Below, piece after piece: positions 1 through 64,000 of a stretch of DNA of 64,000 nt. This DNA is from a virus, in the IMG/VR virus record IMGVR_UViG_3300018080_008436, positions 58,998 through 122,997 of that record. One strand, 5' to 3'. Position 1 is the stretch's first letter. The number at the start of each line of letters is the position of its first letter. A model generated the notes under the pieces. The model searched no databases and was not told the origin of the DNA. It saw only the letters and a list, made by a program, of their open reading frames with translations. The position numbers were made by a program, and so were the translations under genes.

Positions 1-873
1 AGTTCTGGATTTAGATCAGTGTCTTTGATGATCTTTTCGCAAGCATCCTTGACTATATACTCAAGAGTTTGAATTCTATCTGATACACAGTTCATCTTTC
101 TTTCAAGAAGTTCTTGAGCCTTTTCTCTAATCAATCGATTTCGATCTGCATGGAACTTCCGTATCAATTCAGAGAATTTAACCTCATGCCCATTAATCTT
201 TAGTTCGATCTCATAGACACCATCTTTAGATTCACTTACTAATTGTTTAAATTCTTCTCTTGAAAGAGTTGTAGTGAGAGTAACCAAAGCCCAATGCTCT
301 GGTGTATCTCTTTTTTCTGCCCTGAAATTGAACAGTTCCATTATTCAAACTCCGCTTTGAGTTTCTCGTATTCCAGACGGCGTTACGATAACCGTTTAAA
401 TTAAACATTACGATGAATATAACATGTTTACTGGCAATGTCAAGTCTTCTTGCCCCATTTTATCCAGTTGATTACATTGAAGGTAAAATAGGTTATTTGA
501 AGGAGCAATAGTCCCCATAGTTGATTGGTAATCGCCACATATGTTAATAGAAAATTCGATATGGAGAAAAGCACAAAACAGGAACGATTCTTCTCTCCTA
601 TCAAATATATGGCGGGAAGTGTTATAAGGAAGGCTGATATATCAACCCAGTTAATCATTGGTCATCCATCTTCTGAAGGATGATCGAGAAGTAGCCTTCG
701 TCTGACACCACTTTTTGATAACTATTGCCACTTGATACAGATACGTTTTTCCAGACAGCAACATGAGTATCTGGGACTGGATACCATCCATCCTTAAGAT
801 GTGTATTGACTTCATTTTGAAATTTCCATGGTTCCTCTTCGTAAATCATTTTGAACTGCATTGTGTTTCTCCA

Positions 874-1467
874 TTAAATGTTGTTAATACGATCTAAGTT
901 ATCCTCAAGGATCTGAATCATTTCATCTTTGTATTCTCTTGCCCTCCTGAGCGCTTCTTCTTTTGTTGGTCCTAAGGCTCCAATAAGGCATTCTTTGGTC
1001 ATGTCTCTCCAATCGGGATACTCAAAAAATGTTGACCAGTTATCGTCTGTATGTTGAACAACCCACTTATTGTCTATCTTCCTGGGAAGCTCTCCATCTA
1101 CAATGAGTGCCTCTGGAATACCAATTCTTGAGAAGTAGGCTTCTGGAGTTATGAAGTTATATGGATAGGCGGGAGGATCTGTTCTAAGATAAACGCAACG
1201 ATAGTCCATGCTAATCAAATCATCGGCAACTTGTTCGCCATTATTTAAGTTAACTAAGACTTCATATCCTGCAACTTCAGGCATCTTTCTGTCCAACTCA
1301 ATGTTAAGAAAGAAAGCGTTTGAATGTTGGTCATTAGTCAAGATATCCACCATTCTTTGAGCGTCTTCTTCGGTTGACCATAATGAATGAGCATAATCAT
1401 TCTGGGTGCTACCCTCAAAAACTAAATAGTATACATGTTGACTTTCGAGTATGATCGTATTGTTCAT
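874..1467 (-). CDS. hypothetical protein
   Basis: 197-aa ORF with no recognisable motif; it is co-oriented and tightly packed with its neighbours. Confidence 0.4.
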   Translation of the reverse strand: MNNTIILESQHVYYLVFEGSTQNDYAHSLWSTEEDAQRMVDILTNDQHSNAFFLNIELDRKMPEVAGYEVLVNLNNGEQVADDLISMDYRCVYLRTDPPAYPYNFITPEAYFSRIGIPEALIVDGELPRKIDNKWVVQHTDDNWSTFFEYPDWRDMTKECLIGALGPTKEEALRRAREYKDEMIQILEDNLDRINNI

Positions 1468-2015
1468 CTCATCCAGTGTTGTCTTCTATTCCTTGGATCA
1501 AGTCTATTATACCATGGTTCTTGAGAGTTTGCTCTTTCTCTGCGTCTAAATTCTCGGTTAAATTCAGGATGAACTCCTTCTGACATCTCACTGATGATGT
1601 ATCTTGGAGTTGAGTCTGTTGGTTTCTTACAAGAGGTCACTCTTCGCTCTTGATGTCTTTCTTGATCTCTTCGTAATCGATCTTGATCCTCCCGCTCCAA
1701 GGCTCTTCCTTCTGCACGAGCTTCTCTTCTAATCTCTGCCATTTTGGTCATATGGTTATAGACCACTTTTAAATTAACACAACGATCATAAGAGAATGAG
1801 ATCAGACGATCATCAACTAATTCTTCATCAAGGATTACCTCTTCACCATAAAGATCTACGATCCCTTTGTACCATCCGTTCAACCAGTTGGAAGCTGTTT
1901 GCCCAGTTTTTTCATCAATGATAACAGTCACAACTCCCATATATGAGTAAGGACCTTCTGTCATCCTTCCCATAGTGCAAACTTCAGGCTTTATGTCTAA
2001 GATCGCAACATTCAT
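1464..2015 (-). CDS. hypothetical protein with Arg/Glu-rich C-terminus
   Basis: 183-aa ORF whose C-terminal third is a charged low-complexity stretch (REARAEGRALEREDQDRLRRDQERHQERR). Confidence 0.4.
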   Translation of the reverse strand: MNVAILDIKPEVCTMGRMTEGPYSYMGVVTVIIDEKTGQTASNWLNGWYKGIVDLYGEEVILDEELVDDRLISFSYDRCVNLKVVYNHMTKMAEIRREARAEGRALEREDQDRLRRDQERHQERRVTSCKKPTDSTPRYIISEMSEGVHPEFNREFRRRERANSQEPWYNRLDPRNRRQHWMR

Positions 2016-2440
2016 CTTCCCAGAAACTTCCTTGTTGCTGAAACACTCATCTTGTTCAGGTTCTTGAGATCAGGCATTTGAATAACAAAACCTTCTTTGT
2101 CTCTCATAGTCTCGATCTCTTTCCAAGCCCCTGCTGAGACAGTATTTGTTTTTGCTGTTGAAAAGGCAAGACCATCACATGTCTTTACAATTCTGACAAA
2201 GAACTTCATAATATAAGCACTGTCTTTGCCTCTTGCCTTCATCTTTTGAACATGCTTTTCAAATTTTGGATGACCAGGATCAATTACTTCAAAACCCATA
2301 TCCTTCAACATTTGGACATGCATCTTGGATCTTTTCGATCCGTAGTGCTTCATGCAGTAAGCGTAATAAACTCTAGGCTTCGCCTTCGTTTTCTTCGACG
2401 TATTCATTTGTTGCCTCTCCCCATCTTTTGTTAAGGTCAT
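2012..2440 (-). CDS. hypothetical protein
   Basis: 142-aa ORF whose start overlaps the stop of the next gene by 4 nt. Confidence 0.4.
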   Translation of the reverse strand: MTLTKDGERQQMNTSKKTKAKPRVYYAYCMKHYGSKRSKMHVQMLKDMGFEVIDPGHPKFEKHVQKMKARGKDSAYIMKFFVRIVKTCDGLAFSTAKTNTVSAGAWKEIETMRDKEGFVIQMPDLKNLNKMSVSATRKFLGR

Positions 2441-2963
2441 GCATCATGTCATAAAATAGATCAAAGAATTTGTTTTTGTCACCAAATTCTTTGTTAATTT
2501 TATGATACTTCTCGGCAATGTCGCACATAAGTTCATCCCTTACCCTTCTGGCGATATTTTGTGCAGTTCCTGAGTCTCCTTTCCCAGGTCTAACCCAAGC
2601 AATATCATGAGTGGATGCTAATGTCATAGCCGAATCTCTTTCCTCGTCACTTCGAAATCCCCCCAACTTAAAAGACCAGACGCAATATCTTGGCTTCTTA
2701 AGCATATGGTGGACTCTGACCTTCATCTCATCATAGCTTTTCTTCTTGAGGTAGTCTTGGGCTTTCTGGTCAGCACCATAGTAGTCTCCGACAACAAAGA
2801 TCGCTCCCTCTTTGATCCCTTGGTCAATCTTAGGTATGTAGTGCTCTGCGAATTCTTCGTCTGTAATATTCCTGTGCCCACTAATGAAATAAACAAGCGT
2901 TGTCAATCCTCGAACTCTTTCCGTTACCATCTTGGCCATGACATCACCTTTCAAATTGTTCAA
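2373..2963 (-). CDS. hypothetical protein, possibly a SLOG/DprA-like Rossmann-fold protein
   Basis: The motif FVVGDYYGADQKAQDYL resembles the GxxxGxDxxA nucleotide-binding loop of DprA/LOG/YpsA-type folds. This is a weak call. Confidence 0.3.
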   Translation of the reverse strand: MNNLKGDVMAKMVTERVRGLTTLVYFISGHRNITDEEFAEHYIPKIDQGIKEGAIFVVGDYYGADQKAQDYLKKKSYDEMKVRVHHMLKKPRYCVWSFKLGGFRSDEERDSAMTLASTHDIAWVRPGKGDSGTAQNIARRVRDELMCDIAEKYHKINKEFGDKNKFFDLFYDMMHDLNKRWGEATNEYVEENEGEA

Positions 2964-3558
2964 TCATCTTTTCAATGGCTTTGATTCGGCTTGGAGCCTC
3001 CCCATTGTAATGAATGACTTGTGGATGCTTAAAGTCCTTGTTCCAAGGTCTCAACGGCATAATTCCCAAACCTCTTGGTCTTTTATCCAACCAACTGAGC
3101 ATGTAGTCAGGATAGTCATCGATCAAAATCCTGCCATACACAAGGCTTTTGTCTTGGGTAATGGTTACTCCTACGTTTGGTGGAAGATGCTTTGCACACC
3201 ACTCTACTTTCTGAGTCCATGCAGTTTTGGTGGTTCTTGGTCCTTTGGTCAAGACATGAATCTCGAACCCAACACCAATTGCAGATTTAACAAGATCAAA
3301 GCCATCTTCAAGTCTTGGCAGGTTTAGCCACCAATCCTTACTGTTTTTGATCATATCAATTCTGTTCTGCAAGTATTCAGGATACTTTGTGTCGTGATTC
3401 ATGTCAAATTCGGGTTCATTGGGGGATCTCAACCTTTCGAGATCTTTCTCCAACTGACCAGTGTAATCAGCGACAGTACCATCCATATCGAGTAGACAGA
3501 TCTTCTCGCCTGTAGTGGATTCGGGGCCATTCGTCCTTTGATCGACTTGTATCATCAC
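2944..3558 (-). CDS. HAD-superfamily 5'(3')-deoxyribonucleotidase-like phosphatase
   Basis: An N-terminal DxDGT motif ([13 protein letters not shown]) on a ~200-aa protein matches the NT5C-type deoxyribonucleotidase family. Confidence 0.6.
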
Positions 3559-3770
3559 TTACCTCTATATACAATTCGACCTTTGCTCAGATCATAAGGT
3601 GACATTTCAACTCTGACTTTGTCACCTGTCATGATCTTGATGAAGTTCATTCTCATTTTGCCCGAAATGTGGGCAAGGATCTCATGATCATTGTCAAGTT
3701 TGACTTTGAACATGGTGTTTGGGAGGACTTGCGTAACAACGCCCTCAACTCGAATTGTGTCTTTCGCCAT
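3555..3770 (-). CDS. infA: translation initiation factor IF-1
   Basis: The 71-aa protein [71 protein letters not shown] aligns along its whole length with bacterial IF-1 (S1-like OB fold). Confidence 0.9.
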
Positions 3771-3787
3771 TTCTGGTCTCCTTTTGT

Positions 3788-4081
3788 TTACGTTAAGTCT
3801 GTGTCTTCATGCCAGTCTTCTGGATCTTTGAAGGCAAACTGAAATAGTTCTCGAACATCCCCTTTAATATACTCCTGTTTCTTCTTATCCTCAATATTTG
3901 AGACATACTCTTCAAGACTAGAAGCTACCTCTGAGAGGAATTCCTCAAACTCACTATGATACCCCCAACGATTAAGGGAGCAACGCATGATCTCTGCAAC
4001 CAACTTGTCAGTTTTTAGCTCCACAGAGACTTTAATTTCATTGTCAGAATCTTCGAATTCCAAATCAATAGTTTGCATCAC
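3788..4081 (-). CDS. hypothetical acidic protein
   Basis: 97-aa acidic ORF. Confidence 0.4.
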
Positions 4082-4961
4082 AAAAACCTATCTTTTGCCA
4101 CAGTTTGTTGTAATCAACATTTGCCGCAACCTTATCCATACCCATGGGATCAGTTCCCCATCCACCATCTCTTCGATAAGGTCTTCCTTCTACCCAACCG
4201 AATATCTCTGGATGGAAATGACTCACTGCCGCCGCTGGATCGTGGAACTTCTTCTCACTATGCTTTGCAAGATACATGTCCATAGCTTCAACAAACAGTT
4301 CTCCTGCTCTGTCTCTGACCTTGAGCGTAGGAGCAACCTGTTCATGAACATCCTGGTTGTAAAGAATCGTATGGCATACGTTCTTGCCGACGAATCTTCT
4401 ATCACCAATAAGCGCATTGACGAATTCAATCGTTCCCTTAACATCACCATTCATATTGAAGGTCGGGACAGTGATTTTATCTCTGAACTTGTCAAGAACG
4501 GGAACCTTGTGCTTCCCATGCAGATTGTATGACAGGAACCCTCCCTGCATAGTTGCCTTGGGGATTGTTGAATTTGAATAAGGGTAATACTCTTTTAGGT
4601 AATTACCCGTACTGATTGGAGGTCCACAGATAAAAAGATGGCAATCAGGGTCTTTATCTCTAGCTTCCTTCATCAATTCTGCACCATCACCATCATGGGT
4701 ATGTTCCAAAGGATATCCGTACTTCTTGAGCATCTTGTAGTGAATGCTTCCTGAAGATCTTTTGTTCCTGTCAAGCTTTCCAACTCCGATAGGAAAGTCT
4801 AAGTCAAGTTGATCTCGAATCAAGTGACAAACAGCAACTTGATCTGCATCTCCAGGTGAGATGTTGACGAGCTTAATGTCTACTCCTGACGAGATAAACC
4901 AAAGCAGAGCAAAAAAATCATCGGGGTCTCTTCCGATATCAGTATCAATTATCATTTTCAT
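4065..4961 (-). CDS. nucleoside hydrolase (inosine-uridine preferring family)
   Basis: The N-terminal motif IIDTDIGRDPDDFFAL matches the IU-nucleoside-hydrolase DxDxGxDDxxA signature. Confidence 0.6.
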   Translation of the reverse strand: MKMIIDTDIGRDPDDFFALLWFISSGVDIKLVNISPGDADQVAVCHLIRDQLDLDFPIGVGKLDRNKRSSGSIHYKMLKKYGYPLEHTHDGDGAELMKEARDKDPDCHLFICGPPISTGNYLKEYYPYSNSTIPKATMQGGFLSYNLHGKHKVPVLDKFRDKITVPTFNMNGDVKGTIEFVNALIGDRRFVGKNVCHTILYNQDVHEQVAPTLKVRDRAGELFVEAMDMYLAKHSEKKFHDPAAAVSHFHPEIFGWVEGRPYRRDGGWGTDPMGMDKVAANVDYNKLWQKIGFCDANY

Positions 4962-5024
4962 TGTATTTCTCCAATTTATATAAACATAGCATGTTGTTTG
5001 GGGATGTCAAGACGTTATTGAAAA

Positions 5025-5330
5025 TTATTCGCTAGGGTCTATCCCAATGACTTTAATACCTTCTGCCTCAAAGCCCATTTTTCTTGCAATAACATCCCTA
5101 TCCTCTTTCTGAAGCACATAGAACTCTGCTGAATCGATCTCACAATCTGGCATGTTAGAAAAACCGAACTTTCTTGGTTCCATATCGTCACCATCAAATA
5201 GTGGTCTGATTATGATATCGTCTCCTCCTGTGTAACCAACAATCTCAAAGATAGGTTCGCATGGAAGATCAACCTCATGGAAGAACGTCCCTATAGGTAA
5301 TTGCATTAATGTTTGTGAATTAACTTTCAT
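5025..5330 (-). CDS. hypothetical protein
   Basis: 101-aa ORF. Confidence 0.35.
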   Translation of the reverse strand: MKVNSQTLMQLPIGTFFHEVDLPCEPIFEIVGYTGGDDIIIRPLFDGDDMEPRKFGFSNMPDCEIDSAEFYVLQKEDRDVIARKMGFEAEGIKVIGIDPSE

Positions 5331-5707
5331 TGTTCCTCTTTAGCCAGCACAGTCACCACAACATTATTCTTGACGACAATTTCGTAAATCTTCCCGCTTT
5401 TGTGAGTCATTGAATAATTCCCATTGGGAATCTGAGCAGGTCTACCTTGCAGGATCTCTTCTTTCATTTGTTCGATGTCAAGACCCATCACTCGTCTCTC
5501 GAATTGTACAATTGCATGATCACTAACATCCAATCTCTTGGACTCATTCAGTTTACGTTGTTCTTCTCTAAGTGCGCTAATCCTCTTTTCAATGTTAAGT
5601 TTTTTTGATTTTGCCTGGGCCAATTCATCTTCTGCATAGATAAGATCGCTCTGCAATTTTTCCGCCATCTTCCTAATCTCTTTCAGACGAATATGTTTTT
5701 GCGCCAT
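5327..5707 (-). CDS. hypothetical coiled-coil protein
   Basis: 126-aa ORF with heptad-like charged repeats. Confidence 0.35.
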   Translation of the reverse strand: MAQKHIRLKEIRKMAEKLQSDLIYAEDELAQAKSKKLNIEKRISALREEQRKLNESKRLDVSDHAIVQFERRVMGLDIEQMKEEILQGRPAQIPNGNYSMTHKSGKIYEIVVKNNVVVTVLAKEEQ

Positions 5708-5708
5708 A

Positions 5709-6215
5709 TCACCATGTCTCCTTTACATCCTTATAGAACACTTTGATGGATTCGATTATTGATTGGAAGAAGATATACATCTTTTCCTTGAACGGCATTG
5801 ACTTAACATGATCTTCAACAGTTCCACTTCCTTCAGGAAGAGCAGAAGGTATTGTTCCTGAAACTTCTGTTGCCTCATCTAACATCTTTCTGTTTAACTC
5901 AGAAGCTTTCTTCAGAACTTTTTTAGGAACTTCAATGTAGAACTGGTGATAAATATTTGCATAAGTAAATCTACTCGAACTGTTTTGATACTTACAATCA
6001 TATCCAGCCTTTCGGATTTCCCTAACAGCTAAGTCTGCAACTTCTTTATTATTTATTTTACTCGATTCGAAATACACAATCAGTTGATTCATGTTGCCTT
6101 CAACGATACCAGCGTTAATATCGTGGGCGAGTTTTTCCAGAACCTGTTGTAGATTCTTTTCATCTTTCTTTGTGATTTCATCGGGACTGGGGCACTTTTT
6201 GATTTTTACAGCCAT
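5709..6215 (-). CDS. hypothetical protein
   Basis: 168-aa ORF. Confidence 0.35.
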   Translation of the reverse strand: MAVKIKKCPSPDEITKKDEKNLQQVLEKLAHDINAGIVEGNMNQLIVYFESSKINNKEVADLAVREIRKAGYDCKYQNSSSRFTYANIYHQFYIEVPKKVLKKASELNRKMLDEATEVSGTIPSALPEGSGTVEDHVKSMPFKEKMYIFFQSIIESIKVFYKDVKETW

Positions 6216-7117
6216 TTCAGTTCCTCTTCCTGAAAATATTTGATTGCCTCTCTTAACCCTTCTTCGAAAGGAGTGAGTTCGAACTTACCTTCTCTGAAAC
6301 GAGAACAAGGTTCGCTGTTTGAGGGTTTTCTATGTTGCCCATCAGGTCTCTCGTTGTCAAAAATTATGTCTCCTGTGAAATCTATGATCTTGGCAATCAT
6401 AAGCGCCACTTCCTTGATGGATATTTCTTTTTCAACAGAAACTATCATAGACTCACAATCATGATCCAATAGATGTAGAGCGTATTGAGCTACGTCCTTT
6501 GAGTAAATAAACTCTCTGAGAGGCGTTCCTGATCCCCAGACAATAAAAGGCTTTCCGTACTTTTTAGCCCTACAGCATTTGCTAATTAATGCAGGTATAA
6601 CATGACACTCATCTAATTGATAGTTATCATGCGGACCATAAATATTACAAGGAATGATTGTAGTGGATTTCAGACCATGCTGTAGCCAATAGGCTTTCAA
6701 CTGAACCATTGCCATTCTCTTTGCATATGCGTAGGGGGCATTGCTCGGATGAGGTGGACCATCAAAAATCTGACCAACATGTAATGGATACTTAACCTTG
6801 TCAGGAAAAATACAGGTTGATGCAAAGTTGATGATCTTCTCAACTTGATACATCTGACAACAATCAATCACATTTGTATTAATTAGAATGTTGTCTCTGT
6901 AAAAGTCTCCACCATATCTCATGTTTGGAGAAATCCCTCCAACCTTGGCGGCACAGTGAATTACATGAGTCGGCTCATAAATCCTGAAGATGGACTCTGC
7001 TTCTTGCAGGTTTCGAAGGTCTCCATGCTGTCTACAGACTTTTATAACGTCTGGATGGTCAATTGCACTACCAACCAGACCTTTACCTCCTGTAATCAAA
7101 ATTCTACGTTCTGGCAT
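6206..7117 (-). CDS. fcl: GDP-L-fucose synthase (GDP-4-keto-6-deoxy-D-mannose epimerase/reductase)
   Basis: The segments RILITGGKGLVGSAI and HCAAKVGGISPNMRYGGDFYRDNILINTNVI match the Fcl/GMER short-chain dehydrogenase family. Confidence 0.8.
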   Translation of the reverse strand: MPERRILITGGKGLVGSAIDHPDVIKVCRQHGDLRNLQEAESIFRIYEPTHVIHCAAKVGGISPNMRYGGDFYRDNILINTNVIDCCQMYQVEKIINFASTCIFPDKVKYPLHVGQIFDGPPHPSNAPYAYAKRMAMVQLKAYWLQHGLKSTTIIPCNIYGPHDNYQLDECHVIPALISKCCRAKKYGKPFIVWGSGTPLREFIYSKDVAQYALHLLDHDCESMIVSVEKEISIKEVALMIAKIIDFTGDIIFDNERPDGQHRKPSNSEPCSRFREGKFELTPFEEGLREAIKYFQEEELKWL

Positions 7118-7835
7118 CGTAGTTCTCCCTTGTTAAATACTTAGTCACATCAATGAGTCTTGGGTTGTATTTATCCCCTCCCCTCGTCAGTTTGCCTTCT
7201 TTATGAATGTACCACCAAAGAGCGTTGATCTCCTTATCTTTCAGATGGATGTTATCAGGGCTTCTGATAATTCTTCCATCTTCAACATCATAAACTATTT
7301 CGTCTTTGAACGGAGGGTTGAGTTTGTTACTCTCAACAATCCATTTGGGAATGATGGTGTTCTCGTCATACTCACTGGCACTATAGTCGCCATATAACTC
7401 TTTGACCAGATGAGCCATTTCTATGATGGCATCTTCGTAGTTGTCCATGTCAACAGTGAGATCATAGTCAGCGATACGTTCCCATTTCAAAGGGTGTTTC
7501 TTACAGTAATAATGAGGACCGCCTTGTATGCGAACCCTGACATAATCTACTTCCCATTCACAGCCATAGTACGCTTTGTAAGGAACCAAGATGTGGTCAT
7601 ACATGTCAGGGCAAGGTTCAAGTCTTTCAATGTGACCTTTTCCCAAGAACTCATCGAACCTCTCATCGCCTCTATAAACATAGGTGATGTCCAACTTAGT
7701 TAGTCCATGAATGCAAACCTCATCAACCTGAACCCTTAAAGAAGCAACGCCACTAAAGAATATTCCCAGAAAGGCTGGGTGGTTGTCAATGAACTTGTAG
7801 GCTCGACAAAACTCTGTCATATGTTCGTCAACCAT
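7104..7835 (-). CDS. hypothetical protein
   Basis: 243-aa ORF. Confidence 0.4.
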   Translation of the reverse strand: MVDEHMTEFCRAYKFIDNHPAFLGIFFSGVASLRVQVDEVCIHGLTKLDITYVYRGDERFDEFLGKGHIERLEPCPDMYDHILVPYKAYYGCEWEVDYVRVRIQGGPHYYCKKHPLKWERIADYDLTVDMDNYEDAIIEMAHLVKELYGDYSASEYDENTIIPKWIVESNKLNPPFKDEIVYDVEDGRIIRSPDNIHLKDKEINALWWYIHKEGKLTRGGDKYNPRLIDVTKYLTRENYDART

Positions 7836-8690
7836 CTTTTACCTCAGTCTGTTACATATGTCAGGTTGAGTGTATCTGCCGCATCTTTGTACATATGAGC
7901 GACGAAATCTTCAATCTTCCCATAATGGTTTCGGATTCTATGATCCTCAAACCAGTGGCCTCTGATTTCATTGATATAAGCGATGTGCTCAACAAATGTT
8001 TTGGTATTGTCCATACTCACAACACGTTTCAAAAGTTCTTTCGAATAAGCCTCTACGTTGACTCCAGTGTTGGCATCATCGTTATAAACACTTGATTCAA
8101 TAATCGTATTGTTCTTATCATCTCTTAAGAAATGAACCATGTTACACCTCGTCTTTCTTTACGATGAAAACCTCATCAGTTACTTTGTAATACATCAAAG
8201 CATCCTGTCGGTAGTGCTTGATGGAGAACTTGACAATCTTTTCCAACTGTCTTTCATTACAGGCGACATGAACAGGAATGATCTTTTCTTCGATCAATCT
8301 GTCCTCGTCATTAACCCACTGACCTTTACCAGGGGCGAAGATGGTTAGCCCTCCTGTAATCTTACGAACGTACTTATCCCACTCTTTATGGTGTTTCGTA
8401 CTGACATGACGATCTCCCATCAGAGTAGGGACTAGTATACACCAGACTTTTAATGAATTACTTCTCATTTTCTTAACCATTCAGCTACAGCTTTTGGGGT
8501 TAGCATACCATCTGATGTTTTCTTCCACTGCCCTCTTGCAAAGGTATCAGGACAATCCAGCCCTAAGATTTTCCAGGCTGGCTCACAACGTCTTTCTCCG
8601 TCCTCAGAGTAAGCGATAACAGAGATCTTACCAACTCTGTAGGCCCATTCCTTTCCATCAACAACAATCTTTCTTCCACGTTTTGATAAA

Positions 8691-9263
8691 TCAATCATTT
8701 TTGATAAACTCCACTAGATCATTAATATTTGTACTGCATTGATCTCTTCGTATCACATAATTGTCAGCTTTCAAAGGGACATTTGTGTTTGGTATACAGT
8801 CCCCTCTTTTAAGAAGTATGGCATCCCTCTTAAATGTCTTGAAACTACATCCAAAAATATAGGTGCAAAAGTCACCATTTACAGCAACCATGCAAAGACA
8901 ATCAGGGACTTTGCCTACCTTTTCCCATAGATCCATCCTCTTCTTCTCAACCAACAAACACTTTGCTCTTGGGGAAGATGCTTTTACATCTATGGCTTTT
9001 TCATTAGCAACGAGGTCTCCGTCATCTCCGATACCCTTGTCATAAATGTCAAAGTCAATGGATGCTTGTATTTGATTGTCACCAAGTACATCATAGATAA
9101 AGATCTCGGCCTTCTTTCCTTTAGCACTATCTTCGAATAATTTCTCAGAAGATCGTTCGGTATTTCTGCCGTCCATGAAATCTCTCTGATCAATGTTACC
9201 AACAATCTTTTTCGCGAACTGATTGGCAATCTCACATTCGAATGGAGTTAATTGTCTGTTCAT
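8691..9263 (-). CDS. hypothetical protein
   Basis: 190-aa ORF. Confidence 0.35.
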   Translation of the reverse strand: MNRQLTPFECEIANQFAKKIVGNIDQRDFMDGRNTERSSEKLFEDSAKGKKAEIFIYDVLGDNQIQASIDFDIYDKGIGDDGDLVANEKAIDVKASSPRAKCLLVEKKRMDLWEKVGKVPDCLCMVAVNGDFCTYIFGCSFKTFKRDAILLKRGDCIPNTNVPLKADNYVIRRDQCSTNINDLVEFIKND

Positions 9264-9868
9264 TTTAGATCCTCTATTGTGAAATCAACTCCAAACTCCA
9301 AAAGCATTCCAAGAACAAAAGCATGCCCCATCTTCATCTTAGGGTTTTTCAGAACATCATAATAAGACTTCCAAATTATTTTGTGGTCATAGCCATCGAA
9401 GTCTCTCAGATACAACTTTTGTCCTTTCCTAAGGCAAGTGCTTTCATACTCCATCTTCAGATAACTAAAAGCCTTAGTCTTCGCGATCTGACGATACAAC
9501 GGGATATAAATCTTCTCTCTGGCCTCTGTATAAGTCAACTGTTCTCCATCCCAGTATGAGTATAGGGGTTTGGCTCCTTTGCCCATAGGGTATCTTACAG
9601 CCTTTGGATTGTCCCATCCCTGTTTCGCCCATTCAAAGTACTCATATGTAGGATTCCCATCATCATCCACATGAAGGGGATAAACCTTTGAGTATTGCCA
9701 AGCATTCTCCATATTTTGAGCGACATAGTCACCATATAGTTCAACAGGACCCAAAAAGAATGGAGATAATCCCCGAGACCATGTTCGAGATCTTGACGTT
9801 GTATCAACCACCCGATCATCTGGGAATGTCTTGTCAGTCTGGCTTATGATTCTAAGATTTACACTCAT
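9260..9868 (-). CDS. hypothetical protein
   Basis: 202-aa ORF. Confidence 0.35.
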   Translation of the reverse strand: MSVNLRIISQTDKTFPDDRVVDTTSRSRTWSRGLSPFFLGPVELYGDYVAQNMENAWQYSKVYPLHVDDDGNPTYEYFEWAKQGWDNPKAVRYPMGKGAKPLYSYWDGEQLTYTEAREKIYIPLYRQIAKTKAFSYLKMEYESTCLRKGQKLYLRDFDGYDHKIIWKSYYDVLKNPKMKMGHAFVLGMLLEFGVDFTIEDLK

Positions 9869-10197
9869 TTTACATACGTAAATTCGAAACTTGCGGTATA
9901 GGATTCACAATAACCTGGCTTGTCGTAGGTGACTTTCCAACCTACTTCTCTGTAGGCATCTTCAACATCGAGCCATCTATGCTTGTAGATATACGATTCT
10001 GCATCTCCACGAGAATAGTTCTGGATCTCTTTTGGTGGATTACCTACAATCAACGAGATGACCTCATCTTGTTTGATGTAAGCTCTCCCGTTTCTGAATT
10101 TCTGAATGATCAAACGATTGAATGCGTCAAACACTTCTTCAGGAATGACATTGACTTTCTGATTGGCCACATCTTCAGGGCGAATGGGTTTTGACAT
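9865..10197 (-). CDS. hypothetical protein (paralogue of 10218..10589)
   Basis: Shares KPI(R/K)P..V...IPE(E/A)VFDAFN(R/H)LI and a C-terminal RWL...GW.V..D..G....Y.ASF.FT block with the adjacent ORF. Confidence 0.45.
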   Translation of the reverse strand: MSKPIRPEDVANQKVNVIPEEVFDAFNRLIIQKFRNGRAYIKQDEVISLIVGNPPKEIQNYSRGDAESYIYKHRWLDVEDAYREVGWKVTYDKPGYCESYTASFEFTYVK

Positions 10198-10217
10198 TGT
10201 GTTTCTCCATTAGGAGT

Positions 10218-10589
10218 TTATCTTTCAATGGGTTTCGTAAATGTGAAACTGGCAGGATATATGTGACTGAATCCTCTATTGTCGAATTCAACGCACCAAC
10301 CAGCATCTGAGTAAATTTCTTCAATGTACAACCACCTTTTTTCAAAGATGATGTTATATGCTTCCTCCAGACTTTCTACGTCCATGAGTTCTTCGGGCTT
10401 ATTCTTAACGATCTCCTTGAGCACTTCAAGTTGAGAGAACCTTGCAATCCCTTCATTACAATATTTGGCTATCAAATGATTGAATGCATCAAATACTGCA
10501 TCGGGGATGATCTCTTTCTTCTTCTCCTTAACTTCACTTGGCTTTATTGGTTTTCCCACTCGATCTTTTCTCCCAAAGGTACAGGGCAT
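10218..10589 (-). CDS. hypothetical protein (paralogue of 9865..10197)
   Basis: Tandem paralogue of the previous ORF; see that entry. Confidence 0.45.
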   Translation of the reverse strand: MPCTFGRKDRVGKPIKPSEVKEKKKEIIPDAVFDAFNHLIAKYCNEGIARFSQLEVLKEIVKNKPEELMDVESLEEAYNIIFEKRWLYIEEIYSDAGWCVEFDNRGFSHIYPASFTFTKPIER

Positions 10590-10905
10590 ATCTTCCTGTT
10601 ACAAAACAAAGGATGGCGAGAAAGACAGAAGCTACTGCAAGGATGCAGGCCATCTGAATACTACCACAAATCCAGACAAAACCCAAGACACTCATTGAAA
10701 AAAGAAAAAGAAATGTCACAACTCGGACAAATTCTTTTACGCTTTCTGCGCTCTTGTTGACTTCTGGTTCGGTTTTCTCTTCGTATTTAGGTGGTGTCCA
10801 ACCAATCTCATCATCCAGCCTTTCGTAGGCTTTCTTCAAGTCTTTTTTGTTAACTTCCTGCATTGTCATCCTCTGGATCTTTGAAACAGCCCAACTCAAT
10901 ATCAA
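10534..10905 (-). CDS. hypothetical membrane protein
   Basis: Contains two hydrophobic helices (VVTFLFLFSMSVLGFVWICGSI..ACILAVASVFLAILCFV). Confidence 0.35.
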   Translation of the reverse strand: MILSWAVSKIQRMTMQEVNKKDLKKAYERLDDEIGWTPPKYEEKTEPEVNKSAESVKEFVRVVTFLFLFSMSVLGFVWICGSIQMACILAVASVFLAILCFVTGRYALYLWEKRSSGKTNKAK

Positions 10906-11159
10906 TGTCCAATGCGTTCAGAACTGACTGATACACCTTAAGACGATTGAGGATGTCGTCAAGATGTTCAAGGTTCTCGAACTGAGGATCTTTGAGTGAC
11001 TTCATTGCTGAAGCTTTCTTTGATTCAAGCCATTTCTTGATAATTTCAGCGTCTTTCATAGTCATGGTCGGTTCTCCGATAATAACATTACTAATGTTAA
11101 AATAACCGATATATCAAGATTGTCAAACTGAACTGCAAGATTTTAATTCAGGACCCCAA

Positions 11160-11245
11160 AATTCATTATAATGCATATTTACGGCGTATTTGCGGTCTTA
11201 AATCCGCTTTCACGTCTTAATGTTCATTATAATGAATATTTACTC
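11160..11245. promoter_or_regulatory. duplicated palindromic promoter-like element
   Basis: TTCATTATAATGCATATTTAC (~11163) and TTCATTATAATGAATATTTAC (~11222) are direct repeats, each containing the palindrome CATTATAATG (a -10-like TATAAT readable on both strands), in an intergenic gap. Confidence 0.4.
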
Positions 11246-11626
11246 GTCAGTTTCTTTAGTAGGTAAGTCGTTCCATGTAGCGTCTTGCCACTCGCCACCC
11301 TTGTAAACCTGTAGTATCATGCCATTGTTACTAGAGATCAGAGAAGGATTGAGTTGAGTGTACATATGCTCTGGATCGGATGGGACATAGTCATCAGTAT
11401 GAGATTTCCTAAAACGTTGTGCGCCTTCTGTTGCCCTATCCCCTCCCAGGCTTACAACATGGACTTTGGATAGCTCTCCAATAATTCTTTTAAATCCTGC
11501 GCTGTTTCTGAGATTACGGAGAGCTTTGGATACCTCTGGACTGGAAAGGTCTCTATGGCTAATGGATTTAAGCAAGGAGTCCATGCTATTGAGAAGGTGT
11601 ATAGTCTCTTGGTCCGATTTCTTCAT
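11240..11626 (-). CDS. hypothetical protein
   Basis: 128-aa ORF. Confidence 0.35.
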   Translation of the reverse strand: MKKSDQETIHLLNSMDSLLKSISHRDLSSPEVSKALRNLRNSAGFKRIIGELSKVHVVSLGGDRATEGAQRFRKSHTDDYVPSDPEHMYTQLNPSLISSNNGMILQVYKGGEWQDATWNDLPTKETDE

Positions 11627-11883
11627 CCCAGAAGATTCTCCTGTTCATCAAGGGACTGAGACTCTATTCGTAAAATGAGTGATTCTTTCAATCCCTTGAG
11701 ATTTATGATCTCTTCGTTAATAACTTCATCAGTACAGTCAAAACAACAGGGCAAAGCAATCTTCTTTCCCCAACTTTCATAATCGACTGCTACGACTGGG
11801 GTCTTTGCCCTTATCCTCTCCCCGCACTTATAACAAGTTCGATCTTGTTCAAATTGTCTTATATAAAAACTCCAACCTTTCAT
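11623..11883 (-). CDS. zinc-ribbon protein
   Basis: Carries CxxC...CCFDC cysteine pairs. Confidence 0.35.
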
Positions 11884-12080
11884 GCTGGGTCATAGCCCCC
11901 TTTACTAAATGGGTTACATCTAAGAATCCGCCATATGGCTTTCCCACTACCTTTGATGACCCCATATTTCTTTATGGCATCAATAGCGTATTGAGAGCAT
12001 GACGGATAAAACCTACAACAATTCGTCCAGCGGTATAGTGGTGAGATGAATCGTTGCCAAAGTTTGATAAAAATTACCAT
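11880..12080 (-). CDS. yidD: membrane protein insertion efficiency factor YidD
   Basis: [44 protein letters not shown] matches the YidD (haemolytic domain) consensus. Confidence 0.75.
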
Positions 12081-12319
12081 TCCTTTTCTTCAACCTCTTC
12101 AACCTCTTCAACTTCTTCTGTTGAAGTTTTGGGTTGGACTGGGGTTTCTTCAACTTGCTTCTCATTCATGTCCCAAATCCTTGGTGGGAAAAAATCGATA
12201 TTCCACTTCTTGTCTCCGATTGTCAACCCGAAAAAGATGGCCCAGAACATCAGGATAAAAACTACACACCCTACACAAGAACACCCTCCACTCGCATTAC
12301 CTGAACTTTCTTCACTCAT
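12074..12319 (-). CDS. small membrane protein with (EEV)n C-terminal tail
   Basis: One transmembrane helix followed by [11 protein letters not shown], encoded by a tandem 9-bp repeat at about 12090-12125. Confidence 0.35.
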
Positions 12320-12688
12320 TGTACTTCTCCTATATTTAGTACAGTTATTTTATTATACCCGATACTTCCCAGGAATACAAGGCATATAAAAGAAAAGACC
12401 CTAATACATATCTATTAGGGTCTTAACTCGGACGGCTCCTACATTTAAGAGACAGCCCTTCATCTAAATATAACTAATCTAACTATATCGTAACCAAAGC
12501 GAAATCCATGCTTCCGTTTTTTCCCGACGTTTTTGACATCGATTTCCCCTGCATGAGGCAGACTATTTAGTTGGTGCCAGGGATGCAGTTTAGCAACAAC
12601 CTTTGTTGTCATTTTCGACGCAACCAATTCAATCGCTTTTGGCTACATTACTATTATAACCCGTCATTTATAGAATGCAAGTACTTTC

Positions 12689-12868
12689 TCAAATTTCATC
12701 CTCAGATTCTTCAATAATGGTAGTATCGATGGCTTGATAGGTTATGGTAAACAGGCAACCGCAATCCATACATTCAAACTCATGGGTACACTGTTCATTA
12801 TCAATATCGACAAGATCAAACTTGGTTGTCTGATCTACTTCATCACTATTACAACTTGGACACTTCAT
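12689..12868 (-). CDS. 59-aa zinc-ribbon protein (not in the ORF track)
   Basis: Hand translation gives MKCPSCNSDEVDQTTKFDLVDIDNEQCTHEFECMDCGCLFTITYQAIDTTIIEESEDEI, which has two CxxC pairs. Confidence 0.35.
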   Translation of the reverse strand: MKCPSCNSDEVDQTTKFDLVDIDNEQCTHEFECMDCGCLFTITYQAIDTTIIEESEDEI

Positions 12869-13669
12869 CTAGAACCTCACTAAACTCTTCAATTGCATCA
12901 GATCATCAAATTTCACATTGATACTGATGGAGAAAAGTCTTTTAAGAAGTCCTTCTTTAAAACGCACCGTTGCAATCTTGGGTTTGGGATTGGCAACGTG
13001 ATGATCTATGATCTGATCAGGATTCTTGAAATCGTCAACCAAACCTTTTTTCATTGCCTGCTTCCCAGAAAAGACCTTTGCGCTAACGATCTCTTCTTTA
13101 TTTTTCTCCATCTTTTTATTTGAACGTGCATTATACACCATTTCAACAAATTCTTCGTGACAATCTTCTAACAAAGCCTGGACAAGCATTTCATCTTTTG
13201 GCTCCAACGGTTTGAACGGACTAACAAACCCTTTGTTCTCACCAGCAGTGAACTCTCGGTATTCAATTTTATGATTGTCGATAAAGCGATCAAAGCCAAA
13301 ATTACTCATAATAACTCCAATGCTTCCAATAAGAGAAGAACGATGCGCATAGATCTTATCGCAAGCAGAAGCAATCATATATGCCCCTGAAGCGCAGACA
13401 TCACGACAATGGGCGACAATAGTACAATTAAGATCCTCTTTCAATTTGAGGATGGAATCATGAATCATTGAAGAACCAACAGGAGATCCACCACCTGAAT
13501 TGATATCAAGAATAATGAGCTTGAGGGCCGATTTATCAATTGATTTGAAGGTTCTGGCAAACTTCTCAGGATTGATCCCTTCTGCGGTCTTCTTGATTTC
13601 ACTTGCAGAAATAAATCCGTTTAACGGAACGATGACGACTTCTGGGGCTTCAGCTTTGAACATATCCAC
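12869..13669 (-). CDS. S49-family (SppA-like) serine peptidase
   Basis: LDINSGGGS and VCASGAYMIASACDKIYA are typical of the signal-peptide-peptidase / ClpP-fold S49 family. Confidence 0.7.
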   Translation of the reverse strand: MDMFKAEAPEVVIVPLNGFISASEIKKTAEGINPEKFARTFKSIDKSALKLIILDINSGGGSPVGSSMIHDSILKLKEDLNCTIVAHCRDVCASGAYMIASACDKIYAHRSSLIGSIGVIMSNFGFDRFIDNHKIEYREFTAGENKGFVSPFKPLEPKDEMLVQALLEDCHEEFVEMVYNARSNKKMEKNKEEIVSAKVFSGKQAMKKGLVDDFKNPDQIIDHHVANPKPKIATVRFKEGLLKRLFSISINVKFDDLMQLKSLVRF

Positions 13670-14465
13670 GCTCCTTCTTAATACTGTTTATAAATACTCT
13701 CATCTTGCGAAGTGATGCTTTCTCTATCTGCCTTATCCTTTCTCTTGTTAAACCATGCTCTACACTTAACTGCTCTAAAGTAGACTTCTTATCACTCATG
13801 AAACGTTTCTCAATGATTTTTCTCTCTCGATCATTTAACCTATCAAGTGCTTCATAAGCAATCTTCTTCATCTCTTTGTCGAAGACTTTCTTCCTTGCTT
13901 CCTCTTCAACAAAGATCGTTTCATACAAATCAATACTCGGATCTTGTGGCGCATCAAGAGATCGCATATTGTTAACAGGTTTGAATTGAGCGCGAAGAAG
14001 CTTATCTAAGCACCCTTCCTCATTAAGCATCGCCTCTTTATTGCGCTGTCTTCTCCTAATCTCATTATATGGAAGTCTCACAGTACGGGATGACTTGTCC
14101 ATGAATCCCATCACAGCGAACTTGACTGCTGTATTGAGGTAGCTCTGGAACTGAGTCTTCCCTTCGATATCGTACTTGATAATACACCTTAACACTGCCA
14201 GATAACATTCGTTCAGACAATCCATAAAAGATGAATTAGTGCTGTCAAGATGTTTTCTAACCAAGAGTACAACGAGCCTCAGATGTGAAAGAATAATTTT
14301 ATCCCTTGCTTCTAGAGCTTCGGGAGTCCAGGTCTTCTTATCTTTGTCATATCCTTTTTGCGCAATCACAACAAGTCTTCTGACTTCATCTTTATGAAGA
14401 GGATCACACTCTGATCGTTTGATATCTCTGTAATAAATATTGTCTAAGTTTACAGGTGTTGACAT
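13650..14465 (-). CDS. sigma-70 family RNA polymerase sigma factor
   Basis: Region 2 (LRLVVLLVRKH...YLNTAVKFAV) and region 4 HTH (LEQLSVEHGLTRERIRQIEKASLRKMR) are both present. Confidence 0.75.
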   Translation of the reverse strand: MSTPVNLDNIYYRDIKRSECDPLHKDEVRRLVVIAQKGYDKDKKTWTPEALEARDKIILSHLRLVVLLVRKHLDSTNSSFMDCLNECYLAVLRCIIKYDIEGKTQFQSYLNTAVKFAVMGFMDKSSRTVRLPYNEIRRRQRNKEAMLNEEGCLDKLLRAQFKPVNNMRSLDAPQDPSIDLYETIFVEEEARKKVFDKEMKKIAYEALDRLNDRERKIIEKRFMSDKKSTLEQLSVEHGLTRERIRQIEKASLRKMRVFINSIKKERGYVQS

Positions 14466-14473
14466 AGTTTCAC

Positions 14474-15322
14474 CTAGCTTCTGTCCTCGCCCTTCTCTCT
14501 TTGAATGAATCGTTTCATTTTTGCAAGGGCATCTCTTTCAATCTGTCTCACTCGTTCGCCAGACATATTGATTTCGTTTGCAATTCCTCTCAGAGTGTTG
14601 TCAACGTCTTCTTCTTTATTAAGAAACCGTCTCTCGATGATAAGCCTCTCTTTATCTTTAAGATGGCTCATGGCCTCAATAGCTATCTCTCGCATCTCAT
14701 GATCAAAAAGGATACGAGATGGATCTATCGGCATTGGTATGTCTCTAAAAGGCGAATTATGCATCTTAGAGCCATCATCGAAATCAAAGTCAATTGACCG
14801 AACATGACTGACAGGGTCGAAGTCTCCTTTTATTAATCTATCTAACGCATTAGGCGAACCGTAAATGTCATCTTCCACTTGTTGTCTTCGCATTGACTCA
14901 GCGATAGGAAGCTTTACCGAAGTCCCATGCTCTCGTATAAATCTCCAAACATGACGACGAATTGCAACCTGGGCATAAGTTGTAAAGTGAGTTGATGCAT
15001 TCACATCATATCTTGCAATACATTTTAATATCGCATAATGACATTCATTGATGCAGTCAAGGAAAAGAGGGTGCGGACTGCTGATGACCTTGTGAATGAT
15101 ATAAGGCACCAATCTGATGTTCGCTTTAACAACTTTGTTCTTAGCCTCGACTGACTCTTGCGTTTCCCATTTTTTAGTTTCAGGGTTGTAACCCGACTGA
15201 GCAACTTTGACTAGCTCTTTGATCTCTTCATTGCTGATCGGGTCATATTCTGGTTTCTGAATTTCCTTAAAGTACTGAGCTTGAGCACCTGACGATATAA
15301 CAATCCCGTCTGCGTTCTTCAA
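14474..15322 (-). CDS. sigma-70 family RNA polymerase sigma factor (paralogue)
   Basis: Region 2 (IRLVPYIIHKV...YAQVAIRRHV) and region 4 (LRGIANEINMSGERVRQIERDALAKMKR) are present; it lies in tandem with the previous sigma gene. Confidence 0.75.
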   Translation of the reverse strand: MKNADGIVISSGAQAQYFKEIQKPEYDPISNEEIKELVKVAQSGYNPETKKWETQESVEAKNKVVKANIRLVPYIIHKVISSPHPLFLDCINECHYAILKCIARYDVNASTHFTTYAQVAIRRHVWRFIREHGTSVKLPIAESMRRQQVEDDIYGSPNALDRLIKGDFDPVSHVRSIDFDFDDGSKMHNSPFRDIPMPIDPSRILFDHEMREIAIEAMSHLKDKERLIIERRFLNKEEDVDNTLRGIANEINMSGERVRQIERDALAKMKRFIQREKGEDRS

Positions 15323-15370
15323 ATTACACTTCTCCTGCCATTCTATTGTCTCTTCCCCAAACCCCTCTGT

Positions 15371-15763
15371 TTAATACAGCGGGAGATTTCCAGTGATTTC
15401 CTTTATTTGGTCAAAGTCTGCTGGCCCAATTGAAATTCCAACCCAGACTTTGATAGATTTCTTTAATGCCTCTGATGGAACCAAGTCTTCCCACCGACAA
15501 ACAGTAAGTCCTGACTTGACTGCATCATCATAAATATCTTGAAGTTCTTCTTTGGTGTTAACAGCTAGAATAGAAATGTATGGTTTACTCATCCATTCCT
15601 GTTCTTCTTCTGAAAATGGTCTCCCCGCCAGGATGCGAGATCGCATCCATTGGTCTGAAAGATGCGCGACCTGAGCCGCAAGCAATCCTTCAGGGAGTTC
15701 GAACCCTTTTCTCACTACACATGTTAATCTTGTATTAGCCATTACTCGCTCTCCTATGTTCAT
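15371..15763 (-). CDS. peptidyl-tRNA hydrolase, PTH2 family
   Basis: RLTCVVRKGFELPEGLLAAQVAHLS matches the PTH2 K-x-V-x-V-R...G-K-xAAQ-x-H motif. Confidence 0.6.
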   Translation of the reverse strand: MNIGERVMANTRLTCVVRKGFELPEGLLAAQVAHLSDQWMRSRILAGRPFSEEEQEWMSKPYISILAVNTKEELQDIYDDAVKSGLTVCRWEDLVPSEALKKSIKVWVGISIGPADFDQIKEITGNLPLY

Positions 15764-15969
15764 TAATCACATCAATAATCTTCATGCCCAAGTCATGAGT
15801 AGATGTAGATCTTGCCACGTAATCCTGTAGGTTATTGATATGAGGATCTACGCTGATAACACCTTTAACCATTAAAATAGCATTGATGATATGTTCACAA
15901 TCATCGTCCCTGTAATCCTTATCAAGAACTACCGTTAACGTTCTGATACGATCACTCATTTTTTCTCCT

Positions 15970-16719
15970 TTAGAAAGGTTCTACATCTTCAATGAAAATG
16001 CGTTGTTCCCAACTTTGTATACTTGACTGCCTTACTCTACCCAACTCAACCCTGGATGCGAAAAGGATCATGAGCGCAATAAAAGGCATAAACAGTTGAT
16101 TAAATGCAATACCTGCTATGAACATAATGATACAACATACCACTGCAAGGTAGAATGTCACATTCATAGATAAGACGATATTCTTGGTAAAGAACATCAT
16201 GATCGATCTGAAGATTCTTCCCCCATCCATCGGCCAAGCAGGTATTAAGTTGAAGACAGCAAATATCAAATTAATCACAACAAGATATGATGGGAACTTG
16301 TATCCAGGGCCTACTACTAAACTAACTATAAAGAAAATCACCGCTAACAAAAGTGAAGTCATAGGTCCAGCCAATGCCACCCAGAACTCTTGTTTGGCAT
16401 TTTTTCTGTCTATAGGGATAGAAGCGGCTCCACCAATTGCATACAGAACAATCTTGTCAGTGTAAATTCTGAACTTCCTGGCCATAAAACAATGACCAAG
16501 TTCATGTATCAAAACACAAAACATGGCTATGGCATAAACAGCCGCATATTCCCACCCATTCAAGATAAGGAAGATAAGGAAAGCGATGGTGCATGAGAAA
16601 TGAATAGTTACAGGTATCCCAGACCACTTCCCTAAAGAGAATGAAAGTTTGTCAATCATTGTTATGCCGTTGGAATGCAATTGTAATCTCCAGTTTATAT
16701 TTGTACTTGAGTCTAACAT
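15970..16719 (-). CDS. M50-family site-2 protease (intramembrane zinc metalloprotease)
   Basis: HELGH lies inside a transmembrane helix (VLIHELGHCFMA) and a downstream PMDGGRIF (LDG) motif is present, on a polytopic membrane topology. Confidence 0.8.
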   Translation of the reverse strand: MLDSSTNINWRLQLHSNGITMIDKLSFSLGKWSGIPVTIHFSCTIAFLIFLILNGWEYAAVYAIAMFCVLIHELGHCFMARKFRIYTDKIVLYAIGGAASIPIDRKNAKQEFWVALAGPMTSLLLAVIFFIVSLVVGPGYKFPSYLVVINLIFAVFNLIPAWPMDGGRIFRSIMMFFTKNIVLSMNVTFYLAVVCCIIMFIAGIAFNQLFMPFIALMILFASRVELGRVRQSSIQSWEQRIFIEDVEPF

Positions 16720-16761
16720 AACGCATTTTAAGCGTTTGTCAAGTTAGGTCAATGCTTTTCT

Positions 16762-17100
16762 TTAACTGTTTCTCAGATCGTCAAACCATTGCTTTCTTTT
16801 CAGCCATGCTTCTCGGTAAAGATGGTGATGATATTCATATGTATGATGATTCTTCTTGAAGCGCCAATGCTCTTTCTCACGAGGTTTACGCTTCTTGTGT
16901 TTTTTTGGTTTTGGAATACGGTATTGGGTTTTTCGTTGGGACTTCCAGCAGTTGCAGTCCCAGTAATAATACGAATCCCAGTGGTCCCCCCAAGGCTCTA
17001 ATGGATGAAGTTTCCATTCTCTGCTATGAGAGATGGCTTTGCGACCAGTCTTTCCACGGTTCCAGTTCTCTTCGAACCACTCCAATTCTTCTGTTGTCAT
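16762..17100 (-). CDS. hypothetical His/Trp-rich basic protein
   Basis: Unusual composition: HHTYEYHHHLY, KPKKHKKRKPREKEH, and many Trp residues. Confidence 0.3.
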   Translation of the reverse strand: MTTEELEWFEENWNRGKTGRKAISHSREWKLHPLEPWGDHWDSYYYWDCNCWKSQRKTQYRIPKPKKHKKRKPREKEHWRFKKNHHTYEYHHHLYREAWLKRKQWFDDLRNS

Positions 17101-17184
17101 AATGACCTCCTAAGTGTTTAACTTATTCGGTCATCATACTCCTGATAGATTGTCATAATAATTCCTTAATTTTAGAAATTCTTG

Positions 17185-17955
17185 TCAGTCATCGTAGAAG
17201 TGAACTCCATGATCGTTCAGGACTTCTAAAGCTTCATTAAATGCTTCCTCTCTGAATGCTATACCTGCGCCTCTTTCTGAAGGTTCATAGGCGCATCCAC
17301 CATAAACAAGCTCAAGGTCATAAAGAAGACTTGACATCTTCTCTTTAAGATCTTCATCCATATTATACATCTGAGTGAAGTGATCCTGGACCTCAATGAG
17401 TGCAGGTTTAATCTCTTGTTCGATTTCAATTGTTTTCTTGTCTGGCCAAACCGCTCTGTCATTTGCACCATGCAACATAAAGAATGAATTCAGAAGTCTT
17501 CCGAATTGGAAGTGCCTTTCTTTTCGATCCTCTATTGGCTCAAGCTGTTTCATCACATTTGTCGCCAACTTCCAGACTTGCAGAGCCAGATCATCAGGAA
17601 CGACAATAAGATTAGTCCATTTATGAAATTCACAGAATCGATATTTGAAACTCATGAATTGGCGACCATATATTTGACAATTAGCCATACTAGGGTCAAT
17701 GCCAATGGTTTTTGCCATCTTTATGACTTCTTTCTCGGTCATGACATAATCATAATCAGATTCTTTTGTAAAAGGACCATACTCACTAGTACCAGTTCTG
17801 AGACCAAAATCAGTAATCCATCCTATTAAAAGACTTATTTGTGATTCGTCCTTACACTTCATTTTTATATACACCTTCAAGAGCATCTCTTTTCTCTTCG
17901 TCGCCATCCCATGCAGGACACGAACCAGTAACCATGACAGACATTTCTCTCTCAT
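17185..17955 (-). CDS. hypothetical protein
   Basis: 256-aa ORF. Confidence 0.4.
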   Translation of the reverse strand: MREKCLSWLLVRVLHGMATKRKEMLLKVYIKMKCKDESQISLLIGWITDFGLRTGTSEYGPFTKESDYDYVMTEKEVIKMAKTIGIDPSMANCQIYGRQFMSFKYRFCEFHKWTNLIVVPDDLALQVWKLATNVMKQLEPIEDRKERHFQFGRLLNSFFMLHGANDRAVWPDKKTIEIEQEIKPALIEVQDHFTQMYNMDEDLKEKMSSLLYDLELVYGGCAYEPSERGAGIAFREEAFNEALEVLNDHGVHFYDD

Positions 17956-18103
17956 GGCCAGTATGCTTTTTGTGTTTATATGTATAAAGTTTGCAAGTTC
18001 CCCAGATACAACCTGGGTTGATGTTGGAATATTTGCAGGTAAGACAGCAGGCCATGTGTTTGTAGCCTACTTCTTTCATTTTGGCGAGTTTGTTCTCATC
18101 CAT
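17852..18103 (-). CDS. small Cys-rich protein
   Basis: CCLTCKYSNINPGCIWGTCK...GSCPAW. Confidence 0.3.
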   Translation of the reverse strand: MDENKLAKMKEVGYKHMACCLTCKYSNINPGCIWGTCKLYTYKHKKHTGHEREMSVMVTGSCPAWDGDEEKRDALEGVYKNEV

Positions 18104-18506
18104 TGTATTGCTCCTTTTAACCTAATTTATAGGTGGAGTAATGATTTCACACCAATATTCTGGTTCTTCATGCCAATCGTAGAATCTATCTTCGTATGCA
18201 TCATATACAGCCCAGCTTCCCTCATACGCTTCATAAAAAGTAAACATGCCTTGTACCCATGTAGCCCATTCGGGAGACCACATCAAGATAAAAGCTTGTT
18301 CACCTGGAGTCGTTCTGGGTAGTTGTTCAGCCGTTTTGATCCATGTACCGCTAGAATGATTTTTCTCAGTGACATCCATTGCATTGCTCCAAATAAAAAA
18401 TGGTTCGGCTTACTCATAGGATCTCTCTTATGGTCGGACTTTGAACCCGTTACAGTGCTACCAATTGCCTTCTTATTTATAAAGCACACCATTTTAAAAT
18501 TGTGAA

Positions 18507-19199
18507 TTAGGATTTCTTAATCCCAATGAAGCCAACTTCTTCGTATCCAACAAGACCGCATTTTTTTCTGAGTGGATCATCAGCGAGTAAATATGTTCTG
18601 TCTTGTCTGATAAACTTGTGGACCTCATAACAACCAAGTTCCTCAAAAATCTTTATAAGTCTCTTGTTCTCTTTATCCAAATAATCATCTACTTGTGGAA
18701 CAAAAGGATCTTTTCTGTTGATAATTGCGTTCAATCTTGCTTTAGGAGTTAAAAGCTTATACTTGGTGAAATATTTACGAGCATCCATCTCTGGTAAACA
18801 CGCAATCTCAAAAGTGCGAGATAAGGCTCTTTTTCCAGTTGTGACTTGGATGACTTCTCCAGAGCGATTCTCCATTACATAAGTCATTTCCCTTGGATTT
18901 CTTTCAATTATCGCCAACGCACCTTGTGGAAGGTTATGAACGACAAGTTTACATCTCGGAGAACTTGAAGTCTTGGAAGAAATATATATGGAGTCACTCC
19001 AAATATGCCCAACCCCCTTTAAATCACTAAAGGTACAAGATTCTTTTATTTTATTAAATAACTTTGAAGTACAAACAGTGGCAGGTATAAGTGCTAAAAT
19101 CGACTTGATAAAGTTTTTTCTATTCATTGTTCTTTCTCTTTCTTTAATTGTATGTTGGAGCGGTATACCGAACTCGAATCGGTCCCTCAACCTTGGCAA
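18507..19199 (-). CDS. hypothetical protein with N-terminal signal/TM segment
   Basis: 230-aa ORF containing KNFIKSILALIPATVCTS. Confidence 0.35.
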   Translation of the reverse strand: MPRLRDRFEFGIPLQHTIKERERTMNRKNFIKSILALIPATVCTSKLFNKIKESCTFSDLKGVGHIWSDSIYISSKTSSSPRCKLVVHNLPQGALAIIERNPREMTYVMENRSGEVIQVTTGKRALSRTFEIACLPEMDARKYFTKYKLLTPKARLNAIINRKDPFVPQVDDYLDKENKRLIKIFEELGCYEVHKFIRQDRTYLLADDPLRKKCGLVGYEEVGFIGIKKS

Positions 19200-19309
19200 A
19201 GTTGCATGCTACCACTAACACCAATACCGCATAAAGCGCCCCTCTCCTGATTTGAGCTTCACTAGATAGGCTTAAGAGATCGGACTTGACATACGTCTAT
19301 GCCCATTCT

Positions 19310-19389
19310 TGGTGGACCAAGAGGGATTCGAACCCTCGAAAGAATGCGTCCACTATCGGCTTTAACACTCTTCCTAGCCTAATTAGCCC
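19310..19389 (-). tRNA. tRNA-like gene (anticodon not resolved)
   Basis: The minus strand has a canonical T-arm GAGGG-TTCGAAT-CCCTC, a 3' TTGGTCC-A-CCA end, and a matching 5' acceptor strand GGGCTAA. The D and anticodon arms are irregular. Confidence 0.45.
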
Positions 19390-19391
19390 AT

Positions 19392-19470
19392 TGGCGCGGA
19401 GGGTTGGATTCGAACCAACGTCTCTAGGTTCTTACGCCTAGTGCAATAACTTCCAATCCAGATCCTTTTG
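19392..19470 (-). tRNA. tRNA-like 3' portion (5' boundary uncertain)
   Basis: T-arm GTTGG-TTCGAAT-CCAAC and a 3' CCTCCGC-G-CCA end are present. The only matching 5' acceptor strand (GCGGAGG) lies ~200 nt upstream at 19587-19593. Confidence 0.35.
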
Positions 19471-19599
19471 GCCTTAAAGGTCTAGAAAGGTCGAAGATTA
19501 ATAATATTCCGCTTCGGTAAAAACGTAAGATTATCTAGAAATCTTAGTCCCCTAGCATTCAATTATCAACCTGTCCTCTATGCTACCTCCGCATAAATT

Positions 19600-19684
19600 T
19601 GGAGCGAAAGAAAGGAGTCGAACCTTTTAATCAAGAGTCTCTACGACCGATAACGAGCCTTGAAGTATTACCACATACTTTCGC
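19600..19684 (-). tRNA. tRNA-like, long (type-II-sized, 82 nt + CCA)
   Basis: Acceptor GCGAAAG/CTTTCGC, T-arm AAAGG-TTCGACT-CCTTT, and an encoded CCA. The internal arms are non-canonical. Confidence 0.45.
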
Positions 19685-19815
19685 TAAAGTGAGGATTTTA
19701 ATAGCCGAGAGTACCTCACAATTCTCTCCGCAGTGATTATGATTGAGACCGTCAAATCACTCTTGGCTACGCATTACTGCGCTGTCCCAAACCTATAAAT
19801 AGGTCAACCAAACGT

Positions 19816-19902
19816 TGGAGCGGGTAACAGGATTCGAACCTGCGTAAACTATTCGCCTCGAACTTGGAAGGATCGCGCTCTACCTGACTGAGCTATACCC
19901 GC
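19816..19902 (-). tRNA. tRNA (D-arm GCTC-AGTCAGGTA-GAGC; ~15-nt variable region; anticodon loop possibly CUUCCAA)
   Basis: Acceptor GCGGGTA/TACCCGC, T-arm GCAGG-TTCGAAT-CCTGT, and an encoded CCA. Confidence 0.55.
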
Positions 19903-19908
19903 AAAACC

Positions 19909-19982
19909 TGGAGCGGATAGAGGAATTCGAATCCTCGCCAAGAGGTTGGAAACCTCGTATGCTACCATTACACCATACCCGC
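19909..19982 (-). tRNA. tRNA-Gly (UCC)
   Basis: The structure GCGGGTA-TG-GTGT-AATGGTA-GCAT-A-CGAGG-TTTCCAA-CCTCT-TGGC-GAGGA-TTCGAAT-TCCTC-TATCCGC-T-CCA closely resembles T4 tRNA-Gly. Confidence 0.8.
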
Positions 19983-20224
19983 ATAAAAAGATGCCCCTAC
20001 AACCCCCGCTAAAGGGAATGAACTGTGACGAATGACATTTTCGAGCGCTACTCCAATGTCAATTTTCACGTTGCCCAGCATCACCTGTAAGCGTCTTCTC
20101 TGGATTCATTGTCCAGCGACTCATTCACCAAAATGATTCCCATTTTCGCTTTATCCAGTAGGTTCCTGGGGTGGGCTAAAACCACCGCCATAGTTCATCA
20201 TTCTTTGCAGGCGCATAAAAAGTC

Positions 20225-20300
20225 TCCCACTGGGACTTGAACCCAGAACTCGCATACATTTCCCAAGGTTGTGCTCGTTAACTCTGACGCTCAAGGTTCC
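20225..20300 (-). ncRNA. tRNA-like 3' element (T-arm CTGGG-TTCAAGT-CCCAG, no encoded CCA)
   Basis: A T-arm and 3' acceptor strand TGGGAGA are present, but the only matching 5' strand (TCTCCCA) is ~155 nt upstream (20378-20384). It may be analogous to the small stable tRNA-like RNAs of the T4 tRNA region. Confidence 0.3.
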
Positions 20301-20384
20301 TGTACGCCAGCGAATCCTCGTTCTTATATCAGCGAATCTATCTGACCAAACAAGGAACACCTATACCATTTAGCGATGGGAGAT

Positions 20385-20464
20385 TGGTGGGTTCGGCAGG
20401 ACTTACACCTGCATTACCTCTCATGGGGGAATCGAGAGGGTCTTAAAAATTAGATGACGAACCC
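20385..20464 (-). ncRNA. tRNA-like element with non-canonical T-loop and enlarged anticodon-region loop
   Basis: Acceptor pair GGGTTCG/CGAACCC and an encoded CCA, with T-arm GCAGG-TGTAAGT-CCTGC and a candidate stem CTCTC/GAGAG enclosing 11 nt. Confidence 0.35.
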
Positions 20465-20467
20465 AAA

Positions 20468-20587
20468 TGGTGGCTCAGGTAGGATTTTACCTACAATGCA
20501 TGTTGGGGGATTTCGGCCAGCTATACCTGTAACCTACACCAATCATTGCAAGGATTGGTACTTCGCGTATAGTTCCGCCACTGAGCC
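20468..20587 (-). ncRNA. tRNA-like stable RNA (~117 nt + CCA)
   Basis: Acceptor pair GGCTCAG/CTGAGCC and an encoded CCA, a T-arm-like hairpin GTAGG-TAAAAT-CCTAC, and internal hairpins (ACCAATC...GATTGGT). Confidence 0.35.
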
Positions 20588-20826
20588 ATAAAAATGTTTC
20601 TGGTAGGTTTTGCACCTACATCCTGATGAGACTCACCGTGTAGTACAGCATTACCAAAGGCACTCTGCCGCCCCATTACGACATCAAACGCGACACTTTA
20701 AGCTCACACTATCAAGAAGGAGGTCACCGCACACTGGGTCAAATAGTGACTTTCCGAGCTTGCCTGCGGGTTACCCCGCTTCAGAAACAGTAAATTGTTA
20801 AAGATCACTTTTCTCTTTCGAGAAAT

Positions 20827-20927
20827 TGGTAGCGAGAGCAGGAATCGAACCTGCGTCAACAGAGATCATGACTCTCTGTGGGAAAGCTCATTTCGTTTCG
20901 GAAAGAGCGACCAACATCCTTCTCGCA
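20827..20927 (-). ncRNA. tRNA-like with CAU anticodon loop and an extra 23-nt hairpin in the D region
   Basis: T-arm GCAGG-TTCGATT-CCTGC, 3' TCTCGCT-A-CCA end, and anticodon stem-loop CAGAGA-GUCAUGA-UCUCUG. A GCTCTTTCCGAAACGAAATGAGC hairpin is inserted, and positions 1 and 72 are T and T. Confidence 0.35.
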
Positions 20928-20928
20928 T

Positions 20929-21017
20929 TGGTAGCGGAGGCAGGACTCGAACCTGCGAGGAATTTTACTTCCTTCTGGCTTATGAGACCAGCGAGTTACC
21001 AACTACTCTACTCCGCA
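20929..21017 (-). tRNA. type-II (long-variable-arm) tRNA with CAU anticodon
   Basis: Folds cleanly as TGCGGAG-TA-GAGT-AGTTGGTA-ACTC-G-CTGGT-CTCATAA-GCCAG-[AAGGAAGTAAAATTCCTC]-GCAGG-TTCGAGT-CCTGC-CTCCGCT-A-CCA. The discriminator is A73 and positions 1 and 72 are U and U. Confidence 0.6.
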
Positions 21018-21077
21018 ATCAACATGTTACTAGTATAACTCATGTAAAAGAGATTTCAAGCCCAAAGAAAAAAAAAT

Positions 21078-21785
21078 CTAATCAAGCCATTTTTCGCTCT
21101 GGTCCCCAAGGATCTCTTTTACAGATCCATACAGATTTTGAACAATATCAGTTCTGTGTAATTTTATCCTACACACTCCATAGGGATGCTTAACCTTCCT
21201 GCTAGATGTGTGGTAATTTTGTTTAACAGTGGCTTTGTTCAAATTCTCTTTTGACAAACCTAGAACACCCAGCCAATAAGTTTCTATATCTTCAAGGGTC
21301 AATCCATTGTTGGTATAACAATTTATCCTAACCTTCCATTCTCTTTCTTCGACAGAAAAAAACTCGTTGACACAATCAAAGAAATATCTCACCAACATTG
21401 GGTCTGTGTTAGAAAACGCAACATAATTTCTTGCTTTATCACCCTCTGCGATAAATAGCGCGTAAAAGAATCCTTTCTTGATAGAAGCTTTATCGCTATT
21501 TTTTATGTGATACCTTCCATTACTTTGGCATTTCACTCTCTTTTCCCTAAGCTGTCGATTCTTAGTCTCATGAGCGATTTTAATATCACTTCCGCTTTTT
21601 TTCAAGTTTAATGCAAATTCTTCAGGAACAATCACGTCACGAACCCAAAGGCTAACAGTGCTTTTGGCAACACTTAGCTCATTTGCAATCATCCCCAAAG
21701 ACCACCCTCTTTTTCGGAGGGAGATAGCTTGTTCTTTTTCTTTCTTTTTCATTTTCGAACCTCTGTTTTCGAACCTATATTTCAT
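21078..21785 (-). CDS. HTH DNA-binding protein, possibly a homing endonuclease
   Basis: N-terminal HTH (LRKRGWSLGMIANELSVAKSTVSLWVRD) and a weakly LAGLIDADG-like segment (GFFYALFIAEGDK). It sits directly beside the tRNA cluster, as seg-type endonucleases do in T4. Confidence 0.4.
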   Translation of the reverse strand: MKYRFENRGSKMKKKEKEQAISLRKRGWSLGMIANELSVAKSTVSLWVRDVIVPEEFALNLKKSGSDIKIAHETKNRQLREKRVKCQSNGRYHIKNSDKASIKKGFFYALFIAEGDKARNYVAFSNTDPMLVRYFFDCVNEFFSVEEREWKVRINCYTNNGLTLEDIETYWLGVLGLSKENLNKATVKQNYHTSSRKVKHPYGVCRIKLHRTDIVQNLYGSVKEILGDQSEKWLD

Positions 21786-21822
21786 TGTTCGAAATTCTCG
21801 TTCGAGTTACCTTCACAAATTT

Positions 21823-22230
21823 TTATTCTTCTTTGATAACCTCTTTCGGTTCTAAAGTATGAAACTCATAATCGATATCAGTTTTATTTCCCCAGATGCC
21901 TCTAAACACTATCTTTTTAGCAGTAACCTCTCCAGTAATAAATGATTTTTTATAAAAAATCTTGAACTTGTCATCTTCCAGGATAATTGCTCTGAAATAA
22001 TCTTCCTCTTCCACTGCCGAATATTTAATCGCAATTGGGCTTTCTTCTTTATCGACAGCAATTGCTACACTCAAAATTCCAGTCATCATCGAAATAAAGC
22101 AAAATAAACAAAAAATAGTGTGCCAATCACAACCTCTGGAGTCAGAGTTGTCAAAAAAATTCTTATAAATAGTGAATAAGAGACCCAAAAGTGCGAACGA
22201 AATAAAACAAATCATTAATAACTTGATCAT
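21823..22230 (-). CDS. hypothetical membrane protein
   Basis: Two transmembrane helices. Confidence 0.35.
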   Translation of the reverse strand: MIKLLMICFISFALLGLLFTIYKNFFDNSDSRGCDWHTIFCLFCFISMMTGILSVAIAVDKEESPIAIKYSAVEEEDYFRAIILEDDKFKIFYKKSFITGEVTAKKIVFRGIWGNKTDIDYEFHTLEPKEVIKEE

Positions 22231-23012
22231 CGTTTCCGATTCCTTGTCGCTGACCTGGGATCATATGGCTTGCAGGACTTCTTATTTAAGTATTTTGCAA
22301 CGTCATTGTAAGATATGGGACTGAACCCCCATACATCTACTCCTACGTCCATTGAGAGGGCATCTGGGTCTTCTTCCAAGGTTCCATGCGAATGGCCGTA
22401 AAGATGATAAGAACCATAATGAGAGGCATCCCAAACCCTCATCGCAAAATGCATAAGGCAAACCTTCCTTACTCCATCACTCGCATCATCATCTTTTACC
22501 TTTAAAAGGAAATAATCCTTTATCCACCCCATCTTGTCTTGGTAAAGATTAGTGCTATGATCATGATTTCCTTTAACAAGATAAATTCTCCCATTAAGTC
22601 TGTTAATAAGATCCAAGATCGGACCTCTATCTCTGCCCCAACAGAAGTCTCCTAGATGGAAAACCACTCCATTTTCAGGAACTACACTGTTCCAGTTGGC
22701 AATGATGGTTTCGTCATGTTTTTCAACAGTCTCTTGACTGATTCTCAGCTTACGACACTCTTTTACTTCTTCTGGTTCTCTAGGGAAGTCTTCCCCCAAT
22801 TCTCTTGCTTTCTCTTTTTGGTCAAGATAGCACTTTCCAGCGGCTGATTCGAAGAATGCTATCTGAGCATCCACTACTGCCTGTTCATGCTTACTCATGA
22901 ATGGGCGGTTACAATATTTGATAATGTTATTATGCCCGAAATGAGTATCTGACGTAAAGAAAACTATGTCTTTATTTCTTTCCATTGTCTTTCCTTTCGT
23001 AATTTTTTTCAA
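22227..23012 (-). CDS. calcineurin-like metallophosphoesterase
   Basis: Motifs FFTSDTHFGH, GDF and GNHD identify a metallophosphatase. Confidence 0.7.
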   Translation of the reverse strand: MKKITKGKTMERNKDIVFFTSDTHFGHNNIIKYCNRPFMSKHEQAVVDAQIAFFESAAGKCYLDQKEKARELGEDFPREPEEVKECRKLRISQETVEKHDETIIANWNSVVPENGVVFHLGDFCWGRDRGPILDLINRLNGRIYLVKGNHDHSTNLYQDKMGWIKDYFLLKVKDDDASDGVRKVCLMHFAMRVWDASHYGSYHLYGHSHGTLEEDPDALSMDVGVDVWGFSPISYNDVAKYLNKKSCKPYDPRSATRNRKR

Positions 23013-23189
23013 ACACTGATGTCGAGACGTAGTATTTGTCTTTTGTTGTGGTATTCATCAGTGCAACTTTCTTTCCTGTCATCCCATAGACTGTTGTCTC
23101 TTGGGCAACTACTTCGACTTCGGTTCCTTTTCCAGAACCATACTTCTGAACATAGATCATTGATTTGCTCCGAAAGATGTGTTTTGGGG

Positions 23190-23480
23190 CTATTTTGTTA
23201 ATTCATGGGGGAAGTCGTATCTTTTTCCCAGAAAAATCAACTCAAATATGTTAGCTTTCCTCAAGCTCTTGTTACTGGTTTTCACTGCATGCAGTTTACC
23301 AGTCCGAGTGATAAGGACGAGTTGATCTTTTTCGACAGAGTAGACCTTCCAATACTTGTCTACATCATAGTTATAGTTTTCACCATGAACTTCGGGCCGA
23401 ACGTTTTTTGCTCTCGGACCTGGGTGGTTCGAGTTTTTGTGAACTTGGAATACGACCTTGTCTCCTACCTTGAACTTCAT
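23190..23480 (-). CDS. hypothetical protein
   Basis: 96-aa ORF. Confidence 0.3.
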   Translation of the reverse strand: MKFKVGDKVVFQVHKNSNHPGPRAKNVRPEVHGENYNYDVDKYWKVYSVEKDQLVLITRTGKLHAVKTSNKSLRKANIFELIFLGKRYDFPHELTK

Positions 23481-23497
23481 AATGTCTTCCTCAACAG

Positions 23498-23881
23498 TTA
23501 GTTAAAGACCTTGTTCAATACTTTAACCGTCTTTTCTACAAAGTCAAGCTTTCCTATGTCTTTTTTACTGATATACTTCCATTTAGAAGATTCTTCATTG
23601 ATTTTTGGTTTTTTATCGCTTTCTCCAATGTATACAGCCATATCACCATAGTTGCCGAGGAACTTGACATTTTTGGGAGTGATCCCTGCCTCTTCCTGAC
23701 ATTCTCGTATGGCTCCTTCTTTGTATGTTTCTCCCTTCTTGAGTCCACCTCCAGGGAGATTCCACTTATCAGGATTATTCTCAGACTCTTTACTCCTTTT
23801 CAGGACAAGCACTTCGCCCTTCTTGTTCTTGACAACAAAAGCGGCTGAATCAATTTTCTTTCCCACTCTAATTATCTTCAT
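23498..23881 (-). CDS. NUDIX hydrolase
   Basis: Nudix box LPGGGLKKGETYKEGAIRECQEEAGI. Confidence 0.75.
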   Translation of the reverse strand: MKIIRVGKKIDSAAFVVKNKKGEVLVLKRSKESENNPDKWNLPGGGLKKGETYKEGAIRECQEEAGITPKNVKFLGNYGDMAVYIGESDKKPKINEESSKWKYISKKDIGKLDFVEKTVKVLNKVFN

Positions 23882-24145
23882 TAGTCTAAGTTCACATGTT
23901 TGTAGAATCCATTGGGAGGTAAGATCCTAATGATTCTATCTGTTCCTCTTTCTCTGATCACTGGTACGCTAAACTCGTTAGCGCCACAACCTGGAACGTA
24001 ATCTACATAATATTTCCTTTGTTGTTCAATGTGTTCGCATCCAGTAAGTGACAAAAAAAGGATCAGTATAAATACTAACTTCTTCATATATGATCTCCAA
24101 TACGTTGCCACTATTACTTAGAACAAATTGAAAGAAAACCCTTTA

Positions 24146-24760
24146 TTACCAGCGACATTCGTTTTGGCGAAATTTCACCTTTTTAAGTCTAAGTTTCATC
24201 CTAAGTCTTCCAAGCCAGGACTCTCTTCGCTTCTTTGACTCTATTTCCTGATCATAGAATTTAGAGTAGTCTTCTAAGTTTAGACTGAACTCTGGCGACC
24301 TCATACCTCTATAAATGTCATATTCAACAGGGTTAAAGACAGCATGGTCGTGCATTCTTAAAAAGAATTCCGCAAGAAACGATTGAAACTTTTGGTTCTC
24401 TTTGGAGATGTCAAACTGATATGGAATCCTAAACAGTTTGAAAAAGTCGTTCCACCACTTTTTTCTTTTGATAATTTTTACTATTCCTATGATACTATTT
24501 TCCTTCATGTCATCAAGGACTTCTTCTTCCTTCCTGCACCATGCTTCGAATTCCTCATCAGTCGCCCCATATTTCATGATTGGAAGAGCCACATTGTGGT
24601 CATCAATGTAATCCTTTTCCTCTTTCTTATCCCTAGCTTTCATTTCATTCGAAACGGCCCCCAGGTGTACTATTCCGAAGTCGGAAGATATATGTTTTGA
24701 AGCAACTTTCTTGATATTCTTTTCAATATAATTCTCGGCATTTTCACTGTCAGTATTCAT
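24146..24760 (-). CDS. hypothetical protein
   Basis: 204-aa ORF. Confidence 0.4.
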   Translation of the reverse strand: MNTDSENAENYIEKNIKKVASKHISSDFGIVHLGAVSNEMKARDKKEEKDYIDDHNVALPIMKYGATDEEFEAWCRKEEEVLDDMKENSIIGIVKIIKRKKWWNDFFKLFRIPYQFDISKENQKFQSFLAEFFLRMHDHAVFNPVEYDIYRGMRSPEFSLNLEDYSKFYDQEIESKKRRESWLGRLRMKLRLKKVKFRQNECRW

Positions 24761-24836
24761 AAAATAAACTCCTGTACAATTTTATACATTATACAGGAGT
24801 TTCAAAAAATACTGAAATTTGCACTAAGTTAGTGAA

Positions 24837-25361
24837 TCATTCTTCGTCTTCTTCGATGGCCTCATCATCGTTTCCACATCTTGCAAAGACGGCATCGAGC
24901 AGTCGTCTTTTGTCTTCCTTATCAGGTTTGGTTTCATCAACCTTTTGGGTCAAAACATTTGCGACTACTTTCTCGACAAAATCCTCTGCGTTTTTTCTGC
25001 CCATTTCAAAGGCGATCTTATTAATCGCTTCACGTCTGCCTTTTTTGAATGCTGAGACAACTGCTTTCTTATCTGCTCCTGAGAATTTGACAGCGGATAG
25101 ATCCACTTCATCCATGAGTTTGGTGGCAACTTCCTGGACCCTCTCCTTGATCAATCTATTGATAAATCCATCATGCCAGTCGTGCCATTCGATCTTCTTT
25201 CCCCAGAAATCAATACGGAATCCAAGTCTGTGGAGCACAGCTTGTTTCAGCGCTTGAGGGATAGCCTCTTTGAGTTGTTCTTCAAGTTTCTCCTGATCAA
25301 TCTCTGTCAAAAATTTATCAGCAAGTTTCTCGACTTCTTTAGCGAATTCTTTCTCATTCAT
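24837..25361 (-). CDS. hypothetical charged protein
   Basis: 174-aa ORF. Confidence 0.4.
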   Translation of the reverse strand: MNEKEFAKEVEKLADKFLTEIDQEKLEEQLKEAIPQALKQAVLHRLGFRIDFWGKKIEWHDWHDGFINRLIKERVQEVATKLMDEVDLSAVKFSGADKKAVVSAFKKGRREAINKIAFEMGRKNAEDFVEKVVANVLTQKVDETKPDKEDKRRLLDAVFARCGNDDEAIEEDEE

Positions 25362-25364
25362 TGT

Positions 25365-25688
25365 TTACCATTTCCCTTTGTTCTTGGATTCCCACGCTTT
25401 TTGACGTTGTTCCAAAGTGTTATTCGTTGTTGGTTCAGATTTTGGTTCAGATTTTGGTTCAGGTTTTGGTTCAGGTTTTGGTTCAGGTTTCTGAGTGACT
25501 TGCACATCAGGCTTCTTGGATTCTACTTCCACCCTCATCTCCACCTTAGGTTTCCGATCCGGTTCCTCTTTTTTCTTTGAAGTGGTTGGTGACAAAATAA
25601 GCCAAGCGATGACAATCCAGAAAATATACTCTGGGGCATCATTTAAAAGGCAAATTACTACTGCAACGATAGCGATGGTTGTGAGCAT
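25365..25688 (-). CDS. small membrane protein with PEPK tandem repeats
   Basis: N-terminal transmembrane helix followed by KPEPKPEPKPEPKSEPKSEP, encoded by a 12-bp tandem DNA repeat at about 25430-25495. Confidence 0.45.
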   Translation of the reverse strand: MLTTIAIVAVVICLLNDAPEYIFWIVIAWLILSPTTSKKKEEPDRKPKVEMRVEVESKKPDVQVTQKPEPKPEPKPEPKSEPKSEPTTNNTLEQRQKAWESKNKGKW

Positions 25689-25943
25689 GCGTCATCCTTT
25701 GATTATTTGTGATTTCTGATCCTCTTCAACGATGCGATTCCAATACTTCATCATTATTTTATCAACTTTCATTACGTTTGATGAAACATGGATATTAACA
25801 GCCCGTATCTCATCATGAGTACCATGTTCTAAAACATAGCTGAGAAATTTAACGACTTGAGTAAGGGTTTCCTTTTCCGTTAAATCATTATTATCCATAG
25901 CATACCTCCAATATAGCTCAAAACTTGAGATTGTCAAGTCAAA

Positions 25944-28900
25944 TTAGCTTGTTTTGAAGATATTATACCAATCATGCTGATAAACGAGATCATCTTCGTC
26001 ATCTCCTGGCTGATAGCCTGGAGGACGAGGACCACCTGGATCGTCAATGACCCTTGGGACATATGTATCCTTTTGTGGAACTTTTTTAGCTTCTTCAATG
26101 TATTGGATTACTCTTTCATAAGCAATCCTTCCACTCTTAGTCTGTAGAACTCTTCCTTCGAAAAGTGCGTCAAGTTGTTTTATGATCTGAAGTTTGATTT
26201 CTGGGGATGGGGGATTCTTGCTGATGTTGTATGCTTTAAGAGCGGCCCTTCTGATTAATCGCTCATTCTTCTTCAACATAGGATATGAGTTCATGATTCT
26301 GGTTAGCTCTTTATAATCACCCCTTTCCAAAGCAGTCTCAGCGACTCCTACGGCTCTCTTAGACTCTCTTGATCTAAATTCCTCCACATGCTTCTCTGTT
26401 ACAATTGGTTTGCCGTAAAGATCTTGAATCTGTTTGATTATTGTATCATAATATGGATCACCTTTGTAGAACATACACATTGTGCTTAAGGTAACACATT
26501 TCTTATAAAATGCTGGATTTTTGGCAAGTCTTCCGCCATATAAATCATTAATACCTTTCATTTTGTCAAGAGGACTTTCTCCAGAATCAGAACCGTCTCT
26601 TATGTTGTTCCAGTTCAAGTATGTGCTTGTAGCATATGCTACAGCTTCTCCTAAAGAATCATCTGCGATTTCCTGAACCTTCTCTTTGATAAGCTTACCC
26701 CTGGTTCTCTTGTTCAGTTCCCCTATCTTTTCCCTATCACCTCTAGCAAATGCTGTCTGAGCATCTCTCTTTATACTTTGGTAAGTCTTCTCTGCAATAT
26801 CTTGGTAATATGGTTTAAGTGGAGTTCCGATCAATCTCTTGAAATCGTTGTAATACCCTTCTGTTTGATCCCAGCTAGTGTTCATGTCTGACAAAATCCT
26901 AGAAGCATGAGTAACTGAACGTTGAAGAAACCTTTCAGTATCAAAAAGATCACCTTTGAAGTTTTGGTTCAGAAGAATTAACTGATTATAGTTACTAGCA
27001 TCAAGGTGATTAATAGCTACTTCAGTAGCCTGTTGAATTGCTTGCTGATAAATTCGTTCATAATGCACCCCTCTAGAAAGTTCATTGTTTAATACCCTAT
27101 CAACCTGTTGGAAAAGATCTGGGTTATGAACCATCCATGTTGAACTCATCCTGATTACAGCTTCTTTGACTTCGTCTCTTGCACTTAACTCTGGGAATCT
27201 CTCCAAAATATCTCTAAATGCTGTTAGATCATTCTCTGCTAAATAGTTGATCACTTTATTTTCAGCAAGTCCTAGTGCTCCCTCATAAATAACATCAAAA
27301 TATTTCGGTTCGGATAACTTCTCATCAAAGAAATCATTTAAATTGTTAAAGGCCATTTGGTCTTCCACAAGCATTAATGAAGCTCTTTCAAGCATCATTT
27401 CAAATGCCTCTTCTTTGAACTCATCCAAATTCTCTTTAAGGTCAAAGTGAACTCTTATGTTATTAAATTTGTTGAAATTATTATCTTTAATTGCATCAAT
27501 ACAAGCTTCTGTAGCTACACCCTTAAATAAAGGCGCGGCCCCAGATTGATTAATGATTGCCTGAACATCATAAAGTAAAGTTTTTTGGGTGGCACTTTCT
27601 CTTTGATTCACCAGCCTCATATAAGCTTGGAAAGCTAAGTCTTGGACTTCTTTGTGTTTAACGGGGATTGATCCCATTTGGTTGTTCAATTTAGCAAAAT
27701 CAACCCTTTGTGTATTAAGGTAATCTTTTGCACCTTCTTCGATAATAGTTTCCAACTCTTTTTTAATGAGTTCGATGGATAACTGTTGTACCACTGGGTC
27801 TTTCTTTAAAAAAGAGTATCGGCCTAAATTAAACTCAACTTCATTTGGAGAAATAGATACTAATCTATCTCGACAAACTTTGTGAAATCTCGATGCTTGG
27901 ATTTCTTTGCGCATACCATCAATTTCTTTCTTGTGGTCTTTGGCTTCATTCAACGTCCATCTGACTTTCTTGACATCTTCTCTTCGTCTTGCCTCATCCT
28001 CTTCAGTCTCGCCTCTGGTTTTCCTCAAAGCTTGTTCTTGCTTTGCTGAATCTTGAATTTTTGCATTTATCTTAGCATCCATATTTTCAAGACCATTTAT
28101 ATAAGCATCTGCTTTGGCAGAATAGAACAAATTCTCAACTTTTGAAAGCTTTGTGATCTCCTTCCTATTTACCCACATTCGATTCTTTTCATTTCGAAGT
28201 GATTCAATTTTCTTCCTAACCTCTGCAACAAGTTTTTCTAAAGGTAAATTTAGTTTTATATTCGCTTTCTCTAAAGCTATCGTCAATTCAGATCTTCCGA
28301 GACCTTGCCTTACCTTCTTTTCAAAAAGTTCATCATCTATTTTAAAACCATATTGACTAAGAAGTTTTCCTTTATCTCCTTTATGCAAGTCAGCGAAGCA
28401 CTCATCCATGTTACTGACTGCTCCTTTGGAGAATTTATCAATTGTACTATTGTCTAAGTAATAGAAAGCATGCCCATTAGAAGTTATCTCTGGATCACTC
28501 ACCATATTAGTAATTTCTTCGATGTTTTTCCCAGATAGGTCTTTAACCCTTTCCTCGTCTTCACGAAGTTTTTTGAGGTTGTAGTGACCGGTCTTGTTCA
28601 TCTCAGAATTGATATGTGGATGTCTTTGACAGAGATTATATACTTTGTCAGCATACGGGACGATAGTGATATCCTTATTATTCAGCCCTCTAACTTCTTG
28701 TATTCGGCTACCGATGAACCTGATCGCCACTCTTGGGGCACCACCCTCTACATAGAACCAGAAATCTCCTTGGTAAGTATAATCTTTTGCGGTTCCAAGT
28801 CCACCTATGCACCATCCAGCACTATTAGTCAACATACTAATAATCTTGCCTCTGGCATCAGAAGTGGTTACATCCAGACCCCTAATTTGATTTCTAATAT

Positions 28901-29846
28901 CCTCTGGGTATTTTATTTTGGCACCGACATTTCTTCCACCAGGGATAACAACCCAATCATTCTTAAGCCCCTTAATATCTTCTTGAGAGACTTTATTAAG
29001 AGCATCTTCACCTTCGAGGTTCTTTTGTGTATTAAAATATGATGAAAATATTTGCTTATTACCCAGTGGCCTTTTGGAACTCTTCATCTCTTCATAGATA
29101 GGAGCAAGTTCTTCTTTCTTCGCCAAGGCTTCTTGTAAGTTTTCTTCAGCTTTTTTGATAACTACAGGTGCTTCATTTTTCTTTTTAAGTTGATTAACCT
29201 GATTGGTCAACTTAGACACTTGTTTGTTCAAGTTCTGGTAAACTGATGCTGTTTTTTCCTCCAAAACATAGATTCCACTTTCTATGTCTTCCTGCGTAAT
29301 TCCAAATTTTGCTAAGGTCTGAGTCTTAAGTCGATCACCAGCAAGTGCCTGCATATAGTTGTCAATCTTCGGAACGGACATCTCTTCATAAGATGCTTGC
29401 AAAACCTTATCTGTTGGTTCTGCGAGGGGACTGTTGGCAACAGAAACGGAAAGAATATAAAGGAAAGGATTGCTAAGTCTGTAAGTAAATTCTTTTGGTT
29501 GTTCGCCAAATAGAAGGTTCTCCCACTTAGGGATCTGCATCATGGCTTTAAGATAAACTCTTCTGTCTTGGTAAGATAACTCTTGCTTTTGAAGATCTTT
29601 GGCATCGAAGGTTAAAATCTTCTCAAAGTTAGCCTTGGATTTTTCTAAGAGTTCTTTAGCTTTTCCACTGACAATAAACTTGTCGATTTCTGCTCGTAAG
29701 CTTTTCTCATCATTGATGGCCTGCCAGTCAAGGTAGGCTCCACCTTTTCTATCTTCCAGGTTACAGATATTGATTAAGAGGGGATCAGTGGGATTTCCTG
29801 CACTTTTCAGCTTCTCTTCAACTTTTGCAATTTTAATGAATTTCAT
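25944..29846 (-). CDS. large hypothetical protein (1300 aa)
   Basis: The longest ORF in the window, with no recognisable catalytic motif and a coiled-coil segment around residues 200-250. It may be a virion or injected protein. Confidence 0.5.
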   Translation of the reverse strand: MKFIKIAKVEEKLKSAGNPTDPLLINICNLEDRKGGAYLDWQAINDEKSLRAEIDKFIVSGKAKELLEKSKANFEKILTFDAKDLQKQELSYQDRRVYLKAMMQIPKWENLLFGEQPKEFTYRLSNPFLYILSVSVANSPLAEPTDKVLQASYEEMSVPKIDNYMQALAGDRLKTQTLAKFGITQEDIESGIYVLEEKTASVYQNLNKQVSKLTNQVNQLKKKNEAPVVIKKAEENLQEALAKKEELAPIYEEMKSSKRPLGNKQIFSSYFNTQKNLEGEDALNKVSQEDIKGLKNDWVVIPGGRNVGAKIKYPEDIRNQIRGLDVTTSDARGKIISMLTNSAGWCIGGLGTAKDYTYQGDFWFYVEGGAPRVAIRFIGSRIQEVRGLNNKDITIVPYADKVYNLCQRHPHINSEMNKTGHYNLKKLREDEERVKDLSGKNIEEITNMVSDPEITSNGHAFYYLDNSTIDKFSKGAVSNMDECFADLHKGDKGKLLSQYGFKIDDELFEKKVRQGLGRSELTIALEKANIKLNLPLEKLVAEVRKKIESLRNEKNRMWVNRKEITKLSKVENLFYSAKADAYINGLENMDAKINAKIQDSAKQEQALRKTRGETEEDEARRREDVKKVRWTLNEAKDHKKEIDGMRKEIQASRFHKVCRDRLVSISPNEVEFNLGRYSFLKKDPVVQQLSIELIKKELETIIEEGAKDYLNTQRVDFAKLNNQMGSIPVKHKEVQDLAFQAYMRLVNQRESATQKTLLYDVQAIINQSGAAPLFKGVATEACIDAIKDNNFNKFNNIRVHFDLKENLDEFKEEAFEMMLERASLMLVEDQMAFNNLNDFFDEKLSEPKYFDVIYEGALGLAENKVINYLAENDLTAFRDILERFPELSARDEVKEAVIRMSSTWMVHNPDLFQQVDRVLNNELSRGVHYERIYQQAIQQATEVAINHLDASNYNQLILLNQNFKGDLFDTERFLQRSVTHASRILSDMNTSWDQTEGYYNDFKRLIGTPLKPYYQDIAEKTYQSIKRDAQTAFARGDREKIGELNKRTRGKLIKEKVQEIADDSLGEAVAYATSTYLNWNNIRDGSDSGESPLDKMKGINDLYGGRLAKNPAFYKKCVTLSTMCMFYKGDPYYDTIIKQIQDLYGKPIVTEKHVEEFRSRESKRAVGVAETALERGDYKELTRIMNSYPMLKKNERLIRRAALKAYNISKNPPSPEIKLQIIKQLDALFEGRVLQTKSGRIAYERVIQYIEEAKKVPQKDTYVPRVIDDPGGPRPPGYQPGDDEDDLVYQHDWYNIFKTS

Positions 29847-29925
29847 ACGTCAATACACAAAAAAAGGATCTCATCCTATATCTTTCCAAAGGATGAGACC
29901 CTTAACCTGCTATATTGACAAAAAA

Positions 29926-30369
29926 TTACCAGTCGTCTTTGCTGTCGCTCTTAGGATCGCTTTCAGGCTGTCCTACAAAGGGTTTACCCTTCTTATCGAC
30001 CTTGCAATAGGCCAAGATCTGTTCGATGTCTATGGGCTTCGCATTGGGGTTTAAAACGGGGTTCAGATCATCTGTTTTTGGATCGTAATTGCTGATCAAT
30101 GTCGCCAGCATTTGCTCCAACTCATCATCATTCAGATGAGAGCTTGCACTAGCATTGCGCATAGCCTCTATCTGTTGAGCTAAACGACTTTGAGTTGGAC
30201 AGAAAGGTGAGTTACTTTTGCAATAGACAATCGTTCCAAAAAGCATGGCGAATGGGGCGAGGACACAGACGGCAATGCAGAGATACTGAGCACATGTTTT
30301 GACCATGTCTCTAACATCTTTAGATACATCGCTTACAACTTCCCAGAATACTTTTTTATTTTCGCTCAT
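29926..30369 (-). CDS. hypothetical membrane protein
   Basis: Transmembrane helix (LCIAVCVLAPFAMLFGTIVY). Confidence 0.35.
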   Translation of the reverse strand: MSENKKVFWEVVSDVSKDVRDMVKTCAQYLCIAVCVLAPFAMLFGTIVYCKSNSPFCPTQSRLAQQIEAMRNASASSHLNDDELEQMLATLISNYDPKTDDLNPVLNPNAKPIDIEQILAYCKVDKKGKPFVGQPESDPKSDSKDDW

Positions 30370-30680
30370 TTTTTATCGTCCCAGTTATCTTCTTTGGGTT
30401 TGGAGTTTTCGACAATAGTCTTTGGTATGATTGTTTCTCTATAAATGAGATATTGACACCCATCTATTGTTACTTCAAGGATCGGTGCGGTATTTCCAGG
30501 AATCCGATAAATGGTTCTTCCCACTCTCTTCTCTGGAGTACTGGCGAGGTCTTTGTCAGCACCCAAACTCTTGGAATTTTCTTTTTGGACAAGAGAATAT
30601 ATCCCTGCACATCCAATCAATAAAATCAAAAGCGCAAGACATACCTCAATTATCGAGAAAAGATTGGATTTCATCACCAA
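30366..30680 (-). CDS. type IV pilin-like (N-terminal prepilin-type helix) protein
   Basis: MKSNLFSIIEVCLALLILLIGCAG resembles the class III signal / N-terminal pilin helix F-[ST]-LIE-[VL]-x-x-A-L-x-I-L. Confidence 0.45.
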   Translation of the reverse strand: MVMKSNLFSIIEVCLALLILLIGCAGIYSLVQKENSKSLGADKDLASTPEKRVGRTIYRIPGNTAPILEVTIDGCQYLIYRETIIPKTIVENSKPKEDNWDDKK

Positions 30681-31231
30681 CCCTCATTTGTTACGGATTC
30701 CTTGGGCATAGGAAAAGAGATTGCATTATTCGCCTTGAGTGCCTCAAACTGTTCTTTAGAAAGCTCTTGAGGATTTCCAGTAACGCGATCCCAGGTATCG
30801 AAATGAAGCTCTTCAATCAAATCTTTCTCTCGAAGGATGTTGAACTGTTGCCTTGAAAGCTTCTGAGGGTTCCCAGTAAAGACAGACCATTGTTGATACA
30901 AATCACCTGATTGAACTTTAACGGTCTTGCCGATATTCCTCATCTTGGTTTTGATGATAGGGATAGTGGTTTCGCTGAATTTCTTCTTACCTTCGCATAA
31001 GTCCATCAACTCAGGATGAAAAGCTTCGGTCTCATAAACTCCACAGAACTCTTCGATTGAAAGAAGTTTCACATCTTCTTTCAAATCAAGTTGTGTTCTT
31101 GCATGGGAGCAAAAGTTGATATGCCTTGACAAACGAATAGCTCTGGCAAGTGCTGGGACCAGCATCCCTACCAGAATCAAAAGGATCGCAGTAACAACGA
31201 GAAGTTCTGGCAATGTGAATCTTTGTTTCAT
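30674..31231 (-). CDS. type IV pilin/pseudopilin-like protein
   Basis: KQRFTLPELLVVTAILLILVGMLVPAL is pilin-like, but R replaces the usual G before F. Confidence 0.45.
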   Translation of the reverse strand: MKQRFTLPELLVVTAILLILVGMLVPALARAIRLSRHINFCSHARTQLDLKEDVKLLSIEEFCGVYETEAFHPELMDLCEGKKKFSETTIPIIKTKMRNIGKTVKVQSGDLYQQWSVFTGNPQKLSRQQFNILREKDLIEELHFDTWDRVTGNPQELSKEQFEALKANNAISFPMPKESVTNEGW

Positions 31232-31294
31232 GATATCCTCCTAAAGAAAATCCCTGCCCCCGAAGAGGCAGGGATTCAGATGCTTCAACGGGGT

Positions 31295-32677
31295 TTACTT
31301 TTGGGGAGTCGCAACAGGAGTCGCTTCTGGAGTATCGCCGTAGTTGTTTTTGGAGTTGTAGGTTGGGATCTTGTTAATTGGAGTCTTGTCCAACAAGCCC
31401 ATCCCTTCCAACAGCTTCAGATTGATCAGATTGGTTGTCATACCGCCCTGTGATCCGCCTGTAGTACCTCCATTACCGCCGATGGTAACGCCTGGAACTT
31501 TGATATTGGAAAGATGTTCTGCAATTCCGATATCACGTTCTTTGGCAATCTCAGCAAGAATCTTTTCCTGCTCGGTGATAGCGCCAGCTTTCTGAATCTT
31601 TTCCTCTTCAGCCGCCGCCAACTCACGAATTGCTTCAGCATCAAGCTTGGCCGCTTCCAGTTTTAACTGAGCGACATCCACTTCCTGCTGTGCTTCGATC
31701 TTGGCCTTGAGTGCAACCTGCTCAGCTTCCAGAGCCGCTTCTTTCGCAACGGCGACCTTCTGCTGTGCTTCGATCTCAGCCATTTCCTTTTCCTTCTCAG
31801 CCTTAATGACAGCTTCGGCCTTCTCGACATTGGCTTTAGCCTCCATCTCAGCTTTCTCACGCAATCCCTTCTCTTCGACCATCAGGCGCTGTTGAACTTC
31901 CTGTACACGCTCAGCCTTGGACTGCTCTGCCAACAGTGAAGACTTTTTCTTCGCCGCAAACAGTTCGCGAGTCTGTGGATCATACTCAACTCCTGTAATG
32001 GAGAACTGAGTGATCGTAATGCCATACTGCTCCAACGGAGATTCTTTGGCGATCAATGGTACGCCGTTGTCATCCTTGACAATATTGGTGACGTAAACGG
32101 TAATTGCCTTACCGCTTTCATCTGTTTCGTCAACCTGCTGAACCGCTTCCTTACGCATCTGGTAAAGACCATTGTCCAACTGCTCTCGAACAGTCTGGTC
32201 AAACTCCGTCTTACGGGCCGACTGATGTTCGGAGGACTGCATCATTGGGGCGGTATTCTTCAAACAGTTAATAAGGTGGGAACGGCATGCCGACTTAATG
32301 TTATCGGGATTACCGCTGAACTGTTTGTTGAATTCGATACGTTTGGCTTCATCCGTAGGCAACTCAATACGGGCGTAACATGATACGTCTGCCTGACCAC
32401 CATCGTTGAAGGTAATACGAATCGACTCATCTTTGACTCCACCTTCTTCAACTGACTGGGAGAAGTAGTAGTCTTCGAACTTGTTCCATTCCCAGGTAGT
32501 GGCGAAGAAGTTCCAGTAATAACCGCCTCGGTCGATCACGCTCAGATCACCGCCAATCGTCTGCTTGACGACGAACTTGGTGTTTTCGTTGTAACCAAAC
32601 AACTGGGTTAAAATTGTGAGTGAGATGACGGCGACGATTCCTACGAATGCGAGTTTTACTTTTGTTGCGTTTGTCAT
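31295..32677 (-). CDS. SPFH (band-7)/flotillin-like membrane protein
   Basis: N-terminal transmembrane helix, an SPFH core (ITGVEYDPQTRELFAAKK...), then a long Ala/Glu/Lys coiled coil typical of flotillin/YqiK. Confidence 0.7.
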   Translation of the reverse strand: MTNATKVKLAFVGIVAVISLTILTQLFGYNENTKFVVKQTIGGDLSVIDRGGYYWNFFATTWEWNKFEDYYFSQSVEEGGVKDESIRITFNDGGQADVSCYARIELPTDEAKRIEFNKQFSGNPDNIKSACRSHLINCLKNTAPMMQSSEHQSARKTEFDQTVREQLDNGLYQMRKEAVQQVDETDESGKAITVYVTNIVKDDNGVPLIAKESPLEQYGITITQFSITGVEYDPQTRELFAAKKKSSLLAEQSKAERVQEVQQRLMVEEKGLREKAEMEAKANVEKAEAVIKAEKEKEMAEIEAQQKVAVAKEAALEAEQVALKAKIEAQQEVDVAQLKLEAAKLDAEAIRELAAAEEEKIQKAGAITEQEKILAEIAKERDIGIAEHLSNIKVPGVTIGGNGGTTGGSQGGMTTNLINLKLLEGMGLLDKTPINKIPTYNSKNNYGDTPEATPVATPQK

Positions 32678-32717
32678 TGGTGCTTTCCTTTGACTTGTTT
32701 TTGTTTACAACAGTGAG

Positions 32718-33059
32718 TTACTTTTCTTCAACAGCCTCTTCGGCTTCGTCCAACTCATTCTCAATAGCCGCTTTTGTGGCTACTTCTCTTGAGAAGGACT
32801 TAATCTGATCATTTTCCTCCTGTAGTTTGTTTGTTACCTTTTCGTTTTGTTCGACTCGTTCATCAAGAGCTTCAAAAGCCCTCTTTCCATCATTGCAAAG
32901 ACTCTCTGTGCTCTTCTTGGGATGAGGGGAACAGAGATCATTGGCGAATTGATCAATCGCCTCGCTTGTAAAGATCTTCTTGTAAAGAAGGGTTACAAAT
33001 GCGAGAACGAGAGATACGACTGCAAGGACTGCAATTAGCGTTACGAGTTTGACGATCAT
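32718..33059 (-). CDS. small membrane protein
   Basis: N-terminal transmembrane helix (IVKLVTLIAVLAVVSLVLAFVTLLY). Confidence 0.35.
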   Translation of the reverse strand: MIVKLVTLIAVLAVVSLVLAFVTLLYKKIFTSEAIDQFANDLCSPHPKKSTESLCNDGKRAFEALDERVEQNEKVTNKLQEENDQIKSFSREVATKAAIENELDEAEEAVEEK

Positions 33060-33138
33060 GTTTGATCTCCTGATTAATTAAATTATGAGACTAATATAGA
33101 TCGTCTTTAATGGATGTCAAGCGGTTTTATAGAAAAAT

Positions 33139-34212
33139 CTAGGCTTTATGGCCATTTTTTTCTTTAATAGGGTTGGCCTTCAAAGCTTCATAGTCAGCTT
33201 TATACATGATTTCAACGAGTTCATTGAACTTCACTTTCGGTTCCCATCCCAAAACTTTCTTTGCCTTGGAGTAATCTCCCAAAAGTAGATCCACTTCAGC
33301 AGGTCGATAATACCTTGGATCAATCTGAACTAGTGCATCTCCGCTCTTACTGAAACCAACTTCTTGCTGACCCTCGCCTTCCCATTTCAATGGCATCTCT
33401 GCCAAATCGAAAGCGATATCAACAAATTCCTTAATAGAATGTGTTTCATTTGTTGCTACGACATAATCATCTGGCTTATCCTGTTGCAACATCAACCACA
33501 TTGCTTCAACAAAATCTGGTGCATATCCCCAATCTCTTCTAGAATACATATTGCCAAGATACAAACAATCTTGCATTCCAAGCTTAATAGATGCCACGGC
33601 CCTGGTGATCTTTCTTGTAACGAAAGTTTCTCCTCTTCTAGGAGATTCATGGTTAAAAAGTATCCCGTTGCTTCCATAAATCCCATAGGACTCTCTGTAG
33701 TTCATTGTAATTGAGAACCCAAACTGTTTTGCAACACCATATGGGGATCTTGGATGAAACCTTGTCAACTCAGTTTGTGGACTCTCATAAGGAATACCGA
33801 ATAACTCTGACGAAGACGCTTGATAGAACTTACACTCAGGGCAAAAGGATCTGATCGCTTCCAGTAATCTCAAAACTCCCAATCCCGTTACATCCGCTGT
33901 GTATTCTGGCTTGTCAAATGACACCCTTACATGACTCATTGCCGCAAGGTTATAACACTCGGTTGGCCTTACCTTTTGAACGATTCTATTCAAACTGTTC
34001 GCATCTGATAAATCACCATAATGAAGATGTAAATTTACATGTCTGTCATGAGGGTCTTGATAAATGTGATCGATTCTCTCTGTGTTGAATGAACTGGATC
34101 TTCTTATGACTCCATGCACTTCATATCCCTTATTCAAAAGTAGTTCTGCTAGATATGAACCATCTTGTCCTGTTATCCCTGTTACCAGTGCGATTTTCTT
34201 TGATTTAGCCAT
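33139..34212 (-). CDS. gmd: GDP-mannose 4,6-dehydratase
   Basis: [46 protein letters not shown]...[14 protein letters not shown] is a textbook GMD signature. Confidence 0.9.
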
Positions 34213-34287
34213 TATGAAATTCTCCTATGTTATTGAACGTATTATACATCACAAAACAAAGGATTTACAAATTTTTGATATGAATTA

Positions 34288-34752
34288 ATGAGTGTAACGG
34301 GAGGCTTTGGAATGAAAAAGAAAAAGAACAAAAAAAGTAAATTCTGGTGCATCCTCGGCAATTCATTACTCTATGCCGTAATAGTTATCACATCTATTAT
34401 CGTTTATGACAAAGTGAGGTTCGGGGAAGCTGAAGAACCAGTTGCTGAAGAAACAGCACCAACAATTGAAGAAGCAACAGATCATACAATTGATGAGTTA
34501 GATCTAAAGAAACTTGATCTGAAAGCACTAGTAACCAAAGAACCTGAACCACTTCGCATGAGATATTCTCTTTGCCCTGCTGGATCGACAGTATTCAAAA
34601 TGAACCATGAAACTGGAGAAGTGTACTTCTTCTCTGGAGGGATGTTCCTTCCAATACAGACAATCTCTCATGCCCAGATCTATGGAATCATCCCTCAGTT
34701 AGAGAAGGAATTGAAAGAGAAGCAGGAAGCACTCAAACCTAAGGCTGAGTAA
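34288..34752 (+). CDS. hypothetical membrane-anchored protein
   Basis: Plus-strand ORF filling the gap between gmd and thyX, with an N-terminal transmembrane helix (FWCILGNSLLYAVIVITSIIVY). Confidence 0.4.
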   Translation: MSVTGGFGMKKKKNKKSKFWCILGNSLLYAVIVITSIIVYDKVRFGEAEEPVAEETAPTIEEATDHTIDELDLKKLDLKALVTKEPEPLRMRYSLCPAGSTVFKMNHETGEVYFFSGGMFLPIQTISHAQIYGIIPQLEKELKEKQEALKPKAE

Positions 34753-35515
34753 ACTTACCATCAGGCCCCCTGACGTTGTAATATCTCTTCCCGTCAGGTT
34801 TGGTGCCATAAGTTGCTTCCTCAATAGCCTCAAAACGCTCTATGATACCCCACTTGGCTTCATAGACAGTTGGAACAATGGGTTTGATCAACTGCTTTAA
34901 AGCCTCGGCATATTGAACCATTTCCCACTGAGCGCCCTCATGACTTCTCAGATTGATGAAATGGATCAAGTTGTGCAAATCAACTGTTGCGTAAAATGTA
35001 ACCATCATGTTCTGAGGCAACACTCCCCTGGCTTGCTCTCTGGCAACCCCTTCGTCAAGAAGATTCTGATAAAGCTTGAGGCACCCAATATTGTGCTTGG
35101 CCATAATGCTTTTTATATGCTCTTCGTGATCTTCTCCCTCTCCAAATCCATCTACTGATGCCTGTCTATTGATCTTCGCTTGTCCTCGGATTTTTGGGGG
35201 AACATAGAACTGCAAATCAAATTCTGTGTATCTTCTAGAGATTTCATTGTAAGACCAAGTTCTGTGTCTATGCCACTGTCCTCTAATGAACAAAGGGCAA
35301 TGTACCAAGAAAGTGAACTCGACATGTTCAAGAGGACTCGTATGCTGATTGTTAATTAGATACCGAATCAGCACTCTGTCTTTTTCTTCGATAGCGTCAA
35401 CCCTTTTCCCGAATGAAACCCTTGCGGCATTCACAATCCTGGTCTCGTCCCCCATAAAATCAATCAAACGAACGTACCCCTGTCCACCCAATACTTCAAC
35501 AACTTTAGAATCCAT
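34739..35515 (-). CDS. thyX: flavin-dependent thymidylate synthase ThyX
   Basis: ThyX signature RHRX7S (QWHRHRTWSYNEISRRY), plus SPLEH. Confidence 0.85.
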   Translation of the reverse strand: MDSKVVEVLGGQGYVRLIDFMGDETRIVNAARVSFGKRVDAIEEKDRVLIRYLINNQHTSPLEHVEFTFLVHCPLFIRGQWHRHRTWSYNEISRRYTEFDLQFYVPPKIRGQAKINRQASVDGFGEGEDHEEHIKSIMAKHNIGCLKLYQNLLDEGVAREQARGVLPQNMMVTFYATVDLHNLIHFINLRSHEGAQWEMVQYAEALKQLIKPIVPTVYEAKWGIIERFEAIEEATYGTKPDGKRYYNVRGPDGKFTQP

Positions 35516-36401
35516 AGTCTTCTTCCTCTTTAAATAAGTCTAGCACTTCAATTGGCTCAATAAATTTCTCGAAATGTTCTTTAAAGTCAATAATGTTCTC
35601 AAGTAAATCTTTTCTATCACCCAAAACAATATATGCCACATCAATTCTAGTAGCTATTGTAAAATTAGCCATTCCTTGCTCTGGGTGGTAACCATACGAG
35701 GAAACACTTTGCGAACTGTTCGCGATCAAAACAACATCTGGTTTAGGAATCATACCTTCTGTAAACAGCAACGACTGTGCAACAGCCTTTTGCATTGATG
35801 TCTTCTTTGCATCTTCTCGCAAAACATCCAATGGCCTAACATTATTTGTTGAGAATGTATAGTATTCAGGTTCCCCCTGCATAAAAGTTCTATAAGATAA
35901 TTGCTCATATGTTTCAGCATCTTCCAAATGAAAAGCAACCACTGGATAGTCCTTCATCTCCAAACGGAAAGCGTTTTTATCTGCGGCCCTTTTCATTCTC
36001 TTAACAGCAACCTCATGATACCCTTTCATGCTATCACTGAGCTTCTTCTCAACCAACCTGTCAATAGCTTGTCCAACCATCCTCTCAATACCACCAGAAG
36101 TTTGAAGCATTTCAATGACCCCTTCAATGTGAGGGTGAGAGATCTCTTTTACTTCCTCCCTTTTTTCATGCTTGGCCTTATTGACAGCACAAATAAGATC
36201 TTTTTTGGCCTCAAAAACCTGTTCGGAAATAGCGTCTTGAAGTTCCACTTTAGCTTTGGATAATTCTTGTTGTTTATATTCCTCAACTTCTCTAATAGCT
36301 TTGGCCTTTTCTCTCTCGATGTGATCTTTTACCATTTTGTCAACAAAATCAAACATCTTCTTCCTCGCTCTCATCGTATTCAGAGTCCATGATTTCATCA
36401 T
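35505..36401 (-). CDS. hypothetical protein
   Basis: 298-aa ORF. Confidence 0.4.
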   Translation of the reverse strand: MMKSWTLNTMRARKKMFDFVDKMVKDHIEREKAKAIREVEEYKQQELSKAKVELQDAISEQVFEAKKDLICAVNKAKHEKREEVKEISHPHIEGVIEMLQTSGGIERMVGQAIDRLVEKKLSDSMKGYHEVAVKRMKRAADKNAFRLEMKDYPVVAFHLEDAETYEQLSYRTFMQGEPEYYTFSTNNVRPLDVLREDAKKTSMQKAVAQSLLFTEGMIPKPDVVLIANSSQSVSSYGYHPEQGMANFTIATRIDVAYIVLGDRKDLLENIIDFKEHFEKFIEPIEVLDLFKEEEDYGF

Positions 36402-37152
36402 TGAAACCGCCGATCAGCATCTCTTCCTTCTCACTCAGTTCCTTTTCTTTTTCTTCTGAGCTTTTAGAAAAACCCGAAATGGTGTAGAAAGAATAATTAG
36501 CAACAATTTCAAGATCTGTACTCTTCTGTGACCCTCCCCAACTTTGCCATTTGGAAAATACAGAGTTCTTGATCTCCATAGTCATGAGATCAGCCCCCAT
36601 CTTCCCTCCCAACTTTAAACCACGTTTAATCGCTTCATTACGCAAAGCTCTCCGAACAGAGTCTTTGAAAGTCTCTTTATTGCCACTACCCTGATAGTTT
36701 TCTTTAAGAACAATGCTTGCGACTTTTATAAAAGTGTAGTCATACTTTTCCAACTCTTCTGTAGTTTCCACAAAAATTGGATTGGTCGAAAAACTCTGAG
36801 TTTCCACATACTCATTGAAGCACTTCTTGAATATCTCTGCCAGATCTTGAGACTCACACTCCCTGATGAAATCAGCCTTAAGACGGTCAAGGTTCGCATC
36901 AACAAACTCTTCGAACTCATCACGACAAGTCCTGAACTTTTCCTGAGTAATCCTTGTGTAAGTATCACAATGAGTTTCAAGTGCCTGCTGACTGGACATT
37001 ATCTTTAACTCAATCTCTTCTTCCATCTTCTTGGTGCGTTTCTGGAAGAATTCATCAATTTTTTCATCGAACCAGTTGAACATATTAATTACCTTGTGTT
37101 TGGATGTATCTAGAGATATTGATCTTGTTTTCTTTAGCCCATTCGGAGACAT
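36349..37152 (-). CDS. hypothetical protein with acidic C-terminus
   Basis: 267-aa ORF. Confidence 0.4.
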   Translation of the reverse strand: MSPNGLKKTRSISLDTSKHKVINMFNWFDEKIDEFFQKRTKKMEEEIELKIMSSQQALETHCDTYTRITQEKFRTCRDEFEEFVDANLDRLKADFIRECESQDLAEIFKKCFNEYVETQSFSTNPIFVETTEELEKYDYTFIKVASIVLKENYQGSGNKETFKDSVRRALRNEAIKRGLKLGGKMGADLMTMEIKNSVFSKWQSWGGSQKSTDLEIVANYSFYTISGFSKSSEEKEKELSEKEEMLIGGFNDEIMDSEYDESEEEDV

Positions 37153-38515
37153 ATTTCATCTCTGAACGTTGGATTAGCTGATTACAAGCTCCACGAATCT
37201 GGACTACCGTTCTATTCCCTCGCTTATATTCTATAGTGGCAATAGTTTGGGTAAGTTCATCATCTGTATAAATGCGAAGAGAAAAAATTGAGACCTCGCC
37301 ATTTGCACACTTACGAGCATAGCTACCAACACAATGATGCATATCCTTCCCTTCATCCTTCAAACCTTCGCGAGTAGTAATTTCCACAATCCTACGCTCT
37401 TTGTCGCTATCTCCCTTCTCAAAGATCTTCTTAGAATAGGGTTTGACAGTTGAAGGATTCCAGAAAGGAGGGATGTTGTCTCTACGAACAGTACGACGAG
37501 TGTTGAGTTCTCTATGCCACCCTTCCACTAATGCCAAAAGGTTGTCAGGATTACGACCTTTGAAAGAGAAATCTGGTTGAAGTGGAGGGAGTCGATGATA
37601 TTCCCCTTGAAGGTACTGAGTTCGATCACGAAATTTAATATCCACAACATAATCATAGATTTCTCTATACTTGTCGTTGCTAAGGAATGGATTGTTTGCA
37701 AAGAAGAAGAACATGGTAATCCAAAATTCCTCTCTAACACCAACTGGAATTCCAAGAGACATGATCCCGTTGATTACTCGCTCTTCAAAACCAAGACCCT
37801 TTAACTGTGCCCAACGAAAAGACTCATCCAGAGTGAAAGAATGAGGAGCCGAGTTTAAACAATGAGCTTGCTTCTTGCTTAATGGGATTGGTAAATCCTT
37901 CTGCTTCCGAATGTTCTGGCCCCAACCTACGTTAAGATACCACTTCTTCTGAATCTTGAATAACTTTTTGTTAGTGGCCTTGTTATCCCAGATCTTGTTG
38001 AGGCAGTAAGGGACCTCATAAAGCAAAGTGAGAAACTGTGCCAACTTGTAAACGTTATCTTTTGCAGGAACTTTCGGCTCAGGAACGAAGTCTTCAGGTT
38101 CTTTGATCCAGGTATCCTTACAGGATGCCAAATTCACAAGGATAGTCAAAATCTGAACATTCTTCAAAGGAACGCCCTGAAGATTGTCAAAACCATCAAC
38201 CCCACCACCTTCGTATCTTTCTTCATGATATTGGAGTAAGCGGAATCGTTTGGCAACAGTAATGAGTCTATTCAAAGCACGACACTCTGACTCTGTCAGA
38301 TACTTGTCTAAAATAGCTTCACGAACATATCGAACCTCTGGATGATCATCCATTGTAGGATAAAACCCAAAACAGACAGCCCTAAGCTTCTCGTAAAACA
38401 CATTGACTGGTTTGCGTTTTGGCTTGTTATAAAGCCGAACCTTACGCTCATGTTTGCGAATCTGGGCAATTTCTTGCTTATGTCGTTTGATTTTTTTGTT
38501 GCTATTCTTAGCCAT
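37085..38515 (-). CDS. hypothetical protein, possibly PcfJ-like
   Basis: Basic N-terminus and a C-terminal HHCVGSYARKCANGEVSIFSL motif reminiscent of PcfJ-domain proteins. This assignment is tentative. Confidence 0.35.
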   Translation of the reverse strand: MAKNSNKKIKRHKQEIAQIRKHERKVRLYNKPKRKPVNVFYEKLRAVCFGFYPTMDDHPEVRYVREAILDKYLTESECRALNRLITVAKRFRLLQYHEERYEGGGVDGFDNLQGVPLKNVQILTILVNLASCKDTWIKEPEDFVPEPKVPAKDNVYKLAQFLTLLYEVPYCLNKIWDNKATNKKLFKIQKKWYLNVGWGQNIRKQKDLPIPLSKKQAHCLNSAPHSFTLDESFRWAQLKGLGFEERVINGIMSLGIPVGVREEFWITMFFFFANNPFLSNDKYREIYDYVVDIKFRDRTQYLQGEYHRLPPLQPDFSFKGRNPDNLLALVEGWHRELNTRRTVRRDNIPPFWNPSTVKPYSKKIFEKGDSDKERRIVEITTREGLKDEGKDMHHCVGSYARKCANGEVSIFSLRIYTDDELTQTIATIEYKRGNRTVVQIRGACNQLIQRSEMKYVSEWAKENKINISRYIQTQGN

Positions 38516-38612
38516 ACTCTACCTCTTACTACCTTAAAATAGCTTGGGTACAGGAAAAATCAAGCTCTTTTAGAAGAAATATTTCAGGGATGTATAATAG
38601 TGGAAAATAAAA

Positions 38613-39158
38613 ATGGTTCATTTTAGAATGGAAAAGAAATATATTACAGTATTCTTAACTGGTTTACCCTGTTCTGGCAAGACAACTATTGCAAAACAAT
38701 TCATCAAAAAATGGAATGGCCTCATAACTGATCAGAAGTTTGCCCCAATTCCACTAGATGGAGATCATCTTAGATCTGGCTTAACAAGTCATCTAGGTTT
38801 CTCTCCCGAAGATCGAGCAGAAAATATGAGAATTGTAGGACATCTTGCCCAATTAATTAACGATATGCAAATGAACGTTATTTGCTCATTCGTCTCTCCT
38901 ACCGAAGCTCTACGTCAAAAGGCCCTAGACAGCATTAAAAACCCTCATGTGGTCTATGTAAAATGCTCTGCGGATAAATGCGCAGAAAGAGACGTTAAAG
39001 GTATGTGGAAACTGGCCAAAGAAGGGGAAATAGAAATGTTCACAGGTTACTCTGCTCCTTATGAAGAGCCAAAGGATGTTGATTTGGTTCTTGACACTGA
39101 GAAACTATCTCTGGAAGAATGCGTTGACCTTCTGATGGATTCTATGTTGAAGTTCTAA
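38613..39158 (+). CDS. cysC: adenylyl-sulfate (APS) kinase
   Basis: P-loop GLPCSGKTT; LDGDHLRSGLTSHLGFSPEDRAENMRIVGHLAQL; FVSP; ERDVKGMWKLAKEGEIEMFTGYSAPYEEP. These align closely with CysC. Confidence 0.85.
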   Translation: MVHFRMEKKYITVFLTGLPCSGKTTIAKQFIKKWNGLITDQKFAPIPLDGDHLRSGLTSHLGFSPEDRAENMRIVGHLAQLINDMQMNVICSFVSPTEALRQKALDSIKNPHVVYVKCSADKCAERDVKGMWKLAKEGEIEMFTGYSAPYEEPKDVDLVLDTEKLSLEECVDLLMDSMLKF

Positions 39159-39355
39159 TAAATAGGGGTGCTATCAACTGAAATCCACGTTTTCTTTTCA
39201 TTATCTTCATCTTGATGATAACGAATAGATACACTTCTTTTGATCTTTACGTTATTCCCTTTGATTGGAGTGTCTTTAGGGATATCTTTTAAAGCTTTTA
39301 CGATATCCCCAACCGTCTTGCAATCTTTTGTTGGCTTCCAACATATAGTTCCCAT
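39155..39355 (-). CDS. hypothetical small protein
   Basis: 66-aa ORF. Confidence 0.3.
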   Translation of the reverse strand: MGTICWKPTKDCKTVGDIVKALKDIPKDTPIKGNNVKIKRSVSIRYHQDEDNEKKTWISVDSTPIY

Positions 39356-39365
39356 AATTCACCTC

Positions 39366-40391
39366 CTAGAACGTACCATCTATAATGTTTACAAAATGCT
39401 TTCTAATAAAAGAAGCACATGCGTTATTGATCGTTTTGTTAACTCGTTTTTCTTCACTCTTTTCGAGTTTCTCAAAAATAGTGGATTCATCTTTCAGCAT
39501 ATCTTTTCGAACATCCTGAGCAAAGGCCCCCATGAGTTTTCCGAATTCTTTCTGACTGATCTCTCCAATATGAGACAGAACATTTCTTAGTCTGTTTTCT
39601 GTAATGTATTCGTCAGCAACTTGAGTTACTCTTTGGGCCTCTTCAGAAACCACTACAGGTTTTCTTTCTTTAGGAACTCTTTTCCTTTCTGTGAACTTTT
39701 CATTCTTTGATTTAAGAATGACTCTTGATCCACAAGGGTCACAAATAGAAACCAAAGGCTTGAGGACATTCCCCTCGCAGATGTTACCCTCAATCTCTGG
39801 AAGACCATAATGCTTATAAGTCGGATCTGGATAATCATTAGGATAGTCCAAGCACTCTTCAAATGTTCCAACATGCAAAGCTTTGGCGTAAAGGGTGAAT
39901 CCAGCTTCATCCATTACTTTAACAAAATTATCATAGCTCATAGGAGTGCTCTTCTCTCCCCTAATGTAGATATCAAATGGAAAGAAATCAACGTCTGGAC
40001 AGTACCAAACCTTGTTCTGAACCATCTTTACGCCTTGAACAGGCTCTACATCTGGATGAGGATATCTTCCACCAAACAGCTCCCCATAAATCTGAACAGT
40101 AGTGTCCTCATCCAGATTAAACATGTTAAGGATAATCTCCCTAGCCAAATTGACCCTTACTAGGTAACGATTTCTCACCTTCTGGAAGTTGAAAAAGTTT
40201 TCGTCTTCTGACAGCCAGCTTGTTCTTTTTGAGCACTTGACTCCATTACTATCAGCATACATTGAAAAATTAGCACCATGGATCTTAGTTGTAACGATCC
40301 AGGGATTTGCGGTATAACCACGGGTTACGTAGCTATCAATGGTTTTCTTTCTGTCAGAGTTGTCAATCTCGGTGTACTTCCTGAAATTCAT
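39366..40391 (-). CDS. RNA ligase, T4 Rnl2 family
   Basis: MNFRKYTEIDNS...WIVTTKIHGANFSM carries the KxHG nucleotidyltransferase motif I and is collinear with T4 Rnl2 (MFKKYSSLENH...VAREKIHGTNFSL). Confidence 0.85.
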   Translation of the reverse strand: MNFRKYTEIDNSDRKKTIDSYVTRGYTANPWIVTTKIHGANFSMYADSNGVKCSKRTSWLSEDENFFNFQKVRNRYLVRVNLAREIILNMFNLDEDTTVQIYGELFGGRYPHPDVEPVQGVKMVQNKVWYCPDVDFFPFDIYIRGEKSTPMSYDNFVKVMDEAGFTLYAKALHVGTFEECLDYPNDYPDPTYKHYGLPEIEGNICEGNVLKPLVSICDPCGSRVILKSKNEKFTERKRVPKERKPVVVSEEAQRVTQVADEYITENRLRNVLSHIGEISQKEFGKLMGAFAQDVRKDMLKDESTIFEKLEKSEEKRVNKTINNACASFIRKHFVNIIDGTF

Positions 40392-40461
40392 ATCCCACCC
40401 TCCTTGATAATGTTAGAAACATTATAAAGAGAATGGGGCGGAATTCAAGACAAAAAGAAAA

Positions 40462-40794
40462 TTATTTCATGATGCCCACAATCTTATCCAAACAGCCCCA
40501 TGTGGTAAGAATGGGCTTAAGTCTCCAATAACATTGGATATGCAGATTGGCTCTGCTAGGTAGTTGGTGATCTCTACCAGGAGTAGTAATAAACAAGAAT
40601 GCTACTAAGACATCTAGGTTCTCTGTATGAGGATCAAGCATGGCCAACATCTCATCAATTTCTTCCCATCTCCCAGCATGCATGAGATTGTTAACTATTT
40701 TGTATATAGTGAAGGTAGCTTCATCTTCATCAGTTTCGTCAAGTTTCCTGACATAATTCAACCACTCTTCTTTCTTTGTCGGATCATACTTCAT
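40462..40794 (-). CDS. hypothetical protein
   Basis: 110-aa ORF. Confidence 0.35.
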   Translation of the reverse strand: MKYDPTKKEEWLNYVRKLDETDEDEATFTIYKIVNNLMHAGRWEEIDEMLAMLDPHTENLDVLVAFLFITTPGRDHQLPSRANLHIQCYWRLKPILTTWGCLDKIVGIMK

Positions 40795-41143
40795 CTAATT
40801 CTTCCAGTACGTCATCGAAAGTCCCTATTGACTTTCTTAGTTCTTCTCTGGACTTACCCTCATCTTTAAGAGTACCAGCACTTCTCATCTTCTCAATAGC
40901 ATCATCTATTTGTTGGTCAACCATTTCTTCATAAAACTCACGATCATATTCAAGTTGATCAACAAAGAATTCCCCATTGCAGATTGAGTATGGAACGAGA
41001 ATGAACCAGAATATTGAGAACATAAAGATGTGAAGAAATCTGGGGATTAACTCAACCCTTAGAACCGAATGGTACAGTCTGAACGACAGATAGGAGAAGC
41101 AAAGTATGAATCCTATGAAATAGAATATTATGAAAGCAACCAT
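40784..41143 (-). CDS. hypothetical membrane protein
   Basis: Two transmembrane helices. Confidence 0.35.
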   Translation of the reverse strand: MVAFIIFYFIGFILCFSYLSFRLYHSVLRVELIPRFLHIFMFSIFWFILVPYSICNGEFFVDQLEYDREFYEEMVDQQIDDAIEKMRSAGTLKDEGKSREELRKSIGTFDDVLEELDEV

Positions 41144-41478
41144 TTTCTAGAATTCACAACCTCTTCTTTCATATGTTGAAACACTGACTCAATATCTGAG
41201 GAAACAAACACCTTAACAGTTTCGAATAGGTTGGAACCGAAGTAAACAGTTAAAGGAGACTCTAGGACAGATAGAACATAACGTTCATCTGAGTCACCTT
41301 CATCAACTAAGATGGCAAACCTTGGTATTGGGATACCATGTTGATTCTCCATTACGGTTAAATCAACCATATCACCATCGTCATCTACCGTAAAGGTGAA
41401 TTTTGTTTCTAACTCTTCTGAAAGCAGATGGAGTTCCTCTGTAATCATCCTTCCCCTAACCCCAGTTATTGTGCCCAA
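41128..41478 (-). CDS. hypothetical protein
   Basis: 116-aa ORF. Confidence 0.35.
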
Positions 41479-42403
41479 GTTCTTCCTTAAAGTATTTGAT
41501 CGTATGCTTCAAACCCTCTTCTAAAGGAACCTCAGGACCCCAATCCAATTTCTTTTTTGCCAAATCAATCACAGGTTTCCTTCTAGTTGGGTCATCCTTA
41601 GGAAGTTCCTTAAACACAATCTTAGAATCTGATCCTGTCAACTCTATGATCTTCTCAGCTAATTCAAGAATGGAGTTTTCTGTAGGATTTCCTAGATTGA
41701 CTGGCCCTGTAAAGTCCTGACTGTTCATCATCTTTATCATACCATCAATTAAATCACTTACATAACAGAAACTTCTTGTTTGAGATCCGTACCCATATAT
41801 TGTTATGTCTTCACCTTTCAAAGCTTGAACAATGAAGTTTGAAACAACCCTCCCATCCCCAGGACACATTCTAGGTCCATAAGTGTTGAAGATTCTGATC
41901 ACTTTAATATCTGAGTTGTATTGTCTGTAATAGTCAAAGAAAAGGGTTTCGGCACATCTCTTCCCAATGTCATAACAGCTTCTAGGCCCTATTGGGTTAA
42001 CACAACCCTTGTAAGACTCTGGTTGGGGATGTACTTCAGGATCACCATATACCTCAGAAGTTGATGCCTGAAGTATGGGGATCTTGAGTCTCTTGGCGAT
42101 CCCTAGCATATTGATGGCACCCATCACTGATGTCTTAGTTGTTTGAACTGGATCAAACTGATAGTGAATAGGAGATGCTGGACAGGCCAAGTTGTAAATC
42201 TGATCAACTTCTACATAAAGAGGGAATGTGATGTCATGTCTGATGACCTCGAAGTTTCTCATGTATTGAAAAGGGTAGATGTTTTTCTTCCTACCAGTGT
42301 AGAAATTATCAACACAAATTACTTCGTTGCCTTCTTGCAACAGTCTCTCGCAAAGATGGGAACCCAGGAACCCTGCTCCCCCTGTAACCAAAATTCTTTT
42401 CAT
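41456..42403 (-). CDS. UDP-glucuronate decarboxylase (UDP-xylose synthase)
   Basis: [34 protein letters not shown]...[11 protein letters not shown]...[19 protein letters not shown] is a near-consensus UXS/ArnA-decarboxylase signature. Confidence 0.85.
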
Positions 42404-42445
42404 TGAATTACCCTTAAATATAGATCTTCCCCACCATTATACAAT

Positions 42446-42811
42446 CTATCGTGAGAACCTTTTGATGTAAGGATCAAATTGTTCCCAAGGAATCTCATTG
42501 TGACAATTGAATTCTCCGAAGAAACTTTCTTCTGTTTTCCGATCCCTGTAGAAGCACTCCCATACTTCTCCAATCAATTCAAACTCCATGTAGTTCTGAC
42601 TGTCGTCCAGAGCAAGCATAAACTCATTCTGAACGCCAGAAGGAGCCGCATCCATGTTCAGGTTCGGATAACGCTCATGAAAGGCTTCCCAGAAGCTTAA
42701 AACGATAAGAGAAGCGTCAACCGACAACAACTGCCGATTGACGCAATCCTCAACGTACTCTTCCATGGACTTATGACTTCTTGGTGAATCGTCCATTCTT
42801 TCCTCGTACAT
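42446..42811 (-). CDS. hypothetical protein
   Basis: 121-aa ORF. Confidence 0.35.
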   Translation of the reverse strand: MYEERMDDSPRSHKSMEEYVEDCVNRQLLSVDASLIVLSFWEAFHERYPNLNMDAAPSGVQNEFMLALDDSQNYMEFELIGEVWECFYRDRKTEESFFGEFNCHNEIPWEQFDPYIKRFSR

Positions 42812-43823
42812 TGTGATATTTCTTCCCGCTAGGCTTGTAGCCGAACGACTGAGTGGTTGGGGGAGTCGAAGTCCGTTTGATGAAACGGCCTTTCACATCT
42901 CTTGCAGGAGTTGGCTTGACAGAATCACCAACTGGTGCAACAAATGCATCGTCATTAGCCTGATCATCTGTCTCGGCAACCGTTTCAGCAACCGTTTCAG
43001 CTTCCTTGGCCTTCTCAGCCTTGACATGAACCATTTGTTTATGAACATCCTGGTTGGTGTCAATGTATGACTCTTCGAACGCTTCCTCTTGTTCGCGATT
43101 TGAAGAATCATATTCTGCAATAACCTCATAGCAACAGGCGCGTCCTTTGGTGTTGTTGTAATCGCGAGGAATCGCAACAACATCGCGAGGGTTGATCTTA
43201 ACAATAACAACTCGACTATTGTGCAAACAACCATATTTTGGGAGATAGGTGAGAGAACAGAAATGCAAACCCTTTGAACAGGTCCGATCCCGATCATCAT
43301 CGACCTCATCCCGATCCATATGAACAATTGCGCCAATAGAATGATCCAAGTGAGTCCCGTCAGGAGAAGCATGAATTGACTTCAAATCCATGTTGACCTT
43401 TTTATAGGCCAAGAAACACCCATCGTCTGTGACTGGATTGTTCCCCGTCTCCAAAAAGAGGTAGAGTTCGTCTTTGGCGCTTTGAAGTGGGTTCTTCAGA
43501 ACATTTTCCAGGAAGGCAATGAGTGGCTCAAAAGGATAGCCCTTTTCGCTAAACTTAAGGATGCGGTCAACAAGAACATTGTGAATCTCTTCGCCGTTGT
43601 AGAAGATAGCTCCGTTTTGAAAAACAACTTTCCCATCAGAGCATTTGTTGATTGCTAGGGGGACATTCAGAAATTCTTCGAGTCTATCGTAGTCCTTCCG
43701 GTTCAGCTTTTCCCGAATGGTCTCGTAGTTACGATGGTCAGTGGTTACATTGTAGGGGGTGCCGTTGACGTAAACGGTAACGTCCCCAGAGTTGTGATCA
43801 ATGATGTGGGCTACATGGCTCAT
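42771..43823 (-). CDS. rIIB: rIIB-like protein
   Basis: Collinear with T4 rIIB: VLVDRILKFSEKGYPFEPLIAFLENVLKNP against T4 LVDRILDSMEKGENFEFYFPFLENLLENP. Further matches include DDGCFLAYKKV, CSKGLHFCS, and VKINPRDVVAIPRDYNNTKGRACCYEV against T4 VKVHPRDVVSIPIDYNDAKMRTCQYEV. Confidence 0.85.
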   Translation of the reverse strand: MSHVAHIIDHNSGDVTVYVNGTPYNVTTDHRNYETIREKLNRKDYDRLEEFLNVPLAINKCSDGKVVFQNGAIFYNGEEIHNVLVDRILKFSEKGYPFEPLIAFLENVLKNPLQSAKDELYLFLETGNNPVTDDGCFLAYKKVNMDLKSIHASPDGTHLDHSIGAIVHMDRDEVDDDRDRTCSKGLHFCSLTYLPKYGCLHNSRVVIVKINPRDVVAIPRDYNNTKGRACCYEVIAEYDSSNREQEEAFEESYIDTNQDVHKQMVHVKAEKAKEAETVAETVAETDDQANDDAFVAPVGDSVKPTPARDVKGRFIKRTSTPPTTQSFGYKPSGKKYHNVRGKNGRFTKKS

Positions 43824-43832
43824 GATGTCCTC

Positions 43833-46034
43833 CTATTTGTAGAGCTTGTACTGGACCATTGCATTAATATAGTCCAAGAGATTGTTAATTCCAATGGGAC
43901 CGCCATAAAATTTATCAAAATCAAGGAAAAAAGGATATCGTTGTCCAAATTCATCCAACAACTCTTGATTTTTGGCTGAATATTGACGAATGGCTTTGAC
44001 CTCATCAGTCGTCAAGGTAGAATATCCTTCAGAAATATGATCCCATACCAAACGAGTGATCTTCTTGATCCCTTTGGACGTACAACGCTTCTGCTTGTCG
44101 TACCGTTTCGCCAGTTCCTTCAGGACTGGACATTTGCATTGCTTCATCCAAGTGCTTTTTCCGATCAGACCATCTTCATGACGAGTCTCAGGATATCGAT
44201 TGATTGATCGAAAAAGTTTCACAGTCTTACCATAGTCAACATCTTCGCTATTGATAAAAGTCTGCAACTCATCATGTACATTGGGCAACAGTGCATATTG
44301 ACGAATGATCTCTTGAACGAAATCAAACCAATTGATCCAGTCATCTCGTTTCTCAAGTGACTTGACTTTGGCGACTTTAACCCCATAAACAGTATGAAGC
44401 ATGTTGGGACAAATCAACTTATACATAGCGTTGAGTTTGTGCAAGAACTCATGCGGGGACTGGGTTTCGTTATTGTGGACAGTCTTCCAACGAGAGATTG
44501 GGACATAGAACCCACCTTCGTTTATATCGAAGTTATCTTCGTCTTTAACATTTGACCAGTAGGAAGAGTTATCAATTGGACAGTTGTCATCCCAGGACAT
44601 CTTGACAAAGTTTCCAAAAGCAGACACTTCTCGTTTTGCCCGAATGGCTTTGGGTGGTTCGATCTCGCTAAGCATGCGGATTTTTATGTCCTCGCCCATA
44701 CCCATCTCTTTACGAATTTGTTCGATGATCTTTTTGTTCGATGACTTGAACAGGTAGACATCTGAGACATGTCCATTTTCTTCGAGGAACTTCTTCACCC
44801 GAAGCATGTGGCGGCTAGTGCAATCGTTCAAAAAGAACGCGCTACGCTTACCAACCTTTATTCGAGCGCAAGGTTCGGACTTTACCACAGTCTCGTTAGA
44901 GTACCGACGACGATAGCTACTATGATAGAATACCCGAGTCAGAGTGCAATTCTCATCAATTTCATGGTAGTCTTTCATATTAACGCCAATCATCTTAGCG
45001 ACAATACGATCCTTGTATTTCACTTTAACATGGTTGAACAGAAGTTCAACGATCTTGTTTCGCTCCTTTTCTTCCCAGAACCACAATGACGCATCCCAGT
45101 AGTTATTGTGCTTCTCAACTTCTTTTTGTACGCGCTCTTTTTCAAAAGCGATGATACCCTGAACTCGTTCCCGAATCGCATTAGTGGTCTTCTCATCATA
45201 CGAGAGGGATTCGCGAGACGGGGTGATTTCCAGGTCTCCGATATCATAGAAGATATCCAAAGGGAAGGAGCGAAGAATCGACCGTTCATCTGCTGAAAAA
45301 TCCACCTTGTCCAAGCTAACAGGGTATGCGACATTTCCCATGACAGCAACCGCATTTCCATTTCGATTGGCCGAAAGACCCCAAACGCCATTTTGAGTGA
45401 TATACTCGCGTTTCCGAATGGAAGGTACGTTCCCAACGAAGTTTGGCCGATGTTCGAAATAAAAGAAGATGCTTTCGGCCTTATACTTGAATTCATGGAT
45501 ATCATTTTTCTTGACAGAGAACTGAACCTTCAGACCATTCTTCTCATCTGTATCCGACTCACTAATCAATGCGATAGTCGGAGTGCCTGCTTCATTCAGA
45601 AGAGCAGAGTATACATACTGTTTCCCCTGAAGAAAGCTAGTGATTGTAAACATGTCTACATAGGAGAAGGGGGACTTGGAACCAAGACCCAGGCAACCAA
45701 CTTCGTCATTAGTATCGGTCTTGGTTGATTCGAAGTAAGTGGTGTAAATCTCTTCGATGTCTGCCTTACTAAGGCCAGTACCATAGTCCCGAATATAGAA
45801 AAGAGGGTGGAAAGGAGTGGGGAGATGAACGTCGAAAGGGATGTCGAGGGTTCCTGCTTCAACATGAGCATCGTAAGCATTACAGCTAAGTTCTCGGATG
45901 ATGGCCCGAATTTTGTCAGAGTACAAGCCGTCAGAGAGGATTCTAAAGGCTTTCGCATTTGCTTTGATCTTGAATTCTTGTTCTTTAAAGTTCCCAGATC
46001 GTTCCAGCTTGCGATTTTTCTCGATGGTCTTCAT
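43833..46034 (-). CDS. rIIA: rIIA-like protein (GHKL/HSP90-type ATPase domain)
   Basis: [31 protein letters not shown]...[11 protein letters not shown]...[21 protein letters not shown] is collinear with T4 rIIA ([30 protein letters not shown]...[21 protein letters not shown]), and the length (733 aa) matches. Confidence 0.85.
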   Translation of the reverse strand: [733 protein letters not shown]

Positions 46035-46039
46035 ACTGT

Positions 46040-46100
46040 CTTTTCCTTTTTGGTTTCTGCGGAGTTCCTTGCTTCAACTAACCTCAACGTAGCTCCGCAA
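46040..46100. terminator. long hairpin GCGGAGTTCC...GTAGCTCCGC
   Basis: Inverted repeat between rIIA (start 46034) and the gene ending at 46133; it is flanked by A/T runs. Confidence 0.35.
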
Positions 46101-46132
46101 AACCAAAAGTCAAGGCGGTTTTCGAAAAAAAG

Positions 46133-46585
46133 TTAGTTTTTCTCAACCGCCTCAGAAATCTCGAACATTGTTTTCATAGAACTTCTCACCATCTTCCCCA
46201 TATCGGTGAGTTCAATGTCCGTATTATGCTCATGGAATTCAGTAACCCGACCGACTCCTTTGAACTCCAGAATGCCATCTCTTCTCATTTTCTCACAATG
46301 AGCGAACGTTGCCAAACCCAGTAGGCAACTATTCTTGACCTTCTCACTCAACTGTTCGCTATCGACATTGCATTCCTTTTCTCCAACCAGATAACATAAT
46401 GTCAAATAGTCAAAGCATTCAAAGGGAGGTCTCTTTTCTTCTTCCTGGGAGAAGAACAATTCACTTGATTCAATGATTTGTGCGAGGATATCGTCCCCGA
46501 CCTTATGAAGCCATTTAAGAGTGTTGAAGTCTTCAGTTGACCGTTCATTACATACGAAGTATTGTGATAATGGTACTGTATTCAT
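46133..46585 (-). CDS. hypothetical protein
   Basis: 150-aa ORF. Confidence 0.35.
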   Translation of the reverse strand: MNTVPLSQYFVCNERSTEDFNTLKWLHKVGDDILAQIIESSELFFSQEEEKRPPFECFDYLTLCYLVGEKECNVDSEQLSEKVKNSCLLGLATFAHCEKMRRDGILEFKGVGRVTEFHEHNTDIELTDMGKMVRSSMKTMFEISEAVEKN

Positions 46586-46622
46586 TTTGCATCTTCCTTT
46601 CCCCCCAAAGCATTGGGTTTAG

Positions 46623-47375
46623 TTACTCAGCAACGACGAGAATGACGCTGTGACCCAGGTTTGCCGAACATTCCTTGACAGCATACTGGGAGCTAATTCC
46701 AATTCTTTTCAGGAATCGTTTGGAGATGCGAATACGGCCATCAACATCCACCTTGTATGATTTGATGGAATTGATTGGGTTGGTGGAAATCGACAGCGCA
46801 TTGACGTTCTTCCCATCCTTTCTTGCTACCGACTGGCTGATATGAGCATGGGGAGGGAAATGCTTGAGCATTTTAACTGGAATGTTAAGTCTACCCTCTT
46901 TGGTAACAGAGAACGTCTTGAAGCCGTCAGAGAGGCTTTGAACGCGATTTGCGACTGTCTGAGAGTTTACTCTCTGAACCTGGACATTCTGACTCTGAAC
47001 TGTCTGAGTGGTTGAGTCATCGTCATCATCGTCATCGAGTGGACTCCCATCAATTGGGCTGATGACAGTTTGAGTCTGAGTAGGAAGATAGGAATCTACC
47101 CAATCCTTATCATACTCAGTATCGGGGTCCTGGTGGTTCAGATGGTAGATGAACGGAGCGATGCGTCTACCGATGTTAACCTGGGTACGTTCATAGATAC
47201 CCATTTCATCGTTTTCATACATCTCATGAACTTTGTTCTTGACTTCATTATGAGAAACATTCTCACCGTCAAGACGGTGGCGCATGATGCGGGTCACATC
47301 ATAGGCAGAGAAGAGTTTGCGATTTCGGGTGAGTTCGTTGACAACTTTTTCAGTTTCTGATTGGATGTTAACCAT
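46623..47375 (-). CDS. hypothetical protein with poly-Asp tract
   Basis: 250-aa ORF containing DDDDDDDS. Confidence 0.35.
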   Translation of the reverse strand: MVNIQSETEKVVNELTRNRKLFSAYDVTRIMRHRLDGENVSHNEVKNKVHEMYENDEMGIYERTQVNIGRRIAPFIYHLNHQDPDTEYDKDWVDSYLPTQTQTVISPIDGSPLDDDDDDDSTTQTVQSQNVQVQRVNSQTVANRVQSLSDGFKTFSVTKEGRLNIPVKMLKHFPPHAHISQSVARKDGKNVNALSISTNPINSIKSYKVDVDGRIRISKRFLKRIGISSQYAVKECSANLGHSVILVVAE

Positions 47376-47482
47376 TTTTAGTACTCCTGTTTTTTAGTAT
47401 TTTCAGTTACTGGTTCTACTGTAGCTCAACTAAGTAGAATGTCAAATCGGTTTAACCGATTTTCTTATACTATTATACAAAT

Positions 47483-47722
47483 TTACTGCATGATCATAAT
47501 AATACTTAATGCAATAACCATAAACACAATCATGCCAATTTGAGCAGTAAGGAACAGGATATAGCCGTCTTGTCTGGAAGCTTCTCTATACCACTGAGGA
47601 TTTCTCATTTTTGTAAGCCACATGATTGGAAAACCAAAAACAACAAGTGTGGAAAGTAGAATCCCCAAAATAAGTTTTAGAGCGAAGGCCGTGAAACCAA
47701 AGATAAAACTTATTACTCTCAT
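47483..47722 (-). CDS. small membrane protein
   Basis: Two transmembrane helices. Confidence 0.35.
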   Translation of the reverse strand: MRVISFIFGFTAFALKLILGILLSTLVVFGFPIMWLTKMRNPQWYREASRQDGYILFLTAQIGMIVFMVIALSIIMIMQ

Positions 47723-48450
47723 TTTTTACCACAGCATTTTTTATAATTTACGGGCTTCCCGTTGACTTCCTTACCGCATGGACAAGGCTCATTTCTCCCA
47801 ATCTTCTCTGATCGTACAGTCAGATGGTCTGGAGCGACAAGCTCTTCTTGAACACCATCAAGGTGATCTTGTTCATGTTGCCAAACCTGAGCTTCCCATC
47901 CTGAGAGTTCTGCGGTTTTCTTTTCTCCTTCCTGGGTCCAGTATTCGACATCGATTCTGAGATATCGGTCAGCAATAACCTTTTTATTTGGCCATGTCAA
48001 ACACCCTTCAACTCTACTTTGAGGATCACCATGTTTGGCAACAATCCTGGGGTTGATGAAAACCTTCCATTCCCCATCACCTTCACCTTCCGCCTTGGAA
48101 CAGAACATCCGATACATGAATCTATCGCCATTGATGTCCTCTAACTGATTGGCGGCGAGTCCCACTGCATTTCCAGTTTTTCTGGAACGTTTGAGAAACT
48201 CGTTAATTATTGCTTGATTATCTTTGATCCACTGATCGATGTCCTCAATCTCTGGGACTTTGGGAGTCTGTTCATTTGTGGCAATCTTCAACATAATTGG
48301 TTTCCTTTCAAAAACTGATTCAAATTCACTGATGGCCTTTTGTGCTTTAGCCATCTCACTAAGATGCCTAAGTTTTATCCTGTCAATATCAAAATATGAC
48401 TTGGGCATAAGATGTACATTCTCAAGATCCTTGTAATCTTTATGACCCAT
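47719..48450 (-). CDS. def: peptide deformylase with C-terminal SEC-C zinc-binding motif
   Basis: All three PDF motifs are present: GNAVGLAANQ (GxGLAAxQ), EGCLTWP (EGCLS), and QHEQDHLDG (QHExDHL). The C-terminus PCPCGKEVNGKPVNYKKCCGKK is a SEC-C motif. Confidence 0.85.
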   Translation of the reverse strand: MGHKDYKDLENVHLMPKSYFDIDRIKLRHLSEMAKAQKAISEFESVFERKPIMLKIATNEQTPKVPEIEDIDQWIKDNQAIINEFLKRSRKTGNAVGLAANQLEDINGDRFMYRMFCSKAEGEGDGEWKVFINPRIVAKHGDPQSRVEGCLTWPNKKVIADRYLRIDVEYWTQEGEKKTAELSGWEAQVWQHEQDHLDGVQEELVAPDHLTVRSEKIGRNEPCPCGKEVNGKPVNYKKCCGKK

Positions 48451-48790
48451 GGTTCCTAATCCTTATCACCTTGTCTTGATGCAATCGGTGGAACTCTCTG
48501 TTAGCCTTCCTTCTCAGTGGTCTCTTAAAGAAATCTGTCCATTTCCTCCAAGATGTCCACTGAATATGAACCAGAGGCTGGTGATGATCCTCACAAACGG
48601 TAATTCCGTTCTTCAGTTCGAAAGCTTTCTCTGGGTAAATTGACTTGGGATATATGTGATGAGCATGAGCCGTTTTTTTGCATCGTTTACCGCAGACATG
48701 ACAAGTGAAATCATCCCTCAGTCTGACCAATGTTGACCAACGTCTCAAATGATACTCATTCAGCACTACTCTTCCTCGTTTCTTTCCCAA
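48440..48790 (-). CDS. HNH endonuclease
   Basis: CHVCGKRCKKTAHAHHIYPKSIYPEKAFELKNGITVCEDHH is an HNH motif. Confidence 0.7.
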   Translation of the reverse strand: MGKKRGRVVLNEYHLRRWSTLVRLRDDFTCHVCGKRCKKTAHAHHIYPKSIYPEKAFELKNGITVCEDHHQPLVHIQWTSWRKWTDFFKRPLRRKANREFHRLHQDKVIRIRNHGS

Positions 48791-49050
48791 TAGTCAAACG
48801 GATTGTACCCACTGGAGAGTTCATTCTCTTCGAACAAACCAAGAACGGTAGGTTCCTCTGTAACAAGAGTAATGTCCCCTTGTCTCATGTTGTCATAGAC
48901 TTCTGAGTGTTTCCCCAGAACCTCACCGAAATAAACACGCTTGCCGATGATTTCCTTAACTTCCTTTCTGGTAGCGACAAAGACTCCTTCCAGGTCCCCT
49001 TGTCTACCACAGTTCCAGTAAAATTTGTAAATACCTTTTGTGTCTTCCAT
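48766..49050 (-). CDS. hypothetical protein
   Basis: 94-aa ORF. Confidence 0.3.
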   Translation of the reverse strand: MEDTKGIYKFYWNCGRQGDLEGVFVATRKEVKEIIGKRVYFGEVLGKHSEVYDNMRQGDITLVTEEPTVLGLFEENELSSGYNPFDYWERNEEE

Positions 49051-49062
49051 TTTCTTTACCTA

Positions 49063-49845
49063 TTAAATGTCATCAATCGTTGGGGGCGCTTGATGTTTGT
49101 GTTTATTTGCATAATGCATCTTTCTGACAAATGCACCAACAACAGACTTTTCCCATTCGCCTGTTTCTTTGAATCTTCTGATAACAGGTTCCATCTCATC
49201 GTAAGTGTAACCCAATTCTTTTTCGTCAGTCTGCCCATCCCAAAGTCCAGCAGACGGGACTCTGTCAATATGACGTTCTTCAATGTCGCCTCTCTCAACA
49301 AACCATTCAAGCATACCATACACTTCAGATTTGAAAAGATGACCGATGGGGAAGAAGTCTGCGAGAGCATCCCCACCCTTGGTATCATAACCGATAAAAT
49401 CCTCCGAAAGGTTCCCCGTACCCATGACTCGAACTCTTTGGTTGCTGTAATCCCTGGCGAACTTTTCTGACAGAGTACAACAATAAGTGTAAAGAGCGAC
49501 CATTCGCATACGACTTCTCATATTGCCAGAGTTCAATTCTGAAATTTTGAGATGTCCAAATTCATCTTCAAGAGAATCACAAGTTTCCCTGATGAAAATC
49601 ATTTCGCCCTTTACTCCAAGATTACTAGCGATATCCAATGACCTTGCATTGAACTTGCTTCCACTCAAATCTCGGTTGTCATAAGGCATATGCAAAACGT
49701 AAACATTCTCTGCCCCAAGAGCTTCTTTGCACAGAAGCGTTACCAGAAGAGAGTCAACTCCCCCACTTAAACCAATTACGGCCTTATCAGTGAATTTCGC
49801 AATTGCATCTGTAATTCTTTCAATTTCTCCTGGGATTGATTCCAT
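49063..49845 (-). CDS. nadE: NH3-dependent NAD+ synthetase
   Basis: PP-loop GLSGGVDS, and GNLSEDFIGYDTKGGDALADFFPIGHLFKSEVYGM matching the NadE GYFTKYGDGxxDxxPLxxLxKxxV block. Confidence 0.8.
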   Translation of the reverse strand: MESIPGEIERITDAIAKFTDKAVIGLSGGVDSLLVTLLCKEALGAENVYVLHMPYDNRDLSGSKFNARSLDIASNLGVKGEMIFIRETCDSLEDEFGHLKISELNSGNMRSRMRMVALYTYCCTLSEKFARDYSNQRVRVMGTGNLSEDFIGYDTKGGDALADFFPIGHLFKSEVYGMLEWFVERGDIEERHIDRVPSAGLWDGQTDEKELGYTYDEMEPVIRRFKETGEWEKSVVGAFVRKMHYANKHKHQAPPTIDDI

Positions 49846-49857
49846 TCTTCCACCTCT

Positions 49858-50274
49858 TTATATGTTTACTATTGTACTTACAGTGTCTTCTTGATTCTCA
49901 TAAGGGAAATGAATCCAAAAGTCATACTTGTTTTCAAATCCAAAATAGGTTGGCTGGATAGTTGAAGTTTTGTTAAGGACTATCACCGCTACATCAAGAT
50001 TTTTGTAGTCGATATGTTTGAACAGTCTCTCCAAAGTTCCCCCGCTATCAAGGATATCATCACAAATCAGAGTATTGAAAGAGATATCGGATTCACTTAC
50101 AATAAGAGGGATATCCAAAGCATGAGAAAGCATAACAGCAGGGATAAGACCGCCTCTGGGAACTCCATATATGTTTTCATACATATCATCACCCTTTCTT
50201 TCCTTGATCTCTTGGGCGATTTTATCAACATTGTGAGCGAAGTACTTCCAACTTATGTCTCTAATCTGCTTCAT
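49858..50274 (-). CDS. type I phosphoribosyltransferase (xanthine-guanine PRT-like)
   Basis: YGVPRGGLIPAVMLSHALDIP, ICDDILDSGGTL (PRPP-binding loop), and DFWIHFPYE resemble the Gpt motifs AVSRGGLVPGALLARELGI, VIDDLVDTGGT, and DTWIEQPWD. Confidence 0.6.
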   Translation of the reverse strand: MKQIRDISWKYFAHNVDKIAQEIKERKGDDMYENIYGVPRGGLIPAVMLSHALDIPLIVSESDISFNTLICDDILDSGGTLERLFKHIDYKNLDVAVIVLNKTSTIQPTYFGFENKYDFWIHFPYENQEDTVSTIVNI

Positions 50275-50777
50275 TACTCTTCAGTCCTTGGTTCCATGGC
50301 CATTTGCTTACCAATATGCAAATCAAATCCTTGTCCATCCCACTCATACAACTCCTTTTCGTATTCGACAAGAAGTCCGACAATAGAGTTTCCATTTGAG
50401 ATTTCAAATCTTTCCACAAGATCCTTTATGGACTCAAGGAATTCATGTAAAGGAATGGGGTCCTCTTTACACAAAGGACAAATTTGGTCAATCTTTCCTG
50501 GGTGCTCTGCAAAGAACTCTGCCATCTCATCGAAAGTTATCTCATTGATTGGGGGAAGTTCTGGATCGTATCCAAAATAATCATTAGATGCTTCAAGCTT
50601 GATGTTGAAGTTTTCATGCATCTCTTTGAATTTTTCGAACACTTCTGGATAGCATTCTTTACAAAACGTATGTCCTTTGGAGCAACAAAGAATACCAGAT
50701 TCATATCCAGTAGATTGAGTGGCTGTACAGATTTCGTATGAACATTTGTCGCAAGTAAGAAAGTCTGAGGAATCCAT
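50274..50777 (-). CDS. zinc-finger protein
   Basis: CDKCSYEIC...CCSKGHTFCKEC...CPLCKE. Confidence 0.4.
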   Translation of the reverse strand: MDSSDFLTCDKCSYEICTATQSTGYESGILCCSKGHTFCKECYPEVFEKFKEMHENFNIKLEASNDYFGYDPELPPINEITFDEMAEFFAEHPGKIDQICPLCKEDPIPLHEFLESIKDLVERFEISNGNSIVGLLVEYEKELYEWDGQGFDLHIGKQMAMEPRTEE

Positions 50778-50800
50778 TGTAATTCTCCTGTGTTAAAAAT

Positions 50801-50878
50801 TGGTCGGGGTGAGACGATTCGAACGTCCGACTTCTTGCTCCCAAAGCAAGCGCTCTAACCAGGCTGAGCTACACCCCG
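50801..50878 (-). tRNA. tRNA-Pro (UGG)
   Basis: The minus-strand sequence CGGGGTG-TA-GCTC-AGCCTGGTTA-GAGC-G-CTTGC-TTTGGGA-GCAAG-AAGTC-GGACG-TTCGAAT-CGTCT-CACCCCG-A-CCA forms a canonical cloverleaf. Confidence 0.85.
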
Positions 50879-50885
50879 ATGTTAA

Positions 50886-51206
50886 TTATTTCACTCCGAA
50901 AAGACGAGCGACAAGACTTTCAAGAGGCCCTCGTTCTCTTTCCTCACATGCACAACCTTCTGCACAGTTTCCTGAACAAGTGCAATCATCCAACTTACAA
51001 TCGTTGTAAGGCTTGGATTCGACTTCGGGTTCAGGGATGGGTTCGGGTTTGGGTTTGGGTTTTGATGGCTGGACCGACAAAGGAATGTCGAACTTAGTGG
51101 CAAACTTTTTGACCTCGACAAGATCAACTTGATTTGCCAATGCATCAGTAATGGCCTGAACGGCCTCATCTCTGGTTGTAGCCAACGCTCTTGTTTCCCA
51201 GTTCAT
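50886..51206 (-). CDS. small protein with (KP/EP) repeats and Cys-rich C-terminus
   Basis: PSKPKPKPEPIPEPE followed by CKLDDCTCSGNCAEGCACE, with tandem GGGTTT DNA repeats at about 51040-51065. Confidence 0.4.
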   Translation of the reverse strand: MNWETRALATTRDEAVQAITDALANQVDLVEVKKFATKFDIPLSVQPSKPKPKPEPIPEPEVESKPYNDCKLDDCTCSGNCAEGCACEERERGPLESLVARLFGVK

Positions 51207-51480
51207 TGTTGCTCTCCTGTCTAGGTTTGTATTTAAGTTACTATATCATAACTCATCAAAATCAAATGTCAAATCGTTTTGAGAAATTTACCATGTATTT
51301 GGGGGCGACTGCGTTATATTCGAAAAAACAACAGCCCCTAATACTATTAACACATTGATAAATGAGATCAGTATAACTGTCCAAATCAATTGAGTTAGAC
51401 TCATTGACAGAAGAAACACCAGTAATGCTTCTGGTAGCAGAATCATAATGCCAACTCCGTTCCTCTGCACCTCTTTTCCA

Positions 51481-51915
51481 TCACCCCATTACCTTTACCA
51501 ACTCTTGAAGACCATAATTACTGCAAAAGTCCTTTCGAATATGATCCCCCTCAATCAGTTCCTGCACTTTTTCCACTATTTTTCTGGCCTTCTCTTCTTT
51601 ATCTTTCAATGGAACTACGTTGAACAAAGACTTACCTTCCCCAGGACAGTAGTAAATAGTTGTCAGACAGTTCTTCGGATAGAATCGAGTCTCATGCCAC
51701 TTCAATGTAGGATTACTGTCTTTGTCATACCAATTAGCTTTGGCGAACTGTTTGTTGTATTCTTCCCAATAAGAAAAATCAAGACTGATTCTCCAAACAC
51801 CATCGTTATCTACATGAGCATCAACAACTTTTGCTCTTTGCCTTTTATCAAAGTCCATGTCATGTTTTTCAACATAGTCAGTGAATTCAACATGCTTACC
51901 AATATAGCCTTTCAT
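51481..51915 (-). CDS. hypothetical protein
   Basis: 144-aa ORF. Confidence 0.4.
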   Translation of the reverse strand: MKGYIGKHVEFTDYVEKHDMDFDKRQRAKVVDAHVDNDGVWRISLDFSYWEEYNKQFAKANWYDKDSNPTLKWHETRFYPKNCLTTIYYCPGEGKSLFNVVPLKDKEEKARKIVEKVQELIEGDHIRKDFCSNYGLQELVKVMG

Positions 51916-52283
51916 TGTGTTTTCTCCAACGGTTTATTTCTGTAAAATTTATTTCCATCAGTATGCAGTCTTCTCTTTTCAATAGAACGAATCAAATTGA
52001 ACATTGCAGACCCTACACCTTTCTTACGAAACTTTTTGCGGACGAAGATCCCAATGTTCGGAGTACCAAGACATCCTCTGTATCGCATCCTGGCTTTTGT
52101 TGTGCAGGCGACTCCGATGTATTGTCCCTGAAATTTTGCCAGAACCATTAATGAAATAAGTTCTGGAGTCGAATAGACCTTCCTCAATGTCCATCCGTTA
52201 ACGTATAACCTATTAGAAATTGCAACCTTCGTCATCTCTCTAATCTCTGCCCTACGTCTTGAAATTTCAAACTCTATCTTCAT
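51912..52283 (-). CDS. GNAT-family N-acetyltransferase (putative)
   Basis: Motif A-like R-x-x-G-x-G/A (RKKGVGSAMF) on a ~120-aa protein. Confidence 0.45.
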   Translation of the reverse strand: MKIEFEISRRRAEIREMTKVAISNRLYVNGWTLRKVYSTPELISLMVLAKFQGQYIGVACTTKARMRYRGCLGTPNIGIFVRKKFRKKGVGSAMFNLIRSIEKRRLHTDGNKFYRNKPLEKTQ

Positions 52284-52745
52284 CTAACACCTTTCAAACT
52301 AATTAGACAGACAACTATCATCCCAGTAGCCAAAACCATGGCCGAATTAGAAGAAATCATTGTTGCAATCAAAAGCATGATCGTTACTCATCCAGGATCA
52401 ACATCACTTGAGTCTTCTGGGAAGTTAATGTCAGACCAATGAGTGATTCTGACATGTCCCAAGAAATCTAATCCCTCTCCATCAAACTCACCACCATCCC
52501 CTTCTTTAATATTGAATCTGGTGATACAACAAACTTTTTTGTTAATAATACCAATTATTCTTCTGTAACCGCAGGCCAGGACTTTTCGTCTATCATCTGG
52601 CACTCTTACTTCTCTGCTGATCCAGTCAATCATTTTTCTTCACTCTTTTGTAGTAATTAGAAAGCCTGGGGTTCTTGTCGCAAATAGATTATGCATCTCT
52701 TTGCAATGAGGGTATTCACCCTGCCACCTTTGCGAGTCTTTTTCA

Positions 52746-53069
52746 TTAGCCCAAATCCTCAATGTCGATGAAGTCAACCGAAGGGCTTACACAACATTCG
52801 AATCGACCTTTCTCAAAATAGAACTCAGGGCCATACGACCACTTTATTCCGACCAAGTCTTCTACGTCTAATTCGAACTCTTCTTCGTAACCCTCGTCAT
52901 AGTGAGGTTTACAGAAAGTATTGACGATCTTTTCTAAAAACCCAGGTTTGTCTTTCAGATAGTTAAACCCCTCTTCATAAGTTTCAATCTCATCAGGGAT
53001 GATGAAACCAACTGGGCACATATATCCACCGTCTTCACGGTCAATTATTCCGAACAACATTATCTGCAT
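52746..53069 (-). CDS. hypothetical protein
   Basis: 107-aa ORF. Confidence 0.35.
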   Translation of the reverse strand: MQIMLFGIIDREDGGYMCPVGFIIPDEIETYEEGFNYLKDKPGFLEKIVNTFCKPHYDEGYEEEFELDVEDLVGIKWSYGPEFYFEKGRFECCVSPSVDFIDIEDLG

Positions 53070-53480
53070 TTATTCTTTCTCCCTTGCAATCCACCCGAAG
53101 GGATCATGTTGACCACCCCCAGTTCTTCTTGTTAACTCACTATGACAGTTCCCGCACCTTCTGGACATCCCAGGAAATGGAGAGCATCTTGTTGGGCCAT
53201 CACCAACTTCATCATGACATTGGTAACAAAGCCAAGCAACATTTTTTAGCTCTTTCCACTGACTCCACTTATCACGATCATTCAAATCGTTAAAATATTC
53301 GATGTCTTGATCGTCGTAAGTTTCTTCAGCTTCAGATTCATCCTCTGCCATTCCCAGAACCTGGATGACCTGATTTATACGCCGTTCTGCTTCTTCATAG
53401 GCATCTTCATCAGACATAGGATGCTCTTTTTGAAGGATCTTCGCGAGTTCTCTGATGGCTCTAGACATATTATTCCTCAA
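53070..53480 (-). CDS. zinc-finger protein
   Basis: CYQCHDE...CSPFPGMSRRCGNCH. Confidence 0.4.
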   Translation of the reverse strand: MRNNMSRAIRELAKILQKEHPMSDEDAYEEAERRINQVIQVLGMAEDESEAEETYDDQDIEYFNDLNDRDKWSQWKELKNVAWLCYQCHDEVGDGPTRCSPFPGMSRRCGNCHSELTRRTGGGQHDPFGWIAREKE

Positions 53481-53669
53481 TCATTTCATGGTCTTCGCAC
53501 CATTTCGGGACTTTATGACGTAGCACATCTGTCGCCCATTTTCGGCATCTACCAGAATGGCTATTCCTTATGTCTCCAGAATAGTGTATACAATTCATGC
53601 ATCTGGGCTTAGTATGATCGAACTGATGTATGTTGTACCAGGGCAGTTTGGTTTTACCATCCATACTCT

Positions 53670-53945
53670 TCATCTCAGACTTCTTACAGGTTTGTTGCAA
53701 AAGGGGCACTTTTTTGTTTTATGTATTGCGTCTGACATCTCTTGAAACTTTTCACTTCCAGGTTCAGCGTTGATGAATAGCTTCTTTCCCATAAAATGTG
53801 CGTCCTCGCACCATTCGGACTCTTTTTCTTGATTCATGATTTCTTTTTCACATTTGTAGCAGAGTCCATGGCTCAGAACTTCTTCTTTAGTAACGAACCC
53901 TTTGCACTTAGTGCATCTGAATTTTGAAAAGTCTACCCAGTGCAT
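53670..53945 (-). CDS. small Cys-rich zinc-ribbon protein
   Basis: CTKCKGF...CYKCEKE...CPFCNK. Confidence 0.4.
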   Translation of the reverse strand: MHWVDFSKFRCTKCKGFVTKEEVLSHGLCYKCEKEIMNQEKESEWCEDAHFMGKKLFINAEPGSEKFQEMSDAIHKTKKCPFCNKPVRSLR

Positions 53946-54144
53946 TAATCGTCCTCTTCATCCCAGTCTTCATCTTCCCCATCCCAATCTCTTCCTTCTT
54001 TGACTTTGCCTCTCAGCGCATCAATTTCAAGATCAGAGAGACGGATGAATTTACTCCCGTTCCTCGACTCAACTTTATCAAGAAGTTGCCTAATGACTTT
54101 TTTCAAATCACTGATCTCTTCTTGCATTCCTTGGAAATCGTCAC

Positions 54145-54519
54145 CTAATCCATACATGATGGAACTCCTTTTTGCCTCGGATTTCTGGTCTTCTTATAGA
54201 TCTTCTCAATCAGTGCTTCAACCTTATTTTCTCTTTTTTGAGTTGGCTTCCTGATATATGATCTTGACATCGCTACCAATGACCTGAGTGTTTTGGCCTC
54301 AACAACGATAGGATAATCAAACTTCTCATCTGACATCACTGTGACGAATTGCTCGTCAAACCCGTCATCATCTTCGTCAAACACTCCAGTTTCTTCAGCA
54401 AGGCCGTCAGTAAGATTCTTCATCTCAGTGCGACGAATAGAATCTTCTGGGAATCTATTCTCAACGGCTGACATAGCACAATTAAGAAGCCAACGGAACT
54501 CCTTTTTACTGATGTTCAT
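54145..54519 (-). CDS. hypothetical protein
   Basis: 124-aa ORF. Confidence 0.35.
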   Translation of the reverse strand: MNISKKEFRWLLNCAMSAVENRFPEDSIRRTEMKNLTDGLAEETGVFDEDDDGFDEQFVTVMSDEKFDYPIVVEAKTLRSLVAMSRSYIRKPTQKRENKVEALIEKIYKKTRNPRQKGVPSCMD

Positions 54520-54799
54520 AACAATCCCTCAGATAGTTAATTGTTTCAACGAGCCACTCATGAGGCATTGGCATCATCTCATTTTGATTCAATGAATCTG
54601 CCAACTCTTGTTTGCTTTCATAAGTGTTAACCATGCCATCAGTCATTGATATGAGGCAATACTTAGTTCCCTTTGCGGTTGGCAGGAAACCTATTTTGCT
54701 TGTCCACTTGGCTGAGTTCCCTGTCGGCTTATCGAACTTTCTGTTCTTGCAAACAAACCGACCTGGGATGATATCTTCTTCTGTCCATGTATATTTCAT
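54506..54799 (-). CDS. hypothetical protein
   Basis: 97-aa ORF. Confidence 0.35.
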   Translation of the reverse strand: MKYTWTEEDIIPGRFVCKNRKFDKPTGNSAKWTSKIGFLPTAKGTKYCLISMTDGMVNTYESKQELADSLNQNEMMPMPHEWLVETINYLRDCYEHQ

Positions 54800-55303
54800 T
54801 GTATTCTCCTAAAGTTGATCTATTGATCCTATATTCAACTTCTTAAACATAGCATCTATTAAGGTAATGTCAAGCGAAGAATCAAGATTTAAGTCTGAAA
54901 CTACGACATGTCCTATTATGATCCCAACTCGGAAGTTGTTCCGACAACTCAGCGCAGATTAAAATCTCCTTCTCCCCATTAATAACCCTAAAATGTGGAG
55001 TATTTCTGTTTTCGGTACTTAGTCATTTCTTTAATGACCTTCTTTCTGTAGCCTGTTTAAAACTCGCATCATCCCATGCTTATGAATTGTATGATGATAT
55101 GATCCGTCCCAGACCTCTCGGATAAGCATTACCTCTTTTCCATTAATCACTGCCAATACTTCAGCCCATATACCACTTCTCCGCAATGTAATTGATGATA
55201 TGCCCACCTCATCCTCTTTGAGATCATGAGAGTCCAAGGTAACAATTTTTGTTATTGTGTCATCCATTAGGTCTAGTGTTCCATAGCGATATATCCAAAA
55301 GGA

Positions 55304-55636
55304 TCATTCTGGGTTTGGTAAAGACTTATATCCACAGTTACTGCAATAATACCCCATAGGAATCACACGAGAGAAGTAAGGGTCTGGCTTATCACATTCG
55401 CAGACCTTCTCTTCTTTAGGCTCTGGAAAAAGCTTACACTTACAACACCGACCATCTTCTAAGAGAGTATATAATCCATCATGCCTACAATATGATTGAG
55501 AGTTATCAATGCAAAACTGAGCGACCTCAAGAACGTCTTTCGCTGTGACGTTTCCCAGAACCTTAACTTCTGGCTCCCAAGAAGAAACACATTTCTTCAG
55601 TTCTTCGGCCTTCTTTTTAATGCTCATTACCTTCAC
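55304..55636 (-). CDS. small Cys-rich protein
   Basis: CRHDG...CCKCK...CECDKP...CSNCGYK. Confidence 0.4.
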   Translation of the reverse strand: MKVMSIKKKAEELKKCVSSWEPEVKVLGNVTAKDVLEVAQFCIDNSQSYCRHDGLYTLLEDGRCCKCKLFPEPKEEKVCECDKPDPYFSRVIPMGYYCSNCGYKSLPNPE

Positions 55637-56037
55637 CTGCCTCCGTTTCCATCTTCTTTAGGTCTAGTATTCCACGCAGTTACTGCCCAACCTAGTCTTG
55701 ATTGTTCGACAGACGCTTGGCATTTTGGATTTTGACATTTGATGATGCGACCTCGCACTGTCCCACTATTGTCGGTATAACGAGGCAATATTTTGATATC
55801 ATCACCTTCACAGAATGGACATAGAAGCAACTCATGTCCACTTACAAGAACTACATGGTCGTGCGCATGGACGGTCACACTGGTTTTGCTCTGCTTTGCT
55901 TCGTCTATACAGTCAAGACACCACATTATACCATAACCCAGGTTTTCCTGAGGATACTTGGGTTTCATGCATTTGTCACAAAGACCGATTCCTTCTCGAA
56001 TTTCGCACTTACTCTTTTTTGCGGTTGAGTCAGTCAT
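55633..56037 (-). CDS. Cys-rich zinc-finger protein
   Basis: CDKCMKP...CLDC...CPFCEG...CQNPKC. Confidence 0.4.
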   Translation of the reverse strand: MTDSTAKKSKCEIREGIGLCDKCMKPKYPQENLGYGIMWCLDCIDEAKQSKTSVTVHAHDHVVLVSGHELLLCPFCEGDDIKILPRYTDNSGTVRGRIIKCQNPKCQASVEQSRLGWAVTAWNTRPKEDGNGGR

Positions 56038-56606
56038 TGTTTGCCATCCTTCTCTCTCGCCTTTCGTTCAAGAAAATTAAGTTCATCTCGCTCAAATACT
56101 CTGGCTAAAGAATCCTGTAACTCTGACCACTCATATGATGTGAACTGGTCGTAATAATTCTCAGGATTTTTCAACACAATATTAAGGGCTTTTCTTGTCG
56201 CCTCCCACTCACCTTTATAAAAGGTAGCAGGGCGACAACGATGTGTTGATTCTTTTTCAGCTTCTTTTTGTTCTTCGAAGCCTGCTCCTAAGAATGGTTC
56301 CCCAGGTTCCACTTCTCCATTCCAGAGAGCCATTGCCCATTGAATCATGAATTGATACATGACTCCATAAAAGCTTAAATCTTCATCCCACATGTCAACG
56401 AATTCATCAAGAACAACTCCTTCATCATCACATATGGATTGAAAACTAATTTGAGGACCCCGACACCTACATCTTTCGCAGGAAACCGCTCTGGTTTCAT
56501 AATCCATAGGTCCAACGTCCAAATATTCTGCTGTCTTGCAGAATGGACAATCTCTTAATCCTTCTACCATTTTAACAATCCTCAATAGCTCGTCCCATAA
56601 AACCAC
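56034..56606 (-). CDS. Cys-rich protein
   Basis: CPFCKT...CERCRC. Confidence 0.4.
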   Translation of the reverse strand: MVLWDELLRIVKMVEGLRDCPFCKTAEYLDVGPMDYETRAVSCERCRCRGPQISFQSICDDEGVVLDEFVDMWDEDLSFYGVMYQFMIQWAMALWNGEVEPGEPFLGAGFEEQKEAEKESTHRCRPATFYKGEWEATRKALNIVLKNPENYYDQFTSYEWSELQDSLARVFERDELNFLERKAREKDGKQ

Positions 56607-56814
56607 TAACCTTTACTTCAGGAGACTTTGGAATCCCCTGTTTCATTGTTTCTTGAAATTTCTTTAAGCAAGGACTACACAGAGTCACAGGATTTGCAAC
56701 TACTGGAGAGTTTCCTATTACGGTACATCCGAAATTTCCACAACATGAACATTCTCCAACTGATTTGTAGACAAATTTCAAGTCCAAGTCCATTTTTCTT
56801 CTCCTTTGTTAATT

Positions 56815-57069
56815 TTACCAATCTCCACTGATCCACGCATCCCCTTCGTCACAGGATATTTGTAAACTAATCGCTTCACATTCATTGTCAGTGCATCTTA
56901 CTGGATCACCATCATAAAACATTTGATCATCAGACTTTGTATAGACCTCAATGGTAGACCCACAACATGGACATTCATCCCATTCGCAAACAACCCACTT
57001 TTCATTAATGTCTGTCATTTTCTTCTCTCTTTTCCTTACGAAGAACTCGAACGATTTCTCGCAATTCAA
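56815..57069 (-). CDS. small zinc-ribbon protein
   Basis: CEWDECPCCGST...CTDNEC. Confidence 0.35.
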   Translation of the reverse strand: MNCEKSFEFFVRKREKKMTDINEKWVVCEWDECPCCGSTIEVYTKSDDQMFYDGDPVRCTDNECEAISLQISCDEGDAWISGDW

Positions 57070-57479
57070 ATTGAGTAAGTTCAGGATACTTGCCTTTCAG
57101 CATTCTTTTGATCTTGATATAGCTGACACCTTTACTGGCATAAATTCGAGCAAGGTTAAGTGGAGCATCATCATTTCCCTTTTTGTCGGGATAGACAAAC
57201 ATTGGACAGTTGCTCATAATTTCCGACATAGTCATTGCTCTTCTCCAATCAAAGCATGTTTTATCACATGAAAGGACATCGTCCCACCATTCTCATGCAA
57301 ATCAGAATCCTTCGTTTCACTTCTTAATTTCTCTGCATGAGCCTTCGCGTCATCTTCGTTTTCAAAAATAGATTCTATATATCTCCAGCGTAGTGAATTC
57401 AATCCATGCACCTGGGCTTTGTTCTGTCAAACTGACGAATTCCCCAGAATCCATTTTTATTTTCCATCTTCTACCTTTC

Positions 57480-57944
57480 TCACTCTTCAGGTTCATGCTC
57501 GTCATTCACCAAAATAAATTTCGGGGGTTGAGTGGGGGACTCTTCATGAGGACTGGGAGGACCACCACTTTCCTCAATATCAATCAACCATCTTTCTTCT
57601 TTAAAATTCCATGACCAAGCAAATCCATCCCATGTGCAAGATACATCATCAATCTCTTTTCCATTGATCTCTTTTCTGTACTGCTCTGGGAACGATGGAC
57701 CTCTTTTACGTCCAGTAACCCATCTTTCTTCATAACCTCTCAGAACTGCATAGAATGTTGCCATGCCCCATCTTTCGTCTTTTGCTACTTCATGAAGAAA
57801 ACGAAGGGCATCATCTTCTTTCGTAAACATCTTCACTTCATGAATCAACTGTTGCATCGTCTTGCAATCTTTAACAGTCATTTTATCCCCAACCTTCTTT
57901 ATCTTTAGGTTCGCACCAGCCTTCTGCCCATTTATTTTCATCAT
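57480..57944 (-). CDS. hypothetical protein
   Basis: 154-aa ORF. Confidence 0.4.
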   Translation of the reverse strand: MMKINGQKAGANLKIKKVGDKMTVKDCKTMQQLIHEVKMFTKEDDALRFLHEVAKDERWGMATFYAVLRGYEERWVTGRKRGPSFPEQYRKEINGKEIDDVSCTWDGFAWSWNFKEERWLIDIEESGGPPSPHEESPTQPPKFILVNDEHEPEE

Positions 57945-57963
57945 GTTTCGATGTCGGTCATTG

Positions 57964-58437
57964 TTAGCCCCTGGTTACTTTGACTAGCTTACCGTCTTTT
58001 AGCTCTTTGTAGTCATCTTTGAAGTAGTTCAGGTATGTTGTGGGTTTCTTATGAACCGACCACCTTTTGATAAACTTCATAGCATCACTTCTTCTATAGA
58101 AGAAAAGGGTGAGTTCCAATGAAGAACCAGTCGATCTGTACTCATCATTCCCCATGCACCATCCCTTTTCCCCCTTACACGAACTTGATTGATTGTCTTT
58201 GACGTTTTCATTCAGCCAATCAATGACCTCTTGCTTCAGGAATGGAACATTTTTGATTCTGAGAAAGACATCTTCAACTTCCATTCTCTTCATTTCCACG
58301 AGATTGTGCCAGTCTTCTTGTTCCGTTTTGTAGTCTTGGCGACTAAACTTGTCTATGCCAACCATGTAGGAGCAATCAAAAACTTCTCCGTCCCAATGAG
58401 ATTTGGAACACCAACAATGGTTTTGATGAAAGTGCAT
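57964..58437 (-). CDS. hypothetical protein
   Basis: 157-aa ORF immediately downstream of the PARP-like gene. Confidence 0.4.
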   Translation of the reverse strand: MHFHQNHCWCSKSHWDGEVFDCSYMVGIDKFSRQDYKTEQEDWHNLVEMKRMEVEDVFLRIKNVPFLKQEVIDWLNENVKDNQSSSCKGEKGWCMGNDEYRSTGSSLELTLFFYRRSDAMKFIKRWSVHKKPTTYLNYFKDDYKELKDGKLVKVTRG

Positions 58438-58467
58438 TTTATCTACCTTTTTCAGACTTGCCGTTGA

Positions 58468-59793
58468 TTATTTTCCGTTAGGTGAAAACTCAACCAAGTA
58501 CTTCAGGTTAACTTGGGACGTTCTGTAAACGATCATTTCGTTGTTCATGACCCCAGACTTGTTCGCCTTAGCGAAAGTGGAATCAGTATTACGAACAGGG
58601 AAACCGCTTCCGTAACGAGCAGGGACATGATAATTGCCCATTGCCATATCCAAAAGGAACATGAAGCAATTGTTGTCAGCCTTTCCGCCCCAATAGCCAT
58701 AAGCGTAGTTTAACGCCTTCGTAGACTGATCTGAGGCGTAGACCCCATTCCCGAACATTCGGCCCGTACAATGGCTTGAAGAGGCTGGAGGAATGACCAG
58801 ACCGCCCTTCAGGATCGAAAGAAGGTTGGATGCTCTTGTACCATGCCATAACTCCCAGATGTTGTCCATCTTCGCCCCATCCAATTCGAAAGCCTGACGG
58901 ACAGTATTGATGTCAACCTTGTAAATGGTTTTGACATCCAGGTGATAACAGGCATGTCTTGACTGACGGGTTTTCCCATACATCTTTTTAATATGGGCCA
59001 GAGTCTTGGAATCTTCTACCAGATCCAGTTGAACATCGAAGACCTGTTCTTCAGGAAGTTTCACAGTCTTCTTGCGTCCAGGCTGAGTGGTTGCAGTAAC
59101 CAAAGATGCCTGTAAAGCATCAACAATTGACTTCTGTTTCTGGACCTTGGCAAGATCAGACCAGAAATTATTCACATCCAGTCGCTTTCTTCCAATGTTC
59201 TGAGGGACCAACATAAGGTAGTCATTGGTCAAGTCGCCTAATTTTGCAGTGTAACGACCTTTGGCAACCATATCACCAATCTTGACCAGGATGTCATTGG
59301 CATCATCAATATTACCTTGAGTGACGATACCCATGGGCGTTGAAAACAGCCCTGTAGTATCATTGAAGGTAATCTGACCGCCAGTAGCAGATGAGATCTG
59401 ATGGGCGTTGACTTTCGTCAGATAGGTGATCAACTTTGCAACGTTGGGGTTGTTATATTTGATTTGTTTCTTGGCAACGCTTTCGAGGTTGGCCTTCGCA
59501 ACGGTTTTCTGAGCGGTCTGAGTCGTTGTTCCACCTTCAACGATCTCAATCTCTCGATAAGCGATCTCACCATTTCGACCAGAACGAAGTTTAGATCTAA
59601 TCTTGCTTTCAGCAAACTTTCGGCCTGCCGCTTCACTACCTTTCTGGTAGGTTCGGCTTTGTCCTGAATCTCCTACGCGACCATAGCGGACGGTTACTTC
59701 TCCATCGTCATAGATTTCAACATTCCAGAATTTGTTGTTGTTCTTTTTGTGATCGCTTTTGATGAAATGGCGTTTTTCGATTAATGTACCCAT
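58468..59793 (-). CDS. WGR-domain poly(ADP-ribose) polymerase (PARP)-like ADP-ribosyltransferase
   Basis: N-terminal WGR domain (KFWNVEIYDDGEVTVRYGRVG). C-terminal PARP catalytic H-Y-E triad region: LWHGTRASNLLSILKGGLVIPP...GRMFGNGVYASDQSTKALNYA...NNEMIVYRTSQVNLKYLVEF. The last segment is near-identical in pattern to the PARP1 C-terminus [24 protein letters not shown]. Confidence 0.8.
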   Translation of the reverse strand: MGTLIEKRHFIKSDHKKNNNKFWNVEIYDDGEVTVRYGRVGDSGQSRTYQKGSEAAGRKFAESKIRSKLRSGRNGEIAYREIEIVEGGTTTQTAQKTVAKANLESVAKKQIKYNNPNVAKLITYLTKVNAHQISSATGGQITFNDTTGLFSTPMGIVTQGNIDDANDILVKIGDMVAKGRYTAKLGDLTNDYLMLVPQNIGRKRLDVNNFWSDLAKVQKQKSIVDALQASLVTATTQPGRKKTVKLPEEQVFDVQLDLVEDSKTLAHIKKMYGKTRQSRHACYHLDVKTIYKVDINTVRQAFELDGAKMDNIWELWHGTRASNLLSILKGGLVIPPASSSHCTGRMFGNGVYASDQSTKALNYAYGYWGGKADNNCFMFLLDMAMGNYHVPARYGSGFPVRNTDSTFAKANKSGVMNNEMIVYRTSQVNLKYLVEFSPNGK

Positions 59794-59804
59794 TTTTTAG
59801 TCTC

Positions 59805-59845
59805 CTGTATTGCGGAGCAGAACTCCGCTGTTTTTAGTTTTTAAG
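59805..59845. terminator. GC hairpin GCGGAGCAGAACTCCGC followed by T-runs on the plus strand
   Basis: The inverted repeat GCGGAG-N5-CTCCGC is followed by TGTTTTTAGTTTTT, between the PARP-like gene and the upstream gene. Confidence 0.35.
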
Positions 59846-59905
59846 TCTTTAGCGTATACAATAGTTCATCTAGGTCTATTGTCAACCTGTACTAAGAAAA
59901 AAATC

Positions 59906-60634
59906 TTACTTAGTATTTCTCTTCTTCAGACCTCTTTCATATATGAAGGCAAGTCTGGCGCTTCTAAGGCTATTCTCGCAAATTCTTTGGACATCTGTAA
60001 TCAAATTGCTGGCCAAAGTATCCAAGCTGATGTCACTTTCACTTCCTTCCTGCAAAATCTTAATGATTTCAAAAGCGTCATCAGATAAAGAAACCATGTT
60101 TCCCTCTGTTACTTCTAACTTGACATTCTCCACTTCAGATTCAACCGTTTTTGACTCAGGGTCATCAACAGGTGCTTGATCTTGTTTAGGGACTATCGTT
60201 CCTTCTCGAATTCTTCTTGCGATATGTTTCTCAAATCGATAGATGAAACTCTTGACCGAGTTCTTTATCTCTTCAGTACAACTTCTCATTGAGCAAAGAG
60301 GCAGAAGAAAGTCACGAACAAAATCTCCAGAAACATAATGCTTCCCATCAATTTCGATACAATGTCTGTTAATTTTTGCACGATAATGCTCTCCATCTGT
60401 GAGCCATTCTCCCCTCCTTTCAAGGGAACTTGCATAATGACTAAGGCGACCACCATCCTTATAGGTTAAGACACTAGAGATGTCTTTCAATTTATAGAAA
60501 TTCTTAACCTTAGATCCCGTTAATCTAGCACACAAAATGCTTCGCCCGTTGATTTCTTCTTCTATGAGAGTGCAGTTTTCAGAGTCTTGGGATGAGAAAG
60601 ATCTGAGTTTGATTTGATTTACTTTTGTAGACAT
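59906..60634 (-). CDS. hypothetical protein (possible KilA-N-like N-terminal domain)
   Basis: 242-aa ORF. The N-terminal ~100 aa loosely resemble KilA-N/APSES-type DNA-binding domains. This is a weak call. Confidence 0.3.
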   Translation of the reverse strand: MSTKVNQIKLRSFSSQDSENCTLIEEEINGRSILCARLTGSKVKNFYKLKDISSVLTYKDGGRLSHYASSLERRGEWLTDGEHYRAKINRHCIEIDGKHYVSGDFVRDFLLPLCSMRSCTEEIKNSVKSFIYRFEKHIARRIREGTIVPKQDQAPVDDPESKTVESEVENVKLEVTEGNMVSLSDDAFEIIKILQEGSESDISLDTLASNLITDVQRICENSLRSARLAFIYERGLKKRNTK

Positions 60635-60743
60635 TTTTTAGTTTCTCCTTTTTTAGTTTTTAGTTTGAAACATGGACATATTATACAGGGGGCACGGGAA
60701 AAACTTCAGTTCACAGAAAAATTTATAATTGCTGTGCCTAATC

Positions 60744-61601
60744 TTAGAAGATATCCTCCATGACCTCAATGGAGTCGTCTTTTTCGTCCACTATTGGTTC
60801 AACCTCTTCTGCGGAACCAATTCCTAATGTTTCTTGGATCTCAGATTGAGTCAACGGTTCTCTATCCTTAAGATATGAACCACATGGAGCACCACCTTCG
60901 AAGTAAAAACCTGAATAGAACAGTTCGCTGAATGTTAGTGTAATAAGTTGAGATGTCTTCTTAACTGATCTCAAAATCAAACCATCAAACTTTCCACTTT
61001 CAGTATCGAGATTCAACCCCTGAACGGTATATGTCTCGCCTTTACTGTCAAAGATTTTTGTGCTTATAGCACCGTTATCTTTCATTACATCTTTGTAGCT
61101 CATTGGTTCAAAACATTTGTCGGTAATCAAAAGACAGGCTTGTTGTATACTTTTCACTTCAATATCTTCATCAGTTGCGATATCAACTAACCGTATTTTG
61201 TTCGCCTCAATAATAATTGAACACTCAACTGGAATCCAAAGCTCAATATTGTCAATGGACTCTTGAGAAAGGGTAAGATTGGGGGCATTAGAAATCTGAG
61301 CTATAGAGACTTTGTAATCAAGTTGCTCCGCTTTCTGCAAACACAATGAGCATGTCGCAACAGAAGGATCTTCCGTATATCTTGATGGAGTGGTGTAACT
61401 TCCATTATAAGAAGAGTATTGCGTTGTATTAACAAATCCTCCGCAAAACTTATGCTTATACGAAGGGACTCCTGGGAAAATCTCTTTTAACTCTTCCCAC
61501 CTCGCTTTAGTTCTAATTGAGAGGTGAATATCTCCTGTCGCGTTTTTGTTGGTAACATGAGGATCGAAACGTACACCTTGTCTGGATACAGAGCTAGACA
61601 T
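60744..61601 (-). CDS. hypothetical protein
   Basis: 285-aa ORF. Confidence 0.4.
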   Translation of the reverse strand: MSSSVSRQGVRFDPHVTNKNATGDIHLSIRTKARWEELKEIFPGVPSYKHKFCGGFVNTTQYSSYNGSYTTPSRYTEDPSVATCSLCLQKAEQLDYKVSIAQISNAPNLTLSQESIDNIELWIPVECSIIIEANKIRLVDIATDEDIEVKSIQQACLLITDKCFEPMSYKDVMKDNGAISTKIFDSKGETYTVQGLNLDTESGKFDGLILRSVKKTSQLITLTFSELFYSGFYFEGGAPCGSYLKDREPLTQSEIQETLGIGSAEEVEPIVDEKDDSIEVMEDIF

Positions 61602-61641
61602 TGTATTGCTCCTTTATTAATATTCGTTGTAATAATTAGTG

Positions 61642-62277
61642 TTAGTCTTTCTTAACGAACTTCTTGATTTTCTTTTCCATTGGAAGTTCGACACTACCAG
61701 TAGTCATAAACCTTAGTCCCAAGTTTATCATAGCCAGGACAGTTGCGGGGAGATACATTGATGTTTGGGGGTCATCAGAAACAAAAACCCCTAGAATACA
61801 CCCAGCAGTGGCCAAGACATTTGAAATAACAGTCTTGGATTTATACCAAGGTTTCTTTCCTTCAGTGACCTCCTTGTCTGGATTATTGGCAAAGATCTCT
61901 TGCACATCTTCAACAATCTCAGGAAGGCTTTCAATAACATCTTCTGCGACTTCCATGAGATCCAAGCCATCTTCCGACTCTTCAGGTTTTATCTCAGGTT
62001 CTATTTCAGGTTCGGGTTCTGGTTCCTCTTGGAGGTTTTCACTCTCAATGGGACTCGTACTGGGACTCTCTTGTGGAACAGTTTCCTCAACTGGTCGATC
62101 AAAATACGGATTAACATCTTCTTTTTCCTCTTCTACAACGGTGCTTTGATCGATAAGGACTAAATCACCAGCTTTGAGTTTCTCTCTGAACTCATCAATG
62201 TCATCCAAAGAAGCAGGACCGACATTTTTTACCTCAAGCTGAACAGGTACATTATTAATTTTTACATCCAAATACAT
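61642..62277 (-). CDS. acidic protein with C-terminal membrane anchor
   Basis: A central PEPEPEIEPEIKPE acidic tract and a C-terminal transmembrane helix (VISNVLATAGCILGVFV). It is the last gene before the CRISPR array. Confidence 0.4.
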   Translation of the reverse strand: MYLDVKINNVPVQLEVKNVGPASLDDIDEFREKLKAGDLVLIDQSTVVEEEKEDVNPYFDRPVEETVPQESPSTSPIESENLQEEPEPEPEIEPEIKPEESEDGLDLMEVAEDVIESLPEIVEDVQEIFANNPDKEVTEGKKPWYKSKTVISNVLATAGCILGVFVSDDPQTSMYLPATVLAMINLGLRFMTTGSVELPMEKKIKKFVKKD

Positions 62278-62416
62278 GTCGCATTCGATTTAGGAAATAC
62301 CTAAATCTGCACCTATTGTTTAAGTTGCTATATATTTATTCAAGTTAAAAATCACTTTTTCCTTTTCCGTAGCTCGTCTAGGTTTATTATATCAGTCAGG
62401 TTGTCTGTCAGCGTCT

Positions 62417-64000
62417 GTCACATTTGGCTCAAGTTTTTCTTGAGCCTATACCCGTATCCAGCAGACGTTTGACGGGCAGGTCGAGTTGGTCACAATTAGC
62501 TCAAGTTTTTCTTGAGCCTATACCATATCAGAGAGCAAAAAAGAAGTTTGCTCAAGCCCTGTCACATTTGGCTCAAGTTTTTCTTGAGCCTGTACCTAAG
62601 AGAGCTTATCTGTTCCAACGATTCTTGTATAGTGTCACAATTAGCTCAAGTTTTTCTTGAGCCTGTACCACAGGATTCTAAGCCTCGTCACAATTAGCTC
62701 AAGTTTTTCTTGAGCCTGTACCTTGTTGAAACCGTCAGAAGCGGCGGGTTGGGAGAGAGTCACATTTAGCTCAAGTTTTTCTTGAGCCTGTACTAAGTCT
62801 GGGAACAGGGCAAAGAGCATGTTCTACACTCGTCACATTTGGCTCAAGTTTTTCTTGAGCCTGTACCATTTCTCTGCCTTGAATCGCTTCAGGTTGTCAC
62901 AATTAGCTCAAGTTTTTCTTGAGCCTGTACCGAAAGAAGCTCTGGTAATTCAGATAATCCAGGTCTTGTCACAACTGGCTCAAGTTTTTCTTGAGCCTGT
63001 ACCGAATTCTGGGTTCAGGGAGACCCACGTCGGATCATGTCACAACTGGCTCAAGTTTTTCTTGAGCCTGTACCATTTCTCTGCCTTGAATCGCTTCAAG
63101 TTGTCACAATTAGCTCAAGTTTTTCTTGAGCCTGTACCTTAGAAACCTTGTTACTACTGATGAGGTCACATTTAGCTCAAGTTTTTCTTGAGCCTGTACC
63201 AGTTGATGGCCGCTAACCTGTGGAGCCTTGGCCTGCGTCACATTTGGCTCAAGTTTTTCTTGAACCTGTACCATTCGAAATCCATTCCGTCAACCAGATT
63301 GCTCAGGGGTTACAATTAGCTCAAGTTTTTCTTGAGCCTGTACCTTACAGTCTAAAAACGCTTCCAGAATTGGCGGCAGGTCACATTTGGCTCAAGTTTT
63401 TCTTGAGCCTGTACCTCAATGAAAACGATTGGGTATTGCAGAGTCTCACTTTGTCACAACTGGCTCAAGTTTTTCTTGAGCCTGTACCGTGCAAACGCAT
63501 TAGTTTGAGCAGGTCTTGCCAGCAGTCACAACTGGCTCAAGTTTTTCTTGAGCCTGTACCAGATTTCATAACGGGGTTGATGTCACAATTAGCTCAAGTT
63601 TTTCTTGAGCCTGTACCAGGAGTAAGGATCAGTTCTGTTACACCTACCTTCTTGTCACAATTAGCTCAAGTTTTTCTTGAGCCTGTACCAGAAGTAATCG
63701 AAATGATTGACTGGAGAGCATTCCTCGTCACAATTAGCTCAAGTTTTTCTTGAGCCTGTACCACCTGCATTGCGCTCGACTGCAAGTTGTCAGGCGTCAC
63801 AATTAGCTCAAGTTTTTCTTGAGCCTGTACCATTCCCTGTCGGAGGCTGAGAAGTGGGATTTGATCATGTCACATTTGGCTCAAGTTTTTCTTGAGCCTG
63901 TACCAGAATACGTGAGGGGAGAACGATTTGCAGATATCCATGTCACATTTGGCTCAAGTTTTTCTTGAGCCTGTACCATTCCCTGTCGGAGGCTGAGAAG
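62417..64000. CRISPR. CRISPR array of at least 22 repeats, running off the window edge
   Basis: The 36-bp repeat GTCACA[AT][TC]T[AG]GCTCAAGTTTTTCTTGAGCCTGTACC has an internal 8-bp palindrome GGCTCAAG/CTTGAGCC. Repeats start at 62417, 62489, 62561, 62634, 62687, 62759, 62832, 62896, 62968, 63039, 63103, 63165, 63237, 63309, 63380 and onward. Spacers are 17-37 bp, mostly 35-37. The two repeats nearest 62417 carry CCTATACC instead of CCTGTACC. An AT-rich flank lies at 62280-62416. Confidence 0.9.

Follow-up and report, generated by a model that had tools for sequence, protein, structure and literature searches.

A minus-strand RNA cluster of a metagenomic giant phage in which ordinary tRNAs are interleaved with aberrant tRNA-framed RNAs

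The window analysed here is a whole stretch of 64,000 nucleotides of DNA (IMG/VR record IMGVR_UViG_3300018080_008436, positions 58,998 to 122,997) from a metagenomic giant phage of 524 kb. About 2 kb of the window, positions 19128-21077, is free of ORFs and forms a minus-strand RNA operon of four ordinary tRNAs and, between them, at least eight aberrant tRNA-framed units. Units were located by a scan for T arm, acceptor, and NCCA. The scan gave nine distinct closed units in 1.9 kb of a single strand, seven of them with TTCRANY loops, against about five matches of the loose motif per 64 kb of shuffled sequence on both strands, and the cluster is therefore beyond chance. The initial annotation had described canonical tRNAs interleaved with aberrant tRNA-like RNAs at 19300-21020, and all units it listed were found in the sequence and in the scan on the minus strand. 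Beyond those that it named are units at 19684..19600 (85 nt) and 19389..19310 (80 nt), a CCA-less one at 20788..20595 in a supposed gap, and the last unit, E11, which lies outside that range.

A candidate sigma70-like promoter, TTGAAA-16-TATACT (21032..21059, minus strand), with 10 of 12 consensus matches, precedes the first unit by about 15 nt, and TTGAAA...TATACT/TATATT is present also upstream of the Met unit in the related phage contigs L023 and L013. Spacers between units are 1-7 nt long, and a UUUAU|G leader stands ahead of five units. A candidate structured spacer RNA of about 225 nt with pairing ends (19990..20214, minus strand, boundaries uncertain; z = -2.05) follows a UUUUUAU|G leader; no orthologue of it was found. 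The ORFs of the window read through in the standard code and have ordinary Shine-Dalgarno (SD) sites of the GGAG/GAGG type. An HTH-type ORF adjoins the cluster, and in L013 an HTH-type ORF is placed within it.

Only Met-CAU, two Gly-UCC, and Gly-GCC were called as tRNAs by ARAGORN and Rfam RF00005, all on the minus strand. E1, tRNA-Met(CAU) (20929..21017, 89 nt, Rfam 57.5 bits), has a U1.U72 mismatch and an extra class-II-like variable arm of 5 bp, and it probably decodes; a 92-nt CAU tRNA with an extra arm occupies its position in L013. E6, tRNA-Gly(UCC) (19909..19982, 61.8 bits), is canonical, as previously annotated, and has orthologues in L013, L014, and L023. E7 (19816..19902, 87 nt, 60.8 bits) is a second tRNA-Gly(UCC), with the acceptor of E6 and an extra variable loop of 13 nt. 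E11, a canonical tRNA-Gly(GCC) (19156..19230), ends the cluster 29 nt before the next ORF; its 47.9 bits come from a focused Rfam search only and are absent from the gathering run on the whole window.

The aberrant units, E2, E2b, E3, E4, E5, E8, E9, and E10, retain the outer frame of a tRNA: a T arm whose 5-bp stem is stacked on an acceptor stem of 7 bp and, in most of them, a discriminator base. Acceptor pairs are 7/7 in E3, E4, E5, E8, E9, and E10 and 6/7 in E2, where U1.U72 is mismatched. CCA is encoded in E2, E3, E4, E8, E9, and E10 and is missing from E5 and E2b. A good T arm and an encoded CCA had been ascribed to every element, which is right for most of them; the exceptions are E5, with the tail CUUU, and the T loops of E3 (UAAAAU) and E4 (UGUAAGU). 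In place of the anticodon arm is either a longer stem with a loop of 8-17 nt or a set of hairpins that takes up 90-130 nt. The canonical anticodon arm, with 5 bp in the stem, 7 nt in the loop, U33, and purine 37, is absent from E2, E3, E4, E5, E8, E9, and E10: E3 has 6 bp and 8 nt, E4 6 bp and 11 nt, E9 5 bp and 8 nt with G33, E2 7 bp and 7 nt, E8 and E10 a single long hairpin, and E5 no credible anticodon arm. None of the eight was called by ARAGORN at default settings or reached an Rfam gathering score, and with best sub-threshold scores of 19.8-24.6 bits, the Rfam covariance models do not refold them as ordinary tRNAs. These units are almost certainly unable to read codons.

E3 (20468..20587, minus strand) is a conserved Leu-framed RNA and has the length of 120 nt first given to it. 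Its ends pair as GGCUCAG/CUGAGCC, followed by A73-CCA. The D arm GCGG-AACUAUA-CGC is of the tRNA-Leu type, the inner arm has a 6-bp stem and the 8-nt loop CUUGCAAU, the variable region is 43 nt long, and the T arm GUAGG UAAAAU CCUAC has a non-canonical loop of 6 nt. The U8/A14/A15 core is retained. The elbow of G18G19 and U54-Psi55-C56 in a 7-nt T loop is absent, the D loop being GAACUAUA. Orthologues are present in three other phage contigs (L013, L014, and L016/L023). All 21 pairs are kept in all four sequences, six of them through compensatory change, a result equalled in 0 of 500 shuffles and counted over four distinct genomes with no phylogenetic correction. RNAalifold recovered the same fold when no fold was supplied. 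The 8-nt loop CUUGCNAU is invariant across the orthologues, and 64% of E3 columns are invariant versus 36% of those of the orthologous tRNA-Gly(UCC). The covariance model of the family, CM R1, gives 108 bits for the window copy, 123-154 bits for the orthologues, and at most 30 bits for ordinary tRNAs. The family is defined by the Leu-type D arm UG-GCGG-AA..(A)GA-CGC-G followed by AAGUA, by the 6-bp covarying stem with loop CUUGCNAU, by CAAACAG ahead of the T arm GUAGG/CCUAC, and by a CCA-bearing acceptor stem. The window E3 belongs to it with two deviations, CAACAUG for CAAACAG and uAUA-CGC for AGA-CGC. The discriminator in L023 is G73, which weakens a uniform Leu identity.

E4 (20385..20464, minus strand) is a conserved Glu-framed RNA of 80 nt with z = -4.45. 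It has a D arm UC-AUCU..AGAC, a 6-bp stem carrying the C-rich loop GAUUCCCCCAU, whose 11 nt agree with the initial annotation, and a variable loop of 4 nt. With the D loop AAUUUUUA and the T loop UGUAAGU, it has no canonical elbow. The orthologue in L023 (904..818) shares the T loop UGUAAGU; its stem, of 8 bp, differs from that of E4 and carries the loop GAACUCCCCCUCU. L013 and L014 have a paralogous sub-family, whose 17-nt loop is not C-rich. All helices of the family are preserved despite different sequences, and the C-rich loop and UGUAAGU are common to the window and L023. Some members of the family carry G3:U70.

L013, L014, and L023 share with the window the sequence of elements promoter, Met, E3, E4, Gly. 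The phages are distant: the syntenic proteins of 1138 and 1300 aa are 29% identical and the HTH-type proteins 46%. Judged by sequence comparison, E3 and E4 are under purifying selection in helices and loop sequences alike. Because they are conserved and covary in distant phages, they are working RNAs rather than dead tRNA genes. Decay had been put forward as one explanation of the aberrant elements; in the form weighed here, they would be functionless pseudogenes that arose by duplication and insertion in a fast-evolving cluster. For E3 and E4 it is rejected, since compensatory changes occur across phages at 29-46% protein identity and E3 is more conserved than a real tRNA. The rejection covers these two units; E2, E2b, E5, E8, E9, and E10 may be decaying genes. 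In favour of decay, content of the cluster varies among related phages, L013 and L014 included, whose identity elsewhere is 96-100%.

The six remaining units are all on the minus strand. E2 (20827..20927, 101 nt) is a Met-type frame, UGCGAGA...UCUCGCU-A-CCA, whose D region contains the previously described 23-nt hairpin and in which a stem of 7 bp carries the 7-nt loop GUCAUGA; its z-score is -2.7, and its best Rfam match is tRNA-Sec only, at 19.8 bits. Candidate counterparts with a UG[CU]GAG start, A73-CCA, and a CAU-containing loop are at 2512..2440 in L013 and 747..672 in L023. E2b (20595..20788, 194 nt) is a weak candidate closed by GUUUCUG/CAGAAAC, without CCA, with a T-like hairpin GUAGG UGCAAAA CCUAC and z = -1.1; nhmmer found weak similarity of this region to L013 3281..3107 (E = 0.007). 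E5 (20222..20383, 162 nt) has the acceptor UCUCCCA/UGGGAGA, the canonical D arm GCUA AAUGGUA UAGG, the T arm CUGGG UUCAAGU CCCAG, and a middle part of about 95 nt. E8 (19600..19684, 85 nt) combines a canonical T arm with an acceptor end of the Gly type (G1C2G3, U73, CCA) and forms a 33-nt hairpin in place of the anticodon arm, and it too matches only tRNA-Sec in Rfam (21.3 bits). E9 (19392..19592, 201 nt) combines the acceptor GCGGAGG/CCUCCGC, G73-CCA, and a canonical T arm with the arm CUAGG-CGUAAGAA-CCUAG (5 bp, 8-nt loop, G33) and with two long hairpins after the D region that together take up about 125 nt; z = -3.2, and its Rfam tRNA score of 22.6 bits is limited to the 3' part. E10 (19310..19389, 80 nt) has GGGCUAA/UUGGUCC, a canonical T arm, and one long helix, but no D stem, and was matched by the tmRNA model below its gathering score; G3:U70, A73, and CCA make up an alanine identity set. 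At sequence level the elbow is present in E2, E5, E8, E9, and E10. ARAGORN with -i offered E5 as tRNA-Stop(UUA) with a 71-nt intron and E9 as Pro(UGG) with a 104-nt intron; neither is credible, the former having an unpaired variable loop of 24 nt.

Whether decay accounts for these units depends on several points. No orthologues were found for E2b, E5, E8, E9, and E10, and no clear one for E2; the z-scores of E2b, E5, E8, and E10, E9 being the exception, are unremarkable, and several scores are near the background; and a GU-tolerant 7/7 acceptor match within 200 nt has an estimated chance of about 0.2. On the other hand, the distant acceptor strands of E5 and E9 noted initially are Watson-Crick 7/7, with a chance of about 0.01 each, are directly followed by D-arm-like sequence, and are preceded by the leader of the real tRNAs. 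Canonical T loops and CCA persist in E2, E8, E9, and E10. For the aberrant units as a set, decay seems unlikely.

RNAs similar to E3 are widespread in IMG/VR phages, where at least 52 distinct Leu-framed units, 96-238 nt long and uncurated, were found. This class is defined by a 7/7 acceptor, GUGGCGGAA..AGACGC-NAA, a T arm, and a length of more than 95 nt, and its members cannot be called as tRNAs: ARAGORN called none of the 52, anticodons forced on them are inconsistent, 38 have A73, and one has an encoded CCA. No Rfam family exists for the class, and it is invisible to ARAGORN. No protein family was found in the neighbourhood of more than 4 of 54 loci. E3 has the D arm of the class in common and, with some members, T loops of the UGUAAGU/UAAAAU type. 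It differs in that the AGACGC word is missing and CCA is encoded, and CM R1 gives just 24-39 bits for the closest members, L037 and L044. Common descent of E3 and these RNAs is plausible.

The units could also be true tRNAs that decode and have acquired expansions or introns peculiar to this lineage, with the inserts spliced out or tolerated; the 8-nt loops of E3 (CUUGCNAU) and E9 (CGUAAGAA) would then serve four-base or unusual codons, AUG would be decoded by E2, and ochre codons would be suppressed by E5. The 7-nt loop of E2, G-U-CAU-G-A, does have U33 and purine 37, extra arms are tolerated in E1 and E7, which score canonically, and ARAGORN -i offers anticodons for E5 and E9. In tRNA-Pyl, which decodes, the anticodon stem has 6 bp and the elbow is not canonical, a precedent by which these features alone do not exclude decoding. 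Against this, stems of 6-9 bp carry loops of 8-17 nt, three of the four E3 orthologues have U at position 37 of the loop, the E4 orthologues have loops of unequal length (11 and 13 nt), and forced anticodons are inconsistent in the related IMG/VR class. Rfam gave no match to Intron_gpI or other ribozymes in the region, and the inserts of 23-125 nt are far below the roughly 200 nt or more that a group I core needs. Deleting the introns proposed by ARAGORN still leaves aberrant tRNAs, with unpaired variable loops of about 24 nt. No recoding is called for, since the window ORFs use the standard code and ordinary SD sites. Decoding by these units is very unlikely.

Alternatively, the frame would provide no more than processing and stability for antisense regulators, with the conserved loops (UCCCCC in E4, CUUGCNAU in E3) as preformed seeds against G-rich or SD-like sites in mRNAs of the host or the phage. 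The loops are invariant while the stems covary, the Glu-type frame repeatedly carries a C-rich loop (window E4, L023 904, and the L013 unit at about 3586..3512), two anti-SD-like CUCCUCCUCCU repeats are within the L013 cluster, and the genes of the window have SD sites of the GGAG/GAGG type. Outside E3 there are seven copies of ATTGCAAG, the complement of the E3 loop of the window, always on the sense strand (expected about 3.4 +/- 1.6 on both strands); one of them overlaps an SD, at 53083-53090. This enrichment is weak, however (z of about 2), and the sites are mostly within coding sequence; GGGGGA, seen at 2 of 81 starts, is not an SD motif here, and the L013/L014 sub-family has its different 17-nt loop, which is not C-rich. 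An antisense role is considered quite improbable.

Stable tRNA-like RNAs have been known in the T4 tRNA cluster for decades; no function has been given to them, and standard annotation misses them. The aberrant units resemble T4 rnaC and rnaD as small RNAs inside a phage tRNA cluster on the tRNA strand, the T4 RNAs being stable transcripts and the window units known from sequence. T4 rnaC (species 1, 139 nt) likewise has a canonical T arm (CCGGG UUCGAAU CCCGG), after which the 3' strand is paired to the 5' end, and these parts enclose a long insert. It adjoins a homing-endonuclease gene in a cluster that holds the mobile endonuclease segB, and beside the window cluster is the HTH-type ORF. The window has far more units, recognisable parental frames, and mostly encoded CCA. 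In homology searches, nhmmer --max with rnaC and rnaD gave nothing at E <= 10 in 19100-21100, and CM R1 gave no match on the T4 tRNA region. By architecture, the T4 species 1 and 2 RNAs are the closest known analogues, in kind only and not as homologues; the suggestion that the window RNAs are their counterparts holds in that sense, with E3 and E4 conserved, and not as homology.

E10 resembles tmRNA (RF00023) in G3:U70, A73-CCA, the canonical T arm, the lack of a D stem, and a long helix that leaves at the place of an anticodon stem. Both ends align to the tmRNA model with 303 model positions deleted, at 24.6 bits (gathering 47; E = 1.9e-7). E10 is only 80 nt long, and the tag reading frame, the mRNA part, and the pseudoknots are all missing; ARAGORN at default settings found no tmRNA. 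In the engineered tRNA scaffold, recombinant RNA is set in a tRNA frame for cellular processing and stabilisation. The window units similarly keep the acceptor and T-arm frame, with an unrelated structured insert at the anticodon or variable region, but they are natural, phage-encoded, and conserved. The nev-tRNAs and allo-tRNAs have a Leu/Ser-type frame with a mismatched anticodon region, whose synthetases ignore the anticodon, and they retain a 5-bp stem and a 7-nt anticodon loop and decode (PMC3333845, PMC5389517). E3 and the IMG/VR Leu-framed units, unlike these, have no standard anticodon arm. YrlA (RF02553), a bacterial non-coding Y RNA-like RNA with a tRNA-mimicking module, has reported phage examples; it ends at a Ro-binding stem and not at an acceptor, and is without a CCA end (PMC4201824). 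The sole YrlA match in Rfam here, 27.1 bits (gathering 69), is across the junction of two real Gly tRNAs.

We favour, with moderate confidence, a phage tRNA operon whose transcript or transcripts yield four decoding tRNAs together with non-decoding tRNA-framed RNAs. The retained frame, to judge by its shape, would be the part seen by RNase P, 3' trimming enzymes, and other tRNA-binding proteins; with the frame recognised by these enzymes, the units would be excised from the polycistron like tRNAs. The frame may also stabilise them, as a natural counterpart of the engineered scaffold, and the specific function would be carried by the variable head. Mimicry of tRNA bodies is the mode of action that we infer, although the conserved loops could equally serve as seeds for antisense pairing. 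The parental frames are Leu in E3, Glu in E4, Ala-like in E10, Gly-like in E8, and Met-like in E2, and identity sets for synthetases that ignore the anticodon are present in E3 (A73 and a Leu D arm) and E10 (G3:U70 and A73). Such mimics could bind host tRNA-binding factors and perhaps be charged without entering decoding. They might then work as decoys or sponges, for instance against host toxins or nucleases directed at tRNAs, or carry aminoacyl groups. A bolder and rather doubtful proposal is that phages widely encode aminoacylatable non-decoding tRNA mimics on anticodon-ignoring frames, as decoys or as diverters of aminoacyl groups or rescue factors. The frames concerned would be Leu (E3 and the IMG/VR Leu-framed RNAs) and Ala (E10 and the E4-family members with G3:U70). 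These RNAs would be processed and charged like tRNAs, decoding would be undisturbed, and as decoys they would absorb host toxins or nucleases that attack the bodies and acceptor ends of tRNAs. If true, this would be a general and testable answer to the 50-year-old question of the purpose of the T4-type stable RNAs.

The comparison indicates that tRNA-like phage RNAs can be covarying families, conserved above a neighbouring real tRNA despite 29-46% protein identity, and that they are of modular build, with recognisable tRNA frames and exchangeable heads. Invariant loops, identity elements, and frames are its handles for experiments. Counts of phage tRNA genes overlook a layer of tRNA-shaped RNAs, and this layer may fit the picture of phage tRNAs that counter tRNA-targeting defence.

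The window lies on a metagenomic contig of 523,871 bp (ENA ERZ27256796, k141_941235), which carries genes for rIIA, a PARP-like protein, PTH2, two sigma-factor-like proteins, and proteases, and is therefore regarded as a 'huge phage'. Nearly all genes are coded on the minus strand, with ordinary GGAG/GAGG Shine–Dalgarno sites and the standard code. No close relative was found among cultured phages, in which the RNA cluster has no match and the best match of rIIA is 34% identical. In the product of 58468–59793 (−), a WGR domain is combined with regulatory and catalytic domains of PARP (PF05406, PF02877, PF00644), a eukaryote-like poly(ADP-ribose) polymerase architecture encoded by a phage.

No gene was called on the source contig between 19128 and 21077, and the mechanical ORF list of this region has only short overlapping ORFs of 40–132 aa on both strands. 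Four minus-strand units, E1, E6, E7, and E11, were recognized by ARAGORN and the Rfam tRNA model as tRNAs: Met-CAU (E1, 21017..20929), Gly-UCC (E6, 19982..19909, and E7, 19902..19816), and Gly-GCC (E11, 19230..19156), the last with an Rfam match of 47.9 bits in a focused search only and absent from the whole-window gathering run. In the Met(CAU) tRNA at 20929–21017 (89 nt, with a U1.U72 mismatch) and the Gly(UCC) tRNA at 19816–19902 (87 nt), the variable region has an extra arm or loop, an unusual feature for bacterial tRNAs of these two specificities; L013, a related contig, keeps a 92-nt CAU tRNA with an extra arm. A promoter-like site, TTGAAA-16-TATACT, is at 21059..21032 (−), and related contigs have a site of this arrangement ahead of their Met unit. 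Units are separated by 1–7 nt or by spacers with UUUAU|G at the end.

A scan for a 5-bp stem with a 6–7-nt loop, followed by 7 nt pairing 7/7 with an upstream heptamer and then by NCCA, yielded nine distinct closed units in 1.9 kb of the minus strand, seven with a TTCRANY loop; loose motif matches in shuffled windows numbered about five per 64 kb on both strands together. All aberrant units listed in the initial annotation are present on the minus strand: the unit of about 120 nt (E3, 20587..20468, 120 nt), that with a 23-nt hairpin in the D region (E2, 20927..20827, 101 nt), that with an 11-nt loop at the place of the anticodon loop (E4, 20464..20385, 80 nt), and the two described with acceptor strands 150–200 nt apart (E5, 20383..20222, 162 nt; E9, 19592..19392, 201 nt). 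Further units are E8 (19684..19600), E10 (19389..19310), and E2b (20788..20595), an additional closed unit located in a 'gap', all on the minus strand. An encoded CCA, attributed to every element, is found in most and is missing in E5 and E2b; E5 and E9 have canonical T arms, and the T loops of E3 and E4 are non-canonical (UAAAAU and UGUAAGU, respectively). The cluster is a single-strand array behind a promoter-like site, in which the aberrant units retain the acceptor/T-arm frame and have lost the standard anticodon arm.

The aberrant units fail the defining tests of canonical tRNA, intron-containing tRNA, tmRNA, and YrlA. Covariance models do not refold them as ordinary tRNAs, so that the refuting outcome named in the initial annotation did not occur: a permissive Rfam search gave only 19.8–24.6 bits against tRNA, tRNA-Sec, or tmRNA models, and the YrlA and tRNA-Sec matches are artefacts that reflect a general resemblance to tRNA. 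ARAGORN with introns or lowered thresholds produced inconsistent, non-credible calls; in intron mode, E5 was read as a UUA 'stop' tRNA and E9 as Pro-UGG, both models leaving a variable loop of 24 unpaired nt. Fragments of the attP type were ruled out, because the units have both D arms and acceptor strands on the 5′ side. A literature search found no description of these RNA families.

The tRNA cluster of T4 encodes rnaC and rnaD beside segB, and rnaC has a canonical T arm and paired ends enclosing a long insert. Given this fold and the cluster setting, the window units are counterparts in kind, but not homologues, of rnaC and rnaD, and by this analogy the proposal that they correspond to the stable tRNA-like RNAs of T4 is supported in kind, without homology. 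That phages hold tRNA-like structures has been stated in general terms (PMC10690425). Directly upstream of the cluster promoter is a 235-aa ORF (21078–21785, −) with HTH_23/HTH_38-type homologues and no nuclease domain found; its behaviour is that of a mobile gene, recalling segB of the T4 tRNA cluster. It was rejected as a synteny anchor, being mostly a stand-alone gene of bacteria and CPR genomes, though it led to L002, a 4.3-kb scaffold with a 46%-identical homologue. In L013 this homologue (4187–4882, +) sits inside the cluster in reverse orientation, and the related contig L023 has none. A peptidyl-tRNA hydrolase gene of PTH2 (archaeal/eukaryotic) type at 15371–15763 (−), lies 3.4 kb downstream of the RNA cluster; nothing else related to tRNA was seen in the neighbourhood.

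The minus strand of L002 gave many weak tRNA matches of odd length and, on reading, clear homologues of E3 and E4. A degenerate E3 pattern revealed three further genomes in JGI metagenomes (L013, L014, and L016/L023), and also L018, identical to the window. L013, a 45.7-kb contig that includes the L002 sequence, is distantly related and keeps the gene order. Its 1138-aa ORF is 29% identical (E = 2e-57) to a 1300-aa ORF of the window (25944–29846, −; no Pfam or PHROG match), and each lies 5–6 kb upstream of the cluster. A word-indexed search at E ≤ 1e-10 found no match for the 1300-aa ORF and also missed the query itself; the L013 homologue is nonetheless clear. Nothing was found in IMG/VR with flanking proteins as anchors, and a search of 5.8 billion proteins gave no homologue of the 206-aa protein downstream of the cluster. 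The arrangement promoter, Met(CAU), E3, E4-type unit, Gly(UCC) is kept in L013, L014, and L023, and the near-identical phages L013 and L014 differ by cassette-like turnover of cluster units. Between its E3 and E4-type units (3830–3690, −; L002 1260–1120), L013 has two copies of a repeat of about 45 nt, each with the anti-Shine–Dalgarno-like CUCCUCCUCCU; the window and L014 are without them. At 1975–1634 (−), L013 also has a good tRNA 5′ half (GCGGGAG UA GCUC AGUGGUA GAGC ...), then about 270 nt including a promoter-like site, and then the Gly(UCC) tRNA, whose 3′ acceptor strand nearly matches the upstream 5′ half too; a tRNA gene may have been disrupted or rearranged here.

E3 was aligned in four orthologues (window, L013, L014, L016/L023). 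All four have a 7-bp acceptor stem, U8-G9, and NCCA, a tRNA-Leu-type D arm GCGG-AA...(A)GA-CGC-G followed by AAGUA, an invariant 8-nt loop CUUGCNAU closed by a 6-bp stem, a variable region that differs in length and terminates in CAAACAG-YR-UU, and a T arm GUAGG/CCUAC with a non-canonical loop. The D loop of the window copy is without GG and without the unrelated hairpin inserts of 16–25 nt found there in L013, L014, and L023. The four helices comprise 21 pairs, every one of them standard in all sequences, and six change on both sides, three each in the acceptor and 'anticodon' stems. In 500 column shuffles the observed pairing/covariation score was never reached, sliding the partners destroyed the pairing, and RNAalifold recovered the same four helices without a prior structure. 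Invariant positions make up 64% of ungapped columns in E3 vs. 36% in the tRNA-Gly(UCC) orthologues from these four genomes. The E3 covariance model scored five copies at 108–154 bits and ordinary tRNAs at 30 bits or less. Because the stem is extensible to 9 bp and loop position '37' is U in three of the four sequences, the stem-loop is evidently not a decoding anticodon arm. GTDB genomes scanned with the E3 pattern gave chance matches only, and E3 is therefore not an RNA of host type.

The E3 model also matched two IMG/VR contigs, L037 and L044, at 24–39 bits. Their units have the Leu-type D arm of E3, a closed acceptor stem, and a T arm (one with the E4-type loop UGUAAGU), while their middles of 60–170 nt are unequal in length between the two contigs. 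IMG/VR was scanned with the pattern GTGGCGGAA-N(1-30)-AGACGC-NAA, and all counts refer to the matches listed. At least 58 distinct units close into an acceptor stem and T arm, at least 52 of them 96–238 nt long (L037, L044, and L149–L266, e.g., L209 4181–4286, L158 3357–3472, and L165 8867–9070). They share a tRNA-Leu-type 5′ end (acceptor and GUGGCGGAA..AGACGC), a variable middle, a T arm, and a closing acceptor strand. Among 52 listed units, A73 is present in 38, an encoded CCA in one, and a D-loop hairpin insert in three; ARAGORN called none, and its intron mode gave inconsistent anticodons. Some units matched only the generic tRNA model of Rfam (35–40 bits) and no dedicated family. The central stem of three orthologues shows compensatory change. 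About 40% of the listed units have canonical tRNAs of the same strand no more than 2 kb away, no neighbouring protein family is common to more than four of 54 listed loci, and two representatives had no match in cultured phages. With this shared Leu-type frame and these class properties, E3 has the look of a single branch within a large class of 'Leu-framed' phage RNAs that is so far uncurated, and common descent is plausible.

Some of these loci have other RNAs: a type-P5 twister ribozyme on L201 (11480–11534, −; 58.5 bits), a DUF2693-FD RNA on L153 (791–839, −; 76.5 bits), and, at L037 4392–4462 and L044 620–690 (−), units with 52–59 bits to Rfam tRNA and a 6-nt anticodon loop AUUCCA, read by ARAGORN as a two-base anticodon 'tc'. 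On another phage-like contig, L011, a tRNA-like unit without CCA (9686–9831, +) is directly followed by a match to an HDV-like ribozyme that stays below threshold (RF02682, 37.9 bits; gathering score 44); the candidate ribozyme would cut exactly at the 3′ end of the unit. L011 also encodes two CUA (amber-reading) tRNAs, an RF-1-domain protein, PTH2, and a CysRS-like gene.

E4 has a D loop without GG and the frame UC-GUCU...AGAC-A with a 4-nt variable loop, presumably that of tRNA-Glu, by analogy with E. coli tRNA-Glu. Its T loop UGUAAGU is common with the unit at L023 904..818. Both have C-rich loops, GAUUCCCCCAU in the window and GAACUCCCCCUCU in L023, on stems that differ in sequence and length (6 vs. 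8 bp), and compensatory changes separate them in the acceptor and T stems. A 17-nt loop sets the units at L013 3502 and L014 2398 apart as a sub-family, and additional paralogues of the same frame have other loops. The six parsed members all show complete pairing of the acceptor and T helices, two having a single mismatch in the D stem and one a single mismatch in the anticodon-like stem; G3:U70 is present in four. The fold of E4 (z = −4.45) is the most significant in the cluster. The E4 T-arm word gave almost only chance matches in IMG/VR, apart from two loci that were later relevant. As judged from the alignments, the helices and loops of E3 and E4 are under purifying selection, and for these two conserved, covarying units the reading as decaying tRNA genes, the other proposal of the initial annotation, is rejected.

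For E2, E2b, E5, E8, E9, and E10, no clear orthologues were found, and decay may be the explanation there; the preserved stems, T loops, and CCA ends speak against an advanced stage of it. E2 has a Met-type frame like E1 (U1, GCG.., A73-CCA), with a 7-bp stem carrying the loop G-U-CAU-G-A; the frame start and a CAU-containing loop recur at L013 2512 and L023 747, which are tentative counterparts. E5 and E9 have 7/7 Watson–Crick acceptor stems, D-arm-like starts, and multi-hairpin middles of 95–125 nt, and the fold of E9 has z = −3.2. The acceptor end of E8 is of Gly type (G1C2G3, U73). E10 has G3:U70 and A73-CCA and no D stem. The tmRNA model aligned with both its ends and with the whole middle deleted (24.6 bits, under the gathering score), and E10 looks like the tRNA-like domain of tmRNA minus the message. 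Its 3′-end pattern gave only ordinary Ala/Met tRNAs and one unrelated aberrant unit in IMG/VR. An unrelated IMG/VR contig, L006, has at 8322–8430 (+) an Ala-type unit of 106–109 nt (G3:U70, A73-CCA, good D and T arms) with an insert of about 33 nt in the anticodon/variable region, matched by Rfam tRNA at 49 bits and not called by ARAGORN.

The units would be excised by tRNA-processing enzymes and stabilized by the retained tRNA frame, and their function would reside in the heads, in mimicry of specific tRNA bodies, or both. The main functional rival is antisense action of the conserved loops, which we consider improbable. The E3 loop of the window has its exact complement, ATTGCAAG, at seven sites outside E3 (5083–57868, −), always in sense orientation, vs. 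about 3.4 ± 1.6 expected on both strands together, and the copy at 53083–53090 overlaps the Shine–Dalgarno site of the gene starting at 53069; the search for loop-complement targets gave a weak signal only. Mimicry of tRNA bodies is favoured because the frames derive from particular tRNAs, because E3 and E10 retain the identity sets of synthetases that ignore the anticodon, and because a non-decoding mimic can bind tRNA-directed factors without mistranslation. The cassette-like turnover between L013 and L014 is in keeping with an accessory, conflict-related role. In the literature, phage tRNAs are stated to be able to counter tRNA-targeting defence (PMC13096335). The RNAs of this cluster belong to a known but unexplained kind of phage RNA, and the class related to them is unexpectedly wide.

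Follow-up and report, generated by a model that had tools for sequence, protein, structure and literature searches.

A putative phage-encoded initiator-type tRNA(CAU) with a class-II-like hairpin in its variable region

The textbook class II tRNAs of bacteria are those for leucine, serine and tyrosine (plus Sec); few type I tRNAs are as highly conserved as the initiators. Three published concepts come nearest to the gene that we describe here: nev-tRNAs (PMC3333845), allo-tRNAs (PMC5389517) and loop-mutated phage tRNAs (van den Berg et al., 2023, PMC10264068). Nev-tRNAs of nematodes and allo-tRNAs of bacteria and phages combine a long variable arm with an anticodon unusual for class II, and they do so on class II bodies of Leu or Ser identity in which the anticodon was changed; in allo-tRNAs, the 12-bp acceptor branch is divided 8/4 or 9/3 between the acceptor and T stems (PMC5389517). 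The loop-mutated phage tRNAs belong to the proposal that phage tRNAs evade antiphage tRNases, in which altered anticodon loops would allow escape from the anticodon nucleases of the host (van den Berg et al., 2023, PMC10264068). In contrast to nev-tRNAs and allo-tRNAs, the gene analyzed here appears to represent a type I initiator body that gained an arm, and its branch is 7/5. What is new in our analysis is a tRNA of initiator type to which a variable arm was added, belonging to a widespread phage family for which we found no description. The full-text literature that we searched, which takes in only a minority of subscription journals, contained no account of phage initiator or Met tRNAs with a long arm, and in GenBank the family is present solely as "tRNA-Met" or "tRNA-fMet" lines.

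The gene, hereafter A, occupies positions 20929..21017 on the minus strand of the window, by which we mean the whole 64-kb stretch of DNA that was analyzed, itself part of a 523,871-bp metagenomic contig (ENA ERZ27256796 k141_941235). The window has a G+C content of ∼40%, carries nearly all of its long ORFs on the minus strand, and encodes RIIA/RIIB, an RNA ligase (39366-40391), ThyX, two sigma-70-like factors and an M50 protease, a gene content that points to a very large phage. Given that no cultured-phage protein exceeds 34% identity to RIIA, close relatives were lacking for comparison, and a megablast search with 18–23 kb of the window against cultured phages returned no match. A peptide deformylase (47719-48450), recognized by the motifs GLAANQ, EGCLT and HEQDH, and a PTH2-type peptidyl-tRNA hydrolase (15371-15763) are also encoded; neither MetRS nor the formyltransferase is encoded within the 64 kb.

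A is a genuine tRNA. ARAGORN called it as an 89-nt tRNA-Met(cat), CCA is encoded, and the Rfam tRNA model (RF00005), which has a gathering score of 29, matched it at 57.5 bits (E = 5.3e-11). The minimum-energy fold obtained with ViennaRNA was the same as the centroid fold, a cloverleaf with a fifth arm, at −31.9 kcal/mol (z = −3.2), and only one of 200 shuffled sequences was as stable. The initial annotation had seen a type II fold with a long variable stem-loop at this place, and the individual features that it had listed (D arm GAGT/ACTC, CUCAUAA loop, 18-nt variable stem-loop, A73 and U1–U72 mismatch) are all present on the minus strand.

The acceptor stem (U1 GCGGAG / CUCCGC U72, followed by A73 and CCA) consists of 6 bp and U1xU72, which is the sole non-standard pair in the Rfam alignment; the same alignment has 16 inserted bases in the variable region. 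U8 and A9 precede a 4-bp D stem, GAGU/ACUC (G10 A11 G12 U13 / A22 C23 U24 C25), which closes a D loop of 8 nt (AGUUGGUA) and is followed by G26. The anticodon stem CUGGU/GCCAG carries the 7-nt loop CUCAUAA, with U33 and the anticodon CAU at positions 34–36 (20982..20984, minus strand), as found by ARAGORN, by Rfam and by reading the sequence. The variable region of 18 nt comprises A44, a 16-nt hairpin, AGGAA-GUAAAA-UUCCU (20958..20973, minus strand), with a 5-bp stem and a 6-nt loop, and C48. The T arm reads GCAGG-UUCGAGU-CCUGC, so that the branch combines a 7-bp acceptor position set with a 5-bp T stem, and the nucleotides engaged in tertiary interactions are all kept (U8, A14, G15:C48, G18G19, U54U55C56 and A58).

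We compared this anatomy with the identity rules for initiators and with the E. coli initiator gene metY. An unpaired 1:72 position is the major determinant for the formyltransferase, with A73, G2:C71, C3:G70 and G4:C69 as minor determinants, together with an R11:Y24 pair, and CAU alone is essentially enough for MetRS (Giege and Eriani, 2023, PMC9976931). The three G:C pairs in the anticodon stem of initiators are described in PMC6393288 as highly conserved and needed for initiation. A shares with metY the CUCAUAA loop, the unpaired 1:72 position, A73, G2:C71, C3:G70 and G4:C69 (all four readable in UGCGGAG...CUCCGCU-A), A11:U24 as the R11:Y24 pair, and G29:C41 and G30:C40 from the G:C triplet. 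It differs from metY in the base identity at 1:72, which is CxA in E. coli and UxU in A, in pair 31:39, which is G:C in metY and U.G in A, and in the variable region, where the short loop of type I tRNAs (4–5 nt; 5 nt in metY) is replaced by 18 nt with a 5-bp stem. The arm aside, U31.G39, which leaves A with two of the three G:C pairs, is its chief departure from a canonical initiator; both U.G at 31:39 and UxU in place of CxA count against an initiator.

E. coli reference tRNA genes were also taken by their coordinates and aligned with A. Outside the arm, A is 72% identical to metY, versus 59% to the elongator metT, 58% to the Ile2 gene ileY and 51% to the Leu gene leuW, and it is 83% identical to a normal-length phage initiator-type tRNA (MT837313). 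A blastn search of A against E. coli genomes gave no match at E ≤ 1. Given the formylation signature in the acceptor and D stems and the closest identity to metY, we read A as initiator-type, and estimate at roughly 65% the probability that it is a functional phage-encoded initiator-type tRNA(CAU) to which a class-II-like hairpin was added in the variable region.

Pattern scans and a covariance model indicate that A belongs to a large, phage-borne family of long-arm, initiator-like tRNA(CAU) genes. In IMG/VR, we searched for CTCATAA followed by a gap of 20–32 nt and then GGTTCGANTCC, a pattern whose gap forces a variable region of ∼12–24 nt and which makes no selection on the acceptor-stem sequence. 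At least 120 viral loci matched, and among the matches listed, ARAGORN recognized at least 85 tRNA(cat) genes of 82–93 nt. Again among the matches listed, ∼60 of 84 parsed viral genes start with N-GCGG (or GYR), end with CCGC-N and have a mismatched or weak 1:72 pair, which in these initiator-like genes is UU in 17, CA in 15, UA in 13, CU in 4 and AA in 3. Within the same listed matches, the discriminator is A73 in 72 viral genes, the middle pair G30:C40 is near-universal and the only one of the three G:C pairs to be so conserved, and the variable regions fold better than their shuffles (mean −2.4 versus −0.6 kcal/mol). A second scan, of metagenomes, required the exact anticodon arm of A together with a long gap; 59 of its 62 matches were tRNA(cat) genes of 83–93 nt, with UU in 27, CA in 19 and CU in 5 at 1:72, and with A:U at 11:24 in 50 of 56. 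The exact 21-nt anticodon-arm and variable-region pattern of A had no match in viral contigs. Finally, we built a covariance model, R1, from 14 seed members including A, with the arm specified. By R1, a family member has the acceptor and D stems of an initiator-like tRNA, the anticodon CAU and, between 44 and 48, a hairpin that covaries, all of which A has. R1 scored A at 89.9 bits, among the top scorers, a match that is partly by construction given that A is itself a seed; independent members scored 55–101 bits.

The arm itself is conserved as a structure in this family. When the 53 metagenome matches were aligned on R1, 89.4% of cells in the arm helix were paired and all five arm pairs changed on both sides, in 8–26 sequences each, while slid-partner controls for the whole structure gave 40–50% paired and a broader viral alignment gave 70% for the arm; these alignments were fitted to an arm-containing model and lean toward the arm to that extent. 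Compensation is also directly visible in the raw list of arms, for instance ACGACC/GGUCGU, ACACC/GGUGU, ACCCC/GGGGU, CUUCC/GGAAG and GAGAC/GUCUC, among others. RNAalifold, applied to an alignment made with MAFFT, found covariation in the four standard helices and did not detect the arm, as arms of unequal length had been aligned wrongly. Of 86 distinct initiator-like arms, 75 fold, typically into hairpins of 3–6 bp preceded on the 5' side by a single unpaired base, and their loops are A-rich (53% A), with GAAA and CAAAA as the commonest. These patterns suggest that selection maintains the extra arm as a structural addition across a large phage-borne family.

The initial annotation had taken another route from the same arm, arguing that Leu identity rests on A73 and the long arm and that A might be charged with leucine while reading AUG or AUA, as a recoding device or a tool for an AUA-rich genome. 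However, in E. coli the long arm plays no part in Leu identity, for which the set consists of A73, A15:U48, G18G19 and A20a; Ser identity there relies on the long arm, G73, G1:C72 and G2:C71, with SerRS recognizing mainly the variable arm, and bacterial Tyr identity on A73, U35 and G1:C72 (Giege and Eriani, 2023, PMC9976931). From the Leu set A retains only the generic A73 and G18G19, having G15:C48 as its Levitt pair and an 8-nt D loop with no 20a, and it displays the initiator signature instead; from the Ser set it retains the arm and G2:C71, but with A73 and U1xU72; and it has A at position 35 and again U1xU72 where Tyr identity would need U35 and G1:C72. What A has in common with class II tRNAs is a stem-loop arm of comparable size between 44 and 48, whereas its 4-bp D stem (3 bp in leuW) and 8-nt D loop are those of type I and its body is nearest to initiators. 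Nev-tRNAs (PMC3333845) and allo-tRNAs (PMC5389517) do offer a precedent for variable-arm tRNAs with "wrong" anticodons, and A does have both a long arm and A73; yet it lacks the 8/4 or 9/3 branch of allo-tRNAs, and codon usage in the window is unremarkable, with AUA making up 16% of Ile codons (11 per 1000 codons), AUG at 22 per 1000 and all three stops in use, which lends no support to recoding. A leucine recoding device is unlikely, and missense reading of AUG or AUA through Leu, Ser or Tyr identity in general seems to us very improbable. The further suggestion of an unusual Ile2 or Met isoacceptor was on the right track in its Met half. In tRNA-Ile2, C34 is converted to lysidine by TilS and AUA is read as Ile, and both the use of AUA at 11 per 1000 codons and the combination of CAU, A37/A38 and A73, which fits Ile2 as well as Met, would agree with this. 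But in place of all four minor determinants of E. coli Ile, namely C4:G69, U12:G23 (as printed), C29:G41 and G16 (PMC9976931), A has G4:C69, G12:C23, G29:C41 and U16; its 1:72 mismatch and A11:U24 are marks of initiators and not of Ile2; it is less similar to ileY than to metY (58% versus 72%); and the window encodes no TilS-like protein, its sole PP-loop protein being a clear NAD synthase, all of which makes an Ile2 identity quite unlikely.

Within the Met identity, A could serve as an elongator that aids the decoding of internal AUG codons, with the 1:72 mismatch as an incidental feature. CAU in a canonical loop, the presence of only two of the three initiator-typical G:C pairs and the frequency of elongator tRNAs in phages all speak for this role; yet A is no more than 59% identical to metT, a 1:72 mismatch is unfavorable to EF-Tu binding, and the mismatch is found family-wide in several forms (UU, CA, CU and AA) together with G2:C71, C3:G70 and A11:U24, which points to selection for an initiator or formylation signature, and we regard elongation as an improbable use. 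Alternatively, A might act outside translation, as a decoy or sponge that absorbs host toxins or nucleases directed at initiator tRNA, or as a primer or regulatory RNA, in which case the arm of A and the insertions of its neighbor B (described below) would be tolerated given that no ribosome uses them. Host tRNases and toxins against tRNA-Met/fMet do exist, B is without a normal D arm, and it is hard to see all of the array's many aberrant tRNA-like RNAs as decoders; against this, A keeps every tertiary-interaction nucleotide and the exact CAU loop, and so does the family over wide divergence, where a pure decoy would be less constrained, so that a role outside translation is unlikely in our view. 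Nor does the hairpin behave as an intervening sequence or neutral insertion that is removed from, or irrelevant to, the mature RNA, or as the mark of a pseudogene. While neighboring tRNA-like genes do have inserts elsewhere (in the D region of B, in the variable region of Gly-UCC, and of more than 100 nt), the hairpin of A sits exactly at the class II arm site (44/48), its helix persists in more than 50 diverged relatives, where many compensatory changes have occurred, and the arm loops are biased in composition. To our knowledge, no splicing pathway for the 44/48 position exists in bacteria. We rejected an archaeal-type intron given that no bulge-helix-bulge motif was seen in A and given the phage context, and consider an insertion of any of these kinds extremely improbable.

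On the same strand, immediately next to A, lies B (20827..20927, minus strand), a 101-nt element identified by its fold and by R1, which aligned its acceptor, anticodon and T arms at 33.0 bits (E = 3.8e-9); neither ARAGORN nor Rfam called it as a tRNA. B shares U1xU72, A73 and CCA with A, and 16 of 17 T-arm bases are identical. The adjacent GUCAUGA loop pointed out in the initial annotation is there, on an anticodon stem of 7 bp, and its G32 and G37 are also the hallmark of a family of initiator-like phage tRNAs that have normal length. In B, the D region is replaced by a 3-bp mini-hairpin and an inserted 23-nt hairpin, GCUCUUUC-CGAAAC-GAAAUGAGC (20886..20908, minus strand), located by folding and by a deletion scan; in a scan of all deletions, ARAGORN reported tRNA-Met(cat) only after ∼25 nt had been removed (positions 21–45). 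Shorter deletions led to Val or Gly tRNAs in which the CAU hairpin becomes the variable arm, a solution that we rejected because it leaves 6 unpaired bases between the "anticodon" stem and the arm. Given the features shared with A and the loop typical of normal-length initiator-like phage tRNAs, B is best read as a second, differently altered and more derived initiator-like paralogue, which may serve the same purpose as A or may be decaying. The rest of the array, also on the minus strand (19156..20826), contains three tRNA-Gly, of which one has an enlarged variable region. With them lie at least seven tRNA-like elements that are oversized or aberrant and that have a closing acceptor stem and T arm.

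If A is an initiator, it would be transcribed as the first gene of the array, as suggested by a sigma-70-like promoter match just upstream (TTGAAA-16-TATACT; 21032..21059, minus strand), which is a consensus match only (10/12, the best in the region) and ends 14 nt upstream of the 5' end of A. MetRS would charge A with methionine, CAU being the dominant determinant, and methionyl-tRNA formyltransferase would formylate it, given that the 1:72 mismatch, A73, G2:C71, C3:G70, G4:C69 and R11:Y24 are all there; A would then occupy the ribosomal P site and initiate the synthesis of phage proteins, which the phage's own peptide deformylase could process. The acceptor end and the anticodon, needed by MetRS, the formylase and the ribosome, would be left untouched by the arm. 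Because the arm lies on the variable or elbow face, away from both of these ends, its role is most plausibly to change recognition by other tRNA-binding proteins: it may alter which proteins bind this face of A, and in doing so could shield the initiator supply of the phage from nucleases or toxins with which the host attacks tRNAs, or label A for a phage factor. Attackers of this kind are known, as VapC-type enzymes cleave initiator tRNA and a bacterial Schlafen cleaves tRNA-Met(CAU) in the anticodon arm. In common with the loop-altered phage tRNAs (PMC10264068), A would be a phage copy of a tRNA targeted by defense, changed where decoding is unaffected; it differs from them in having an added arm rather than a loop substitution, and such an arm is not known to block any nuclease. 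The G32/G37 loop of B and the normal-length GUCAUGA family fit the published concept directly, and a second initiator-like copy with an altered loop in the same phage is consistent with escape.

Taken further, long-arm initiators could form a phage-specific, partly orthogonal start-tRNA system, in which the arm lets the phage initiator survive or be selectively recognized when the host initiator tRNA is destroyed or blocked, whether by abortive-infection tRNases and toxins of the host or by the phage itself. The two altered copies, A in its arm and B in its loop and D region, would then represent bet-hedging against different attackers. This is a tentative proposal, which we think has less than an even chance of being correct and hold as doubtful; if true, phage translation would start while host translation cannot. 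In any case, the family offers a testable handle on why phages carry tRNAs, that is, evasion of tRNA-targeting immunity versus codon supplementation, and the arm is a natural example of what an initiator scaffold tolerates, and so may be of interest to engineers of orthogonal initiation.

Cultured phages also harbor members of the family. Bacteroides phage crAss001 has an 87–88-nt "tRNA-Met", t23 (MH675552, 5721-5807), its sister phage Kehishuvirus "tikkala" has the same gene annotated as tRNA-fMet (OQ198717, 97845-97931), and Leptolyngbya phage Lbo-JY46 has an 84-nt tRNA-Met (PP438436, 122480-122563). These relatives, 84–88 nt long and matching R1 at 55.8 and 69.1 bits, share CAU, an initiator-like acceptor stem and a variable-region hairpin with A, but they are only ∼60% identical to it, and the crAss-type members have U11:A24, in contrast to A11:U24 in A, and a differently shaped arm. 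We found no study of these three genes, for which the records give the product name only. Such a covarying, abundant family of initiator type, with a member in the cultivable model phage crAss001, suggests that phages tinker with translation start, beyond codon supply.

Around family members, a second CAU tRNA directly adjoining the long-arm one is common, and a normal-length initiator-like tRNA is also present in about one fifth of the loci, namely at least 12 of 58 viral and at least 11 of 55 metagenome loci, which are incomplete. The HTH protein that adjoins A has a 46%-identical, syntenic homologue (L248) with a 92-nt tRNA(cat) beside it and two further homologues that are non-syntenic; among viral contigs, a search with the neighboring protein found no related loci. 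In species-representative cellular genomes, the same pattern retrieved 37 long-arm tRNA(cat) genes. The initiator-like cases among them mostly lie in stretches with 10–30 tRNAs per 8 kb or less and are probably phage arrays binned into genomes. The family appears to be largely confined to phage tRNA arrays. Twenty of the 37 are of another kind, a single 88-nt chromosomal gene of Burkholderiaceae that has G1:C72 and whose D arm is of class II type.

Element B (20827–20927, minus strand), the initiator-like CAU tRNA paralogue that adjoins the long-arm tRNA(CAU) of element A, carries the anticodon loop GUCAUGA. This loop is identical to that of a group of phage tRNA(CAU) genes of normal length and initiator-like character found in viral contigs (L279, L283, L256, L258, L259, and others; L-numbers denote loci from our pattern scans and homologue searches), in which G32 and G37 replace C32 and A37.

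A different long tRNA(CAU) was found in Burkholderiaceae, where chromosomes of Paraburkholderia, Burkholderia, Ralstonia, Cupriavidus, and Trinickia hold one 88-nt gene apiece (genome loci L127, L129, L141, L148, L152, L155, and 14 others), and phage loci L047, L005, L010, L011, L060, and L112 were grouped with this entry. These tRNAs have a D arm of the class-II type, G1:C72, and A73, and their variable stem is flipped between members, reading UCC-GAAA-GGA in some and GGA-GAAA-UCC in others. The initial annotation had proposed for element A that a long arm together with A73 could confer Leu identity despite the CAU anticodon; such a Leu/Tyr-type reading would fit the Burkholderiaceae tRNA better. 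A group I intron is described in Burkholderia tRNA-Ile2 (tRNAscan-SE 2.0 paper).

Among the matches listed for viral loci L005–L124, ARAGORN tRNAs of at least 82 nt were assigned to several isotypes that are normally type I, namely Asn(gtt) (10), Ile(tat) (6), Thr(tgt) (5), Cys (3), Lys (2), and His (2), so that phage tRNA arrays may in general tend to place long variable regions on type I isotypes. The window itself encodes an 87-nt tRNA-Gly(UCC) (19816–19902, minus strand), whose variable region has about 13 additional bases, GAGGCGAAUAGUUUAC, that fold into no clear hairpin. A nearly identical insert, GAGGCGAAUAGGUUCCA, is present in the 83–85-nt tRNA-Gly(UCC) of the jumbo Serratia phage BF (tRNA18; L002, 1503–1587) and of Erwinia phages related to it. 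In these inserts it is the sequence, not a helix, that is conserved. Called tRNAs in loci L005–L124 were also adjoined by many candidate oversized elements (95–250 nt) that end in an acceptor stem and a T arm, which close them.

Beside elements A and B, positions 19156–20826 (minus strand) were densely packed with tRNA-like genes, the majority aberrant. An 80-nt element (19310–19389, minus strand) combined a G3:U70-containing acceptor stem, a T arm, a single long hairpin, and ACCA, with a weak tmRNA-like Rfam match, while a 201-nt element (19392–19592, minus strand), closed by GCGGAGG/CCUCCGC-G-CCA, was called by ARAGORN with introns enabled as tRNA-Ser(gga) with a 106-nt insert. A weak tRNA-Sec-like match followed at 19600–19684 (minus strand), and an acceptor stem and T arm closed each of four further elements of 80–200 nt on the same strand (20219–20383, 20400–20480, 20480–20597, and 20592–20788).

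Protein genes on the minus strand of the window include a PTH2, the archaeal/eukaryotic-type peptidyl-tRNA hydrolase (15371–15763; E = 5.5e-11), 3.4 kb from the tRNA array, and a peptide deformylase (47719–48450; Pfam E = 3.4e-25). The deformylase is extended by about 90 residues at its N terminus, and its C-terminal motif, CPCG...CCGK, is similar to the zinc motif at the C terminus of SecA. The HTH-domain protein gene adjoining the tRNA (21078–21785, minus strand) has its closest relative (46%) likewise next to a long-arm tRNA(cat), there on the opposite strand, and its more distant homologues, at about 30% identity, come from CPR/Parcubacteria-type MAGs.

Follow-up and report, generated by a model that had tools for sequence, protein, structure and literature searches.

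A type IV pilin-class N-terminal helix within a conserved inner-membrane gene module of a huge phage

Why should a phage encode a protein that begins like a type IV pilin next to a scaffold protein of the SPFH family, and what might they do? We have analyzed a window of 64,000 nucleotides, part of a 524-kb contig of an uncultivated phage, that contains five co-oriented, partly overlapping genes on the minus strand. In order of transcription, these encode a 113-aa transmembrane and coiled-coil protein (p113, 32718..33059), a 460-aa SPFH/Band-7 protein (31295..32677), a 185-aa pilin-like protein (pil185, 30674..31231), a 102-aa protein (p102, 30366..30674), and a 147-aa transmembrane protein (p147, 29926..30369). 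The five open reading frames that had been proposed are real, and lie at these positions on the minus strand. Independent gene calls made on the source contigs match them, except that p102 starts at the ATG at 30674; starting at the TTG at 30680 gives 104 aa. Each of the five proteins has a single N-terminal hydrophobic segment. The stop of pil185 and the start of p102 overlap by 1 nt, and the stop of p102 and the start of p147 by 4 nt, and by these overlaps the three genes are translationally coupled.

The pil185 protein starts with a short basic leader (MKQR), followed by F-T-L-P-E and a hydrophobic helix with Pro+22 and a LVPALARA motif. Its own scores are marginal: 16.7 bits against the NCBIfam prepilin domain TIGR02532 (cutoff 16.3), and 15.3 bits against Pfam N_methyl (PF07963), below the gathering score of 21.2. 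Such values might be expected if the pilin-like starts of the cluster were ordinary signal anchors that happen to hold F-T/S-L/I-x-E. However, a family search of 1.8 billion proteins gave ~33 full-length cluster representatives, found on metagenomic contigs only, the long ones being phage-like, and N_methyl matches 19 of these 33 members (best E = 4.8e-6). The family profile matches solved type IV pilins, with E = 6e-10 for Thermus PilA (6xxd) and 1e-8 for 8pfb, in a register that places the Phe of pil185 at mature residue 1. In the same search 149,388 database proteins match the profile at positions 1-47 only, with 56-60 bits for the best listed. We also scanned the six frames of the 64-kb window with a loose pilin-start pattern, [FMLIVY][TSEQ][LIV][LIVP]E plus a hydrophobic run. 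This matched solely the N-termini of the adjacent pil185 and p102, and the motif pair is thus no chance feature. For pil185 a fortuitous resemblance is refuted by the N-terminus-only matches and by the profile match to solved pilins; it is possible only for p102, and as an account of the locus we find it exceedingly improbable. By TIGR02532 and the family profile, pil185 has the type IV pilin-class N-terminal helix that had been predicted for it, and pilin HMMs do match.

Residues 1-48 of pil185 (31088..31231, minus strand) are equivalent to the pilin alpha-1 helix by family conservation, pilin alignment, and an AlphaFold2 (AF2) model, in which a helix spans residues 7-48. Although identity within the family has fallen to ~30%, Phe+1 is kept in 26 of 29 members, Thr+2 in 24 of 29, Pro+22 in 25 of 30, and Glu+5 in 30 of 30. 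From established pilin biology, a plain membrane anchor would not be expected to keep an invariant, charged Glu buried where its transmembrane helix begins. Selection acts on the pilin-specific residues of pil185. The protein would thereby retain the residues for docking as a type IV filament subunit, i.e., the basic leader, Phe+1, Glu+5, the alpha-1 helix, and Pro+22. A scan of 72 ORFs of the window revealed no prepilin peptidase and no family of T2SS/T4P ATPases, platform proteins, or secretins, so the helix is the sole genomic link to such machinery.

The predicted likeness to pilins does not extend beyond this helix. The head of pil185 is all-alpha, without beta-sheet, in a confident AF2 model (pLDDT 91.9); it does not have a pilin fold, and no structural neighbor was found for it. 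The model thus points to a novel domain, not a pilin head. Its most conserved part comprises two tandem repeats, (D)LYxxWxxFTGNPxxLSxxQFxxL, at residues 110-174 (30710..30904, minus strand). The pil185 family is new, with pil185 as its founding member in the window, and pil185 has no match in INPHARED phages or IMG/VR. Conceivably the host machine processes pil185 and assembles it at the tip of, or within, a (pseudo)pilus, displaying the head at the envelope; possible roles would be altered adhesion, masking or modification of a receptor, or help in exporting phage factors. All assembly-relevant residues are retained, the leader and the -1 residue are in the style of the presumed host's proteins, and the head is small and compact enough that it could fit at a fiber tip, while the repeats are better conserved than any other part of the protein, as would be expected of a ligand-binding domain. 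Yet the surfaces through which pilin heads pack in known fibers are missing from an all-alpha head that has no alpha-beta roll, there is no other minor-pilin set or machinery gene nearby, and the link to the SPFH gene is left unexplained. We therefore regard assembly into a working filament as unlikely.

The -1 position deserves separate consideration. Gly is missing there in both pilin-like starts, which read QR|F in pil185 and NL|F in p102. The original prediction had drawn attention to the missing Gly in pil185; the absence is confirmed, but it is not peculiar to this protein. Gly-1 is present in none of 27 family members, and the most similar bacterial N-termini, which are from Lentisphaerota, likewise lack it. 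At Lentisphaerota loci the residue is neither Gly nor Ala in 22 of 26 motifs; in other phyla it is Gly or Ala in 57 of 59. The absence is thus a lineage trait and a clue to the host, not an oddity of the phage. We reject it as the sign of an uncleavable mimic, and since proteins of the presumed host also lack Gly-1, it neither marks pil185 as uncleavable nor distinguishes a poison from an ordinary substrate. The leader and -1 pattern of pil185 resemble those of Lentisphaerota proteins. This likeness suggests that the host most likely belongs to the PVC group, with Lentisphaerota favored, a weak assignment drawn from a biased sample of loci and giving p = 0.07 with the leader removed.

Only one of the two pilin-like genes originally proposed proved to be solid. 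The p102 protein has a pilin-like start (MKSNL|FSIIEVCLALLILLIG), and hhalign relates it to the pil185 family with 82% probability over 32 residues. No HMM matches it above threshold, the best being PilV with E = 0.05. The only relative found was a truncated near-identical copy, and the gene occupies a variable slot, filled in lineage L008 by an unrelated soluble protein of 124 aa and empty in L007 and L017. It is a lineage-specific ORFan, pilin-like by motif only. The next gene product, p147, is a bitopic membrane protein (TM ~27-49) with no match in Pfam, NCBIfam, or PHROG. Its C-terminal domain, predicted to be periplasmic, is conserved (SRLAxQ...YDPxTDxLxPxLNPxxKP, with a C-terminal Trp). 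Homologues of 150 aa in L008 and of 139 aa in L017 (the latter with 32% identity, E = 2e-17) lie at the same position, and L007 has a 29-aa remnant ending ...GQKDW.

The SPFH assignment, with its long coiled coil, is genuine. The protein matches Pfam Band_7 with 33.4 bits (GA cutoff 23.6) and phrog_11908 with 6e-60; its homologues form more than 120 clusters, on contigs of up to 403 kb. In the AF2 model (pLDDT 79) a transmembrane helix (3-26) is followed by an SPFH alpha/beta domain (27-232), a 130-residue coiled-coil helix (234-363), a second helix (369-391), and a disordered Gly/Thr-rich tail. Foldseek comparison of the model with the PDB gave HflK/C first (7vhq, 6.5e-9), and then erlin, flotillin, prohibitin, stomatin, MVP, and QmcA, the top matches all being SPFH cage proteins. 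A 50-sequence profile found no match to PDB sequences at E ≤ 0.01, and the protein is thus very distant in sequence from HflK/C-type cages. The positive-inside bias indicates an N-in orientation in 45 of 49 homologues, from which the SPFH domain and coiled coil are predicted to face the periplasm, as in HflK/C. The earlier description as flotillin-like needs correction with regard to this predicted topology.

HflK/C being the best structural match, with the same predicted topology, the SPFH protein could be a cage around a membrane protease, either FtsH of the host or one of two phage enzymes encoded 15-20 kb away, an M50 site-2 protease and an S49 peptidase. Its substrates or regulators would be pil185, p147, and p102, perhaps with an effect on the two sigma factors of the phage. 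One block of the window encodes the S49 peptidase, two sigma-70 factors, and the M50 protease. Periplasmic PDZ proteases read C-terminal aromatic signals, and the C-terminal Trp tails of pil185 and p147 may resemble these. The S49 peptidase also matches NfeD1b_N, but at 24.1 against a cutoff of 40. The protease and sigma factor block is, however, a separate unit about 16 kb away, none of the cluster proteins gave an anti-sigma domain, and the conserved pilin residues would have no explanation. Regulation of a protease by the cluster is in our view quite unlikely.

The gene directly upstream of that for the SPFH protein encodes p113, a small bitopic membrane protein with a hydrophobic segment at residues 1-32 (TM ~5-25) and an acidic coiled-coil tail that the charge bias suggests to be cytoplasmic. 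It has no NfeD or other Pfam match. Homologues of p113 lie directly upstream of the SPFH gene in L007, L009, and L017, and other, unrelated small TM proteins fill this position in L001, L019, and crAss-like and Vibrio phages. The order p113-SPFH-pil185-p147 is kept in L017, a 331-kb phage contig, at identities of 25%, 51%, 33%, and 32%, respectively, and SPFH and pil185 are adjacent in 4 of 5 informative lineages. The more distant pil185 family members in L014 and L107 do not adjoin an SPFH gene, and many SPFH homologues have no pilin-like neighbor (L018, L019, L001, crAss-like and Vibrio phages), so the two may work independently. The predicted membrane cluster is thus borne out as a set of conserved membrane genes of a huge phage: the four-gene core forms an inner-membrane module that is conserved within a clade of huge phages. 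We infer that its four products may associate physically.

Such a module might have no connection with pili or secretion. The pilin helix would then be an anchor derived from the host, and the four proteins, like SPFH/PspA systems, would stabilize or compartmentalize the inner membrane while a huge phage passes through its long infection cycle. Unrelated phages that lack a pilin-like gene widely carry an SPFH gene preceded by the gene for a small TM partner, and the SPFH homologue of L019 has a PspA/IM30 gene at a distance of 2.5 kb. In addition, the very many copies of the pil185-type N-terminus in PVC genomes offer a ready source for domain capture, and the captured helix would carry a head unrelated to pilins. 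What this leaves hard to explain is an invariant Glu+5, with conserved Phe+1, Thr+2, and Pro+22, at ~30% identity, when ordinary hydrophobic anchors serve the remaining TM proteins in the module. We consider it a possible but somewhat doubtful account.

A sigma-70-type promoter (33093..33120, minus strand; TTGACA-N16-TATATT), matching the consensus at 11 of 12 positions, lies 33 nt upstream of the p113 gene and is the likely start of the transcription unit of the cluster. The window has three consensus sites where 0.12 would be expected, and each of them is on the coding strand. The same motif recurs in L009 in front of the homologous gene, and in L007 it follows the homologue of a 1300-aa ORFan. 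In the window this ORFan (25944..29846, minus strand) is downstream of p147, and the next consensus promoter (25910-25937) comes immediately past it; it probably shares the transcription unit. Synteny of this ORFan holds in close relatives but not in L017, and it is therefore outside the conserved core; it has no match in Pfam, PADLOC, PDB, or INPHARED. The promoter suggests that the cluster is probably expressed early, the timing, like the topology from charge bias, resting on simple heuristics.

Probable early, rather than late, expression speaks against a role in lysis, in which the small TM proteins would be holin-, antiholin-, or spanin-like parts of a timing cassette and would be restrained by the SPFH protein. 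The SPFH gene of crAss-like phages, flanked by genes for TM proteins of 63 and 84 aa, does adjoin a peptidoglycan hydrolase, and p113 gives a very weak match to an Rz-like spanin (phrog_89) that, at E = 0.06, is not significant. But the 72 window ORFs scanned yielded no lysozyme, amidase, or transglycosylase family, nor did the Pfam listing for genes called within ~10 kb on each side of pil185, and the neighbors of the cluster are genes of nucleotide and sugar metabolism. Lysis control, which we think very unlikely, has the least support of the functions originally suggested, the others being superinfection exclusion and interference with T2SS or T4P.

The reading that we favor, with a probability of about 0.4, is that pil185 interferes with, or enters, the type IV filament machinery of the host. 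It would insert in the membrane like a host prepilin, and its alpha-1 helix would engage a host type IV filament system of the T2SS/T4P class, or its pilin pool. Because the novel head could not build a normal fiber, the machine would be blocked or redirected. With the machine jammed, pilus or secretion functions would cease, and superinfecting phages could be excluded. The SPFH cage, with p113 and p147, might organize or protect the patch of membrane where pil185 acts. The whole interference step is something that we infer.

How does the module compare with known systems? Like type IV pilins and T2SS pseudopilins (TIGR02532/PF07963), pil185 has a short basic leader, Phe+1, Thr+2, an invariant Glu+5, and a ~20-residue hydrophobic alpha-1N passing into an amphipathic helix, with Pro+22 and an in-register profile match. 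It differs in being encoded by a phage with no peptidase, ATPase, platform, or secretin gene in the window, in the family-wide lack of Gly-1, and in having an all-alpha head with two TGNP repeats in place of the alpha-beta roll. The best-scoring relatives of its first 47 residues, including the LLPALxxAR motif, are the H-X9-DG/DUF1559-type pseudopilin-like paralogues of PVC bacteria, and those of Lentisphaerota (MKKx| N-termini) share its very short Lys/Arg leader without Gly or Ala at -1. These paralogues are of 230-250 aa and carry another C-terminal domain bearing H-X9-DG, whereas pil185 has its own head, with no TIGR04294 match and no H-X9-DG domain.

The SPFH protein has the N-terminal anchor, SPFH domain, long coiled coil, and second helix of HflK/HflC and the other cage proteins (erlin, flotillin, prohibitin, stomatin, QmcA), and is predicted to share the N-in/C-out topology of HflK/C. 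Unlike HflK/C it comes from a single gene, not a K/C pair, and that gene is carried by a phage (phrog_11908, function unknown). NfeD-SPFH operons also have a small membrane partner gene directly upstream of SPFH, but p113 has no NfeD homology.

T4P is a common target of phage proteins that disable it for superinfection exclusion: D3112 Tip/Gp05 and DMS3 Aqs1 act on PilB, and a Pf4 protein on PilC/PilJ (PMC11436027). These proteins are small, reside in the cytoplasm or inner membrane, and bind the ATPase or the platform. A pilin helix is the basis of none of them, and a comparison with PHROGs detected no sequence relation. If the favored mechanism is true, what they share with pil185 is the target system and the logic.

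Five genes make up the membrane cluster at 29926-33059 of the window, and its outline in the original prediction was confirmed, all five lying co-oriented on the minus strand. In order of transcription they encode p113, a 113-aa TM/coiled-coil protein (32718-33059); a 460-aa SPFH scaffold protein (31295-32677); pil185, a 185-aa pilin-like protein (30674-31231); p102, a small ORF (30366-30674, or 104 aa from a TTG at 30680); and p147, a 147-aa bitopic membrane protein (29926-30369). The stop of pil185 overlaps the start of p102 by 1 nt, and that of p102 overlaps the start of p147 by 4 nt. All five proteins carry a single hydrophobic segment, at the N-terminus. A metagenomic contig of 523,871 bp includes sequence identical to the window, and independent gene calls find the same five genes both there and on three shorter ones that come from other samples.

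The p113 gene is preceded, at a distance of 33 nt, by a consensus sigma-70 promoter, TTGACA-N16-TATATT. Scanning the window for this motif gave three perfect sites (416-443, 25910-25937 and 33093-33120, minus strand), all on the coding strand, compared with 0.12 expected by chance. The site at 25910-25937 is just beyond a 1300-aa gene downstream of the cluster, and equivalent motifs are conserved at matching places in the related loci L007 and L009. The three promoters probably mark transcription units of the phage that depend on host RNA polymerase. Since one of them stands upstream of p113, the next falls past the 1300-aa gene and the motif is conserved, the membrane cluster would be one such unit, and we infer that it is probably expressed early. 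This bears on a role in lysis control. The early-type promoter argues against it, as does the lack of any lysozyme, amidase or transglycosylase family in the scanned ORFs of the window or among the Pfam families listed for genes within ~10 kb of pil185 in either direction. The only holin- or spanin-type match was that of p113 to phrog_89, with E = 0.06. A lysis cassette was rejected on these grounds, and we regard lysis control as very improbable.

In one relative (L006:7933-8018 / L007:2877-2962) the small TM gene is preceded by the promoter TTGATA-N18-TATATT. It sits inside a 14-bp perfect inverted repeat, AGCAATGGACTTGA...TCAAGTCCATTGCT, which might serve as an operator, or as a terminator that overlaps the promoter. 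The 1300-aa ORFan itself (25944-29846, minus strand) is syntenic in close relatives (1298 aa in L007); it had no match in Pfam, PADLOC, the PDB or GenBank phages, and none of significance in PHROGs. Directly upstream of the cluster, here and in all close relatives, is a gene for GDP-mannose 4,6-dehydratase (33139-34212, minus strand), and a second sugar gene, of the NAD-dependent sugar epimerase/dehydratase family, lies at 6206-7117 on the same strand. The window carries auxiliary genes typical of huge phages (RNA ligase, ThyX, PARP, NAD synthase, peptide deformylase and sigma factors), and five tRNA genes (19156-21017 and 50801-50878), three of them for tRNA-Gly. Known anti-phage defence was sought with PADLOC, which gave no match for the five cluster proteins or the 1300-aa neighbor; identity of the cluster as a defence system was therefore rejected.

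The leader of pil185 is MKQR, and those of its family are 3-12 residues long and mostly rich in Lys/Arg. The protein scores 16.7 bits on TIGR02532 (cutoff 16.3) and 15.3 on Pfam N_methyl PF07963 (gathering score 21.2). Its relatives P0007 and P0017 reach 21.3-21.4 on TIGR02532, and 19 of 33 family members match PF07963 at E ≤ 0.1. A word-index search with pil185 found three relatives only. Exhaustive profile searching with the family over 1.8 billion representative proteins gave about 33 full-length members, together with 149,388 proteins that match profile positions 1-47 only. The best listed of these N-terminus-only matches score 56-60 bits; because of this and of their number, the N-terminus of pil185 is, as judged from sequence, unquestionably homologous to a huge bacterial family. 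There were no relatives in 50,697 GenBank phage records or in IMG/VR, and a metagenome scan added eight loci, most of them already seen.

Compared with solved structures, the 33-sequence family profile matched type IV pilins, with Thermus PilA (6xxd) at 6e-10 and PilE1 (8pfb) at 1e-8, followed by geopilins and then the gonococcal and Pseudomonas pilins. The pil185 helix aligns to α1 of 6xxd, 8pfb and geopilin, placing the family Phe in register with mature residue 1, and the AF2 model has a helix at residues 7-48 with pLDDT above 90. The family has diverged to ~30% identity, yet the residues specific to pilins are still conserved: Glu+5 in 30/30 sequences, Phe+1 in 26/29, Thr+2 in 24/29 and Pro+22 in 25/30. 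The in-register match and the conserved Phe+1, Glu+5 and Pro+22 bear out the pilin-like N-terminus proposed for this protein.

By established pilin biology, subunits of type IV filaments use Glu+5, Phe+1 and Pro+22 to engage both the assembly platform and the adjacent subunit. The invariant Glu+5, with the conserved Phe+1 and Pro+22, favors a reading in which pil185 would enter the host pilin pathway. Among 72 window ORFs scanned there was no Peptidase_A24, T2SSE, T2SSF or other T2SS/T4P machinery. The helix might instead be a captured anchor within a membrane-homeostasis module, and the finding would then amount to no more than phage membrane proteins that are conserved as a set but otherwise ordinary. 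However, a plain anchor has no need of these three conserved residues, and we consider this explanation rather unlikely.

Absence of the canonical Gly-1 had been singled out in the original prediction. This holds for pil185, where residue -1 is Arg (in p102 it is Leu), but it is not special to it, since neither Gly nor Ala is found at this position in the family (0/27) and Lentisphaerota proteins share the feature. The best bacterial matches to the first 47 residues are proteins of 230-250 aa, some with a sub-threshold H-X9-DG domain, that start with MKKx followed by pilin-like sequence. Scanning one genome per species with these sequences gave 80 loci (L020-L099), a biased sample, nearly all from Lentisphaerota, Verrucomicrobiota and Planctomycetota. 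Gly and Ala are both absent from position -1 in 22 of the 26 motifs of Lentisphaerota loci, whereas one or the other is present in 57/59 motifs of the other phyla (Verrucomicrobiota and Planctomycetota). Lentisphaerota FTLIELLVV proteins have a very short leader and mostly K/R/N/S/T and similar at -1; by implication, either the peptidase of this phylum has an unusual specificity or its 'pilins' go unprocessed.

A missing Gly-1 as the sign of an uncleavable mimic was rejected, because it is family-wide and shared with the Lentisphaerota proteins. From the same counts we conclude that it is a lineage trait rather than a phage adaptation. The N-terminal profile of the family scores Lentisphaerota sequences highest, but its margin over Verrucomicrobiota narrows to p = 0.07 when the leader is excluded, so weak a separation that assigning the host by these scores was rejected. 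The Lentisphaerota style of the missing Gly thus points weakly to a host in the Lentisphaerota, or at least among PVC bacteria. For this uncultivated phage of 524 kb, leader and -1 pattern together offer a hint of the host from sequence, of a kind seldom available.

The remainder of pil185 is an all-α head, and the α-β-roll head packed on α1C is absent. Its conserved core consists of two tandem repeats, (D)LYxxWxxFTGNPxxLTxxQFxxL, with only a faint resemblance to S100/EF-hand. Neither pil185 nor its relatives match TIGR04294, the H-X9-DG C-terminal domain, on which the bacterial comparators P0050 and P0065 score 13-16 bits, below the cutoff of 19. Since this is not a pilin head, pil185 would interfere with or redirect the host machinery rather than build a normal fiber. 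An assembled, genuine pseudopilin displaying a new head, to which the pilin-class helix would be suited, is accordingly the less favored outcome, and we think it distinctly unlikely.

The C-terminal residue is Trp in 14 of the 33 family members. pil185 ends ...NEGW (30674-30685) and p147 ends ...KDDW (29926-29937). Such tails also occur in relatives (L017:7158-7577, L008:2534-2986 and L107:1894-2289); the p147 homologue of L017 ends ...DKRW, and an unrelated acidic 131-aa protein in L107 ends ...DDDDDW. The recurring Trp tails may be a shared recognition tag.

The case for p102 is different. It begins MKSNL followed by FSIIEVCLALLILLIG, and aligns in register with the pil185 family (hhalign, 82%) with F...E kept. 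The pilin-start motif occurs nowhere else in the six frames of the window beyond pil185 and p102, which makes a pilin-derived origin of p102 plausible; chance resemblance, which would apply to p102 only, is scarcely credible. Nevertheless p102 has no HMM match at threshold, TIGR02532 and PF07963 included, and searching yielded just one further sequence, a near-identical but truncated copy of it. Its slot is variable, being filled by an unrelated soluble 124-aa protein in L008-L011, empty in L017, and occupied by a 29-aa remnant in L007. Two pilin-like proteins had been proposed; pil185 stands, and p102, an ORFan, was rejected as a second bona fide pilin. The remnant (L007:5515-5610) directly follows the pilin-like gene in another frame, with sequence MVMDDPKTEPKAKTSSVKGPLGSNGQKDW. 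It keeps the overlapping 'MVM' start, as in p102, and a p147-like ...DW end, and has the appearance of a scar left when the p102 and p147 genes were deleted.

The SPFH identity of the 460-aa protein was upheld both by Pfam Band_7 (33.4 bits against a gathering score of 23.6, residues 33-257) and by its structural neighbors. It belongs to phrog_11908 (6e-60), a catalogued phage family that has no function label. There are more than 120 clusters of close homologues, on contigs of up to 403 kb, and more distant relatives in crAss-like phages, Vibrio phages and a 462-kb uncultured phage record. By sequence there was no match in the PDB at E ≤ 0.01, even with a profile, and the fold search alone succeeded. 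The AlphaFold model (monomer, 50-sequence alignment, pLDDT 79) has a TM helix at 3-26, strands and helices over 27-232, a single 130-residue helix (234-363) after the α/β SPFH domain, a helix at 369-391 and a disordered tail. All 46 Foldseek matches to the PDB at E ≤ 1e-3 were SPFH or vault proteins (HflK/C, erlin, flotillin, prohibitin, stomatin, vault and QmcA). These neighbors all form cages, and an oligomeric ring or cage is thus putative for the phage protein.

Residues 4-30 are hydrophobic, and the modeled helix 3-26 forms the membrane anchor. By a heuristic of positive-inside charge bias, 45/49 homologues are N-in/C-out with a single TM segment. Because this places the N-terminus in the cytoplasm, the SPFH domain would face the periplasm, as it does in HflK/C. 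In flotillin the SPFH domain faces the cytoplasm and is attached through a hairpin or lipid anchor, so the flotillin-like label survives only in part: the long coiled coil resembles flotillin and erlin, but the predicted topology does not. In the proposed mechanism the SPFH cage and its partners would organize the site at which pil185 acts.

The likeness to HflK/C allows another function, that of a cage regulating proteolysis, in connection with FtsH or with the phage's own M50 and S49 proteases. The latter two are encoded at 12869-16719 on the minus strand, in a block comprising the S49 peptidase (12869-13669; NfeD1b_N 24.1 against a cutoff of 40), two sigma-70 family factors (13650-14465 and 14474-15322), the M50 site-2 protease (15970-16719) and a 130-aa ORF. 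That a phage-encoded intramembrane protease adjoins two sigma factors suggests a phage-run switch of regulated proteolysis. The S49 gene lies ~18 kb from the cluster, and we judge a protease-regulating cage improbable.

A small bitopic protein is encoded directly upstream of the SPFH gene in the window and in six other phage contexts. Its position recalls the NfeD-SPFH operon, but the phage partner lacks NfeD homology. No match to NfeD at E ≤ 1 was found in p113, p102 or p147, and NfeD identity was rejected for these small TM proteins. A phage contig of 212 kb encodes an SPFH homologue (46% identity) and, 2.5 kb downstream, a PspA/IM30 membrane-stress protein (L019:8909-9577), a hint that in some huge phages several genes for membrane maintenance occur together.

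The order p113-SPFH-pil185-p147 is kept in L017, a 331-kb phage contig, with identities of 25%, 51%, 33% and 32%, respectively. Where the flank is visible, the SPFH gene is immediately upstream of the pilin-like gene in 4/5 lineages. However, the more distant pil185 family member in L014 has no SPFH neighbor, the downstream context in L107 differs, and SPFH homologues at 46-48% identity (L018 and L019) have no pilin-like neighbor. Judged by gene order, the linkage is real within the clade and obligatory for neither family. Overall, the original prediction is partly supported, the data pointing to a conserved membrane module of the phage, with one solid pilin-like gene and a true SPFH scaffold.

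To the composite, in which pil185 would enter the host pilin pathway and interfere with it at a site organized by the SPFH cage and its partners, we give a probability of about 40%. A more specific version is unlikely as it stands. It proposes, for huge phages that infect PVC bacteria, a pilin decoy with a host-type α1 assembly helix and a putatively non-polymerizable head. The decoy would jam or capture the type IV filament machinery of the host, operating inside a phage-built, periplasm-facing SPFH cage with two partner membrane proteins. If true, the phage would take over its host, or exclude superinfecting phages, by a mechanism with no known parallel, and Lentisphaerota would have a pilin-processing pathway with no need of the canonical Gly-1. 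Should pil185 engage the pilus or secretion machinery of the host, it would be the first case of a phage protein made around the pilin assembly helix, and a new viral way to control a major envelope machine. pil185 also gives a handle on very large, functionally obscure pilin-like families of Planctomycetota, Verrucomicrobiota and Lentisphaerota. To our knowledge, phage SPFH scaffolds, common in huge, crAss-like and some Vibrio phages, have no known role, and the cluster supplies candidate client or partner proteins for them.

We found nothing relevant in the literature on phage-encoded pseudopilins, huge-phage pilins, DUF1559 pilins or Lentisphaerae prepilins. The phage SPFH family is already catalogued; what is new, at the level of sequence, is a phage-encoded pilin-class helix fused to a new head. 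The H-X9-DG/DUF1559 pseudopilin-like proteins of PVC bacteria have the first ~47 residues in common with pil185 but not the C-terminal domain. The phage proteins known to inhibit type IV pili target the PilB ATPase or the PilC platform, and none resembles a pilin (PMC11436027), so an inhibitor based on a pilin, as pil185 would be, is a new departure.
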